A DNA stretch of 64,000 bases, from positions 85,836 to 149,835 of the forward strand of contig NIVC01002686.1 in the NCBI GenBank assembly GCA_002269645.1, given 5' to 3'. The notes below the pieces were generated by a model. It was given only the letters and a program-made list of their open reading frames with translations, was not told where the DNA came from and made no database searches. Shown here one piece after another: positions 1 to 64,000 of this stretch. This DNA is from Macrostomum lignano. Taxonomy: Eukaryota. The translations under genes and the position numbers were made by a program. Each line of letters opens with the position of its first letter. Position 1 is the stretch's first letter.

Positions 1-494
1 TTCAGAGAGGAGTTTCGTGGAAGAATGCAAGGCAGAAATGAGCCTGTAGAGACTTTCGCAGACTGTTTGATCGAGCTGGCATCGCGTGCATTTCCAAATA
101 TGACGGTTGAGCAAAGGGAAGAAGAAATTGTTGAGCAATTCATCAAGGGAATCAGAATTCCGTCAGAGACCCGTGAGAAGCTAATCTTTGCGCAGCCAGG
201 CAATTTGCAAGAGGCTAGAAGAATGCTAAGAAGGATGGAGGCTGCGTGGAACATGTCTCACAAGAATGTCAACATGAGAATGGCCAAAGGCGAAGGTGAG
301 AGTGAGCAGAAGGCAGAGCAGGAGAAGCTTGAGGACATAATCAAGAAGCAGAGAGCAGAGCTAGAGCAACAGAAGAAGGCGATTGACGAGTTGATGGAAG
401 AGAAAAGAGCCAGCCGTCAGCAGTACCATCCGCAGAACCAATATCAAACCTATGCTCAGATCGCCGGACCGCCGCAGCAGCCGAGATATCGGCC

Positions 495-527
<33 letters not shown>

Positions 528-690
528 AGTGTGGCGCGGTCAGCCTCAATTCAACAGGCAGCCACAGCAACAACAGCAGCCTCGAGCCTGCTACAATTGC
601 GGGAAGCTTGGCCACATGGCGAGGAATTGCCAGAGCGCTAGGCCAAACGGTCAGCGAGTGATGAACTACCAGAAGCAGCAGGGAAACTGA
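1..690 (+). CDS. gag: Retrotransposon Gag, C-terminal part; frame open from base 1
   Basis: FRGRMQGRNEPVETFADCLIELASRAFP resembles the retrotransposon gag core; Gln-rich region; CX2CX4HX4C knuckle CYNCGKLGHMARNC; stop TGA 688-690. Confidence 0.9.
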
Positions 691-724
691 GTAGCGAGGG
701 CCGCTTTGCGAGGCCACGTCCCTC
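681..724 (+). promoter_or_regulatory. -1 programmed ribosomal frameshift signal: G GGA AAC heptamer plus stem-loop
   Basis: Heptamer 681-687 in X XXY YYZ register of gag, immediately before the gag stop; 8-nt spacer, then GAGGG(696-700)/CCCTC(720-724) and GGCC(699-702)/GGCC(712-715) pairing; the -1 frame is the pol frame. Confidence 0.85.
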
Positions 725-3700
725 TAGCAACAGTTATCGCGAATTTCAGGCCTCTGAATTTGTAAATAATGCGTATCGAAGTAATGCCAGACAGTATAGT
801 AACAGCAGAACGCATGCCGAATTCAATAAATTTCACAGAAAACCAAATAAAAATTTTGCACCTCGTGTACATACGCCGCTTGCACCTAGTCATGCGTCTG
901 CCAGCTACAGTAGGCCGAATAATAAAGTACAAAGTACAGTAATTCCGAATGAGCATTCGAAGAGAGAATTCGAAGAAGATACGGAGAGAAAAGGACGAGA
1001 AGCAGTCGTCAATGGAATGCTAAGAAACCGAAAGGTCTACTTCCTGTTAGACACAGGAGCTGGACATAATTTCCTAAGCAAGAGTACGTGGAAAAAGATG
1101 TTCAGAAGTGATGAAATTGAGTTGACTACTCGAAGAGTGACTACGTTTGACGGATCAAGTGTGCGAATTGAAGGAGAAGTCAGAACGAAAATACGATTCG
1201 GAGAGATAGAGATTGAGACAGAGTTCCTGCTGTGCAATCACGAGTGTGACGACATACTCGGGATGGAGTTCTTCATGAACTTCTGCGACAGCATCAGCCT
1301 TTCCAGAGGAATGCTTGTATTAAAAGAAGGGACCTGCATCCCGATTCAGTTTACAAAATTACCCGTACGGGTCTGCCGAATCTACAGCCATAACAGCGTG
1401 ACTATACCAGCGAATAGCGCTCTTCGAATTCCAGTTAGAATGACTAAAGGATCAGAAGCCAACTATGGAACGCCAATGGTCGTTGACACCATTGGAGGCC
1501 AAGTGACTACGAAGAGGAATTCCTTAGAGATGATTCCTACTCTAGTGACCATGAACGATGGAACAGGAGTAGTGGAAATAATCAATCGACAGAATGACGA
1601 TATCAGACTGACAAGATCTACGCTGATTGGAGTGGCCAAACCCTTGAAGCCAGGAGGCCTGGCCTACTCTATTAACAGCAAAGGTCAAGCCAGTTCAGAT
1701 GATGCAATTAGGACAGTGAAGAGTGAAGAGAGTGAGTACAGCTGGATAAGCGAGATAGACTTAGGAGAAGAGCTAACATCAGAACAGAAAGGACTAGTGA
1801 TCGATTTGCTAAAAAAGAACAAAGAAGCATTTTCGCAGACCAACCAAGACATGGGTCTCACCCATCTTGTGACGCATGAAATATCTCTAAAAGATACTAC
1901 ACCGGTCAGGATTCCAACACGCAGAATTCCACCACATCTGCAAAAGCAAGTAGATGAGCAACTTGACGACATGCTTGCTAAGAACTTGATCCGACCGTGC
2001 TATAGTACTTATTCGACGCCGCTAGTGATAGTTCCTAAGAAGGATGGATCCATAAGAATCGTCAGTGACTTCAGGGTCCTGAACTCGAGAGTGAACTATT
2101 ACCCATATCCATTGCCGAACATACAAGAGACTTTCGCTCAGTTATCTGGAAGCAAGTACTTCAGTAGTCTAGATTTAAACTCTGGATACTGGCAGGTACC
2201 TATCAAAGAGGAGCACAAATTTATGACAGCCTTTTCCACCCTTACCAGAGGCCAGTTCGAATATCAGGTCATGGCACAGGGCTTGTCTAACGCTCCTGGT
2301 ACATTCCAGAGACTCATGAATTTGGTGCTGATGGGAATACAGCACAAATTCGCAATGTCGTACATAGATGATATTGTGACATACTCAGAGAAATTCGAAG
2401 ATCATCTCGGTCATCTGCAAGAAGTATTTCAAAGACTAATCTCAGCAGGGCTAAAGTTAAGACCAAAAAAGTGCAACTTGTTTCAGAAAGAGCTAAAGTA
2501 CTTAGGGCATATCGTAGGAAGAGAAGGGATTAGAACAGACCCAGCTAAGATCGAAGCGATACAGTCATGGCCTACGCCGAAAGAGGTCAAAGAACTGCGA
2601 AGCTTCTTGGGGTTGTGTAACTACTACTGCAGATTTGTAAAGAATTACGCAGAGGCAGCGCATCCGCTATTTCAATTAACTAAGAAAGGTATTCAAAACT
2701 TTAGGGAAAAGTGGACTAAGAAGCATGATGAGGCTTTCCAGCAGTTGAAGCAGAGAATGACATCGACCGAAGTACTTGCGTACCCAGAGTTCTCAGAGAA
2801 CGAAAATGTTCGAATGGTGTTAGATACCGACGCAAGCGAAGACCGAATTGGTGCTTGCCTGGGTCAAATACAGTCGGACGGGGTTGAGAGACCCATTGCT
2901 TACTTCAGCAGAGCAATGAAAGAGTCTGAGAAAAGATATCCGATTACCAGAAAAGAGCTATTAGCGCTAGTAGATGGCATGAAACACTTTCGATTTTACC
3001 TGATCGGCAAAAGGTTTCTGGCCCGCACAGACCACAAGGCAATTCTATGGTTATTGCGCCAGACCGAAGCCCAAGGAATTCTTGGAAGGTGGATTGAAAG
3101 ACTGAGTGAGTTTCAATACGATATTGAGCACCGCAGTGGAGCCAAACATTCCAACGCAGATGGATTGTCACGGCGACCCTCGGAACCACCAGTTGAACAG
3201 AAAGATGCTAAGATCAAAGAGAATGAGGCTGAAATTCCTAAGATGACAATAGAAACCAGCGCTGTGAAACAAGTCGTGACTAGCAGCGTGAAAGATCAGA
3301 GTTGCCAGACCGACTTCACAGAAGAGTACGAACCAGATTCCGAAGACGAATTCGCAGATGATGAATACGAAGATGCCAGTGATCAGTTCGAAGATGATGA
3401 TGACATCTATGAAGATGCAAGAGACTATTTCGAAGAGGAAGAGACAGTGTGCAGAAAGCTTCTGACAGATTACCTCTCGGTTCCATTGAAGAAAGAGCAG
3501 CTGACTTCAGCGCAGCATGCTGATCCTTCTATAAGGACCTTGATGGACTGGAAGCAGAAGAAAGTACGTGAGCCGAAGTTACCAGAAAATGCATCCGGAG
3601 AGTTGAAGAAGATGGTTAAGTTCTACGAGCAGATGAAAATCGAAGATGAAATGCTGACAGTCAGTGAAAACGGTAAACGAAAAGTAGTATTGCCAGAGAA

Positions 3701-5186
3701 GATTGAGAAAGATGTTTTCAAAGAGCTGCACGATAGTCCGCTAGCAGGCCACCTAGGTCGGGACAAGACGCTACAGCGAGTCCGAGACCGATTCTGGAGG
3801 CCAGGGTTAGTGACTGCAGTTGAAAAGTACATCGCAGAATGCATCCCGTGTCTGGAAAGTAAAAGCGGAAATAAAGTACGAGCACCGGTGCAGACCTTTC
3901 CGATATGTGAGCCATTCCATCGGCTGCACATAGATTTGATCGGTCCAATATCAAAGGAAAGCAGAAGAGGACACCGTTATGTACTTACTGTCGTAGATAG
4001 TACAACAAAGTTCCCATTCGCTTTCCCGGTTCGGAATCAGAAATCCGCTACTGTTATCAAAACTATTCAAGAGAGAATTTTTAGTGAGTATGGCCAGTGC
4101 CAATGGATACACACTGATAATGGCAAGACTTTCGTAAGTCACCAATTTCAGGCATTCTGTACCCTATATGGCATTAAGCATACTTGCACTACGCCTTACC
4201 ATGCTCAGAGTAACGGGCTTGTCGAAAGATTTAACAAGCAAATTAAATCGATTGTAACCTGTTTGATTGAAAAGGATCATTCAGATTGGGATCTGCTCAT
4301 ACCCGCCGCTTTGGTAGCTGTGCGAACCAGTGTTAATCAAACTACTGGGTTCACACCACACTACTTACTATTCGGGAGAGAAGCAGATTTGCCAATAGAT
4401 AGCATTGTGAAAAGGCCAAGACTATACCGAGACTATCCTAGCTATGTGCTGGATCATGCGAAGAGAATCGAAGAGACAAAAGCAATTGTGCGAAGACAAC
4501 TCGAAAAGGTACGAGAGAAAAGGCAAGAGGACGAAGTTGAGAATCGTCAGCCTAAAAATGTGCCAGTTGGCTGTCTCGCTCTCATCAATAACCCTCAACT
4601 TCACCAAGAGGAGAGCCACAAGTTTCATCGAAAGAAAAGAGCAGCCTATCGAGTACTTGCGAAGATATCAGACACAGTGTTCCGTGTGCAAAGAGAAATC
4701 AATGGCGAAAGGAGCGGAGAAAAACTATTAGTACATAGAAATAATCTGACTCCAGTGCCGAAATCCGAAATTAATTTATCCGAAGAGATTATTAATAATT
4801 TAGAACCAGCAATAGTACAAACTAAAAAGAAGGAGCAGCCAAAGAAAAGAATTTGCCATAGACGAAAAGAAGTTAGAATCCCAGAAGTTCAAATTTTAGA
4901 GGAGGAAAGCTCAGACGAAGAAGACAGAATTCAATGGAGAGTGTTCGCAGATCATAATTCGCAGAGTGAAAACGAAGGAAATGAAGAACTGAACAGTGAA
5001 AATACAGAGAGAGCGACTGACTCAGATGAGCCATCAGAAGAGGAAGGAGCAATAGAGTTAGGGGAGGAAGCTCAGCCAGTAGAAAGGTATAATCTGAGAC
5101 CACGAGGCGATAGAGTGACTCAGCAAGGAGAAGGTGTGAACGGATTCGTGCCCCGAAGGCGCTACGCGCGATATTTGGAACAATAG
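681..5186 (+). CDS. pol: Pol polyprotein (protease, RT, RNase H, integrase), entered by -1 frameshift; first in-frame ATG at 1017
   Basis: LLDTGA protease; YIDD RT; LDTDAS...RTDH...NADGLSR RNase H; HDSPLAGH...CIPC zinc finger; HIDLIGP/HTDNG/VERFN DDE core; frame checked stop-free from 681 to 1017. Confidence 0.95.
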   Translation, partial: GKLSSEGRFARPRPSSNSYREFQASEFVNNAYRSNARQYSNSRTHAEFNKFHRKPNKNFAPRVHTPLAPSHASASYSRPNNKVQSTVIPNEHSKREFEEDTERKGREAVVNGMLRNRKVYFLLDTGAGHNFLSKSTWKKMFRSDEIELTTRRVTTFDGSSVRIEGEVRTKIRFGEIEIETEFLLCNHECDDILGMEFFMNFCDSISLSRGMLVLKEGTCIPIQFTKLPVRVCRIYSHNSVTIPANSALRIPVRMTKGSEANYGTPMVVDTIGGQVTTKRNSLEMIPTLVTMNDGTGVVEIINRQNDDIRLTRSTLIGVAKPLKPGGLAYSINSKGQASSDDAIRTVKSEESEYSWISEIDLGEELTSEQKGLVIDLLKKNKEAFSQTNQDMGLTHLVTHEISLKDTTPVRIPTRRIPPHLQKQVDEQLDDMLAKNLIRPCYSTYSTPLVIVPKKDGSIRIVSDFRVLNSRVNYYPYPLPNIQETFAQLSGSKYFSSLDLNSGYWQVPIKEEHKFMTAFSTLTRGQFEYQVMAQGLSNAPGTFQRLMNLVLMGIQHKFAMSYIDDIVTYSEKFEDHLGHLQEVFQRLISAGLKLRPKKCNLFQKELKYLGHIVGREGIRTDPAKIEAIQSWPTPKEVKELRSFLGLCNYYCRFVKNYAEAAHPLFQLTKKGIQNFREKWTKKHDEAFQQLKQRMTSTEVLAYPEFSENENVRMVLDTDASEDRIGACLGQIQSDGVERPIAYFSRAMKESEKRYPITRKELLALVDGMKHFRFYLIGKRFLARTDHKAILWLLRQTEAQGILGRWIERLSEFQYDIEHRSGAKHSNADGLSRRPSEPPVEQKDAKIKENEAEIPKMTIETSAVKQVVTSSVKDQSCQTDFTEEYEPDSEDEFADDEYEDASDQFEDDDDIYEDARDYFEEEETVCRKLLTDYLSVPLKKEQLTSAQHADPSIRTLMDWKQKKVREPKLPENASGELKKMVKFYEQMKIEDEMLTVSENGKRKVVLPEKIEKDVFKELHDSPLAGHLGRDKTLQRVRDRFWRPGLVTAVEKYIAECIPCLESKSGNKVRAPVQTFPICEPFHRLHIDLIGPISKESRRGHRYVLTVVDSTTKFPFAFPVRNQKSATVIKTIQERIFSEYGQCQWIHTDNGKTFVSHQFQAFCTLYGIKHTCTTPYHAQSNGLVERFNKQIKSIVTCLIEKDHSDWDLLIPAALVAVRTSVNQTTGFTPHYLLFGREADLPIDSIVKRPRLYRDYPSYVLDHAKRIEETKAIVRRQLEKVREKRQEDEVENRQPKNVPVGCLALINNPQLHQEESHKFHRKKRAAYRVLAKISDTVFRVQREINGERSGEKLLVHRNNLTPVPKSEINLSEEIINNLEPAIVQTKKKEQPKKRICHRRKEVRIPEVQILEEESSDEEDRIQWRVFADHNSQSENEGNEELNSENTERATDSDEPSEEEGAIELGEEAQPVERYNLRPRGDRVTQQGEGVNGFVPRRRYARYLEQ

Positions 5187-5496
5187 GGTGATGACGTCAG
5201 CGAATTGCCATTGAAACCAGTGTAAATTAGTTAAAATTTCATATTAATAATTGTTATTTGCCTATAAAAATTGACATGTTGTACATACAACAAATCTGAA
5301 AACACCATAGTATTCTGCTAAATGTAAGCTTTCATATGACATATTACTCAAGAAAAAATCTCGAAAAATAAAAAAGTTATAAAAATCTAAAGAAAATCCA
5401 TAAAAAATCTGAGTGTCAAATCTGCCAACCCAAGCACCCCCCACTCGAGGCCCGCGTGGAACACAATGATGCGGTCCAGCTTTTCGGCCGCCAGCC

Positions 5497-5503
5497 TATA
5501 AAT
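5497..5503 (+). promoter_or_regulatory. Candidate TATA box for ORF3
   Basis: TATAAAT in GC-rich context about 100 nt upstream of ATG 5600; perfect CRE-like TGACGTCA at 5192-5199. Confidence 0.45.
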
Positions 5504-5599
5504 GCAAAACCCCCTGACCGCTAGCAGGCCCCCATATTTCACACATCCGAAGAGCGATTCGAAGATTAAATACTAAGAGCTGTGCAGAGTAATTCGAAG

Positions 5600-6439
5600 A
5601 TGGACAACAACGACGATATTGACAAATTCCTGCAAGACCTTTTGGAAGATGGCAATCCAAGCGAAGAACAAGAGCGAGAGCGCGAAGAGCGAGAGCGCGA
5701 AGAGCGAGAGCGTGAAGAGCGAGAGCGCGAGCAGCGAGAGCGTGACCGAGAGCGACGAGCCCGAGAGCAGCAGGAGAACGAGGCTCCCCTCAGGCAGCCA
5801 ACGCGCCCAAGGCCCCCAGGCGGGGATTCCGCCACCAAGCGATCGAGCGCTTCATCATTTGCTGCCGCCTCGAGTCAGTCCAACGAACCAGAGAGGAAGC
5901 GGGCTGCCCTGCTAGAACGACAAGCGGCCGCGCCAATCCGTTCTTGTGTCATGAAAGCGGATAGCGCTGGCGGCCGATCGATACAGCTTGCCGTCCCAGT
6001 TGAAGCGCCGTCTCGTGGGCGCAGACAATCGAATGCTCGCCAATCTCGCCCAGGTACGCCACCAGCGCGCCCGCCGCCGCAGGAAGACTCGCAGGATCAT
6101 CGCGCCATTGTTCGCCAGCTCATCGAGACCAGAGGCGCCGAGGTCGAACGCCCGCGGCACAGCCTCCAACAGTACCTTCTGAGAATCGCCTTTCTGCGTC
6201 TAGACGAGGCTCTGCCGCAGCGGTCGCAGATTTGGCCTCACCTGCGCACTCTGCGTGAGCACTTTAACCATCGCGAGGCTGTGGCTGTGCTGCAGGAGAT
6301 CGCCGAACGTCTCCAGCGCACATTGCAAGCGGATGCCCGGCCGGCGCAGCGGCAGCTGGTCAATATCGAGCTGCGATGGTGCTTCTCGCAGCTCGGATGG
6401 CCATTCTATCGAGACCTGCCCCGGTATTGCGACTTTTGA
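5600..6439 (+). CDS. Retrotransposon accessory ORF3, 279 aa, unknown function, not env-like
   Basis: Intact ORF with AAGATGG start context between pol stop and PPT; acidic N-terminus, (E/R) repeat helix, Pro/Arg-rich linker, helical C-terminal domain. Confidence 0.75.
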   Translation: MDNNDDIDKFLQDLLEDGNPSEEQEREREEREREEREREEREREQRERDRERRAREQQENEAPLRQPTRPRPPGGDSATKRSSASSFAAASSQSNEPERKRAALLERQAAAPIRSCVMKADSAGGRSIQLAVPVEAPSRGRRQSNARQSRPGTPPARPPPQEDSQDHRAIVRQLIETRGAEVERPRHSLQQYLLRIAFLRLDEALPQRSQIWPHLRTLREHFNHREAVAVLQEIAERLQRTLQADARPAQRQLVNIELRWCFSQLGWPFYRDLPRYCDF

Positions 6440-6811
6440 ACTTTTGACACTTTGACATTTAATATTTCTGCTATGCCTAGTTTCTTTAAACTTTACTATG
6501 CTTATTTTCTTTAAATTTTACTATGTCTATTGTCTTTAAAACCTTACTATGCCTATTTTTCTTTGATATGCCTACTTTTGTGGACAATTAACAGTCTATT
6601 TCTATTGTGTGTTGCTCACCTATGCACTGCATTTCGTTCTTTAGCACCCAAAGCACCTATATTGACTATCTGATTTAGCAGTTGTACTATGTTTTATGTT
6701 TTCTTTAATAGCATTTGTACTAAATATGTTTTATTTTCAGCTTCCAATTTTTATGTTAAATGTACTCATAAATTTTTCACTGTAGCATTGCTTTCATTCA
6801 AAATTCATGAT

Positions 6812-6824
6812 AAGAGGAGGAAAG
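6812..6824 (+). other. Polypurine tract
   Basis: AAGAGGAGGAAAG followed 1 nt later by TGTAG. Confidence 0.75.
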
Positions 6825-6825
6825 T

Positions 6826-7415
6826 TGTAGAAGCGGTTACTGTTTTCTAGGAAATCTTATTTCTAAAATCACGCGAAAACTATGTTTTGTTTTAACTTGC
6901 AAAATATTCTTAATATTCTACGTTTGTTATAAATATACGCAGTTGAGATAGTATAAATAGGAGCGAAGTTGGAGGTAGGAAAATTAACACTCGTTCGATA
7001 GCTATAAGCTCAAAACGTTGTTCAATACTTATTCTCAGATCATTGCTTATTTTTAAGAGGTATTGAGAGTTGGGAATCAGGGATTCATGCAAAGAGAGTA
7101 CTAAGAGTGATCGCTGTGACCCTCTAATCTCGGTAACGCCCAGACTGGAGAGAGAAAGTACATATACCAGTAAGACCGCTCAGGCCATATACTAAGAACG
7201 CTACCAGACTAATATACTAAGAACGCTACCAGACTAATATACTAAGAACGCTACCAGACTAATATACTAAGAACGCTACCAGACTAATATACTAAGAACG
7301 CTACCAGATTAATACATAAGACGCTACCAGTATATTTAAATGACATTCTAAGAAACAGTTAGAGATACCAAAGGCAGAATTTAGTATCAGCAGAGAAAAT
7401 TGAAAACCTGTAACA
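6826..7415 (+). repeat. 3' LTR (~590 bp) with TATAAAT at 6952 and an internal 25-bp tandem repeat (7187-7330, ~5.5 copies)
   Basis: Starts TGT after the PPT; ends ACA 3 nt before a PBS-like TGGTGGCAGC; the 5' LTR is not in the window, so the boundaries cannot be cross-checked. Confidence 0.65.
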
Positions 7416-7418
7416 ACT

Positions 7419-7437
7419 TGGTGGCAGCTTGTAGGAT
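7419..7437 (+). other. PBS-like sequence, tRNA-Leu type
   Basis: TGGTGGCAGC...GTAGGAT resembles the complement of the 3' end of eukaryotic tRNA-Leu (...CGCTGCCACCA). Confidence 0.55.
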
Positions 7438-9675
7438 ATTTAATAAACACTAGCATCAATAGTTAGAAATTTAGAAAGACAGAGCCAGAAGGCCTATCAC
7501 AGTTAGTGTCAGCAGTGGGATTGTTCACAAAGACAGGGGAATAACACCTGTCACAGTATTAAGCAAAAATATACTTACATAAAATTTAAAAGCTACACAA
7601 TTGCAGTTGTAAATGATTATCCAAATAGAATAATCAGTGGCTTATTTTAAAAATCAAGCAAGAACTAACTTACATTTTTATACTCATTGGTAGACTGTTG
7701 CACTTGTCTTGATTGCCAAACCAAGGGATATGACCTAAGTGCAAGCAGCTAAGTAGAAAGCTGCAGATGATAAGTTTGCTAGCTCGATATTTGGCCCAGT
7801 TGCATTTTATATACTCCTGCAGTTGCTGGTAATGCAACTTGCATTGACACTTTGGGCTCCTTGCTCATGCACTAAGGAGATATAAACTAGCACAAGCTAA
7901 GCTTCCTTGTATAGCAACTCTATCAGTGGTTACAGAGTCAGCTGGGTATGCTCCACCTGCTGCTTTAGTTGCTGGTGCTAGCCTTCGCACTCATTATTAG
8001 TTCAAACTTCAAATTGACTGGGCAAACATGCCTTTTTCTTGGACACTATGCACTGGGCTATTTAGCTATGTGCTAGTGATGTACTCAGCAAAGGTTGAAT
8101 AGTTCTGGAGGCTAAACACTAGTGATAACCTTGGTAAGCCCATCAGCCATGTGTTCGCCTGGTAGATAAGGCAGTGCCATCAGCAAGTGGCAGAATTCTC
8201 ATATGCCAGGATCCTTGAGATAGGCTTGCTGGAGGCCCATATGCTATATATGGCAAGTTTGCACCCATAGAATAAAATTACAATGAACATTTGCATATAT
8301 ATAGTGAGCATTTAGATTCCAATTATAGCAACAAGCTGAATCTCTAAGCTCAAATCCTATATTTTACAGACTATTGATTGAGTAACAATTTATATTTAAA
8401 ACAAAAACAATCAAATAACAATTTATAGCTTTGCAAAGTGTCCTCAAAATTAGGTCACTTTATCATCTAGATTTTTAACAATTTTTTGGTATGACAAAGC
8501 ATCCAAAAACCATGGTCACTTTATCATCTAGATGAGGAAGTGGTAAGATGACAAAGTGTCTAGGAATATCTCAGACAATGATATAGAAATTGAGAAAAAA
8601 ACTAGAATCAAACTTTTTCTATATAAAGAAAAGGGGGCTCTACTCTTGGACTTAGGAATTTGAGGGAACCATTTAAAATGTAAGAATAATTATGCTATTG
8701 AATAATATTGAGGATTGCAATGCCCTCCCAAATCAAAATCAATGGGGTAGCTACCTTTGCTGCCTCCTATTCCATGGTTCCTAGCCTTGTCTTTGAAATA
8801 GCATATAGTCATATATGCTATTTAGCTATCTTCTGTTTTCTAAATTTGTTCATTAGCTCTGATATGTATATGTATCTTAATGTATATATAACCTTGCATG
8901 AAAGTTTGATATATAATAAAAAATTAAGAACCAAAGCATTCTAAGAATCAAAAGTTTATATATATATATCTTTATATAAACTTGAACTGCAGTTAATTTC
9001 TTTAGGATATAGATAGCAGCATATATATATGAATAGCAAATATTTTTTTCTTAAATTAATATGATCATTATGTAAATATCGTATTAGATTTATTATTAGA
9101 TACAATAAAAAAACTAACTGCAATTCAAGTTTATACAATATATACTGCTAGATCTATGCTTTTTTCTTGAGACTAGTATATTTAAAGTTGGCATAAGGGC
9201 CTATGTCCTTGCAGTGGGAATTTCTTTTATAATATATTGTATTAGCATAAAAAAGGAACTTGTTAACCTTTACGCGACAAACCAAAATTTGCGTCACACC
9301 CTTTGCCGACGGCTGGCTGGCACGATTTCGTGCCAAGTGCATGAGTGTCAGAATTTCTACCCCCCGTTCCAGATGGCAGCTAGCTTCACAAGTACACCCG
9401 TATGTAGCAAAGCCGCTAAACCAAAAGATAATTTGTCTATGGCTGGGGACCAAATGCTATGACTGCATGTCTTTCATTCATGAGAAAACCTTACAGGGAA
9501 ATATGGAAAGGGCACTATTTTCGGCCACAGATTTTTATTGAAATCACTGTCGTGCTCATAATAGTTCTGCCAAGGACCTACTTCAGAAATACAGAAACAG
9601 TCTTATTATAAAATTGGATATTTTTATCCTCTGTCTACCCAAAGCACCAAGCATTTCGCTCCTGAGAATCATTAC

Positions 9676-11721
9676 ATGGCGTTAGACTTTGACGGAGACT
9701 CGGAGTGAGCTGGTTCACTGCTGATGATGAATCAATTGATGGATCCAAAGTTGAAAATCCCCATAGTGACCAAGAAGAAGGGCAGGATGAGTCACTTGTA
9801 GGAGAACAGTGGCATCTTGTTGAAGATGGCGCTGATGCCAGACCAGCACCTCTGCCTGAGTTCCTCGGAGTACCAGGAGTCAGGCCCGATTTGCAGCTTC
9901 CTGAGATTGCCGACGGAAACGAGAGTGATTTTATCAAGCTGTACGAGGGCTGAGCAATAGTTTCAGATTTCAGAATCTGATTTTGTCAGATTTTGTCAGC
10001 CGCCTCTCAACTATGCACATCCGGAAACTTATTGCTCAGCCCTCTTATTTGACGGATGGGTTGATGGAGAACATCAAGAACTGGACAAACGCAAAGGTTT
10101 GGAAAACCTATGAGGATAACTTTGACGGTGGAACAGTCCCAAATTTTGTGCTGAACTGGAAGGACTGCACGGTTAATGAAGTAAGAAAATTGATCGGAAT
10201 TGTTTTGCTGATGGGACTGGACAAGAAGCCTGAAATATCGAGCTATTGGTCGCAAGATCCGGCTTATCACTGTGCATTTCTTGCTGATGAGCCTTGTTCT
10301 CTTCCTAGAGACAGGTTCAAGCAGATCTTGTCCTGTTTTCGCTTTTACGATTGCACTGAGGCTCTGCACGGGGGTCCCTTGGCTAAGACGCAGCCTTTTC
10401 TGCAACAGGCTAAGCAGCTGTGCAGCAACAACTATGCCTCGTCAGCGGCTCTCGATTGATGAAAGTCTCGTGCTGTACAAGTTAACTGTTGTTCAAGCAG
10501 TACATCCCAACGAAGAGCAGTAAGTACGGAATCAAGATGTAATGGCTTTGTGAGTCCGACATGACCTACCTGTGGAATTTTGAAATCCATACATCAACTG
10601 AAGCCAACCAAATGTTCGGTGATGGACTGGGCTGTCAAAATTTGTCCATGAGTGAGAGAGTTGTGGCTGAGTTGTGCCGCAATTTGCTTTACCTAGGCTA
10701 CCATATTTTCACAGACAGTTGGTTCACTTCGCACAGACTTGCTACGTGGCTGCTGCAACGGAATGTTCTTCTCACTGGCACAGTGCGCAAAAACCGCGGC
10801 ATCCCAAACCTGCTGCAGGCTGTAAATCTGCAGCCAACTTCTTCCGCCATTGCACGCTCTGGAAATGTGCTTGCCTGCAAGTTTGTTGACAGGAAATAGA
10901 GTGGCGTCAAGACTGTTTTCGTATTGGACACCGCTGGATCGGCCGAATGTAGGCAGGTTCAGCGCACTCGTCGTGGCGGCAGCGTTCAGATCGTCACCAA
11001 ACCGACTAGCGTGCTCTCGTACTCTAACAGCATGGGTGGCGTCGACCACATGGATTCCGCTCTACACCCGTACTTGGCCAATCGAAAAAGCATCCGGTGG
11101 TTCCACAAACTCGGGTTTCACCTGATCCTGCTGCTCGTTCGCAACGCTTGGATTGTCTACCAACAGGCAGGTGGCAGCAAGACTTTTCTGCAGTTCTTAA
11201 GACAGGCTATTAAAATATTGGTTGAGGATACCGGTGATGCTAGGCGACGTGGAGCCCAGCCTCGTAGAGTTGGTGTGGGTGCCGGAGCTGCAGCAGGTGC
11301 GGGTGCCGGAGCTGCAGCAGGTGCAGGCGCCGGAGCTGCGGCAGGTGCGGGTGCCGGAGCTGCAGCAGGTGCGGGTGCCGGAGCGGCAACAGGTGCGGAT
11401 GCTGGAGCGGCAGCAGGTGCGGATGCCGGAGCGGCAACAGGTGCGGATGCCGGAGCGGCAGCAGGTGCGGATGCCGGAGCGGCAGCAGGTGCGGATGCCA
11501 GAGCGGCAGCAGGTGCGGGTGCGGCAGTCGGTGTGGGCGTTCATTTGCCAACTAAGGCGCCAATACAAGGAGCTCAAAGCCGCCCACGCAAGCGCTGCCG
11601 GATGTGCTATCAGCATGGTGTGGTGAAAAGAACAGTGACTGTTTGTGCCGCTTGTCGAGGAGTTCCTGCATTGTGTTTGGGTGCTTGCTTTGCTTGCTGG
11701 CACATGGTTCATCCTAACTGA
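9676..11721 (+). pseudogene. piggyBac transposase pseudogene
   Basis: WKDCTVNEVRKLIGIVLLMG..YWS..RDRFKQIL; SIDES, FTDSWF and MGGVDHMD catalytic motifs; Cys-rich CTD CRMC...CAAC...CLGACFACWH; several frameshifts plus in-frame stops (TAA 10540, TAG 10897). Confidence 0.9.
11269..11541 (+). repeat. 24-bp coding tandem repeat, ~11 units, encoding GAGAGAAA/GADAGAAA
   Basis: In frame within the transposase C-terminal ORF, bounded by VGVG on both sides. Confidence 0.9.
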
Positions 11722-12799
11722 CATGGTGGGATGAGCGGCTTTTGTGTTGAAAAAAAACAATGAAGTTTTGGCAGCCCAATGCGCACTTCTATTTATTCAT
11801 GATCTGAATTCCCTTTTTCTGTCACCTATTCTACTGTGTTTTTCTGTTCGAATACAGTTCAATTATACACAGCTCGTTCTATTTATTAATAGTCAAGACT
11901 TCCTAAAAACTAATGCTTTTTGCGTTAGTTTGTGTTATCAATAAAGAAAGCATGATCTACATTCGTGTTATACTATACTACGTATAAGATACCTGGTACA
12001 AATGTACTAACTACTTCTAAATATACTAATCAAATACTATTATTCGTTTTTAATATATGCAGGTGTGCATTTGGTCCTGGTCCTATTCTTGATCTGTGAT
12101 GATTGCCATAGACTGCCACCTAACCTATAGGAAAATAAGCAGCTTTCCAACTAAAACGGACGTGGCACGTTTTTGAGCCATGTCAGTCGGCAACGGGGGT
12201 ATTAAATTCTGCAATCTACGATTGCCCTAGACACTAAGATTCGGTTCCGTCAATAACTATGATTACTTTATGGCACAAAATCGTGCCATCCGTCTTCTGC
12301 CGGTTAATATATTATAACAAATAAGATAAGCATTCTTTTTAAAACAGTAAAGATTTATAATATAACCCCCAAAATATTTGCTTAGGCCTATATTATAATA
12401 TTATAGATATTATATGATATTGAAGGGGTTATAGCCTTGTGGTGTCACTTTTACTTTTTTATTTCTATAGTTGCTTCTTTTTATCACTTCTGAATTAACA
12501 TGATTTTTAAATTATATTCCACGGCTTATTGGCTTAATCACTGGCTATATATGGCTATATAACTATTCAATTAGATGATTATTAGGTTTCATTCTAAATT
12601 TATATTATTATAATTATGACATTTGTTTTTTATGATATTAAATTTATGTATTAAATTTTTTTGGGTTCAAATATAATAAAAACAATCCTTTAATTGAAAT
12701 AAAGTAAATTTTTGTCACTGATCAAATCAAAATTGAACTAAAAATGCACATACTATTTCTACTTATGGTTTTGTAAAGCAATTGATTGGAGCACTAAAA

Positions 12800-15700
12800 A
12801 TGGGAGAAGCAATTCCTTTAATACAATACGAGCCTATACAACTAAATGAGGCACCAACAGAGATATTTGCAAATTTTCTTTACGATTCTATAAGTTCCAG
12901 TTATAGAGAATCGACAATAAATACAATTCAGGAGCATCTAACACAACATATGATAACAGTAGGAAGTATTGATCATCCAGTATTGCAGCCATTATATGAA
13001 ATAGCCATCTCAAATTCTGATGAGCAGCCACATCTCCAGCCTAGTTCTATTGTATTGAAATTGGCTTCCAGTCTAATGCTGACTATTCCTGAGATTCTGC
13101 CTGACATACCCAATCAGGTTTTAGTTAATAGAGAAGGAATCCTGCTGCCAGATGCTCAGTATGCTCAGATGGCGTCCAGGTACAGGCTGGCCAGCTACAA
13201 TTCAGCTGCTACTACTGCTGAATTCAGAGAAGGAATATTTGCACTGCTGAATACTCGCAGTCCAGACACAGAGCGCCTATTGCGGCTGACACTGGCCGAT
13301 GCTAAGCGTCTTGGAAAGCGCGGCCGTTATTTTCAAACTGTTCAGGACTTCCTTAGGGATTGCCGTAAATGGAATAATCCGGCGCTGTTCGTTGAAGGAT
13401 TTCAACAGCTTCTGTTAGCTGCTATGGTCATCTCGCCTATTGAGTGCAGAGACGTGAGTGCCAGCTGCTAATTATGGGAAACTAATCGGCTTCTAGTTGG
13501 GTGCAGTATCCTGGAGGCTACCAGTGACTTTAATGTTGAACGTCCTGAATGTTGGTAGGTAGGTAGGTGGTAGGCGAATGCAGTAGCCTGAATGTTGGTA
13601 GGCAGGCGGTTGGCGAATGCAGTAGCCTGAATGTTGGTAGGCAGGCGGTTGGCGAATGCAGTAGCCTGAATGTTGGTAGGTAGGTGGTAGGCGAATGCAG
13701 TAGCCTGAATGTTGGTAGGTAGGTGGTAGGCGAATGCAGTAGCCTGAATGTTGGTAGGCAGGCGGTTGGCGAATGCAGTAGCCTGAATGTTGGTAGGCAG
13801 GCGGTTGGCGAATGCAGTAGCCTGAATGTTGGTAGGTAGGTAGGTGGTAGGCGAATGCAGTAGCCTGAATGTTGGTAGGCAGGCGGTTGGCGAATGCATT
13901 AGCCTGAATGTTGGTAGGCAGGCGGTTGGCGAATGCAGTAGCCTGAATGTTGGTAGGCAGGCGGTTGGCGAATGCAGTAGCCTGAATGTTGGTAGGTAGG
14001 TAGGTGGTAGGCGAATGCAGTAGCCTGAATGTTGGTAGGCAGGCGGTTGGCGAATGCAGTAGCCTGAATGTTGGTAGGTAGGTAGGTGGTAGGCGAATGC
14101 AGTAGCCTGAATGTTGGTAGATAGGTAGGTGGTAGGCGAATGCAGTAGCCTGAATGTTGGTAGGCAGGCGGTTGGCGAATGCAGTAGCCTGAATGTTGGT
14201 AGGTAGGTAGGTGGTAGGCGAATGCAGTAGCCTGAATGTTGGTAGGCAGGCGGTTGGCGAATGCATTAGCCTGAATGTTGGTAGGCAGGCGGTTGGCGAA
14301 TGCAGTAGCCTGAATGTTGGTAGGCAGGCGGTTGGCGAATGCAGTAGCCTGAATGTTGGTAGATAGGTAGGTGGTAGGCGAATGCAGTAGCCTGAATGTT
14401 GGTAGGCAGGCGGTAGGCGAATGCAATAGCACAGCGTATGCGAGCTCAAACATTCTCGCCCGCCCCTCTGCCAGCCCAACGTTGTCAAGGTCGCCTTGAA
14501 AAGGCTCGCGAACGCGGAGATGGGATTTGTTATTCTGGCCGCCTGCCGGTGCCAATTCAAAATTCTCGGCTTCTACTTGCTGCGCGCCCTGTCCAAACTG
14601 GAGCTGCCTGCACGGCCACCCTGCTGCCGGCTGACCTTACGGCAGCATCGGCTGCTTAACCTGCCTCTGCTTGTGCCTCGGCTACCGGTTCTCATTGTGG
14701 ACCCTCAGCCGGGCGGTCGGCCCAGCCAGAGGTTTGCCAGCTTCTTTGGGTCTGGGCGGTTAATTTTTCACGCACCTTTTGACATTAGATTTGCTCGGAT
14801 TAAAGTTATATTGCCCTGAGACTTCTAGCCCTGAGATTTCTAAGACTAGAGAATTCTAATCCTATGAGATTTCCCCCGCCATGAAAATTCCAGTCCTATG
14901 AGATTCCCCCCACCATGAGAATTCTAATCCTGAGATTCCCCCGCCATGAAAATTCCAGTCCTATGAGATTCCCCCCACCATGAGAATTCTAATCCTGAGA
15001 TTCCCCCGCCATGAAAATTCCAGTCCTGTGAGATTCCCTCCACCATGAGAATTCCAATCCTGAGATTCCCCCGCCATGAAAATTCCAGTCCTATGAGATT
15101 CCCCCCCACCATGAGAATTCCAATCCTATGAGATTCCCCCACCATGAGAATTCCAATCCTATGAGATCCCCCCACCACGAGAATTCCAATCCTATGAGAT
15201 TCCCCCGCCATGAAAATTCCAGTCCTGTGATATTCCCCCCCCATGAGAATTCCAGTCGTATGAGATTCCCCCGCCATGAGAATTCCACTTCTAGGAGTAT
15301 AGCCAGCCATGAGAAGTTCATGAGGTTACCCTCTCTCTGAAAATATCCTCACTTTTGTTTCCTAAAACTCACGAGATTTTGTTGGCTATTCCTACCTGCC
15401 AGGTGCCAGGAGCTCATCACAATGTCTGGCGCCACTTCTCTAAAAACACTGTGCTACAGAAACTTCTTCATCGCCCCCTGTCGGAATTTTAACGGCTTCT
15501 CCGACGAGGAAGTTTTGCAAGCGCAGCAGTCTTTGTTGCGATCGGTGGGTTTGGTTTTTGGCTGATTGCCATCTCATCAAAGCCTTGGCTTTTAAAACTT
15601 GGAAACTGAAATGCTGCTTTTAAACCGCCCTCTAATCAAGCCAGCACCCTGCCTCTAATCAAGCCAGTACCCTGTCTCTAATCAAGCCAGTACCCTGTCT

Positions 15701-17289
15701 CTAATCAAGCCAGCACCCTGCCTCTAATCAAGCCAGTACCCTGTCTCTAATCAAGCCAGTACCCTGTCTCTAATCAAGCCAGCACCCTGTCTCTAATCAA
15801 GCCAGCACCCTGTCTCTAATCAAGCCAGCACCCTGTCTCTAATCAAGCCAGTACCCTGTCTCTAATCAAGCCAGCACCCTGTCTCTAATCAAGCCAGCAT
15901 CTAATCAAGCAAGCCAACACCCTGTCTCTAATCAAGCCAGCACCCTGTCTCTAATCAAGCCAGCACCCTGTCTCTAATCAAGCCAGCATCTAATCAAGCA
16001 AGCCAACACCCTGTCTCTAATCAAGCCAACACCCTGTCTTTAGTTAAGTCAGTACCCTGTCTCTAATCAAGCCAGTACCCGCCATCTAATCAAGCCAGTA
16101 CCCGCTCTCTAATCAAGCCAGTACCCACCATCTAATCAAGCCAGTACCCGCCATCTAATCAAGCCAGTACCCACCATCTAATCAAGCCAGTACCCGCCAT
16201 CTAATCAAGCCAGTACCCACCATCTAATCAAGCCAGTACCCGCCATCTAATCAAGCCAGTACCCACCATCTAATCAAGCCAGTACCCGCCATCTAATCAA
16301 GCCAGTACCCACCATCTAATCAAGCCAGTACCCACCATCTAATCAAGCCAGTACCCACCATCTAATCAAGCCAGTACCCGCCATCTAATCAAGCCAGTAC
16401 CCACCATCTAATCAAGCCAGTACCCACCATCTAATCAAGCCAGTACCCGCAATCTAATCAAGCCAGTACCCACCATCTAATCAAGGCGTACCCGTCCTCT
16501 AATCAAGCCAGCACCCTGTCTCTAATCAAGCCAGCACCCTGTCTATAATCAAGCCAGCACCCTGTCTCTAATCAAGCCAACACCCTGTCTCTAATCAAGC
16601 CAGCACCCTGTCTCTAATCAAGCCAGCACCCTGTCTCTAATCAAGCCAGCACCCTGTCTCTAATCAAGCCAGCACCCTGTCTCTAATCAAGCCAGCACCC
16701 TGTCTCTAATCAAGCCAGCACCCTGTCTCTAATCAAGCCAGCACCCTGTCTCTAATCAAGCCAGTACCCGCTCTCTAATCAAGCCAGCACCCTGTCTCTA
16801 ATCAAGCCAGCATCTAATCAAGAAAGCCAACACCCTCTCTCGAATCAAGCCAGTACTCTGTCTCTAATCAAGCCAGCACCCTGTCTCTAATCAAGCCAGT
16901 ACCCGTCCTCTAATCAAGTTAGTTCCCGCCCTCCCCCCAATCTCACCGCTAGTCTCACAACCACTTCTCTCCCCAATCTGCAGGAAAGCATCGGCGCTGT
17001 AGTCTGCCTGGTTAGTAGCGAGGCTGATGCTGATGACGAATTCTATAGCAGTTCAATTCGCCTGGTGACCGACGCCGCTCGCCATCGCCCTGACCTGCTC
17101 ATATTGTGGTGCTTAGAGCAGCCCGAGTGCGTCGAGCAGCTTCGCCAGCTTGGCCCCGATGTTGATGGGCAAAACGGAGTTTTCGTATTTCAACCTCTAA
17201 TTGGTTGCGTTGGGAATTGGCGTAGTCGTCGTACATGGCCCGTTTGGCGCAATCTTCTCAATGCTCTGGATGGGCTGAGCTACCTGTGA
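12800..17289 (+). CDS. Uncharacterised 5-exon gene, ~486 aa
   Basis: Exons 12800-13453, 13497-13558, 14435-14731, 15403-15544, 16984-17289; all GT-AG with matching phases (0,2,2,0) giving one continuous frame; start codon uncertain; no family recognised. Confidence 0.65.
13544..14425. repeat. 39/43-bp minisatellite, ~22 copies, containing the exon-2 end and splice donor
   Basis: Unit cctgaatgttggtag-g(t/c)agg...gcgaatgcagtag; the first copy overlaps the exon. Confidence 0.95.
14840..15340. repeat. ~33-bp minisatellite, intronic
   Basis: gagattccccc(c)gccatgaaaattccagtcctat and variants. Confidence 0.9.
15630..16910. repeat. 23-bp minisatellite, intronic
   Basis: tctaatcaagccagcaccctgtc, with a central block of a variant unit. 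Confidence 0.95.
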
Positions 17290-17445
17290 CAATTCATCTT
17301 GTGTTTTTTTGCTTCTGTCTGTAGCCAAACTGCTGAATCTCGTATTATCGGATCTTGTCTATTTTTCATTTTACCACTTTATTATTAACATTTCGAGCGT
17401 CTATTTTGTATTATTTTTTACTTAGAAATGTTGTTTTAACGCTAG

Positions 17446-18325
17446 GCCATAGACAGCTGAATACTCTAGACCATAGACAGCTGAATACTCTAGGCCATCG
17501 ACTGGTGAATACTCTAGGCCATAGACAGCTGAATACTCTAGACCATAGACAGCTGAATACTCTAGGCCATCGACTGGTGAATACTCTAGGCCATCGACTG
17601 GCGAATACTCTAGGCCATCGACTGGTGAATACTCTAGGCCATCGACTGGTGAATACTCTAGGCCATAGACAGGTGAATACTCTAGGCCATAGACTGGTGA
17701 ATACTCTAGGCCATAGACTGGTGAATACTCTAGGCCATAGACAGGTGAATACTCTAGGCCATAGACAGGTGAATACTCTAGGCCATAGACTGGTGAATAC
17801 TCTAGGCCATAGACAGGTGAATACTCTAGGCCATAGACTGGTGAATACTCTAGGCCATAGACTGGTGAATACTTTAGACCATAGACAGGTGAATACTCTA
17901 GGCCATCGACTGGTGAATACTCTAGGCCATCGACTGGTGAATACTCTAGGCCATAGACTGGTGAATACTCTAGGCCATAGACTGGTGAATACTCTAGGCC
18001 ATAGACTGGTGAATACTCTAGGCCATAGACTGGTGAATACTCTAGGCCATCGACTGGTGAATACTCTAGGCCATAGACTGGTGAATACTCTAGGCCATAG
18101 ACTGGTGAATACTCTAGGCCATAGACTGGTGAATACTCTAGGCCATAGACTGGTGAATACTCTAGGCCATCGACTGGTGAATACTCTAGGCCATAGACTG
18201 GTGAATACTCTAGGCCATATACTGGTGAATACTCTAGGCCATAGACTGGTGAATACTCTAGGCCATAGACAGGTGAATACTCTAGGCCATAGACAGCTGA
18301 ATACTTTAGACCATCGACAGTTGAA
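17446..18325. repeat. 24-bp minisatellite
   Basis: actctaggccatagactggtgaat, ~36 copies. Confidence 0.95.
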
Positions 18326-19238
18326 TATTCAGGACTATTCCATATGCTTAATTAGAGTGTTTACTGCCTATACTTTTTTCAAATCAACATTTTTGTCTTC
18401 CAGATTTCTACGAGATTAATCCTGTATTTTTGCTCAATTTTTCAGATTTTTTATGCAGATTTTATAATAAAGATTGTCTCATGCCTTACTTGCTCCTAAC
18501 ACAAACCAGGTTGAATATTTTTCGTCATATACTACTCATTAAGAAATTTTGCTATCTTACGAATGTTATGCTTGTTTATATACAAGATATAAAGAAATTC
18601 GAACTAAATAAATAATAATTTCGGTGGGGACCACAGATACAAGAATAACTAGATGGGCCACTCAGTAAATTTGCGTGTAAGCTACTTTCAGTTCAGTAGT
18701 AAGTTAAACATGACATTTTAATGTATCTTAAAGCCAAGGCTCATTTGTTGGCTTTTATCCCTCAGTCTAAACCCTCCAACCGCGCCTTTCCACACTACCT
18801 ACGCCCTAATCTTTACTGCCTTTCTCGGAATTCCAGCCTAAAGCTGCAATGTACATTTCAGTGGACAGGCTTATGTACATTATTGCTGAACCAATTAGCA
18901 AGCTGTTTACGCCTGCCTGCAAGCTTGGGCTTCTAAACTTATCAAAGTTGTTTCAGTTGTCTTTATTTTTATAAAATAGCTTATGTATTCTTCGTTGCTA
19001 CTGAACTGAAAGTAGAAAGCTGTTTTACCAAGTATATGTGCCTGAGTGGCCCAACTAGTTATTTTAGTATCTGTAGTGGGGACCGAACAGCTGACTCTCG
19101 CGTCATTGATTTGTGGCCTGTTGTACAAATAGCTTGCGCTTGGGCATGACTGCGTGTCCGGGGCTAACAGGCTGCCATGCAAACTTAACTACCTAATTGA
19201 TGTGCAAATTGCTGCCACTTCAGCTAAGCTAAACAGCC

Positions 19239-20106
19239 ATGACCAGCCAAGTGAAGCCAGGCGACCGACTGCCGCAGGTCACTCTGTTCGACGGCGCTCC
19301 TAACAAGCCGGTCCGCATTGACGAGCTCTGCGCCGGCAAGTCGGTTGTCATTGTCGGCGTCCCCGGAGCTTTCACGCCGACCTGCCACAGCAGCCACCTG
19401 CCCGGCTTTGTAGCCGACTTTGACAAGCTCAAAGCCAAAGGTGTCGACCTGGTGATCTGCGTGGCTGTTAACGATCCGTTCGTGATGGCCGCCTGGGCTG
19501 GCGCCCTGGGATCTGGTGACAAGGTTAGTGGCTTGACTCATGATAATATTCCTCAGCACAATACTCCTCAGCACATGCAAGTGCGCCAATACTGTAAGCC
19601 AGGAGTCGGCAAACTTCGGACCGCGAAGCCTCTGTCCAGCCCTCAGGTCCTTTGAAACTTTAGAATAGCAACCCGGCTCCCTCAGGGTAAGCTTCCCTTC
19701 TCAGTTCTCTACGCTTTTCTCCTTTCCTTTCCTCTACTCTCTCCTCTCCTACGCAGACACAGTTCGTACAGCGGCCCTGACTTTCTAATCGTCAGGCATG
19801 TACACATCGAGCATTCAGTGATTAAAGTTAGATGAAAGGCTTTGTACGCTACTGTAAGTAGAAATGATAGTTTAAAAATTTTCTAAGTCAATTCCAAACT
19901 GCCAGGTGCTGATGCTGGCCGACAGTCGGGCCGAGTTCGCCAAAGCCCTGGGCATGGACATCGATCTGACAGCCGTTCTTGGCAGCGTCCGCTGTCGCCG
20001 GTTCTCTATGCACGTTGTGGACAACGTTGTCAAGTCTGTGAACGCCGAGGAGGACAGCAGCAAGGTTGACGCTTCGTCCTCCTGCCGGCTGCTCACTAAG
20101 ATCTGA
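19239..20106 (+). CDS. PRDX5: Peroxiredoxin-5, 161 aa, 2 exons
   Basis: Exons 19239-19523 and 19906-20106; VPGAFTPTC peroxidatic motif, CVAVNDPFVM, LADSRAEF, RRFSM. Confidence 0.95.
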
Positions 20107-20242
20107 GGCTCTGACAGCTGCGGTGTTTCAATGGCCGGCTGTCTTCTTCCATTGATTCAAGCGTTCTTCTGACTGGAACAGTGCTTTAGTAGTTTCACAA
20201 ACCTAATCTTTTCCTAAACTTTACCCAAATATTTTCAAGCAT

Positions 20243-21950
20243 TTGTCAGCAAAGACACTCACGGACAGGTCAGCAAAGACACACAAGGACAGGTCAGCAA
20301 AGACACACAAGGACAGGTCAGCAAAGACACACAAGGACAGGTCAGCCATGACACACAAGGACAGGCCAGCAAAGACACACAAGGACAGGTCAGCAAAAAC
20401 ACATGGACAGGTCAGCCATGACACACAAGGACAGGTCAGCAAAAACACAAGGACAGGTCAGCAAAGACACACAAGGATAGGTCAGCAAAAACACATGGAC
20501 AGGTCAGCAAAGACACACAAAGACAGGTCAGCAAAAACACAAGGACAGGTCAGCAAAGACACACAAGGACAGGTCAGCAAAGACACACAAGGACAGGTCA
20601 GCAAAGACACACAAGGACAGGTCAGCCATGACACACAAGGACAGGCCAGCAAAGACACACAAGGACAGGTCAGCAAAAACACATGGACAGGTCAGCCATG
20701 ACACACAAGGACAGGTCAGCAAAAACACAAGGACAGGTCAGCAAAGACACACAAGGACAGGTCAGCAAAGACACACAAGGACAGGTCAGCAAAAACACAT
20801 GGACAGGTCAGCAAAGACACACAAAGACAGGTCAGCAAAAACACAAGGACAGGTCAGCAAAGACACACAAGGACAGGTCAGCAAAAACACATGGACAGGT
20901 CAGCCATGACACACAAGGACAGGTCAGCAAAGACACACAAAGACAGGTCAGCAAAAACACAAGGACAGGTCAGCAAAGACACACAAGGACAGGTCAGCAA
21001 AAACACATGGACAGGTCAGAAAAGACACACAAGGACAGGTCAGCAAAAACACATGGACAGGTCAGCAAAGACACACAAGGACAAGTCAGCAAAAACACAA
21101 GGACAGGTCAGCAATGACACACAAGGACAGGTCAGAAATGACACACAAGGACAGGTCAGCAAAAACACAAGGACAGGTCAGCAAAGACACACAAGGACAG
21201 GTCAGCAAAAACACATGGACAGGTCAGCAAAGACACACAAGGACAGGTCAGCAAAGACACACAAGGACAGGTCAGCAAAGACACACAAGGACAGGTCAGC
21301 AGACACTCAAGGACAGGTCAGCAAAGACACCCAAGGACAGGTCAGCAAAGACACACAAGGACAGGTCAGCAAAAACACATGGACAGGTCAGCAAAGACAC
21401 ACAAGGACAGGTCAGCAAGTCACACAAGGACAGGTCAGCAGACACTCAAGGACAGGTCAGCAAAGACACCCAAGGACAGGTCAGCAAAAACACATGGACA
21501 GGTCAGCAAAGACACACAAGGACAGGTCAGAAAAGACACACAAGGACAGGTCAGCAAAGACACCCAAGGACAGGTCAGCAAAGACACACAAGGACAGGTC
21601 AGCAAAAACACAAGGACAGGTCAGCAAAGACACACAAGGACAGGTCAGCAAAGACACCCAAGGACAGGTCAGCAAAAACACAAGGACAGGTCAGCAAAAA
21701 CACAAGGACAGGTCAGCAAAGACACACAAGGACAGGTCAGCAAAAACACAAGGACAGGTCAGCAAAGACACACAAAGACAGGTCAGCAAAAACACAAGGA
21801 CAGGTCAGCAAAGACACACAAGGACAGGTCAGCAAAAACACATGGACAGGTCAGAAAAGACACACAAGGACAGGTCAGCAAAAACACATGGACAGGTCAG
21901 CAAAGACACACAAAGACAGGTCAGCCAAGGCATAAAGACACTATGACAGG
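20243..21950 (+). repeat. 24-bp (some 22-bp) minisatellite; inverted partner at 24175-26000
   Basis: acacaaggacaggtcagcaaagac, ~70 copies. Confidence 0.95.
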
Positions 21951-22659
21951 TCTATTATTCTATGAACCTATTCTAATTCTATGAACTTTCTATACGGGTT
22001 TTATCCCCGTTATTCGCTATCTATATCCCTAAAGCCAAGGGTACATTGCGGTCAATTTATTATTCTATTATATTATCCTTAAGTCTAATAGTTAGTAATC
22101 TATCTTGTAGATCAATTATATATATATCGTTCGAAATGTAGCATTTGTAGCTGGGCCCAATACTTTCCTTTTATAATTTTTTATTATTTGAAATCTTCAA
22201 TTAAAAGCAAAGGAAGGTGATTTGGCTCAGGCCATTAGGCATATCCGCGCGTATGTCTGTCCTGTGCAGGAATTCATAGGCTTTCATTCATATTCGCTTA
22301 ATTATTATTGCTAATAGCTTTTATTGTTATTATGATTTCTTTTCTGTCGCTGCCGGGTCCACTAGCTTCTATACTCAGTTGACAGTCTTAATTAGCAATA
22401 TGTTATACAATACTTACTATAATAGACTCTGGCAACGTTTACTACTCTACAAGATCAATATGTGCTTCTAATTTGTAGAAAAATACATACAACACATAAC
22501 CCGTTGATTCTATTATTCAGGTTGTTAACTGAACTTTCAGATTTTATTTTTCTAGCTGATAGTCCAGAATGCTTAATTGGTTAGTCTATTAACTAGTAAT
22601 TATAGTAATTATTGTGCTTCTTGGTCTACGACAATTGACTGCCGGCCCTAGACCCAAAT

Positions 22660-22950
22660 TACCGTAACCTAAACTCTAACCCTCTCCTAAGCCCTACCGT
22701 AACCTAAAATCTAACGCTCTCCTAAACCCTACCGTAACATAAACTCATAAACCCTACCCTAATCTAAACTCTAACCCTCGATCACATGAACCCTTCTTTA
22801 ACCTAAACTCTAACCCCCACTTAAGCCCTAACGTAACGTAAACCCTAGTTTAAACCCTAAACCCTACCATGATCTAAACCCTAACCCTCACTTAAAGCCT
22901 ACCCTATCCTAACCTAAACCCTAACCCTCATTTAACCCTACCATAACCTA
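22660..22950. repeat. Degenerate (TAACCC)/(TAAACCC)-like tract
   Basis: Repeated ccctaaccct/aaaccctaaaccct motifs. Confidence 0.65.
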
Positions 22951-23164
22951 AATCGTTGGCAGCTAATTCTATGTTTCATGTTCCTTACGCTTTTACGTTG
23001 TAAAATTTCGATTTTGTGAACCGAGTTGATTTCAAATACTACTTGATTTACACCGTTTTAAGTAGTTTAAGTAGAATATCGAATTCCAAATCTAGGCCGC
23101 TTATTTTTCTGTCCTAAAATGATTGATGCATTGCAGTAGCAAGAAAAGCGTCAACCAATAGCAG

Positions 23165-26100
23165 ATGGCTTTCGCCTCGGCCAATCAGAAGTCGCCTGGC
23201 TACAGCCAGCCAGCCAATAGCGGCGAGGCAGTTTCGCCGATACGCGCCCTAGCCAATAAAGGCGAGAATGCCAGCTGCGCAGAGTGCGGCGCCAGGCCAA
23301 CTAGCGTAGTCGGCCTGGAGACTGGCGGCACCTTCGCTTGCGTAGCCTGCGCCGCCGTCTACAGGTGACCTTCGTGAGCGGGTGTCCACTGGAATCTAAT
23401 AACAAGATCTGGGTGTCCACTGGTATCTAATGACAAGATCTGGGTGTCCGCTGGTATCTAATGACAAGATCTGGGTGTCCACTGGTATCTAATGACAAGA
23501 TCTGGGTGTCCACTGGTATCTAATGACAAGATCTGGGTGTCCACTGGTATCTAATGACAAGATCTGGGTGTCCGCTGGTATCTAATGACAAGATCTGGGT
23601 GTCCACTGGTATCTAATGACAAGATCTGGGTGTCCACTAGAATAGCCAATAGCAATACTCGGTCTAAAAGGGGAATTAGACTGGGTTCCCCAATTTAAAA
23701 TCCCTAAACAATGTCCGCACAATTCCACAGGCGGCTAGGATTCCGCACCAGATCGGTTGACCGGGACTCCTGGCAGCCGGCCGAGCTGGCTAGCCTTCTG
23801 GGCAATCTGGCGGTGGCCCAGGAGCTCGAGCGCAACCTGCCGGCCTTTTATCGCCGGCCGAAACCGCACGCAGTCGGTGAGGCTGACGCCATCCGGCACC
23901 AGTTCGTGCTGGCCAAGTACAGGCGCAGGGAGTTCTGTGACCCCGCACTGCAGGCCGCCTACCATCGGATGGGCGGCGGCGGCGGCTTCACCAAGGAGGG
24001 CCAACTGTGGAAACGGTCGAAAGATTCGGACAAGTACTTTTCCAGAATTTTTGAACTGTCCGAGAGGGATAATTATCTGCGGTACTTTGTGAAGGACGGC
24101 AGCGCTAGGGAGGTCAAGGCCACCATTCCCATTGATAGGGTGAGTTGGGCCACTGTGGGATGGGCTTTGTTGGTCCGTGTGTCATTGCTGACCTGTCCTT
24201 GTGTGTCATTGCCGACCTGTCCTTGTGTGTCTTTGCCGACCTGTCCTTGTGTGTCTTTGCTGACCTGTCCTTGTGTGTCTTTGCTGACCTGTCCTTGTGT
24301 GTCTTTGCTGACCTGTCCTTGTGTGTCTTTGCTGACCTGTCCTTGTGTGTCATTGCCGACCTGTCCTTCAGTGTCTGCTGACCTGTCCTTGTGTGTCATT
24401 GCCGACCTGTCCTTCAGTGTCTGCTGACCTGTCCTTGTGTGTCATTGCCGACCTGTCCTTGTGTGTCTTTGCCGACCTGTCCTTCAGTGTCTGCTGACCT
24501 GTCCTTGTGTGTCTTTGCTGACCTGTCCTTGTGTGTCATTGCTGACCTGTCCATGTGTTTTTGCTGACCTGTCTTTGTGTGTCATTGCCGACCTGTCCTT
24601 GTGTGTCATTGCCGACCTGTCCTTGTGTGTCTTTGCCGACCTGTCCTTCAGTGTCTGCTGACCTGTCCTTGTGTGTCTTTGCTGACCTGTCCTTGTGTGT
24701 CATTGCTGACCTGTCCATGTGTTTTTGCTGACCTGTCCTTGTGTGTCTTTGCTGACCTGTCCTTGTGTGTCTTTGCTGACCTGTCCTTGTGTGTCATTGC
24801 TGACCTGTCCTTGTGTGTCTTTGCCGACCTGTCCTTGTGTGTCATTGCCGACCTGTCCTTGTGTGTCATTGCCGACCTGTCCTTGTGTGTCATTGCTGAC
24901 CTGTCCATGTGTTTTTGCTGACCTGTCCTTGTGTGTCATTGCCGACCTGTCCTTGTGTGTCATTGCCGACCTGTCCTTGTGTGTCATTGCCGACCTGTCC
25001 TTGTGTGTCTTTGCTGACCTGTCCTTGTGTGTCATTGCTGACCTGTCCTTGTGTGTCATTGCCGACCTGTCCTTGTGTGTCATTGCCGACCTGTCCTTGT
25101 GTGTCATTGCCGACCTGTCCTTGTGTGTCATTGCCGACCTGTCCTTGTGTGTCTTTGCCGACCTGTCCTTCAGTGTCTGCTGACCTGTCCTTGTGTGTCT
25201 TTGCTGACCTGTCCTTGTGTGTCATTGCTGACCTGTCCATGTGTTTTTGCTGACCTGTCCTTGTGTGTCATTGCCGACCTGTCCTTGTGTGTCTTTGCTG
25301 ACCTGTCCTTGTGTGTCTTTGCTGACCTGTCCTAGTGTGTCATTGCTGACCTGTCCTTGTGTGTCATTGCCGACCTGTCCTTGTGTGTCATTGCCGACCT
25401 GTCCTTGTGTGTCTTTGCTGACCTGTCCTTGTGTGTCTTTGCTGACCTGTCCTTGTGTGTCATTGCTGACCTGTCCTTGTGTGTCATTGCCGACCTGTCC
25501 TTGTGTGTCATTGCCGACCTGTCCTTGTGTGTCATTGCCGACCTGTCCTTGTGTGTCATTGCCGACCTGTCCTTCAGTGTCTGCTGACCTGTCCTTGTGT
25601 GTCTTTGCTGACCTGTCCTTGTGTGTCTTTGCTGACCTGTCCTAGTGTGTCATTGCTGACCTGTCCTTGTGTGTCTTTGCTGACCTGTCCATGTGTTTTT
25701 GCTGACCTGTCCTTGTGTGTCTTTGCTGACCTGTCCTTCAGTGTCTGCTGACCTGTCCTTGTGTGTCTTTGCTGACCTGTCCTTCAGTGTCTGCTGACCT
25801 GTCCTCGTGTGTCTTTGCTGACCTGTCCATGTGTTTTTGCTGACCTGTCCTTGTGTGTCTTTGCTAACCTGTCCTTCAGTGTCTGCTGACCTGTCCTTGT
25901 GTGTCTTTGCTGACCTGTCCTTCAGTGTCTGCTGACCTGTCCTTGAGTGTCTTTGCTGACCTGTCCTTCAGTGTCTGCTGACCTGTCCTCGTGTGTCTTG
26001 ACTGCCTGTCTTCAAATAATCCTTCGTGTCCTTGATCACCTGTCCGTGATTTCATGGCGTATTTGTGGGCCCCTCTGTGTTTTGCACACCAGCGGCACAG

Positions 26101-26738
26101 ATTTCAATTTCAATTTGCTGCTTTATTTTTTCATGTCACTGTCAGCTGAACGTGACGATGGTTGGCGTCGCCGTGGAGGGCAGCCACCCCAACCTGATGC
26201 AGATCCTGTACCCGGACCAGGGCCGCACTCGCAGCCTGTACGTGTACCATGAACAGGAGCAGGAGATCATCAGCTGGTACAACGCCATCCGCGGCTGCAA
26301 GTACTATCGCTATCGGGTGTCGCTGCTGTCTCCCGAGGAGCTGCTCCGACTGCCGCTAACTTACGACTTCGCCGTGTGCGGCTGGCTGGCCAAGACCGGG
26401 CCAAACCAGACGGAGGCCTGGCAGCGCCGCTGGTGCTTCCTGCTGCGCCGGTCGCTGTTCTACTGCGCCGGCTTCATGGAGCCCCGGCCGAGAGGCGAGA
26501 TCTGGCTGGGACAGCGGCCGGCTTACAGCATCTCGGCTGGGCCCCGCCCGGCTTCAGGAAGAAAGTCAAACCGGCCGGACAGCACGTGTTCACTCTGAGC
26601 ACGCCAGACAGGGACTATGTGTTCTCCGCCGACTCCGCCGCCGCCTGCCAGCAGTGGCTCACCGCCATCGACAACCTGCTGGATTCGTCGCCTACTCCGC
26701 AGGACTGCCTGTACTCGATGACCCGCAGCAACGTCTGA
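23165..26738 (+). CDS. ADAP1: ArfGAP with dual PH domains (centaurin-alpha/ADAP-like), ~400 aa; apparent 1-bp deletion at 26542-26545
   Basis: Exons 23165-23364, 23731-24139, 26146-26738; CX2CX17CX2CX4R ArfGAP finger, AKYRRREF, PH1 KEGQLWK...WYNAIR, PH2 GWLAKTGP...QWLTAI; the last ~65 codons need a frame change. Confidence 0.88.
23379..23640. repeat. 31-bp minisatellite, ADAP intron 1
   Basis: gggtgtccactggtatctaatgacaagatct, ~8 copies. Confidence 0.95.
24175..26000 (-). repeat. 24-bp minisatellite in ADAP intron 2; reverse complement of the 20243-21950 array
   Basis: gtctttgctgacctgtccttgtgt, ~75 copies. Confidence 0.95.
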
Positions 26739-26764
26739 CATCCCAACAGGGACAGGCACAGCAA

Positions 26765-27410
26765 ACAACAAATTAGGGCAGACACAAAAAACAACAACAA
26801 ATTAGGAGAGACACAGCAAAATCAACAACAAATTAGGAGAGACACATAAAAAACAACAACAAATTAGGAGAGACAGCAAAATCAACAACAAATTAGGAGA
26901 GACACATAAAAAACAACAACAAATTAGGAGAGACACATAAAAAACAACAACAAATTAGGAGAGACACATCAAAGCAACAAATTAGGAGAGACACAGCAAA
27001 ATCAACAACAAATTAGGAGAGACACATAAAAACAACAACAAATTAGGAGAGACACATAAAAAACAACAACAAATTAGGAGAGACACAGCAAAATCAACAA
27101 CAAATTAGGAGAGACACATAAAAAACAACAACAAATTAGGAGAGACCACATAAAAAAACAACAAATTAGGAGAGACACATCAAAGCAACAAGTTAGGAGA
27201 GACACAGCAAAATCAACAACAAGTTAGGAGAGACACAGCAAAATCAACAACAAGTTAGGAGAGACACAGCAAAATCAACAACAAGTTAGGAGAGACACAG
27301 CAAAATCAACAACAAGTTAGGAGAGACACAGCAAAATCAACAACAAGTTAGGAGAGACACAGCAAAATCAACAACAAATTAGGGCAGACGCAGCGAAATC
27401 AACACCAAAT
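26765..27410. repeat. ~30-bp A-rich minisatellite
   Basis: caacaacaaattaggagagacaca(g/t)... Confidence 0.9.
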
Positions 27411-27669
27411 TGGGACGGAAATAATCAAAGCAACTACATTTCTGAGTGAAGGCGATAAAATAAATGATGCAGTATTTTATAAACCAAAAATAATCACTTA
27501 AGTTAATGACCACCCAGCATGTGCAGGCATCAGCAGATTGACAATCCTTGATTAGAAGTGTATAAAGATCGCTAAATAAATTATTTTTACTATTAGTAGT
27601 GTGATTCTCCTGTCCCTTTTTATTTTTGTTACTGAAAAGTTTTACAGATTTTATTTTATATCAACTGTA

Positions 27670-28765
27670 TCAATCATATCAATGAGCTGATATCAACCCT
27701 ATCTATCATATCAATGAGCTGATATCAACCCTATCAATCATATCAATGAGCTGATATCAACCCTATCTATCATATCAATGAGCTGATATCAACCCTATCT
27801 ATCATATCAATGAGCTGATATCAACCCTATCTATCACATCAATGAGCTGATATCAACCCTATCTATCACATCAATGAGCTGATATCAACCCTATCTATCA
27901 TATCAATGAGCTGATATCAACCCTATCAATCATATCAATGAGCTGATATCAACCCTATCTATCATATCAATGAGCTGATATCAACCCTATCTATCACATC
28001 AATGAGCTGATATCAACCCTATCTATCACATCAATGAGCTGATATCAACCCTATCTATCATATCAATGAGCTGATATCAACCCTATCTATCATATCAATG
28101 AGCTGATATCAACCCTATCTATCACATCAATGAGCTGATATCAACCCTATCTATCATATCAATGAGCTGATATCAACCCTATCAATCATATCAATGAGCT
28201 GATATCAACCCTATCTATCACATCAATGAGCTGATATCAACCCTATCTATCACATCAATGAGCTGCTATCAACCCTATCAATCATATCAATGAGCTGATA
28301 TCAACCCTATCTATCATATCAATGAGCTGATATCAACCCTATCTATCACATCAATGAGCTGATATCAACCCTATCTATCACATCAATGAGCTGATATCAA
28401 CCCTATCTATCATATCAATGAGCTGATATCAACCCTATCTATCATATCAATGAGCTGATATCAACCCTATCTATCACATCAATGAGCTGATATCAACCCT
28501 ATCTATCATATCAATGAGCTGATATCAACCCTATCAATCATATCAATGAGCTGATATCAACCCTATCTATCACATCAATGAGCTGATATCAACCCTATCT
28601 ATCACATCAATGAGCTGCTATCAACCCTATCAATCATATCAATGAGCTGATATCAACCCTATCTATCACATCAATGAGCTGATATCAACCCTATCTATCA
28701 CATCAATGAGCTGCTATCAACCCTATCTATCACATCAATGAGCTGATATCAACCCTATCAATCAC
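27670..28765. repeat. 32-bp minisatellite
   Basis: catatcaatgagctgatatcaaccctatctat, ~34 copies. Confidence 0.95.
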
Positions 28766-29499
28766 TGTGCAATGATACCCATAGTCGAATCAAGGTGCTT
28801 TCTGACCTGCATGAAGAGTTCTATTTACACACTTTTTAACTCTTTACCCATAGCTGAAGTCAAAATGCCTTCTGCAGTGTATTTTTGCATTAAAAATGTG
28901 CTTACTCGCGAGTCAGCTTTCAATGATATCCCATACTTTTATTAAGGCCTTACTATAAAATTATTATGTAGAATATTTACTAATTAAATTTTCTACAGTG
29001 TGTTATATTTCTGTTTTGATAATTTTTATATATAGATGTTAAATATGGCTGCTCAGTATTATGCACAAAATTGCTATCAAATATTATGCCATATCTTTTG
29101 GATAGAACTCAATATTCACATTATGTATTAACAGTTGCAAATGACACAAACACATCTGCTGAATCTCTTTAATTGATTTGTGCAGTTTATAGTCATCAGT
29201 GGCTGCTTACATATTTTTATTAGTTTTTGCAATATAACAGCTTTTTTATATAAGCTTTTTGAATTTTATTAATATTTTAATAACAATAATGCGATTCACT
29301 AACAATAAGTTTTTCGCCGCATTTCCACTGGCTTCAATAGCTTGATTAAAGCTTGGAATTTGTACCGGGTTTCGCTTCAGTGTTGCTTTGGCGCTGCAAT
29401 TTGTATTGCTGTTTTATATAAATATTTCTGTACGTATTACATTAAGCTTGCTTGAGTCTTAACTGCCTTGTTCTCATTATTTTATCTCCCTACCGAAGC

Positions 29500-30395
29500 A
29501 CACAGCATCTCACACCTCAGACACAGGCACCCAGCATCTCACACCTCAGACACTGAGGCACCCAGCATCTCACACCCCAAACACACAGCACACAGCACCC
29601 AGCATCTCACACCTCAGACACTGAGGCACCCAGCATCTCACACCTCAGACACTGAGGCACCCAGAATCTCACACCTCAGACACTGAGGCACCCAGAATCT
29701 CACACCTCAGACACTGAGGCACCCAGAATCTCACACCTCAGACACTGAGGCACCCAGAATCTCACACCTCAGACACTGAGGCACCCAGAATCTCACACCT
29801 CAGACACTGAGGCACCCAGAATCTCACACCTCAGACACTGAGGCACCCAGCATCTCACACCTCAGACACTGAGGCACCCAGCATCTCACACCTCAGACAC
29901 TGAGGCACCCAGCATCTCACACCTCAGACACACAGCACCCAGCATCTCGCACCCCAGACACACAGCACCCAGCATCTCGCATCCCAGACACACAGCACAC
30001 AGCATCTCGCATCCCAGACACACAGCACCCAGCATCTCGCACCCCAGACACACAGCACCCAGCATCTCGCATCCCAGACACACAGCACACAGCATCTCGC
30101 ATCCCAGACACACAGCACACAGCACCTCGCATCCCAGACACACAGCACACAGCACCCAGCATCTCGCATCCCAGACACACAGCACACAGCACACAGCACC
30201 TCGCATCCCAGACACACAGCACACAGCACCCAGCATCTCGCATCCCAGACACACAGCACACAGCACCCAGCATCTCGCATCCCAGACACACAGCACACAG
30301 CACCCAGCATCTCGCATCCCAGACACACAGCACCCAGCATCTCGCACCCCAGACACACAGCACCCAGCATCTCGCACCCCAGACACACAGCACCC
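29500..30395. repeat. 30/31-bp minisatellite with 7-bp cacagca sub-expansions
   Basis: cacacctcagacactgaggcacccag(a/c)atct grading into cagcatctcgcatcccagacacacagcacc. Confidence 0.9.
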
Positions 30396-30576
30396 ACGCT
30401 AGCCCACATGTTTCCAATAAAACGCTGCATTCACTGAAAATGGTCAGTAAATCCATTTTACAACCACTAAATTTTCAGTGCTGAAATTTTCTCCGAGTGA
30501 CCTTGTTTGTCAGCCGCTTCACCCTGCCTGGCTGAGGTGATTTTTTTACTACTCTGCATTGTGACCGCTACCGACT

Positions 30577-33301
30577 ATGAGGTGTGTGTGTTTCTTTATG
30601 AGTTAATCAGCGCCCGGCCCACACCGCAGTCTCCAACCCGCCTGCCACCCCCCCCCCCCAGTGTGCGCCTGGCCCACACAGCAGTCTCCAACCCGCCTGC
30701 CACCCCCCCAGTGTGCGCCCGGCCCACACCGCAGTCTCCAACCCGCCTGCCACCCCCCAGTGTACGCCTGGCCCACACCGCAGTCTCCAACCCGCCTGCC
30801 ACCCCCTCCCCAGTGTGCGCCTGGCCCACACCGCAGTCTCCAACCCGCCTGCCACCCCCCCCCAGTGTGCGCCCGGCCCACACAGCAGTCTCCAACCCGC
30901 CTGCCACCCCCCAGTGTGCGCCCGGCCCACACCGCAGTCTCCAACCCGCCTGCCACCCCCCCCCCAGTGTGCGCCTGGCCCACACCGCAGTCTCCAACCC
31001 GCCTGCCACCCCCCAGTGTGCGCCTGGCCCACACCGCAGTCTCCAACCCGCGCCTGGCCGCGCAGCCGCCGCTGCTCGTCCTGCACGGCCTGTTCGGCAT
31101 GGCCCGCAACTGGCGCTCTGTGGCCAAATCTCTGGCCAGAAATCATTCGCCAATAATTTGCGCCGATCTGCGTAACCATGGCGACAGTCCGCATCATCAG
31201 GATATGAGCATGGCGGCTATGGTTGGCGATGTCAGGCAGTTTATTGAGCAGCAGCTGGATGCCACGCCTGTGCACCTGCTTGGCCACAGCTTGGGCGGCA
31301 AGGTGGCCATGAGGACTGCGCTGCTGCATGTGAGCTGTGGGAGTGTTAGAGAGGGGCAGGCAGGGATCAGGGGTGGAGAGAGATAAAAGTAGCCAAGAGT
31401 TAGAATCTAATGGGAGGGTGAGACCAGATTGGAGTCAAGCTGAGATCAGATTGGAGCCAGGGTAATATCAACTTGGAGTCTCGGTGAGATCAGTTTTGAG
31501 TCAGGGTGAGATCAGATTGGAGTCAGGATGAGATCAGATTGGAGTCAAGCTGAGATCAGATTGGAGTCAGGGTGAGATCAGATTGGAGTCAGGGTGAGAT
31601 CAGATTGGAGTCAGGGTGAGATCAGATTGGAGTCAGGGTGAGATCAGATTAGAGTCAGGGTAATATCAACTTGGAGTCTCGGTGAGATCAGTTTTGAGTC
31701 AGGCTGAGATCAGATTGGAGTCAGGGTGAGATCAGATTGGAGTCAGGGTGAGATCAGATTGGAGTCAGGGTGAGATCAGATTGGAGTCAGGCTGAGATCA
31801 GATTGGAGTCAGGCTGAGATCAGATTGGAGTCAGGGTGAGATCAGATTGGAGTCAGGGTGAGATCAGATTGGAGTCAGGGTGAGATCAGATTAGAGTCAG
31901 GGTAATATCAACTTGGAGTCTCGGTGAGATCAGTTTTGAGTCATGCTGAGATCAGATTGGAGTCAGGGTGAGATCAGATTGGAGTCAGGCTGAGATCAGA
32001 TTGGAGTCAGGCTGAGATCAGATTGGAGTCAGGCTGAGATCAGATTGGAGTCAGGCTGAGATCAGATTGGAGTCAGGCTGAGATCAGATTGGAGTCAGGG
32101 TGAGATCAGATTGGAGCCAGGGTGAGATCAGATTGGAGTCAGGGTGAGATCAGATTAGAGTCAGGGTAATATCAACTTGGAGTCTCGGTGAGATCAGTTT
32201 TGAGTCATGCTGAGATCAGATTGGAGTCAGGGTGAGATCAGATTGGAGTCAGGCTGAGATCAGATTGGAGTCAGGCTGAGATCAGATTGGAGTCAGGCTG
32301 AGATCAGATTGGAGTCAGGCTGAGATCAGATTGGAGTCAGGCTGAGATCAGATTGGAGTCAGGCTGAGATCAGATTGGAGTCAAGCTGAGATCAGATTGG
32401 AGTCAGGGTAAGATCAGATTAGAGTCAGGGTGAGATCAGACGGGAATCTAATATCAGACTATTCCCTGCCTGCCGCAGCCGCAGCTGGTGCGGTCGCTAA
32501 TTGTTGTGGACGCCTCGCCGCAGCCCAGCGGCTCCAAGCCGGGCTGGTTTCGCAGCATCATGGAGCTGATGCTCAGCCTGGACCTGAGCCGGCCGCCTGA
32601 CCCGTCTTTGGCCGGCACTAAGAAGGCCTATTCTGAGTTTCTGGCCGCCGAAGTGCCTGTAAGATATTTGCATTGTATTAGCTGGGTAAACAGCGAGTGT
32701 CACTATGACTGTATTATAAATTACAAATGCTTCGTCATCTTATTAGTCTTTCCAGTATCACAAAAGTACACTGTTGCTTAAAACTTATCAATTTCAGGAG
32801 AAGGCGATCCGAGAATTCCTACTCACCAACCTGATGGAGGAGCCAGATTGTCCGGGCAAGTTCAGGTGGCGAATCAATCTGCCAGCTTTGCTGACTCATA
32901 TTGAGGAGCTGATGGGCTGCGAGTTGAACAGCTGCCAGGCTGTTTACGACGGACCAACCGTTTTTATTGGCGGCTCAAAGTCACCCTACATTGAGTGAGT
33001 GCTGCTAATAGATAGCGCTGGCAATTAGCCTGAAAATAAGCTATCGCTGACAGTTAGCTATCGCTGACAATTAGCTATCGCTGACAATTAGCCATCGCTG
33101 ACAATTGGCTATCGCTGACATCCCCCACTCTGCAGCCCCAAGGACGCCAGCATTCAGCGCCTGTTCCCCCGCTCTGAAATTGTATTCGTGGAGGGCGCCG
33201 GCCACTGGGTGCACGCGGACCGGCCTGTTGAGTTCTGCTCAAAGGTGACTCAATTTCTGAGAAACTGCGCTCAGACTGCGGCAGCGCCCGGTGGCTCTTG
33301 A
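30577..33301 (+). CDS. ABHD11: Alpha/beta hydrolase ABHD11-like esterase
   Basis: Exons 30577-30581 (ATGAG, tentative), 31017-31329, 32479-32658, 32798-32994, 33136-33301; VLHGLFG, DLRNHGDS, GHSLGGK nucleophile elbow, VVDASP, FLLTNL, GAGHWVHAD. Confidence 0.9.
30608..31050. repeat. ~50-bp minisatellite made of the ABHD11 3' splice site plus exon start
   Basis: 8 copies of ...ccaccccccag|tgtgcgcctggcccacaccgcagtctccaacccg; the last copy is the coding exon. Confidence 0.92.
31425..32440. repeat. 22-bp minisatellite, ABHD11 intron
   Basis: gagatcagattggagtcagg(g/c)t, with a recurring variant block. Confidence 0.95.
33040..33120. repeat. 17-bp mini-array, ABHD11 last intron
   Basis: ttagctatcgctgacaa, ~5 copies. 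Confidence 0.85.
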
Positions 33302-33804
33302 TGTTTGATCCTTGTCTTGGCAGATAGCAAGTGATTCCCTACAGTAGTCTTTTAGTTCTGAATTTTGCTAAGTTGGCACAATACTCAGTAAGGCTTGGTC
33401 GCAGATATTTTTTCAGCATTTGAAGTAGAAAATTTGATCTCATTGTAGAGGTCTATCTCGAGTCTATCCCGCAGATCCCATCCAGGTCAAACAGTATTTT
33501 TGTTACTCAACATCTTTTTGTTCAGAGAATTCGTATATCCATTTCAAGCCTGTAATGCGCCGCCTTCAATTCCCGTACCAAATTGGAATGAATTTTAAGA
33601 TTCCTACATTCAAATATATGCTTTCATGTGTTAGATAAGTGTTAACAAATAATGTTCAGGCACGCGCCTTTGTGTCTTTTTAATGGTTTATGGAGACTGC
33701 AATCTTTAAATTCCTAAAGCGGGGTTCGAAAGGTTAACCTTGCAAATAAGCTCAAAGCCTAATTACAAGTTCAAAGTTCACAAGCTCTGCGTTCTGACTC
33801 CAAG

Positions 33805-34345
33805 ATCTTCATGAGTAGGCAGGCTCACAAGATGAGATCAAAGCTCTTCATGAGTAGGCAGGCTCATAAGATGAGATCAAAGCTCTTCATGAGTAGGCAG
33901 GCTCACAAGATGAGATCAAAGCTCTTCATGAGTAGGCAGGCTCACAAGATGAGATCAAAGCTCTTCATGAGTAGGCAGGCTCATAAGATGAGATCAAAGC
34001 TCTTCATGAGTAGGCAGGCTCACAAGATGAGATCAAAGCTCTTCATGAGTAGGCAGGCTCACAAGATGAGATCAAAGCTCTTTACGAGTAGGCAGGCTCA
34101 CAAGATGAGATCAAAGCTCTTCATGAGTAGGCAGGCTCACAAGATGAGATCAAAGCTCTTCATGAGTAGGCAGGCTCACAAGATGAGATCAAAGCTCTTC
34201 GTGAGTGGGCAGGCTCATAAGATGAGATCAAAGATCTTCATGAGTAGGCAGGCTCATAAGATGAGATCAAAGATCTTCATGAGTAGGCAGGCTCATAAGA
34301 TGAGATCAAAGATCTTCATGAGTCGTCGACAGGCTCCTAAGATAT
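33805..34345. repeat. 39-bp minisatellite
   Basis: ctcttcatgagtaggcaggctcacaagatgagatcaaag, ~13 copies. Confidence 0.95.
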
Positions 34346-34889
34346 AGCTGGATAGCAACCAAGCAGATCTATGCACATTCCAAAACGATTATCTGAGAAT
34401 CTGATGTAGTAATCCTTGGTTGCTAACGCTCATTAATCCGGTACTCGTATTCTCACTCCTATTCGTGCAAGGGAAGCGAGCCGTTCTTTTAAGTCTCGTA
34501 TGATGAAGCTTGCAATAATCCATAGGCATTAAGTTGATCCGCATCTGCAGCATCAAGTTGATCCGGGATCCTATGCGGCCTTCACCTTACCAGAGGCGAA
34601 TAGTTAACTGTCACTTATTAGATTAGCTTATTTTTGGGTACACAAAATTCCAAAATTTTTCACTCAAATTTTCGACAAACAGGAGCAGTTTGCGCACAGA
34701 TCGGGTCGTGTTTGCTTCTTGCGCATGCACTGCTTTGTGACATAAAAGAGATCAGAAACTTGATAATTCGGCCGCCTGGAGACAAAGGGAATAATCGTGC
34801 TGCACTGGGCGGTTTTGTCACGACTCCACTGGGGATTAACTAAATAGTAACTAGAGATCTGGTGCTATCGTTCTTGCTAAATTGCATGC

Positions 34890-36548
34890 CACTGAGTCAG
34901 ATATTGCCTGACAATTATCTACCACTGACGGTCAGATATTGCTGACAATTATCTGACGGTCAGATATTGCCTGACAATTAGCTACCACTGACGGTCAGAT
35001 ATTGCTGACAATTATCTACCACTGACAGTCAGACATTGCTGACAATTAGCTACCACTGACGGTCAGATATTGCTGACAATTATCTGACGGTCAGATATTG
35101 CCTGACAATTAGCTACCACTGACGGTCAGATATTGCTGACAATTATCTACCACTGACAGTCAGACATTGCTGACAATTAGCTACCACTGACGGTCAGATA
35201 TTGCTGACAATTATCTGACGGTCAGATATTGCCTGACAATTAGCTACCACTGACGGTCAGATATTGCTGACAATTATCTGACGGTCAGATATTGCCTGAC
35301 AATTAGCTACCACTGACGGTCAGATATTGCTGACAATTATCTGACGGTCAGATATTGCCTGACAATTAGCTACCACTGACGGTCAGATATTGCTGACAAT
35401 TATCTGACGGTCAGATATTGCCTGACAATTAGCTACCACTGACAGTCAGACATTGATGACAATTAGCTACCCCTGACAGTCAGACATTGCTGACAATTAG
35501 CTACCACTGACAGTCAGACATTGCTGACAATTAGCTACCACTGACGGTCAGATATTGCTGACAATTATCTGACGGTCAGATATTGCCTGACAATTAGCTA
35601 CCACTGACGGTCAGATATTGCTGACAATTATCTGACGGTCAGATATTGCCTGACAATTAGCTACCACTGACGGTCAGATATTGCTGACAATTATCTGACG
35701 GTCAGATATTGCCTGACAATTAGCTACCACTGACGGTCAGATATTGCTGACAATTATCTGACGGTCAGATATTGCCTGACAATTAGCTACCACTGACGGT
35801 CAGATATTGCTGACAATTATCTGACGGTCAGATATTGCCTGACAATTAGCTACCACTGACAGTCAGACATTGATGACAATTAGCTACCCCTGACAGTCAG
35901 ACATTGCTGACAATTAGCTACCACTGACAGTCAGACATTGATGACAATTAGCTACCCCTGACAGTCAGACATTGCTGACAATTAGCTACCACTGACAGTC
36001 AGACATTGATGACAATTAGCTACCCCTGACAGTCAGACATTGCTGACAATTAGCTACCACTGACGGTCAGACATTGCCTGACAATTAGCTACCACTGACA
36101 GTCAGACATTGCTGACAATTAGCTTAATTAAATAGATATCCCTACAATTTAATTGACATAAACAGCTAAACATGACTGAAGTGATGGTGCTATTATAGAA
36201 AGTAAACTTCACTTACGCCAAACTGCATGGATTTCAATGAGCAGGACGATTAGCAAAATTTCAAATGCCATAAACAAATGTATACAGTATTGGAAAATTA
36301 CTTAAGGCACACAAGCTGACTAGCTGGAGCAGGCTTTAACCACTTTTCAACTCGTGCTATTTTGACGACGACGACGACGACGACGAAGTCGATTTGTCGT
36401 TCGACCAATTATTTGACTGTCTGTCAGTGGTAGCTAATTGTCAGCAATGTCTGACTGTCAGGGGTAGCTAATTGTCATCAATGTCTGACTGTCAGGAGTA
36501 GCTAATTGTCATCAATGTCTGACTGTCAGTGGTAGCTAATTGTCAGCG
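34890..36548. repeat. 63-bp (35+28) higher-order minisatellite with an inverted copy at 36416-36548
   Basis: gtcagatattgcctgacaattagctaccactgacg + gtcagatattgctgacaattatctgacg; reverse-complement units follow a ~300-bp spacer. Confidence 0.9.
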
Positions 36549-37139
36549 ACAAACATGGCGCGACACAAACGCACTTGCGGTGAAACCTGACGCTGTCCAC
36601 TCCACGCCGCAAGGCGATAAACGGAGAAGAAGAAGAAGAAGAAGACCAATTATTTATGGATATGAAGCCAGCTAAAGATGCGACAAGAGTCAATAACGAT
36701 GACACACCTACGAGACCGCTTGGTAATAATACTGACGGCTGAAGATCTACAACGACATCTGGACGACATATAAAGGCATCTTGTTCCCAGGCTCGACTTA
36801 TGGCTGAGACTCCTCAGTGATGGCACTATACCTAGAACTGTTTTGTCTCTGGTTGTCTCCAGCTCTCAACAGATTGACGTTCGCGTTGAACCTCTTGGAT
36901 CGACAGGTCAGGAAACTGTACCACCTGCTAAGAAAAACAAACAACTGTCGACAAGGTGGAGATTGTCGGTGAGAGGGTTGTGGTGTTGTTCAAGTGATTG
37001 TAGTAAAAAATTCGATGAACCTTGCTTGAAGCTAATTGATAAAACTGTTATTTGCTATTTTGTACGAGCTATTGAATACATGTTTGCCTTCTGAAGACAC
37101 TTGCTTTACGCTTCTTACGGACCATTGCATGATATATGC

Positions 37140-37900
37140 CAACAAGCCCATTATCTATATAATGGTCCTGACAGCAAGCCCATTTTCCAGATAATGGTCC
37201 AGTGATACTTGAGTGTGGCCATAGACAAGCCCATTATCTATATAATGGTCCTGACAGCAAGCCCATTTTCCAGATAATGGTCCAGTGATACTTGAGTGTG
37301 GCCATAGACAAGCCCATTATCTATATAATGGTCCTGACAGCAAGCCCATTTTCTAGATAAGGGTCCAGTGATACTTGAGTGTGGCCATAGACAAGCCCAT
37401 TATCTATATATTGGTCCTGACAGCAAGCCCATTTTCTAGATAAGGGTCCAGTGATACTTGAGTGTGGCCATAGACAAGCCCATTATCTATATATTGGTCC
37501 TGACAGCAAGCCCATTTTCTAGATAAGGGTCCAGTGATACTTGAGTGTGGCCATAGACAAGCCCATTATCTATATATTGGTCCTGACAGCAAGCCCATTT
37601 TCTAGATAAGGGTCCAGTGATACTTGAGTGTGGCCATAGACAAGCCCATTATCTATATATTGGTCCTGACAGCAAGCCCATTTTCTAGATAAGGGTCCAG
37701 TGATACTTGAGTGTGGCCATAGACAAGCCCATTATCTATATAATGGTCCTGACAGCAAGCCCATTTTCCAGATAATGGTCCAGTGATACTTGAGTGTGGC
37801 CATAGACAAGCCCATTATCTATATAATGGTCCTGACAGCAAGCCCATTTTCTAGATAAGGGTCCAGTGATACTTGAGTGTGGCCATAGACAAGCCCATTC
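37140..37900. repeat. 83-bp satellite, ~9 copies, with an internal caagcccatt duplication
   Basis: Period measured from agtgata at 37201 and 37284. Confidence 0.95.
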
Positions 37901-38644
37901 CCGAAAAATGAGCGGACCATTATACGAGCCTTTTTGGCGTAAGTGGAGTTTGAAGTCTTGGAGTTTTAGAGTGGAATACAGAACATGGTGTTGCGCCTGC
38001 GGTACTCAGGCAAATCCTAAAATTCCACATGGCCATTCAGAAGCCATTTGACTTGCTTCGAATGCACTTGGGAAACCAAATTATTTTCCATAATCCCCCC
38101 AGCGACTAGGGCCTGATTTATAATAAGCCCCACATCGCGTGTCGAACAATTTCTTTCGCAGGAAAGTTAATTAAAATAAAACTTCTAATTAGCCTAATCA
38201 CGATATTTTCAGTTGTGCAGCTAATTACTCTAGGTTTAAACGTAAAATGAACTTGCAATTTATAAGTTTCGTATGCGTTAAGTTACCAAACCAAGCTGAT
38301 AAAAAATTCCATTAAATAAATCAATTTGAAATTCTCTACTTTATTCGTCTTTTAATCGGAGAGCAGAGCCTTCAACAGCTGGCTTGGCCTGCAGTAAGTC
38401 TGTGGGAGACTGCAGCTTGGATTGACTTTATTGTCTATGGCGAGTGCAGTGTCATCGGCTAGGGAGCAATACAAGAATTATTATTATTTTTTTTAGTATG
38501 TAATTATGCTTAGCTAACAGGTAACAAGGACAACGAGAGCGGTGTGTAAGGTTCAGTTTACGCAACCAATCAACAAGCTTAATGACTGTGCGATTACACG
38601 GCTTGTATGCAAATTTTTCTGTAACTCCTGACATCAATTGTGAA

Positions 38645-39672
38645 AAGGTGAAAGGGTCAGAGGGTGAAAGGGCCAGAGGGTGAAAGGGCCAGAGGGTGAA
38701 AGGGTCAGAGGGTGAAAGGGTCAGAGGGTGAAAGCGTCAGAGGGTGAAAGGGTCAGAGGGTGAAAGGGTCAGAGGGTGAAAGCGTCAGAGGGTGAAAGGG
38801 TCAGAGGGTGAAAGGGCCAGAGGGTGAAAGGGCCAGAGGGTGAAAGGGCCAGAGGGTGAAAGGGCCAGAGGGTGAAAGGGCCAGAGGGTGAAAGGGCCAG
38901 AGGGTGAAAGGGTCAGAGGGTGAAAGGGTCAGAGGGTGAAAGGGTCAGAGGGTGAAAGGGTCAGAGGGTGAAAGGGTCAGAGGGTGAAAGGGTCAGAGGG
39001 TGAAAGGGTCAGAGGGTGAAAGGGCCAGAGGGTGAAAGGGTCAGAGGGTGAAAGGGTCAGAGGGTGAAAGGGTCAGAGGGTGAAAGGGTCAGAGGGTGAA
39101 AGGGTCAGAGGGTGAAAGGGTCAGAGGGTGAAAGGGTCAGAGGGTGAAAGCGTCAGAGGGTGAAAGGGTCAGAGGGTGAAAGGGTCAGAGGGTGAAAGGG
39201 TCAGAGGGTGAAAGGGTCAGAGGGTGAAAGGGTCAGAGGGTGAAAGGGTCAGAGGGTGAAAGGGTCAGAGGGTGAAAGGGTCAGAGGGTGAAAGGGTCAG
39301 AGGGTGAAAGGGTCAGAGGGTGAAAGGGTCAGAGGGTGAAAGGGTCAGAGGGTGAAAGGGTCAGAGGGTGAAAGGGTCAGAGGGTGAAAGGGTCAGAGGG
39401 TGAAAGGGTCAGAGGGTGAAAGGGTCAGAGGGTGAAAGGGTCAGAGGGTGAAAGGGTCAGAGGGTGAAAGGGTCAGAGGGTGAAAGGGTCAGAGGGTGAA
39501 AGGGTCAGAGGGTGAAAGGGTCAGAGGGTGAAAGGGTCAGAGGGTGAAAGGGTCAGAGGGTGAAAGGGTCAGAGGGTGAAAGGGTCAGAGGGTGAAAGGG
39601 TCAGAGGGTGAAAGGGTCAGAGGGTGAAAGGGTCAGAGGGTGAAAGGGTCAGAGGGTGAAAGGGTCAGAGGG
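38645..39672 (+). repeat. 16-bp G-rich minisatellite, ~64 near-perfect copies
   Basis: tgaaagggtcagaggg. Confidence 0.97.
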
Positions 39673-40001
39673 TACAAGAGCTAGCTAGATGGTGAGAGGT
39701 TAGGAGAGGGCGGAGGGCACAATAAAATCGAAGCAGTTCAAGGAGGGAAAAGGCAGAGAAAAATGACCAGAGGCAGCTCAGAGATGTGCAGTGCAGATAT
39801 CAGGCAACAAAGTGACTAACTAAACTTGGAACAGTAAACCGAGTGGGGTACAGGAAAAGTTATAAAAGCAACAATGTGGAGTAAAACAACTGATATCACC
39901 AACAAGTGCTAACAGAGTGCTAACAAAGAGACACTACAGACAGTTGCTAGACTATTAAGTCTGTCAGGCCGTATATTCTCAGCTGAAACCTGGGGCCCTT
40001 C

Positions 40002-41902
40002 TCAAAGCCGGTTCTGCTGCTGTTGCTGCTTGGCCACCCCGACAGCCTCCATGGAGATCCCGGACTGGCCGACCTTCCCGGTGGCATTCATGGTGGCCAG
40101 GCCCAGGATCTGGCGCACCTCCCGCTTGAACTTCGGATTTGTCACCACGTAGATAAAGAAATTGCAGGTGCCGTCCATGGATGAGATCACGTTGCCGACC
40201 AGAGTCATGATGATGTACAGGTTGGTGGGGATCTTGAAGGACACCACGCTGCAATGGGGGCGACTGGGGTTGTACATTTCAAACATCTTTGGCACATCAA
40301 ACACAGGTGGAACCGGTACACATGAAATCACACCTGGGATCGGTACATCAAACACACCTGGGATCGGTTTATCAAACACACCTGGGATCGGTACATCAAA
40401 CACACCTGGGATCGGTACATCAAAAACACCTGGGATTGGTACATCAAGCACACCTGGATCGGTACATCAAATACACCTGGGATCGGTTTATCAAACACAC
40501 CTGGGATCGGTACATCAAATACACCTGGGATCGGTTTATCAAACACACCTGGGATCGGTACATCAAACACACCTGGGATCTGTACATCAAAACACACCTG
40601 GGATCGGTACATCAAACACACCTGGGATCGGTACATCAAATACACCTGGGATCGGTACATCAAACACACCTGGGATCGGTACATCAAACACACCTGGGAT
40701 CGGTACATCAAACACACCTGGGATCGGTACATCAAACACACCTGGGATCGGTACATCAAAAACATCTGGGATCGGTTTATCAAACACATCTGGGATCGGT
40801 ACATCAAATACACCTGGGATCGGTACATCAAACACACCTGGGATCGGTACATCAAACACACCTGGGATCGGTACATCAAACACACCTGTGATCGGTACAT
40901 CACACATACTTAAGGTCGCTCACACAGCAAAAGCACTCACAATCCGTAGAGCACCATGGGAGTCTGGCAGATGAGGTACATATACATCAGCAGGGTGACC
41001 ATCCGGGTCAGCTGGCGGAACTGCTTCTCCTGCTTCTGCGCCGCCGGCTTCTTCCCGCTCACGTCGCTGCTGCTGGCAGCCAGCTGGCCGGCTCCACCGC
41101 TGCTGGCCATGCTGACGGTGCTGACGGCGATGGTCGAATTCGGACTGCTGCCGCCGCCAGCAGCGTCGCGCTGGAAGTTGTTGGACCGGCGCACCGTCCG
41201 CAGCAGCAGCACGTTGACAACCATGACCGCCACCACTGGCGTGACCGTCTGCAGGCCGAAGTTCACCGCCATGGTGTACGCCGGGAAGATGCGCGAAGCG
41301 ACGACGGCCATCCGGTTGAACCCGTCCGGACAGTCGGCCAGCACGCTGGTCACCTCGAGGCCGCGCACTAGGCTAGTTGCCATGGCAACAATCCAGATGG
41401 CGCCCATCCAGTTGCGGGTGCGGCGCCGGCTGAACCAGAGGTTGGCGCGCAGTGGCCAGCGGATCTTGGCGAAGCGGACGGCGGCCATGAAGAGCATCAG
41501 CCAGTTGTGCAGGGTGATGAAGGCCACCCGGATGCCCCAGACAATGGGGTGGCCGAAAATCGGCAGCAGGAACAGGCGGGAGTCCCCAGCCGGGGCCGGC
41601 AGGGTCTCCAGAGTGTGGCAGAAGTTGTCGATGGTGTTGGCCAGCACGTAGATGACGTCGGTCACGGCCAGGGAGCGCAGCTGCATCGCCAAGGTGCTGT
41701 CGCTGCCGTCCCGGCCGAGGGCCAGGTAGGACAGAGAGTTGAGCAGCAGGCTGAGCAGGCACAGCAGGCACTGGGCGGCGTCGGCGGCGCAGAGGAATGC
41801 GAGAAAGGACGGCTCGCGGAGCGGCTCCCAGCGGGCTGTGGAGTTGCAGTCGATCGAGTGCCAGAACTGGTACCAGTGCGAGCTCTGCAGCTCCGAGCTC
41901 AT
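40002..41902 (-). CDS. Class A (rhodopsin-like) peptide-type orphan GPCR, 2 exons
   Basis: Exons 41902-40941 and 40248-40002 (phase 2); seven hydrophobic segments; SLAVTD in TM2, AAVRFAKIRWPL (DRY-equivalent), ICQTP in TM6, CNFFIY in TM7. Confidence 0.88.
40320..40905. repeat. 24-bp minisatellite, GPCR intron
   Basis: cacctgggatcggtacatcaaaca. Confidence 0.95.
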
Positions 41903-41964
41903 GGTCGGGCCTGCGTTCGGGGACAGGGAATTGATTGCAGGAAAGCTCCTTAAGCGCTGCCGAT

Positions 41965-42380
41965 AGCAGATGCGAGCACATCAAATGAGATGAGCTCATT
42001 AGCAGATCTGAGCACATCAAATGAGATGAGCTCATTAGCAGATGCGAGCACTCACAGATGAGCTCATTAGCAGATGCGAGAACTCACAGATGAGCTCATT
42101 AGCAGATGCGAGCACTCACAGATGAGCTCATTAGCAGATGCGAGCACTCACAGATGAGCTCATTAGCAGATGCGAGCACTCACAGATGAGCTCATTAGCA
42201 GATGCGAGCACTCACAGATGAGCTCATTAGCAGATGCGAGCACTCACAGATGAGCTCATTAGCAGATGCGAGCACTCACAGATGAGCTCATTAGCAGATG
42301 CGAGCACTCACAGATGAGCTCATTAGCAGATGCGAGCACTCACAGATGAGCTCATTAGCAGATGCGAGCACTCACAGATG
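41965..42380. repeat. 32-bp minisatellite just upstream of the GPCR
   Basis: gatgagctcattagcagatgcgagcactcaca, ~12 copies. Confidence 0.95.
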
Positions 42381-43039
42381 AGGCATGTACATGTAACATA
42401 CTTGGCTCTGCCCAGTTTACCAGGCCTATCGATGGGTGCGAAATGAATAGTAAGTCTGGCGCAATGCACCCCGGTGAAAATGAACATAATATAAACAGTG
42501 CTTACCTGACAACAATTTCTGAAAAAGCAACAGACGTCAGCGCAGAGGTTGCAGCCGATCGCGGATATGCAACCGCTTAAATACCAGCAACAAGTGGGCT
42601 TCCCAATGCCAAGGCTTATCGCGCCATTAGCAACGGAGCGGATCCTTACCTGTCCTCACCCGCGATTGGCTCGAATAATAAAAAAATCTATCCCAAGTAT
42701 CCCTGTTCCCCCGCAAGCGACTCACATCCTCTAGTCCAATTTTAGCAACAACAAAAATGCACTGATAAGTTATTTTATGATTATAAAATTTTACTAATTA
42801 GCACATAATTGACGATGAAGGAAGTTTATTTTATACAGACTGAGTAAACGCTGATTATGTACAGCTGATTTGCGCTGGTAATACAAAATGCCGGCATTGA
42901 AACTAACGGAGGCACAAAATAAGCAAAACAGAGTTGGAGAACTATCTAATTATTGATAAATTAATGTCTTTTTGAGCTTTGTTCTGAGCTGAGACAATGC
43001 TCTGAAAATAGCTGATTTGGATACTGACAGTGCCACTCA

Positions 43040-43875
43040 ACTCTGACTACTGACAATGTCCCCAAAACAGCTACTGACAATGTCCCCAAAACAGCTACTG
43101 ACAATGTCCCCAAATCAGCTACTGACAATGTCCCCAAATCAGCTACTGGCAATGTCCCCAAATCAGCTACTGACAATGTCCCCAAATCAGCTACTGACAA
43201 TATCCCCAAATCAGCTACTGACAATATCCCAAATCAGCTACTGACAATGTCCCCAAATCAGCTACTGACAATGTCCCCAAATCAGCTACTGACAATGTCC
43301 CCAAATCAGCTACTGACAATATCCCCAAATCAGCTACTGACAATATCCCCAAATCAGCTACTGACAATGTCCCCAAATCAGCTACTGACAATGTCCCCAA
43401 ATCAGCTACTGACAATATCCCCAAATCAGCTACTGACAATGTCCCCAAATCAGCTACTGACAATATCCCCAAATCAGCTACTGACAATGTCCCCAAATCA
43501 GCTACTGACAATATCCCCAAATCAGCTACTGACAATGTCCCCAAATCAGCTACTGACAATGTCCCCAAATCAGCTACTGACAATATCCCCAAATCAGCTA
43601 CTGACAATGTCCCCAAATCAGCTACTGACAATATCCCCAAATCAGCTACTGACAATGTTCCAAATCAGCTACTGACAATGTCCCCAAATCAGCTACTGAC
43701 AATATCCCCAAATCAGCTACTGACAATATCCCCAAATCAGCTACTGACAATGTCCCCAAATCAGCTACTGACAATGTCCCCAAATCAGCTACTGACAATA
43801 TCCCCAAATCAGCTACTGACAATGTCCCCAAATCAGCTACTGACAATGTCCCCAAATCAGCTACTGACAATGTCC
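43040..43875. repeat. 24-bp minisatellite downstream of the TAF2 stop
   Basis: tcagctactgacaat(g/a)tccccaaa. Confidence 0.95.
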
Positions 43876-43932
43876 AAACCAGACACCAGCAGTACTGCCA
43901 CAGCACACCAGTAAATGCTACAAGTCAGCAGC

Positions 43933-46900
43933 TCAGCAGTCAGGCAGGTTGTCCCAGCTGTAGCCGAATATCTCGTCTTCGTCATCCTCAGCCGCATCTC
44001 GATCCCCATCGTCCAGCATCTCTTCGTCAAGCGCCGGCGTAGCGGCAGCGGCGGCGGCGGCGACGGCGGGAGCGGCGGGTGCAGCGGCATCGGCAGCCGG
44101 GAAGCTGGAGTCGGGTGGCCAGACAAAGTCGGCCTCATCAATTGGCGGCTCATCCGGCGCGAACTCGTAGTCATCCTCCAGCCCGATGTCCAAATCGTCG
44201 TCGACGTCCGCCTCGTCGCCGGAGCTGCCAAGGCCGACGCCGGCGCCAGTGAGGCCAAAGTTGGCGTTGTCGTCGTCCGTGTCTGCCGGGGCCGGCGTCG
44301 GCGTTGGCGCTCGTTGGGCGATTTTTGTGCGGCCTTCGCGCACGTTGAGCACCAGGAAGTTCTCCGGCAGCGGGGTGCACCTGGCAGGCGGGCAGCAGGT
44401 GGGAGATTGACTTATGACTCGGCTGTGTGCTTGGGGTTAGATTGGAGCGATTCTCAGGTTGAGATTTGGGCGATTTTTAGGGTGAGATTGAGCCGATTCT
44501 CAGGGTGAGACTGGGGCGGTTCTTATGGTGAAAAGGGCTACTGGGCGAGCGAACATCCACCTCCTGGACTCTCCGGAGGGGGACCGCGCTGCGGACGCCG
44601 GCACCACCGGAACTCCCTGCGCGACACCGCAGCACTAGCTGCCCGTGGTCGCCAGGGGTTAGCGAAATGGGCGGCAACGCCTCCTCGCTGTTTCCGGACG
44701 CGCGGAGCCCCCTTCAGCTAAGTCAAGTCAAGTAGGGTGAAATTGATTCGATTCTCAAGATAAGATTTGAAAGATTTTCAGGGTGAATTTGGGACGATTC
44801 TCGGGGTGAGATTGGGGCAATTCTTAGGGTGAGATTGGGGCGATTCTCAGGGTGAGATTGAGGCAATTCTTAGGGTGAGATTGGGGCGATTCTCAGGGTG
44901 AGATTGGGGCTAATTATTAATTTGAGATCAAAGCGATCCTCAGGGTGAGATTATAGATTCTCAGGAAGAGAATAAGGCAGTTCTCGGGGTTGGATTAGGG
45001 CTAGGGTTCGGGGCTCATTCGCAGATCAGTACTGGCAGCAGAGTCACAAGCTCGTACTTGGGCCGGTGCCTGCCGTACAGCAAGTGGTAGAGGCTGGCAA
45101 CGGAGCAGCGGAGCCGGCAGTCGGCGCTGAGCTCAGTATTCAGCAGACGCCAGAGGCGCTCAACCAGCTCAGGCGTGTCCAACTGGCCTCGCTTCCTGCG
45201 CAGAAACGGCGGCTGTATAGTGAGCATAGCAACAGCCTGGTGACGAACAGAGGCCTCCTCAGCCGGGTTGCACACTGTAGAGTCCAGCAGCCAGGCCAGC
45301 GCAGCCGCGTCCTTGGCGCACTTGATATGATTCACCACGGCCTCCATGGCGGCCAGACGGACATCAATGTAGTTGCCGGGAGCCGCGTAGCTTTTGAATA
45401 TGCCGATATCCGCCGGGATGTAGCCGGTGCGCTGCAGCTTGCGGAACACGCGGAGGCATTTCACAGTCACCACCATGCGATAGCTGGGCATCAGCTTCTC
45501 CAGGTTCATGTGCCGCGTCACCTGCGGGTCGGGGCGCCGGCTCCGGTGCATCTACTGACATGCCCGATCCGCCCCCTCACTGACATGCCCGATCCGCCCC
45601 CTCTCACTGACATTCCCGATTCGTCCCCTCACTGACATTCCCGATCCGCCCCCTCTCACTGACATTCCCGATCCGCCCCCTCTCACTGACATTCCCGATC
45701 CGCCCCCTCACTGACATGCCCGATCCGCCCCCTCTCACTGACATTCCCGATTCGTCCCCTCACTGACATTCCCGATCCGCCCCCCTCTCACTGACATTCC
45801 CGATCCGCCCCCCTCTCACTGACATTCCCGATCCGCCCCCTCCCACTGACATTCCCGATCCGCCCCCTCCCACTGACATTCCCGATCCGCCCCCCTCCTA
45901 CTGACATTCCCGATCCGCCCCCTCTCACTGACATTATCAATCCGCCCCCCTCTCACTGACATTCTCGATCCGCCCCCCTCTCACTGACATTCCCGATCCG
46001 CCCCCTCGCACTGACATTCCCGATCCGCCCCCTCTCACTGACATTCCTGATCCGCCCCCTCTCACTGACATTTCCGATCCGCCCCCTCAGTGACATGCAT
46101 GATCCGCCCCCTCTCACTGACATTCCCGATCCGCCCCCTCGCACTGACATTCCTGATCCGCCCCCTTTCACTGACATTCCCGAACCGCCCCCTCAGTGAC
46201 ATGCATGATCCGCTCCCTCTCACTGACATTCCCGATCCGCCCCCTCGCACTGACATTCCCGATCCGACCCCCTCTCACTGACATTCCCGATTCGTCCCCT
46301 CACTGACATTCCCGATCCGCCCCCTCTCACTGACAATCTCGAACCGCCCCTCACTGACATTCCCGATCCGCCCCCTCTCACTGACAATCTCGAACCGCCC
46401 TCTCACTGACATTCCCGATCCGCCCCCTCTCACTGACAATCTCGAACCGCCCTCTCACTGACATCCGCCCCATCCGGCCCCAATCAAGCCACACACCTCC
46501 TCCAGCAGCGCAGCAATAGGCTTCGGCAGCTTGGCCAGGAAATTCTCGGTAGTAACAGTGGCTGCAGGACTAACGGTTCGAAACAGTGACTCGATGAGCG
46601 CAGCCCGATAGTAGTCGTCAGCGTAGATATTCTTAGAATTGTCGTTGAACCGCAACAGATTGAGAATGAATTCGGGCACCTCAGGCGGGCAGACGCCCTG
46701 GGCTGTGTGCAGCAGCGACATGCACAGAGGCACCTCTTTCAATAGGAAATAGCGTTGGAGATTTGAGAAATCGTTCGCCGGCGTCACCGACCTGGTGTCC
46801 TTGGCGCCGAACAGGGACAGAAAGACGGCCATGAGGGGCTCCAGCAGGTCTAGCGGGCCGCTGATCATGCACAGAGCGTAGCAGGCCTGCATGCGGACTC

Positions 46901-49900
46901 GATAGTACTGGCGCTCGTCTCTGACCACCTGGCCGCGATGGTTGGTGGCAGGTATAGTGTGGATTCTTCAGGGTAGGGGTGGATTCTTCAGGGTAGGGGC
47001 GGATTCTTCAGGGTAGGTGTGGATTCTTCAGGATAGGGGTGGATTCTTCAGGGTAGGGGCGGATTCTTCGGGTAGGGGCGGATTCTTCAGGATAGGGGTG
47101 GATTCTTCAGGGTAGGGGCGGATTCTTCAGGGTAGGGGCGGATTCTTCGGGTAGGGGCGGATTCTTCGGGGTAGGGGCGGATTCTTCAGAATAGGGGTGG
47201 ATTCTTCAGGGTAGGGGTGGATTCTTCAGGGTAGGGGCGGATTCTTCAGGGTAGGTGTGGATTCTTCAGGATAGGGGTGGATTCTTCAGGGTAGGGGCGG
47301 ATTCTTCGGGGTAGGGGCGGATTCTTCAGGGTAGGGGCGGATTTTTCAGGATAGGGGTGGATTCTTCAGGGTAGGGGCGGATTCTTCGGGTAGGGGCGGA
47401 TTCTTCAGGATAGGGGTGGATTCTTCAGGGTAGGGGCGGATTCTTCAGGGTAGGGGCGGATTCTTCAGGGTAGGGGCGGATTCTTCGGGGTAGGGGCGGA
47501 TTTTTCAGGATAGGGGTGGATTCTTCAGGATAGGGGTGGATTCTTCAGAGTAGGGGCGGATTCTTCAGGGTAGGGGCGGATTCTTCAGGGTAGGGGCGGA
47601 TTCTTCAGGGTAGGGGCGGATTCTTCAGGGTAGGGGCGGATTCTTCGGGGTAGGGGCGGATTCTTCAGGGTAGGGGCGGATTTTTCAGGATAGGGGTGGA
47701 TTCTTCAGGGTAGGGGCGGATTCTTCGGGTAGGGGCGGATTCTTCAGGGTAGGGGCGGATTTTTCAGGATAGGGGTGGATTCTTCAGGGTAGGGGCGGAT
47801 TCTTCGGGGTAGGGGCGGATTCTTCAGGATAGGGGTGGATTCTTCAGGGTAGGGGCGGATTCTTCAGGGTAGGGGCGGATTCTTCAGGGTAGGGGCGGAT
47901 TCTTCGGGGTAGGGGCGGATTTTTCAGGATAGGGGTGGATTCTTCAGGATAGGGGTGGATTCTTCAGAGTAGGGGCGGATTCTTCAGGGTAGGGGCGGAT
48001 TCTTCAGGGTAGGGGCGGATTCTTCAGGGTAGGGGCGGATTCTTCAGGGTAGGGGCGGATTCTTCGGGTAGGGGCGGATTCTTCAGGGTAGGGGCGGATT
48101 TTTCAGGATAGGGGTGGATTCTTCAGGGTAGGGGCGGATTCTTCGGGGTAGGGGCGGATTCTTCAGGATAGGGGCGGATTCTTCAGGGTAGGGGCGGATT
48201 CTTCAGGGTAGGGGCGATCTTACAACTGTCGATCCCCTTATCACCTCCATCAGCGCCTGCCAGGTCTCCCGGCTGTGAAAACAAGGCTGGCAGAGGGCCC
48301 TGCAGGCGGCCATCTGGCTGGCAACGCATCTCTCGTAGCGCAGCAGTAGGTGCCACATTGGCTCGGGCTGCACAATTTCCACGTGTCGGATAAGCTGCAT
48401 CTCGGGATCGACTCGCAGCCACAGCAGCGAACAGTCCGACTCCAGTTTGCCCAGATCCGGATCTTCCAGTTCGTCTCCGTTGCTAAGCAACACTTTGCGA
48501 CGCTTAATTTTGCGACTTTTAGTGTGACAGGGCAGGTCGCTGACGGCTGCCGATTCGTCCAGCTTCAGCGTGTGCGTGAACGGCCCGTCCAGCTCCTGCA
48601 GGCTCACCGCCACCGCGCCCGTGTAGCGCCTGCGACGGCCGCCGCCGCCTCCGCCGCCACCAGATGCCGCAACTGGCGGGTCGTCGCGAATCTCCAGTGC
48701 GATGAGGTTGCGCTTCTTATTAATTGAGAAGCTGGCCCTGAGGCGAGCGTGGCCGGGCTGGGTGACCCACTGGTCCAGCAGGTACTGCATGTTCTTGCCG
48801 GTGAGGGCCAGGATCAGGTCTAGCAGCGCCTGGCTGGATAGCAGGAAGGCCGGCCGCCAGCTCTGCTCTGTGCCGGGCTGCAGCGGCTGCTGCTGCAAAC
48901 TGGGATCGTATGAGCTGGCCAGGGTGATCAGCTTGTTGAGTACGTACTGCAGTACCTGAGGGTTGGGGGGATGGGCAGGTTTTGTACATTTTGATATATT
49001 CTGAGCGACAATTCAGCGATCTCAGCGACAATCTGAGCCGCAATCTCAGTAATAACTCCAGCAACAATCTAAGCGACAATTCTAGCGACAATCTCAGTGA
49101 CAATTCTAGCGACAATCTGAGCGACAATTCTAGCGACAATCTCAGTGACAATTCTAGCGACAATCTGAACGACAATTCTAGCGACAATCTGAGCGACAAT
49201 TCTAGCGACAATCTGAGCGACAATTCTAGCGACAATCTCATGGACAATTTGAGCAAAAATCTGAGCGACAATCTCAATTTATATAAGCGACAATCTGAGC
49301 GACAATCCCAATTTATATGAGCGACAATCTGAGCGACAATCTCATCGAAAATCTGAGTGACAATCTCATCGATAATCTGAACGACAATCTCATCGACAAT
49401 CTGAGCGACAATCTCACTGAAAATCTGAGCGACAATCTCATCGATAATCTAAGCGACAATCTCACTGACAATCTGAGCGACAATCTCATCGATAATCTGA
49501 GCGACAATCTAATCGAAAAGCTCAGCCACAATCTGAGCGACAATCTCATCGATAATCTGAGCGACAATCTAATCGAAAAGCTCAGCGACAATCTGAGCGA
49601 CAATCTCATCGATAATCTGAGCGACAATCTAATCGAAAAGCTCAGCCACAATCTGAGCGACAATCTCATCGATAATCTGAGCGACAATCTAATCGAAAAG
49701 CTCAGCGACAATCTGAGCGACAATCTCATCGATAATCTGAGCGACAATCTAATCGAAAAGCTCAGCGACAATCTGAGCGACAATCTCATCGATAATCTGA
49801 GCGACAATCTAATCGAAAAGCTCAGCGACAATCTGATCGAGCGACAATCTCATCGATAATCTGAGCGACAATCTAATCGAAAAGCTCAGCGACAATCTGA

Positions 49901-51567
49901 GTGATAATCTCATCGATAATCTGAGCGACAATCTAATCGAAAAGCTCAGCGACAATCTGAGCGACAATCTCAGTTATATGAGCGACAATCTGAGCGACGA
50001 TCTCAGCTAAGAAAAAAACATTTTTCTAGTTTTTACCTCCTCGCCCAGCTTGCAGCCTAGAAGCCGGATAACAAGCATAGCTTTGCTCCTATAGATAGCC
50101 GCATAATCCGGCGGCACAGTCTGAGGGAAGCGCAAACAGAACGGAGTCACGGCTGATTGCTTGTCCGGTCCGGCAGCGCCGCTAGGATCCAGCAGCACCT
50201 CGTGCCTAGTAGACTCGTAGTGGCACACCTGGCTCATCTGATCCGATATGTAGTTTCGGTACTCATTGTGGCCGAATACTTTGCGCTGATAGAGTGCGGC
50301 TATGTGACCCGAGATGCCCTGCGGTAGCCAGGCGTCGCTGAATGTCTGCATGCCGATGTAGCAGCCTGTAGCGGCGAGGGAATTATACATTATATAGTAG
50401 CTAATTAAGCCGGTAACTGACCCTCAGAGTGGGGGCTCTATCCATTTTCTTTTTCAATTCTTTCTTTCTTAATTTTTCTTTCTTTCCCTTTTCTTTTCTT
50501 TTTCAATTTTCTGACCCCTCAGAGTGGGAAGCTCTATCCCTTCTGTGGACGGTTCTAACCCCTCTGACCCATCAGTGTGAGGTTCTATCCCCTCTGACCC
50601 CTCAGTGGGAGGCTCTATCCCCTCTGACCCCTCAGTGGGAGGCTCTATCCCCTCTGACCCCTCAGTGGGAGGCTCTATCCCCTCTGACCCCTTAGTTGGA
50701 GGTTCTATACCCTCTGACCCCTCAGTGGGAGGCTCTATCCCCTCTGACCCCTTAGTTGGAGGTTCTATCCCCTCTGACCCCTCAGTGGGGACTCTATCCC
50801 CTCTGACCCCTCAGTGGGAGGCTCTATCTCCTCTGACCCCTCAGTTGGAGGCTCTATCCCCTCTGACCCCTCAGTGGGAGGCTCTATCCCCTCTGACTTC
50901 TCAGTGGGAGGCTCTATCTCCTCTGACCCGTCAGTGGGAGGCTATCCTCTCTTATGTGTTCAGTGCGAGATTTTTGTGACTCTACCGACTCTCATCCTTC
51001 AGACCTATCAGTGAATACTAGCTCCTATATCCTTGAGTGGTCACCTCTATCATAAGAGCCTCTAACAGCCGCCAGCTTGTCTAAGTATCCGAGGCTCTCT
51101 TGAAACAAATAAAGTCTTTTCGACTTGAAAAGGACACAAGGAACTATGTAAATACAAGCTGGCAACAGAGAGTCGTACAATTGCAATCGTAAATTATTAG
51201 ATCAATTTTGAACTCTTAGCGGCCCGGCCGTGCTTATCTGTACTCCCCACAGTGCAGCTCTGCAGCTCTCCGCTTCCGGGTAGCGGAATAGCCAACAATT
51301 CTTAGCTATAAATTATAATCATCTCAGAGTTTGTAATCGGCAAGTTTTTTAACTTTAAATCGGCCTCTTTCTATCCGAAATTTTATCTATTTTTATTGCA
51401 GAAACTGTTGCTGGCAAACATGGGAAGAGATAAACAATATAACTGATTTATGCTATTAGTGATTTCAATTTTGAGTGCTTAAGTAGTTCCCAGGATGAAC
51501 ATAATCTTTATCATAAAATTTTTTACGTGTCTGTCAGAGTGTCTGTCTGTCTGTCTGTCTGTCTGAC

Positions 51568-51604
<37 letters not shown>

Positions 51605-51619
51605 GACTGGCTGTCTGTG

Positions 51620-51660
<41 letters not shown>

Positions 51661-51683
51661 GACTGTCTGTCTGGCTGTCTGTG

Positions 51684-51776
<93 letters not shown>

Positions 51777-53813
51777 GCCTGCCTGCCTGCCTGCCTGTCT
51801 GTCTGTCTGTCTGTCTGTCTGTTCCTGCCTGTCTGTCTGTCTTCCTGTCTCAGCGAACCCACCAAAAAACTGCTGCGCCAGCGCCAGTGCCAGCGCCCGC
51901 CGGGACTCGATGGCCTGGTCGACAATGCGGGCCGAGTGCAGCAGGCTGACGGAGGCGAGGATCACGGAGGCATAGGACTGCACAGTCTCGTAGGCTTGGT
52001 CAACAAACACCAGTTTAAGCGAGCCGTAGGGCAGCCGGACTCCCAGCAGAGACTCGTAGAATGCCAGACAGTCAGGCAGCCGGGAGACTGTATGCTTCAT
52101 CAGAGAGGCAAGCGGAGGCGGACAAAAATAAGAGGCGGTAGCGCCGGACAGAGGCGGCCCAGTCTCCAATTCGAAGGCGCCAATAGCGAAGCCGATATTT
52201 GGCGCGCAGGTTGGCTGGGCCAGAAAGTAACGATAAGTCTTGGATTGCAGGTCCTGGGTGTAGACAGTCTCGAGTAGGTCGCCGGGCGCCACGGCGACCA
52301 TGTCCTCGGGCACGGTGATCTCGAGGCGCCACTGGCACAGCTCGCTGCAGGAGTCAATGCAGGGCAGCCAGAGCCGGGTTGAGTTGCCCGTAGCCGAGGT
52401 GAAGCAGTGGGCGCTGCGCATGTCAACTTCGCCATCTTCGCCCAGAGGCGAGCAGAAGTACAGGCCGGCTTGCGGCTGCTGCAGAGAGAATTCCACTGTG
52501 ATGCGCAGCTGGCGGCCCTGCGGACGGAATGGGGAGGATACAGCTAACGCTTGTTAACGCTTGCAATGCCAGACTGCACTGCCAGGCTTAGGAATGGCAG
52601 TATCAGGGATAGGAATGGCACCGTCAGGGATAGGAATGGCACCGTCAGGGATAGGAATGGCACTGCCAGGGATAGGAATGGCACTGTCAGGCATAGGAAT
52701 GGCACTGTCAGGGATAGGAATGGCACTGTCAGGCATAGGAATGGCACTGCCAGGGATAGGAATGGCACTGTCAGGGATAGGAATGGCACCGTCAGGGATA
52801 GGAATGGCACTGCCAGGCATAGGAATGGCAGTGTCAGGGTTAGGAATAGCAGTGTCAGTGCCAGGAATAGCAGTGTCAGTGCCAGGAATAGCAGTGTCAG
52901 TGCCAGGAATAGCAGTGTCAGTGCCAGGAATAGCAGTGTCAGTGCCAGGAATAGCAGTGTCAGTGCCAGGAATAGCAGTGTCAGTGCCAGGAATAGCAGT
53001 GTCAGTGCCAGGAATAGCAGTGTCAGTGCCAGGAATAGCAGTGTCAGTGTCAGGAATAGCAGTGTCAGTGCCAAGAATAGCAGTGTCAGTGCCAGGAATA
53101 GCAGTGTCAGTGCCAGGAATAGCAGTGTCAGTGCCAGGAATAGCAGTGTCAGTGCCAGGAATAGCAGTGTCAGTGCCAGGAATAGCAGTGTCAGTGCCAG
53201 GAATAGCAGTGTCAGTGCCAGGAATAGCAGTGTCAGTGCCAGGAATAGCAGTGTCAGTGCCAGGAATAGCAGTGTCAGTGCCAGGAATAGCAGTGTCAGT
53301 GTCAGGAATAGCAGTGTCAGTGCCAAGAATAGCAGTGTCAGTGCCAGGAATAGCAGTGTCAGTGCCAGGAATAGCAGTGTCAGTGCCAGGAATAGCAGTG
53401 TCAGTGACAGGTCTCACCTGAGAAACGGCAGGCCACAGGTCCTGAGGCAGGGGCACGAGAATCTCGCCATTATTAGAATCAGGATCAACAGAACCAACAG
53501 CCAGCTCGTGTCGCTGCTCAAAGAAAGCCAGATTCCTCTGCTTCATCTCTGCCCGACAGATCTCCATTGTCGGATCGTTGAAAGCAAACGAGGCCTCCAT
53601 AGCGGTCTGCTGATGACCCCTGGAATCAGGCAGTGTCTCTAGCCAGATGGAGTACACTGTGCACTGCTTGCAGTTGAGCTTCACCTTACGAAGCTGCGGA
53701 GTAAGCGGCTGCAACAGCAGCTCTGTGTAGCCCACTATAGACTTCGTGCGGAAGCTGATGGACTTGATGCACACAGTCTGCTGGCACAGGTTGTAGGGCC
53801 GGGCGCTCTGCAT
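43933..53813 (-). CDS. TAF2: Transcription initiation factor TFIID subunit 2, ~1144 aa, 7 exons
   Basis: Exons 53813-53418, 52517-51863, 50365-50037, 48955-48245, 46928-46497, 45521-45058, 44380-43933, all phase-consistent; [30 protein letters not shown]...[32 protein letters not shown] match TAF2 as recalled. Confidence 0.95.
44400..45000. repeat. Degenerate 23-bp repeats in TAF2 intron 6, interrupted by a unique GC-rich block
   Basis: gggtgagattggggcgattctca. Confidence 0.8.
45555..46465. repeat. 26-27-bp minisatellite, TAF2 intron 5
   Basis: ctcactgacattcccgatccgccccct. Confidence 0.93.
46960..48218 (+). repeat. 20-bp G-rich minisatellite, TAF2 intron 4
   Basis: ggattcttcagggtaggggc, ~62 copies. 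Confidence 0.96.
48995..50005. repeat. 12-bp minisatellite with a 60-bp higher-order unit, TAF2 intron 3
   Basis: gcgacaatctga core. Confidence 0.93.
50410..50945. repeat. 30-bp minisatellite, TAF2 intron 2
   Basis: ctctatcccctctgacccctcagtgggagg. Confidence 0.92.
51530..51848. repeat. (GTCT)n microsatellite
   Basis: Tetranucleotide run beginning just inside the TAF2 intron 2 donor. Confidence 0.97.
52590..53405. repeat. 21-bp minisatellite, TAF2 intron 1
   Basis: ggaatagcagtgtcagtgcca grading into ggaatggcactgtcagggata. Confidence 0.96.
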
Positions 53814-53864
53814 CTTGGAGAGCAGCGCACCCGCTGGAGTGGGCAGACGGCTGAGATGGCTGTA

Positions 53865-54205
53865 CAGTGCCAGGAACTGTGTCTATACAGTGGCTGTACA
53901 GTGTCTATGCAGTGTCTATGCAGTGTCTATACAGTGTCTATGCAGTGTCTATGCAGTGTCTATGCAGTGTCTATGCAGTGTCTATACAGTGTCTATGCAG
54001 TGTCTATGCAGTGTCTATGCAGTGTCTATGCAGTGTCTATGCAGTGTCTATACAGTGTCTATACAGTGTCTATACAGTGTCTATGCAGTGTCTATGCAGT
54101 GTCTATACAGTGTCTATGCAGTGTCTATGTAGTGTCTATGCAGTGTCTATACAGTGTCTATGCAGTGTCTATACAGTGTCTATGCAGTGTCTATGCAGTG
54201 TCGAT
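53865..54205. repeat. 11-bp minisatellite
   Basis: gcagtgtctat, ~30 copies. Confidence 0.95.
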
Positions 54206-54699
54206 ACAGGGTCTAAAAACAAATGAGAAAGCAAAGAAGTCAATACAACTGAATACAAACCATTTTCACTTTAATCCTGTTTAGTACTCATAAAAAGTTT
54301 TACACCAACAAACTGGATGGGTTGGTTACCAAAATGGCAAACAAACATAAAAGGATTATGTACGTCGTAGGTTAAAAGCGTAAAATTCAAATTATACGTA
54401 AAAAGCGAAACACAAAGCCCTAACAGAATAAGGCAAACAAGTTGAACAGATCCGATGGGAACAACGCAGACACAAAAATGTCAATTAATTAGTAATACTA
54501 AACACCTTTGAATGCTTTGAAAACAATCTATAGCTCGCAGATTGAATATTATTATTAACAAAAAGAGCATAACAGATGTCAACTTGAAATAAAAAATCAT
54601 AGCATGAACTTATGCTACTACTGCTGCGCATCATTTCTTTCGTATTTAAGTAGTATGAAATGCAAATACAAAGTAATGACTTCATTTATCCGATTATCA

Positions 54700-54968
54700 T
54701 CAGGCAGACAGGCTACCAAAGGACCACCAGGGAAACAGCAGGCAGACAGGCTACCAAAGGACCACCAGGGAAACAGCAGGCAGACAGGCTACCAAAGGAC
54801 CACCAGGGAAACAGCAGGCAGACAGGCTACCAAAGGACCACCAGGGAAACAGCAGGCAGACAGGCTACCAAAGGACCACCAGGGAAACAGCAGGCAGACA
54901 GGCTACCAAAGGACCACCAGGGAAACAGCAGGCAGACAGGCTACCAAAGGACCACCAGGGAAACAGCA
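54700..54968. repeat. 38-bp minisatellite, ~7 copies
   Basis: gcagacaggctaccaaaggaccaccagggaaacagcag. Confidence 0.95.
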
Positions 54969-54986
54969 GACATACAGCAGCACTCC

Positions 54987-57900
54987 CTAATTCCGCAGGT
55001 GGCCGGTGAGCGGGTCGAGGCCGCCCAGGCGGTACCGCTGATCCGCATACCGGGTGCTCCAGTCCGAACCAGAGCACGAATCAGTCAGGCCAACAATGCC
55101 CGGACAAGCGGCTGAAGAGGCGGCCGCACTGTCCGAGTGGCGGCAGACGGTCTCCAATCTGTAGCGCCTGGACAGCAGCCGGACAGCCAGCCGGATGTCC
55201 GGATTGGCCGCGGCGGATTCGGCCGGATTTCTATTAGCTAATCGAAGCTGAGCAATGGACGCGGCGGGTACGGCTTTGAACAGGGCCAGGTATTGTGGCG
55301 AATTAGGATCCGGCTTCACTAGCTGGTTGCTATGGGCATCGGAACCGGTTGGCAACAGGATGAACTCGGACTCAGCTACGGCGGATCCGACCGAAAGCGG
55401 CTGCTGTTCATCAAGAAGCAGCAGGCGCCAGACGCCGGGCTCCAGACTGCCGGGTGCCTGCAGATCGGTGCAGCCGACCTCCTTGGCTGTTGAATCCTCA
55501 GCCAGTAGCAGTTCCGGGACGCTGAGCTGGAAAGCCGATCGGATAGCGCCGTCCGGGTCCAGCAGCAGGAAGGTGGCCGTCACGGCCGGCCCCGGGCCCC
55601 AGGCGTAGCGCAGCTGCAGGCCGGAGTCGGCGGCCCGGCCGGCGGCCAGCAGGGACAAGCGGTCCCGGAAGAGGTCCTCTTTCCAATCATATTGGCGGCC
55701 AACCTGTCGAATAAGAATCATGCGAGACTCAAGAAAAGTTTTGAAGGCCAATTTTCCCTCAAAAGAACTAAAACTACAATAGATTACGAATGTGAATAGA
55801 GGCCAAGATATTGTGGTCTATGCAAACTTAAGACAGGTGTTTCGAAGGCCGATCATAGATGCTCAACAGTTCAATTAAGCGCATTTAGAATGGTTAGCAA
55901 CCATTTTGCACCAGGAACAATAAGTCTTAAAGATTCCCTGCATGGTCTGCATCAATAAACAGAGAAGTTTATTGTGAGCATTCCCCCAAGCTTTACAGCA
56001 AAAACTATTTTGGTCTCTGGTTGAGAACTTGCTCCAACTAAAGAATGCCTTTCAAGTAGCTGGTCACTCACTATACTCATACGGTCTATTAAAACGCACA
56101 ATTTATCCCGTTGAAAACGTCACCGAGACAAGAATCGCTAAAGAGTGATTGCAAACAACTCACTCAGTGACTCTAGCGACTCTTGGGGCGACTCTTGTGA
56201 CTTTTTAACGACTCAAACGACTGCAATGCGACGGAGAGGCGACTGTTGAATCACGAGCGCATCGCGTGATTTGCAGAGTCGTAATTAAAGAGTCGCGAAA
56301 GAAGTCGTTCAAGAGCCGTTGTGTTGGCGCTTAACTTTCTACTAACATAAGTAGACTAAATAGAGTTGTGTTATAAATGCGAAATGCGATTCTAATTCAT
56401 TAAGTGACGCAGATGTGCTTTAGACGCAACTCAGTGATTCTGCAGCGGCTCTGGCACGCCTCAGATACGCCTCTACGGCCCCAGGGTCATTATAGAGGCC
56501 CCCCAGAGTTGTTATATAGTTTCAGACAATACAACGCCTCAAAATGAGACTTTTAGGCGACACTTTGACAAGTTTTTGGCAATTTGTAACAGTGAACTCC
56601 CGTTTTAGAGTCATCTTGAGTCTCTTCTAACGACTCTGCGGTGACGCAAGTGACTCTGGGACGCTTCTTGACCTAGGAAGCATTTTCATCGGGCATTCGC
56701 TGCAATTCACCTCGAACTCCATAAACCTGGCGGCAATCACAGACTGGTAGGCCGACGTCAAAGATGACGCGTTGCCATGCGGTTGCTGCTTGGGGTGGAC
56801 AATCCGGACAGCTTGGCCGGACCCGATGCCAGACCGCAGGCTGAAGTGCGCGTCTAGCAGCATCGCCGCGTTGGTGCCGCCGCCGCCGCCGACACCGCCG
56901 CCAATCGAGGCGGTCAGCAAGGGACCCTGAAACGCGTCCTCCAGGTAGAACTCGGTCACTTCAACAGCGCGCACACTGTCGGGATCGAAGCCAGCCGGAC
57001 ACGTGCCGGACAGCAGTTCGGCGCAAAGCAGCCGAGTCAACAGTCGGCCAAAGGCGCTCTGCACCGGCGTCAGGCCTGGCGCCCCAGCTGTGAACGCGCT
57101 GAGCCAGTAGCGCGGCCGGCCGAGCTTGGCGCGCATTTCCCGGCCAGCGGCTCCACCGTGCCGCTGCTTCATCAATTCGGCGTAGGCGGCATCGACAGCC
57201 GACACGCTGATTGTTGGGTCGAATTTTCTGGCAAAGAAAGCGCCGTGACCACCGCTGCCGCTGCTGCTGGCGTAGGCGGCAGCCTCGGCGCCCCGGTAGA
57301 CCATGGGACTGCAGCCGCACCAGTCAGCCACCGGCAGGTGCTGGCACCGGCAGCCGCGCTTCCGGTCCCAATTAACCAAGCGGAGGTTGGCGTTGGCAAC
57401 CCGGCCGCATAGCTCAGTGTTCTGGGCGATGGTGTGGAACACAGACTCCACTGCGGGTTTGGATTGGTTGGGCCGTGCTGCTGTACTGCTGGAACTTGAG
57501 GATCTTGATCCCAAATCCAAGGATTTTGGTTATGAAATACAGGCCCTTAGGGATCGCAGAATGGGATTTCGATTTGAAGATACCGGGACATGGGATCTCG
57601 ACTACTCATATACATGTGAGGGTTTCGGTTCTAAAATCCCTGGAATTGGGATCTCAAACTGGGTGAGGATTTTAGCTCTAAAATCCCTGGATTTGGGATC
57701 TCAAACTGGGAGGGGATTTCGGCTCTAAAATCCCTGGATTTGGGATCTCAAACTGATTGGGGATTTCGGCACTAAAATCCCGGATTTGGGATCTCAAACT
57801 AAGTGAGGATTTTTCAGTTAAAAAATTCTAGGATTTGGGATTTCGATCCCTAACTTTAGAATTTTTCTGTCCTGAAACACAGGTACTTAGGGATATTTAC

Positions 57901-60217
57901 CCCTATAAGTTGGGGCCTTTAAAGGATCAGAGGATTTATCCCAGCAACTTCAGAATACTATAAATACAAAACATCGCACAAAGAGATTGATAACAGAAAC
58001 AGTTTTACAAACCTGGTAGCAGGCCGTATTTAAAATACTCCACAATATTGGTCACAATAGTGTGGTTATTATCCAGTCCGCTGATAACAAACTGTACAAA
58101 TTCTCTATTTAACGTCAGCCAATCAGAGCCGCCGTCGAACAGCAGGCCTTCTATTGGCTGCCGGCTGCCCAGAAAGTACATATGATTGTCGCACTGTACA
58201 AAGTAGCGCTCAATAGCTTGCTTGCGCATGAAATCGCTGTAGTTTCCTGAGTGCGAGGCCAAGAAGCTGAGATGCCTCATCTCGGTCAGGTAGGCGGTCA
58301 ACTGCCGATCCGGCCTAATAGGGAAATCCGACTCGCTCAGGTTGATTACGAAATCCCAGTGCCAATCGGTGCAGTTGAGCAGGTCGCGAAATGCTGCCAG
58401 CATCAGATCCAGGAGGCCTGTGCCGCCCCAGATGGTGGGGAAGCGGCGGCGCATTAGGCGCACGTTTGGGAATCTGGCAGCGGAGGCAGATTGAGGCGGG
58501 AGCGCGATTAATGTACCTAATGAGCTAATGGGAGCTAGATGAAGGTACCTAATGAGCCAATGAGAGCTAGATTAGTGTACCTAACTAGCTAATGGGGGTC
58601 ATTTCAGCTAGATTAGTGTACTTAACTAGCTAATGGGGGTCATTTCAGCTAGATTAGTGTACTTAACTAGCTAATGGGGTCATTTCAGCTAGATTAGTGT
58701 ACCTAACTAGCTAATGGGGGTCATTTCAGCTAGATTAGTGTACTTAACTAGCTAATGGGGTCATTTCAGCTAGATTAGTGTACCTAACTAGCTAATGGGG
58801 GTCATTTCAGCTAGATTAGTGTACCTAACTAGCTAATGGGGGTCATTTCAGCTAGATTAGTGTACTTAACTAGCTAATGGGGTCATTTCAGCTAGATTAG
58901 TGTACCTAACTAGCTAATGGGGTCATTTCAGCTAGATTAGTGTACCTAACTAGCTAATGGGGTCATTTCAGCTAGATTAGTGTACCTAACTAGCCAATGG
59001 GGTCATTTCAGCTAGATTAGTGTACCTAACTAGCTAATGGGGTCATTTCAGCTAGATTAGTGTGCCTAACTAGCTAATGGGGTCATTTCAGCTAGATTAG
59101 TGTACCTAACTAGCCAATGGGGTCATTTCAGCTAGATTAGTGTACCTAACTAGCTAATGGGGTCATTTCAGCTAGATTAGTGTACCTAACTAGCTAATGG
59201 GGTCATTTCAGCTAGATTAGTGTACCTAACTAGCCAATGGGGTCATGGGAGCTCGTAAATTAATGTACCTAATGAGCTACTGGGGTAGGTAGGTTCCGAT
59301 GATACCTTATTACCTACCTACCTAGAACCCTAAGATCAATCAAATAGTTCTCACCTGGCTTCCAGCGGCATCAGCGACTCGTACAGGAAATCGTCTCTAG
59401 AGTCCACATGTATATAGTAATAATGATTAACATAGTACACAGCCGATAACAGCCGCATTACCTGTCGCACACCCCTACCGCTGAGCGTCATCAGGTAGAC
59501 TAATCGAACTCGATCGTTCTCCCAGCTATAGGATTCGAACTCGGGACCGTAGGCAGGTGCGGTATGAGACACAAACAAAGAGCTAGCATTGAGCCCGGTT
59601 TGGCTAACCAGATAGTAACCATCTCTAATCGAAGCACCTGTGCAATTATAGCCAATAGCAGGTCGGCTGCAACCGTTGCCTAGCAACTGAAGACAGACGC
59701 AGTCCCGGTTGCTAATGCTAGCCAGCCGATAGCCGGCCGAGCGACATCTGGCCAAGCATTCGCCTCGCCGGCTCTCTGCCGGCATATTGTTCGTCCAACT
59801 GGCCGACGGAATCACTTCGCGCGGATACGGACAACTGTCCGACTGTAGCAGGCTGTGACAGGAAGTGGCCGGGCCAGAGCCGGACAGTAGTCTAGCCGGA
59901 CAGGCCTGTCCGACATGCCGCAGCCGGTATGGCAGCCGGCCAGACTCGAAGGCGCAAGCGACGCGCAGCAGCCGACGCCGGCACTCGGGCTGAGCTGCCC
60001 TGTCAACGGCATAGCGCGCCCGCTCGGAGCGGAGCCTGCAGCCATCGTCTGGCGACTCCGGTCCATCCGGCAGGCGCTCCCATTCGGCCAGCGGCTGTCC
60101 GGCGGCTCTGTCCGAATTAAATAACCAGTTTAAATGGCCGAGTAAGCAGAGACAGACGACAGACGCTAGTGCTGCTACTAATAGTAGGCCAAGATGCCTG
60201 CGTTTTGAGCCGCTCAT
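54987..60217 (-). CDS. XYLT: Xylosyltransferase (peptide O-xylosyltransferase, oxt/XYLT), ~926 aa, 4 exons
   Basis: Exons 60217-59355, 58473-58013, 57450-56711, 55703-54987; N-terminal TM anchor, WSC-like Cys motif, YYIHVDSR, TIWGG, WDFVINLSESDFP, DGGSDW, ESVFHT, NWDRKRGCRCQ..DWCGCSP, ARKFD. Confidence 0.95.
57540..57850. repeat. Degenerate 47-bp repeat, XYLT intron 2
   Basis: ctaaaatccc recurring at 57631, 57678, 57725. Confidence 0.8.
58505..59260. repeat. 40/41-bp minisatellite, XYLT intron 1
   Basis: gtcatttcagctagattagtgtacctaactagctaatgg(g)g. Confidence 0.95.
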
Positions 60218-60344
60218 AGTTCAAGCAGCGAGCAGGCATTAAATTAGATCATTGAGCGTGCCATGAGATGCAGCAAATGAATCTGAGACTGTTTATTGAT
60301 TGTTAGAGATATTATAACAATTTGATGAGTTCATAGAAGGCTAG

Positions 60345-61205
60345 GAGCGATTCTTGACGATCTAGGGGCGATTCTTGACGATCTAGGGGCGATTCTTGAT
60401 GATCTAGGGGCGATCCCTGACGACCTAGGGGCGATTCTCGGTGATTTAAGGGCGATTCTTGATGATCTAGGGGCGATTCTTGACGATCTAGGGGCGATTC
60501 TTGATGATCTAGGGGCGATCCCTGACGACCTAGGGGCGATTCTCGGTGATTTAAGGGCGATTCTTGATGACCTAGGGGCGATTCTTGATGATCTAGGGGC
60601 GATCCCTGACGACCTAGGGGCGATTCTCGGTGATTTAAGGGCGATTCTTGATGACCTAGGGGCGATTCTTGATGATCTAGGGGCGATTCTTGACGACCTA
60701 GGGGCGATACTTGATGATCTAGGGGCGATTCCTGACGACCTAGGGGCGATTCTCGGTGATTTAAGGGCGATTCTTGATGACCTAGGGGCGATTCTTGATG
60801 ATCTAGGGGCGATTCTTGACGACCTAGGGGCGATACTTGATGATCTAGGGGCGATTCCTGACGACCTAGGGGCGATTCTCGGTGATTTAAGGGCGATTCT
60901 TGATGATTTAGGGGCGATTCCTGACGACCTAGGGGCGATTCTCGGTTATTTAAGGGCGATTCTTGATGACCTAGGGGTGATTCTTGATGATTTAGGGGCG
61001 ATTTTTGAGGATCTAAGGGCGATTTTTTATTTAGGAGCGATTCTTGATGATTTAAGGGCGATTCTTGAGGATCTAAGGGCGATTTTTTACTTAGGAGCGA
61101 TTCTTGAGGATCTAGGGGCGATTCTCGATGATTTAAGGGCGATTATCAATGATTTAGAGGCGATTCTAGGTGATTTAGGGGCGATTTTATCATTTAGAGG
61201 TGATT
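60345..61205. repeat. 21-bp minisatellite upstream of XYLT
   Basis: ggggcgattcttga(t/c)gatcta. Confidence 0.95.
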
Positions 61206-61760
61206 ATTAACATAGATTAACCGATTTTTGAGCGATCAGTGGCGATTCCAGCGGAGGTCAGAGGCAATTTTCATAGGGATCAGGGGCGATTTTTAATGGG
61301 GTTAATCTTGCGATTCTAGACTAAAGATAACTCGAATTCTAAAAGTCCTAACTGAATTACTAGCAAAGGGGTAATTAATAAACATTTGAGTCTATCTTGT
61401 TCTATTTTTATAGCTGCGTAGTTGAGATAAAAGTACAAATTACACAATCTGCTGACTCAAAACTTAATTACAGTTAAAAAATTTATTTAACACATTTAGG
61501 ATTAAGATAAGCACTGGAAGATGCAATGATGCGGCAATAAAGTTACACTATCCGAAAAAGGAATTTAATTCGGCGCACGAGAACACGGTATGTTATAAGA
61601 AAGACATAAGCACAGAAGCATGCGTGCGAGCAGTTGATAAATGAAAATTAGGCATAAACTATTGAATTATTAGTTAACAGAACTAATTGGCTATCTCATG
61701 CATCTGAGGTAGACAAAGCTTGAGCTCATCTGCCATCACATTTTTCCAAGAGTTTGAATT

Positions 61761-62213
61761 CAGCTGAAATGACCCCCATTAGCTAGTTAGGTACACTAAT
61801 CTAGCTGAAATGACCCCCATTAGCTAGTTAGGTACACTAATCTAGCTGAAATGACCCCATTAGCTAGTTAGGTACACTAATCTAGCTGAAATGACCCCCA
61901 TTAGCTAGTTAGGTATACTAATCTAGCTGAAATGACCCCCATTAGCTAGTTAGGTAAACTAATCTAGCTGAAATGACCCCCATTAGCTAGTTAGGTACAC
62001 TAATCAAACTGAAATGACCCCCATTAGCTAGTTACATGTAGGTACACTAATCTAGCTGAAATGACCTCCATTAGCTAGTTAAGTACACTAATCTATCTCC
62101 CATTGGCTCATTAGGTACCTTCATCTAGCTCCCATTAGCTCATTAGGTACATTAATCGCGCTCCCGCCTCAATCTGCCTCCGCTGCCAGATTCCCAAACG
62201 TGCGCCTAATGCG
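61761..62213 (+). repeat. Inverted duplication of the XYLT intron 1 3' end plus 24 nt of exon 2
   Basis: 62101-62213 is the exact reverse complement of 58450-58562 (unique sequence); the rest is ~8 diverged 40/41-bp units. Confidence 0.95.
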
Positions 62214-62244
62214 TATTACAAAGATGATTGACAGCTTATTTAAA

Positions 62245-62715
62245 CCCTTCACAATCTACTCAACAATCTTACCTGCAATCTACTCAACAATCTTCGCTAC
62301 AATCTACTCAACAATATCCCTACAATCTACTCAACAATATCCCTACAATCTACTCAACAATCTCCCTACAATCTACTCAACAATCTCCGTACAATCTATT
62401 CAACAATCTACCTGCAATCTACTCAACAATCTACCTGCAATCTACTCAACAATCTCCGTACAATCTATTCAACAATCTCCGTACAATCTACTCAACAATC
62501 TCCGTACAATCTACTCAACAATCTCCGTACAATCTATTCAACAATCTCTACAATCTACTCAACAATCTTACCTGCAATCTACTCAACAATCTCCGTACAA
62601 TCTATTCAACAATCTCCGTACAATCTACTCAACAATCTCCGTACAATCTACTCAACAATCTCCGTACAATCTATTCAACAATCTCTACAATCTACTCAAC
62701 AATATTTTTACAATC
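62245..62715. repeat. ~23-bp minisatellite
   Basis: caatctactcaacaatctccgta. Confidence 0.92.
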
Positions 62716-62824
62716 TACTTAAGGAAATATTAAGGAAAATACTGGCCATACCACTGATCCTTAGCTATGTAGTAGAGAGCAGCAAGAGGTAAACATCGCA
62801 TATAAATTAATTAATCAACCTCTA

Positions 62825-63578
62825 TCATTCATCAGACGCCGGTTGCGCCAGCTGCCAGTCGCCAGAGTCGGCCACCTCGGGCAGTACAACCGGGAGAATC
62901 TGCAGACTGGCGTCGGCATCCAGCCTGGCCTGCAGATAGTGCAGCAGATCGGCAGGCTGTCCTGAACCAATGAGGCTGGGCTCGGCCATTTTGGAATCCA
63001 GATTATGATACTCATTGTTCGGGCCGCAGCGCCGGAGCGCCACCCAATGGCGGGAGCGGATTATCGGCAGCACGGAGCAGGCAGCCGATTGGTAATTGAT
63101 TAGGAAGCCTTCGATTCTGTCGGGCAGCAGGCAGGCGACGGTTTGCGCCGGTCGAACCAGACTAGGCGAAGGCCGCGGCTCTGCAAGGCGGCGTCCAACA
63201 CGTTAGCGTCGTAGTTGCCAAGGCCGAGGGGATTCCGATGAGGATTTAGCAGCCAGGTCTGTCGGGAGAGATAGCGGGCCCGGCGACGGGTGTACTTTTA
63301 ATAATGATATTATATTAAAGGATATTGAATGAGCATAGGTTAGTGACCCATGTAGGCATAGATAGGTATCTAAGCAGTGCACACGGTAACCTGAGTCAGT
63401 AAGGGCGATAAGCAAGCTAATAACCTGACCTGTTGCGGCGACAAAGACTGGCACAGCTGGTCAAACTGGCTCTGAGTGAACTCTGGCCGTTGCAGAAGAT
63501 TATTAGCGCGTGCACCGCGCATAATAATAGTCGCTGGCGCTCGTGATAGGGCGCCGCCTGCTGGGCGTGCGAATTCAT
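62825..63578 (-). CDS. JOSD: Josephin-domain deubiquitinase (JOSD1/2-like), 2 exons, with two apparent 1-bp deletions
   Basis: Exons 63578-63430 and 63258-62825; PYHERQRLLLCAVHAL[NN], GLGNYDANV, VWFDRRK, RHWVALR, NLDSK, so the catalytic Cys/His/Asp are present; frame breaks at ~63503 and ~63141. Confidence 0.88.
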
Positions 63579-63702
63579 TGCGCTATCTACGGCTGCAGCT
63601 GAAGCTGTTAGAGGGCGGCTTGCAGGCTAATGCTTTCTGCTTGACCTGGAAAAGCAACAGCTGATGTAAGTGATTGAAAATCTAGCGTAGCTCGAACATG
63701 TC

Positions 63703-63795
<93 letters not shown>

Positions 63796-63839
63796 TAGGT
63801 AGTAGTAGTAGTAGTAGTTAGTAGTAGTAGGTAGTAGTT

Positions 63840-63926
<87 letters not shown>

Positions 63927-64000
63927 TAGTAGTAGTAGTAGTAGTAGTATAGTAGTAGTAGTAGTAGTTAGTAGTGTAGTAGTAGTAGTAGTAGTAGTAG
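63703..64000. repeat. (AGT)n microsatellite running off the window end
   Basis: ~100 copies with occasional 1-bp irregularities. Confidence 0.97.

What the first reader, a model, noticed from the sequence alone, without database searches (positions are those of the whole stretch)
58450..62213. Inverted duplicate of the XYLT intron-1 acceptor, with 24 nt of exon 2, placed upstream of the gene
Seen: 61761-62213 is the reverse complement of ~58450-58900, covering the repeat units, branch and pyrimidine region, the AG and ATTCCCAAACGTGCGCCTAATGCG. The unique part is identical and the repeat part slightly diverged, which argues against a simple assembly echo. It sits between the JOSD stop and the XYLT ATG. 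Inference: in a JOSD-XYLT or long-outron pre-mRNA it would base-pair over and mask the 3' splice site and loop out exon 1 (the membrane anchor), acting as a built-in cis-antisense splice switch. It also supplies a ready plus-strand acceptor at 62189 ahead of a repeat-derived ORF. The architecture parallels the ADAP inverted pair.
Basis: partly seen in the sequence, partly recalled or inferred. Interest (0 to 1): 0.72.

Follow-up and report, generated by a model that had tools for sequence, protein, structure and literature searches.

The report
Inverted intron copy upstream of xylosyltransferase
About 450 bases from the end of the first intron of a flatworm xylosyltransferase gene, plus the first 24 bases of exon 2, have been copied backwards into the spacer in front of the gene; the copy is real and sits in all four assembled versions of the locus, but it looks like one of several local inverted duplications of minisatellites in this repeat-rich genome, and nothing shows it to be a splicing switch.

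Summary
Window 61762-62213 is the reverse complement of 58450-58893. The outer 113 nt are identical. The remaining ~340 nt, made of 40/41-nt minisatellite units, differ by ~13 substitutions and a few indels.

The window is the last 64 kb of Macrostomum lignano contig NIVC01002686.1. The gene is protein xylosyltransferase, and its annotated protein uses exactly this intron-1 acceptor. The 24 exon bases encode the conserved FPNVRLMR, so the copy went from the gene to the upstream spacer.

The copy lies at the same site, with the same junctions, in all four contigs of the assembly that carry this locus. It is therefore not an assembly echo.

The splice-switch reading could not be tested, because no RNA data can be reached. 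If both arms were on one RNA they would form ~437 bp of duplex over the acceptor. Read-through from JOSD is plausible by the published operon criterion.

Three things argue for a mutational by-product:
- The window holds two more inverted minisatellite pairs, which carry no splice-site sequence.
- The four contigs are too similar to show constraint.
- One contig shows apparent sequence exchange between the arms.

Most likely this is a template-switch inverted duplication with no dedicated function. Interest is modest.

The parts
58450..58473 (-). First 24 nt of XYLT exon 2 (A TTC CCA AAC GTG CGC CTA ATG CG, encoding R-FPNVRLMR). This is the source of the exon piece in the upstream copy.
   Evidence: The residues align with the conserved FPNVRLTR block of animal xylosyltransferases; N291 and R293 are invariant.
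58450..58893 (-). Source arm. It holds the exon-2 start, the AG (58475-58474), the pyrimidine-rich unique stretch, three degenerate 32-nt units (58500-58596) and about eight 40/41-nt minisatellite units at the 3' end of intron 1.
58474..59353 (-). XYLT intron 1 (880 nt). Most of it is the 40-nt quasi-palindromic minisatellite at 58565-59246.
   Evidence: Intron length varies among the contigs (880, 879, 1043, 1209 nt). The unit folds as a DNA hairpin, z = -6.0.
59354..60217 (-). XYLT exon 1. It carries the ATG, the type II membrane anchor, the WSC-like region and the start of the Branch (GT14) domain. It lies in the loop between the two arms.
60341..61186 (.). 21-nt minisatellite (about 40 units) in the spacer between the upstream arm and the ATG.
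61187..61761 (-). Unique AT-rich spacer. On the sense strand it holds ATTAAA at 61569, the first AATAAA after the JOSD stop at 61487, and TATAAA at 61412. It is identical in all four contigs.
61762..62213 (+). Upstream inverted copy (452 nt). On the plus strand it reads as eight minisatellite units, three degenerate units, the pyrimidine stretch, AG (62188-62189) and 24 nt of exon 2. On the gene's sense strand it is antisense to the intron-1 acceptor.
62214..62719 (.). 37-nt unique junction followed by a 23-nt minisatellite (62251-62719), lying between the copy and the JOSD stop. The array is G-poor on the plus strand, so it is open in all three frames.
62825..63073 (-). Last coding exon of the Josephin-domain gene (JOSD), with its stop at 62825-62827. 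It is on the same strand as XYLT.
20245..26012 (+). Parallel case. Inverted 24-nt minisatellite arrays at 20245-21940 and 24173-26012 flank ADAP exons 1-2 (ArfGap, 23165-24160). The left arm starts ~140 nt after the stop of a redoxin gene. The arms are pure repeat.
34895..36547 (.). Third inverted minisatellite pair (34-nt unit): 34895-36124 and 36414-36547, 290 nt apart.
   Evidence: The unit is hairpin-prone, z = -4.0.

Best explanation
This is a real local inverted segmental duplication, present in every assembled copy of the locus in the sequenced DV1 line of Macrostomum lignano. The last ~420 nt of XYLT intron 1 and the first 24 nt of exon 2 were copied in reverse orientation into the JOSD-XYLT spacer, 1.54 kb upstream of the XYLT ATG.

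The most likely origin (inferred) is a replication or repair template switch at a hairpin-prone, quasi-palindromic minisatellite. The exon piece and the splice site came along only because of where the breakpoints fell. The two arms have since stayed similar partly through occasional gene conversion between them.

The copy has no dedicated function. Its consequences are side effects. If it is ever on the same RNA as intron 1, it would form a long duplex over the 3' splice site. At the DNA level it is a substrate for recombination.

Shown here: the structure, the direction of copying, presence in all four contigs, two further inverted pairs in the window, and the pairing potential. Inferred: the template-switch origin and the lack of function.
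For: - Structure and boundaries are established.
- The direction is gene to spacer, because the 24 nt encode conserved catalytic-domain residues and the annotated protein uses this acceptor.
- The copy has the same site and the same junctions in four contigs. None of them has the loop inverted.
- Tandem arrays fill 40.6% of the window (38 arrays). Three of the four dispersed array duplicates are local inverted pairs, with 0.3-2.5 kb between the arms; the only direct one is a ~97-nt, ~80% match. The other two inverted pairs carry no splice-site sequence.
- The XYLT unit and the unit of the third pair are significantly hairpin-prone as single-stranded DNA (z = -6.0 and -4.0). Quasi-palindromes are known template-switch hotspots (abstracts of PMC7202029 and PMC7954356).
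- There is no target-site duplication, no homology beyond the arm ends, and no Rfam match.
- There is no sign of constraint. The upstream arm shows 1-3 differences among contigs, while 1,166 nt of flanking unique spacer show none. One change private to L003/L004 (G to T at 62096) weakens the pairing.
- In L002, two adjacent units of the upstream arm carry the CTAGCCAATGGGGTC haplotype, which is otherwise found only in the intron arrays. This indicates sequence exchange between the arms.
Against: - The outer 113 nt, which include the acceptor, are perfectly identical, while the repeat part has about 2% private changes. This hints weakly at preservation (P about 0.08).
- Two of the three inverted pairs have the same layout: upstream gene stop, arm, 5' exons, arm in intron. 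If that holds genome-wide it would call for an explanation beyond random mutation.
- The ADAP unit is not hairpin-prone (z = -0.5), so hairpins do not explain every pair.
- No empty site was available, so junction microhomology, the signature of template switching, could not be examined.
- The L002 'conversion' could be a short-read polishing artefact.
Confidence: 0.6

Rival explanations
1. Cis-acting RNA element. JOSD and XYLT are transcribed as one polycistronic or long-outron pre-mRNA. The upstream arm pairs with the end of intron 1 and the start of exon 2. This hides the 3' splice site and brings the exon-1 donor close to the upstream (spliced-leader) acceptor. Productive XYLT mRNA falls through intron retention, or through back-splicing of exon 1 into a circle.
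For: - The geometry is right: on the sense strand the upstream arm is antisense to the acceptor.
- In the minimum-energy fold of the 3.9-kb sense RNA, 437 base pairs join the arms, and every base from 58500 to 58450 is paired.
- FLCN, JOSD, XYLT and TAF2 lie on one strand.
- The repeat-adjusted spacer is ~0.9 kb, under the 1-kb operon threshold. In this species 30-39% of genes are trans-spliced and ~7% of transcription units are polycistronic (PMC8629364; PMC5730564).
- Inverted repeats of only 30-40 nt flanking an exon are enough to drive circularisation in other animals (abstract of PMC4201285).
Against: - No transcript evidence of any kind could be obtained.
- Spliced-leader addition and JOSD 3'-end cleavage would normally cut the arm away before intron 1 is transcribed, which lies more than 1.7 kb further on.
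- A TATAAA at 61412 lies below the arm and could mark a separate XYLT start.
- The other inverted pairs in the window have no splice-site content.
- There is no detectable constraint on the arm.
- Loss of exon 1 removes the start codon and part of the catalytic domain, so this would only waste transcripts.
Confidence: 0.12
2. Trans-acting antisense. The arm is part of a long JOSD 3' UTR, so JOSD mRNA carries 452 nt complementary to XYLT pre-mRNA. This couples the two neighbours through duplex formation, editing or small-RNA production.
For: On the sense strand there is no canonical AATAAA between the JOSD stop (62825) and 61487. The first ATTAAA and AATAAA (61569, 61487) lie just below the arm.
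Against: - Non-canonical poly(A) signals were not assessed, and the AT-rich stretch right after the stop could serve as one.
- A 1.3-kb 3' UTR made mostly of minisatellites is speculative.
- There are no RNA or small-RNA data.
- The target is almost entirely intronic.
Confidence: 0.07
3. DNA-level element. The 450-bp arms act as recombination substrates that can invert the 2.9-kb cassette holding exon 1 and its upstream spacer, switching XYLT off in some cells or lineages.
For: - The arms are long and 93-97% identical.
- L002 shows apparent sequence exchange between the arms.
Against: - All four contigs have the cassette in the functional orientation.
- No recombinase gene or site is apparent.
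- An inversion would simply break the gene.
Confidence: 0.04
4. Assembly artefact, such as a palindromic long-read chimera or a misplaced repeat.
For: - In the window's own contig the arm lies only 1.8 kb from the contig end.
- The genome is very repetitive, and the assembly is redundant (PMC5730564).
Against: - The same insertion with the same two junctions is found in three other contigs, more than 7 kb from any end. Collinear unique sequence lies on both sides, and contig-specific variants lie inside the arm.
- The arm has private mutations, including a 6-nt insertion, that are absent from every intron unit.
Confidence: 0.03
5. The two arms are the ends of a foldback or MITE-type transposon, or two insertions of one dispersed repeat family.
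For: Foldback elements have long terminal inverted repeats built of tandem subrepeats (general knowledge).
Against: - One end lies inside a conserved coding exon, and the 'element' would contain host exon 1.
- There is no target-site duplication.
- No other copy of the unit is found in the 64-kb window or the other loci.
Confidence: 0.02

Closest known systems
Short-range replication or repair template-switch rearrangements (FoSTeS/MMBIR-type inverted insertions; quasi-palindrome-associated template switching)
   Same: A nearby segment is copied in inverted orientation a few hundred to a few thousand bases away. The source is a hairpin-prone repeat. There is no transposon signature. The same kind of event recurs within the region (abstracts of PMC7954356, PMC7202029 and PMC9199198).
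   Different: Described short-range events are mostly tens of bases, while this one is 452 nt. Junction microhomology could not be checked because no empty site was available.
Flanking intronic complementary sequences (for example inverted Alu pairs or the Drosophila laccase2 repeats) that promote exon circularisation
   Same: Reverse-complementary segments bracket an exon together with its donor. The arm length far exceeds the 30-40 nt reported as sufficient (abstracts of PMC4201285 and PMC4617980).
   Different: - The upstream arm is intergenic or in an outron, not in an intron.
- The bracketed exon is the first coding exon, so an upstream acceptor would have to be a spliced-leader site, and none has been mapped.
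- The downstream arm contains the next exon's acceptor itself.
- No circular RNA has been shown.
Editing-site complementary sequences of ADAR substrates (for example GluA2 Q/R)
   Same: A nearby non-coding segment is complementary to an exon-intron boundary, which would give an exon-containing duplex in the pre-mRNA (general knowledge).
   Different: Those sequences lie in the adjacent intron, are short and are conserved. Here only 24 exon bases are involved, the partner is more than 3 kb upstream and possibly not co-transcribed, and no editing is known.
Inverted duplication of a gene fragment as the birth of hairpin small-RNA loci (the plant MIR-gene origin model)
   Same: An inverted copy of part of a gene lies next to that gene and could give double-stranded RNA directed at the parent (general knowledge).
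   Different: Here the arms are 2.9 kb apart and consist almost entirely of intron and minisatellite. No small RNAs have been shown.
Foldback transposons
   Same: They have long inverted arms built of tandem subrepeats.
   Different: Here one arm ends in a conserved exon, there is no target-site duplication, a host exon lies inside, and there are no further copies.

Membership tests
Local inverted segmental duplication (template-switch type) | Two copies in opposite orientation within a few kb on one molecule, well above chance similarity | tested here: met
   Arms 58450-58893 and 61762-62213. The outer 113 nt are identical, and overall identity is ~93-97%.
Local inverted segmental duplication (template-switch type) | An identifiable source copy and direction of copying | tested here: met
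   The 24 nt belong to the conserved FPNVRL block of xylosyltransferases and are used in the annotated coding sequence. The upstream copy has no coding context.
Local inverted segmental duplication (template-switch type) | Real in the genome, not peculiar to one contig | tested here: met
   Four contigs of GCA_002269645.1 carry it with the same junctions.
Local inverted segmental duplication (template-switch type) | Microhomology at the junctions when compared with an empty site | not testable with these tools
   Every available copy of the locus carries the insertion. No other strain or species sequence could be reached.
Exon-flanking complementary sequences that drive back-splicing | Reverse-complementary segments on both sides of the exon | tested here: met
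   The arms bracket exon 1 and its donor. The fold pairs them.
Exon-flanking complementary sequences that drive back-splicing | Both segments lie in the same primary transcript | not testable with these tools
   No RNA data are available. The operon criterion makes it possible, and the TATAAA at 61412 makes it doubtful.
Exon-flanking complementary sequences that drive back-splicing | A back-splice junction or splicing change that depends on the repeats | not testable with these tools
   This needs RNA-seq or RT-PCR.
Foldback or MITE-type transposon | Target-site duplication flanking terminal inverted repeats | tested here: not met
   The flanks are ...GAAGCGGCGG and TATTACAAAG... for the whole structure. 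For the inserted arm they are ...TTTGAATTC and TATTACAAAG.... Neither pair shows a duplication.
Foldback or MITE-type transposon | A multicopy family | tested here: inconclusive
   No other copy exists in the window or the three other loci. The whole genome could not be searched.
Assembly artefact | Confined to one contig or to a contig end, with no independent variants | tested here: not met
   The copy is internal in L001, L002 and L004, and L001 and L002 each carry their own variants inside the arm.
Described RNA families (Rfam 15) | A match to a covariance model | tested here: not met
   No match up to E = 0.1 in 57500-63200.

The most novel reading that the evidence does not exclude
In a spliced-leader trans-splicing flatworm, an antisense copy of a gene's first-intron acceptor sits in the operon spacer or outron. 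It is co-transcribed with the gene and folds back over the 3' splice site. This diverts XYLT transcripts into intron-retained or exon-1 circular forms, or into small RNAs. The ADAP pair would be a second example, so such pairs would form a wider class in which minisatellite inverted pairs bracket 5' exons and tune the output of downstream operon genes.
Probability: 0.1. Interest if true: 0.6.

Novelty: new member of a known kind. Interest (0 to 1): 0.3.

Why it matters
As it stands, this is a clean, dated-by-context example of how a repeat-rich, recently duplicated genome makes local inverted duplications that happen to capture a splice site. It also warns that such structures need not have a function.

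It would matter more in two cases:
- If RNA data showed the arm on the same transcript as XYLT. Macrostomum lignano has working transgenesis (PMC5730564), so a natural 450-bp antisense copy of an acceptor would be a convenient test. It could show whether long-range pairing competes with spliced-leader trans-splicing and cis-splicing, or drives circular RNA from a first exon.
- If a genome-wide count showed that inverted minisatellite pairs bracket 5' exons more often than chance allows.

Tried and rejected
- Independent assemblies or RNA contigs: exact look-ups of the exon-1 ORF and of the plus-strand ORF that crosses the outer junction found nothing.
- Protein search with ADAP exons 1-2, to fetch the paralogous ADAP loci, gave one UniRef entry with no contig. 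The ADAP pair could therefore not be compared across contigs.
- Protein search with the 194-aa JOSD protein, looking for transcript-derived contigs that would show the 3' UTR, returned only distant homologues and no M. lignano record.
- Full-text search for the gene identifiers Mlig022546 and Mlig011848 gave no paper.
- The Rfam scan of the region gave no match.
- A constraint test across the four contigs had no power. Unique spacer DNA is 100% identical among them.
- A sensitive search for homology extending beyond either arm end found none. The only hits were the 21-nt array matching itself.
- Transposon reading: rejected (no target-site duplication, a host exon inside, single copy).
- Coding reading of ORF 62200-62733: rejected. 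The 23-nt unit lacks G on that strand, so every frame is open.
Full report
**What the window is.** The next best hits are animal xylosyltransferases at 34-46%. The 90% cluster holds six M. lignano entries. Fetching their contigs gave four loci from assembly GCA_002269645.1 (Mlig_3_7). The reverse complement of window 54001-64000 is 100% identical to L003 positions 1-10000. The window is therefore the last 64 kb of NIVC01002686.1, and L003 coordinate x equals 64001 minus the window coordinate. The order FLCN, JOSD, XYLT, TAF2, all on one strand, is shared by the loci.

**Gene structure.** On the minus strand the XYLT ATG is at 60217. Exon 1 ends at 59354 (CCAG|gtgaga). Intron 1 is 59353-58474. 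Exon 2 begins at 58473 with A TTC CCA AAC GTG.... Pfam places Branch-domain positions 52-184 in exon 2, a weak WSC match in exon 1, Xylo_C in the last exon, and Josephin in the ORF 62825-63073. The annotated protein P0122 reads ...SLMPLEAR|FPNVRLMRRRF... across this junction. The FPNVRL block aligns with the conserved FPNVRLTR of insect, mollusc, hemichordate, fish and nemertean enzymes. The 24 nt are thus ancestral coding sequence, and the copying went from the gene to the spacer.

**The observation.** The repeat finder gives arms 58450-58624 / 62039-62213 (175 nt, 97%) and a family of register-shifted matches between the minisatellites. A global alignment fixes the arms at 58450-58893 and 62213-61762. 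The outer 113 nt are identical. After that come ~13 substitutions, one 6-nt insertion (62036-62041) and four single-G length differences. Homology stops abruptly at both ends. There is no target-site duplication and no weaker similarity beyond the ends.

**Not an assembly echo.** The 24-mer occurs exactly once in each orientation in each of the four loci. The upstream copy has the same two junction sequences in all of them. In L001, L002 and L004 it lies more than 7 kb from the ends of the fetched loci, and collinear sequence runs on into JOSD and FLCN. L001 and L002 carry their own variants inside the arm.

The four contigs are very recent copies. They show zero differences in 1,166 nt of unique spacer and at most 2 differences (or a single 1-nt gap) in the 864-nt exon 1. 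This fits the redundancy described for the DV1 line, which has duplicated large chromosomes (PMC5730564; PMC8629364). So they prove that the structure is real and present in all four assembled copies in this line, but they give no power to test selection.

**The arms over time.** The intron array changes length between contigs (intron 1 is 880, 879, 1043 or 1209 nt), while the upstream arm stays at 452-453 nt. The upstream arm has about 7-8 private changes in ~340 nt of repeat, roughly 2.2%. At that rate about 2.5 changes are expected in the 113-nt outer part, and none is seen, giving P about 0.08. That is not significant, and the repeats clearly change faster than unique DNA: the arm shows 1-3 differences among contigs against none in the flanks.

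One change shared by L003 and L004 (G to T at 62096) reduces complementarity. In L002, two adjacent units of the upstream arm carry CTAGCCAATGGGGTC. That haplotype requires three changes and is otherwise found only in the intron arrays. This looks like a gene-conversion tract between the arms, although short-read polishing could mimic it.

**How common such structures are.** Thirty-eight tandem arrays cover 26.0 kb, or 40.6% of the window. A self-comparison finds three inverted array pairs: 20245-21940 / 24173-26012, 34895-36124 / 36414-36547, and the XYLT pair. It finds no dispersed direct pair apart from one weak 97-nt match.

A redoxin gene ends near 20106, the left arm follows, and then come ADAP exons 1-2 (ArfGap, 23165-24160). 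The right arm fills the next intron, and PH-domain exons follow. Its arm ends lie inside repeat units, with no unique, exon or splice-site sequence. The third pair is 290 nt apart, with no evident exon between the arms.

As single-stranded DNA, the XYLT unit (z = -6.0) and the third pair's unit (z = -4.0) fold far better than shuffles. The ADAP unit (z = -0.5) and the neighbouring 21-nt unit (z = -0.3) do not.

**Could the RNA mechanism work?** Folding the sense RNA from 62260 to 58400 (3,861 nt) gives 437 base pairs between the arms. Every position from 58500 through the AG to 58450 is paired with 62163-62213. Cofolding the arms gives -816 kcal/mol, against -146 and -136 for the arms alone. 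So masking would occur if both arms were on one RNA.

Whether they are on one RNA is unknown. In favour:
- JOSD and XYLT are on the same strand.
- The 2,607-nt spacer shrinks to 890-958 nt once arrays are subtracted, below the 1-kb repeat-adjusted threshold used to call operons in this species (PMC8629364).
- 38.8% of genes are trans-spliced, and ~7% of transcription units are polycistronic (PMC5730564).
- There is no AATAAA on the sense strand between the JOSD stop and 61487.

Against:
- A TATAAA at 61412 lies below the arm.
- Spliced-leader addition and 3'-end cleavage would normally separate the arm from XYLT before intron 1 is made.
- Exon 1 holds the start codon, the anchor and part of the catalytic domain, so any effect would only lower output.
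- No transcript-derived sequence could be retrieved.

**The plus-strand 'acceptor plus ORF'.** The AG is at 62188-62189, and the frame of the copied exon piece runs on for 177 codons. However, the 23-nt unit (ACAATCTACTCAACAATCTCCCT) has essentially no G on that strand, so it contains no stop codon in any frame. A second ORF of 164 codons in another frame shows the same thing. This is a by-product, not evidence of a gene.

**Verdict.** The best-supported explanation is a local inverted duplication, made by a template switch at a hairpin-prone minisatellite. It is one of several such events in this region, and its arms still exchange sequence occasionally. The splice-switch reading is physically possible and not excluded, but it has no positive evidence. 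The base rate of similar, splice-site-free pairs argues against design. The known parallels are short-range template-switch rearrangements (abstracts) and, for the possible RNA consequence, exon-flanking inverted repeats that promote circular RNA (abstracts).

Noticed in passing
whole window: Thirty-eight tandem arrays with units of 3-83 nt cover 26.0 kb (40.6%) of the window. Almost every intron and spacer holds one. Several units share a GGGGCGATTCT-like motif (44733-44952 and 60341-61186; compare 31415-32440 and 46961-48216), which hints at related origins.
   Followed up: partly
window 20245-21940 and 24173-26012: Inverted 24-nt minisatellite arrays of 1.7-1.8 kb bracket ADAP exons 1-2, and the left arm begins ~140 nt after a redoxin gene's stop. 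The layout matches the XYLT pair, but the arms are pure repeat. Whether inverted pairs bracket 5' exons more often than chance allows is untested.
   Followed up: partly
window 34895-36124 and 36414-36547 (also 33024-33120): A third inverted pair, with a 34-nt hairpin-prone unit, has arms only 290 nt apart. A weak direct copy of the same unit lies at 33024-33120.
   Followed up: partly
window 56105-56478; L001 1324-1694, L002 1175-1535, L004 464-836: A 373-nt non-tandem element in the XYLT intron between 55751 and 56627 has an inverted copy, 96-97% identical, in the FLCN gene region about 12-13 kb upstream, outside the window. It is probably a dispersed or MITE/SINE-like repeat.
   Followed up: no
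window about 63507 and 63139: The window's JOSD copy lacks one G in each of two GG runs compared with the other three contigs. This breaks the frame, so the annotated model here is 83 aa instead of 194 aa. The site is close to the contig end, so these may be consensus errors, not a real pseudogene.
   Followed up: partly
L004 9243-10105 (XYLT exon 1): A 1-nt gap in exon 1 of this contig explains the truncated 502-aa model P0123, which starts at an internal methionine.
   Followed up: no
L002 8027-8478: Two adjacent units of the upstream arm carry a three-change haplotype (CTAGCCAATGGGGTC) that is otherwise seen only in the intron arrays. This is either gene conversion between the inverted arms or a polishing artefact.
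   Followed up: partly
window 22660-22952: Degenerate telomere-like (CCCTAA-type) repeats lie inside the ADAP upstream region, between the two ADAP arms.
   Followed up: no
window 61769-62061 (sense strand): Each of the eight units of the upstream arm presents TCATTTCAG on the gene's sense strand. This matches the top spliced-leader acceptor motif [T/C]TNCAG reported for this species (PMC8629364), so cryptic trans-splice sites inside the arm are conceivable.
   Followed up: no
window 63703-64000: A (GTA)n microsatellite runs to the end of the window, which is also the end of contig NIVC01002686.1. It probably broke the assembly there.
   Followed up: no
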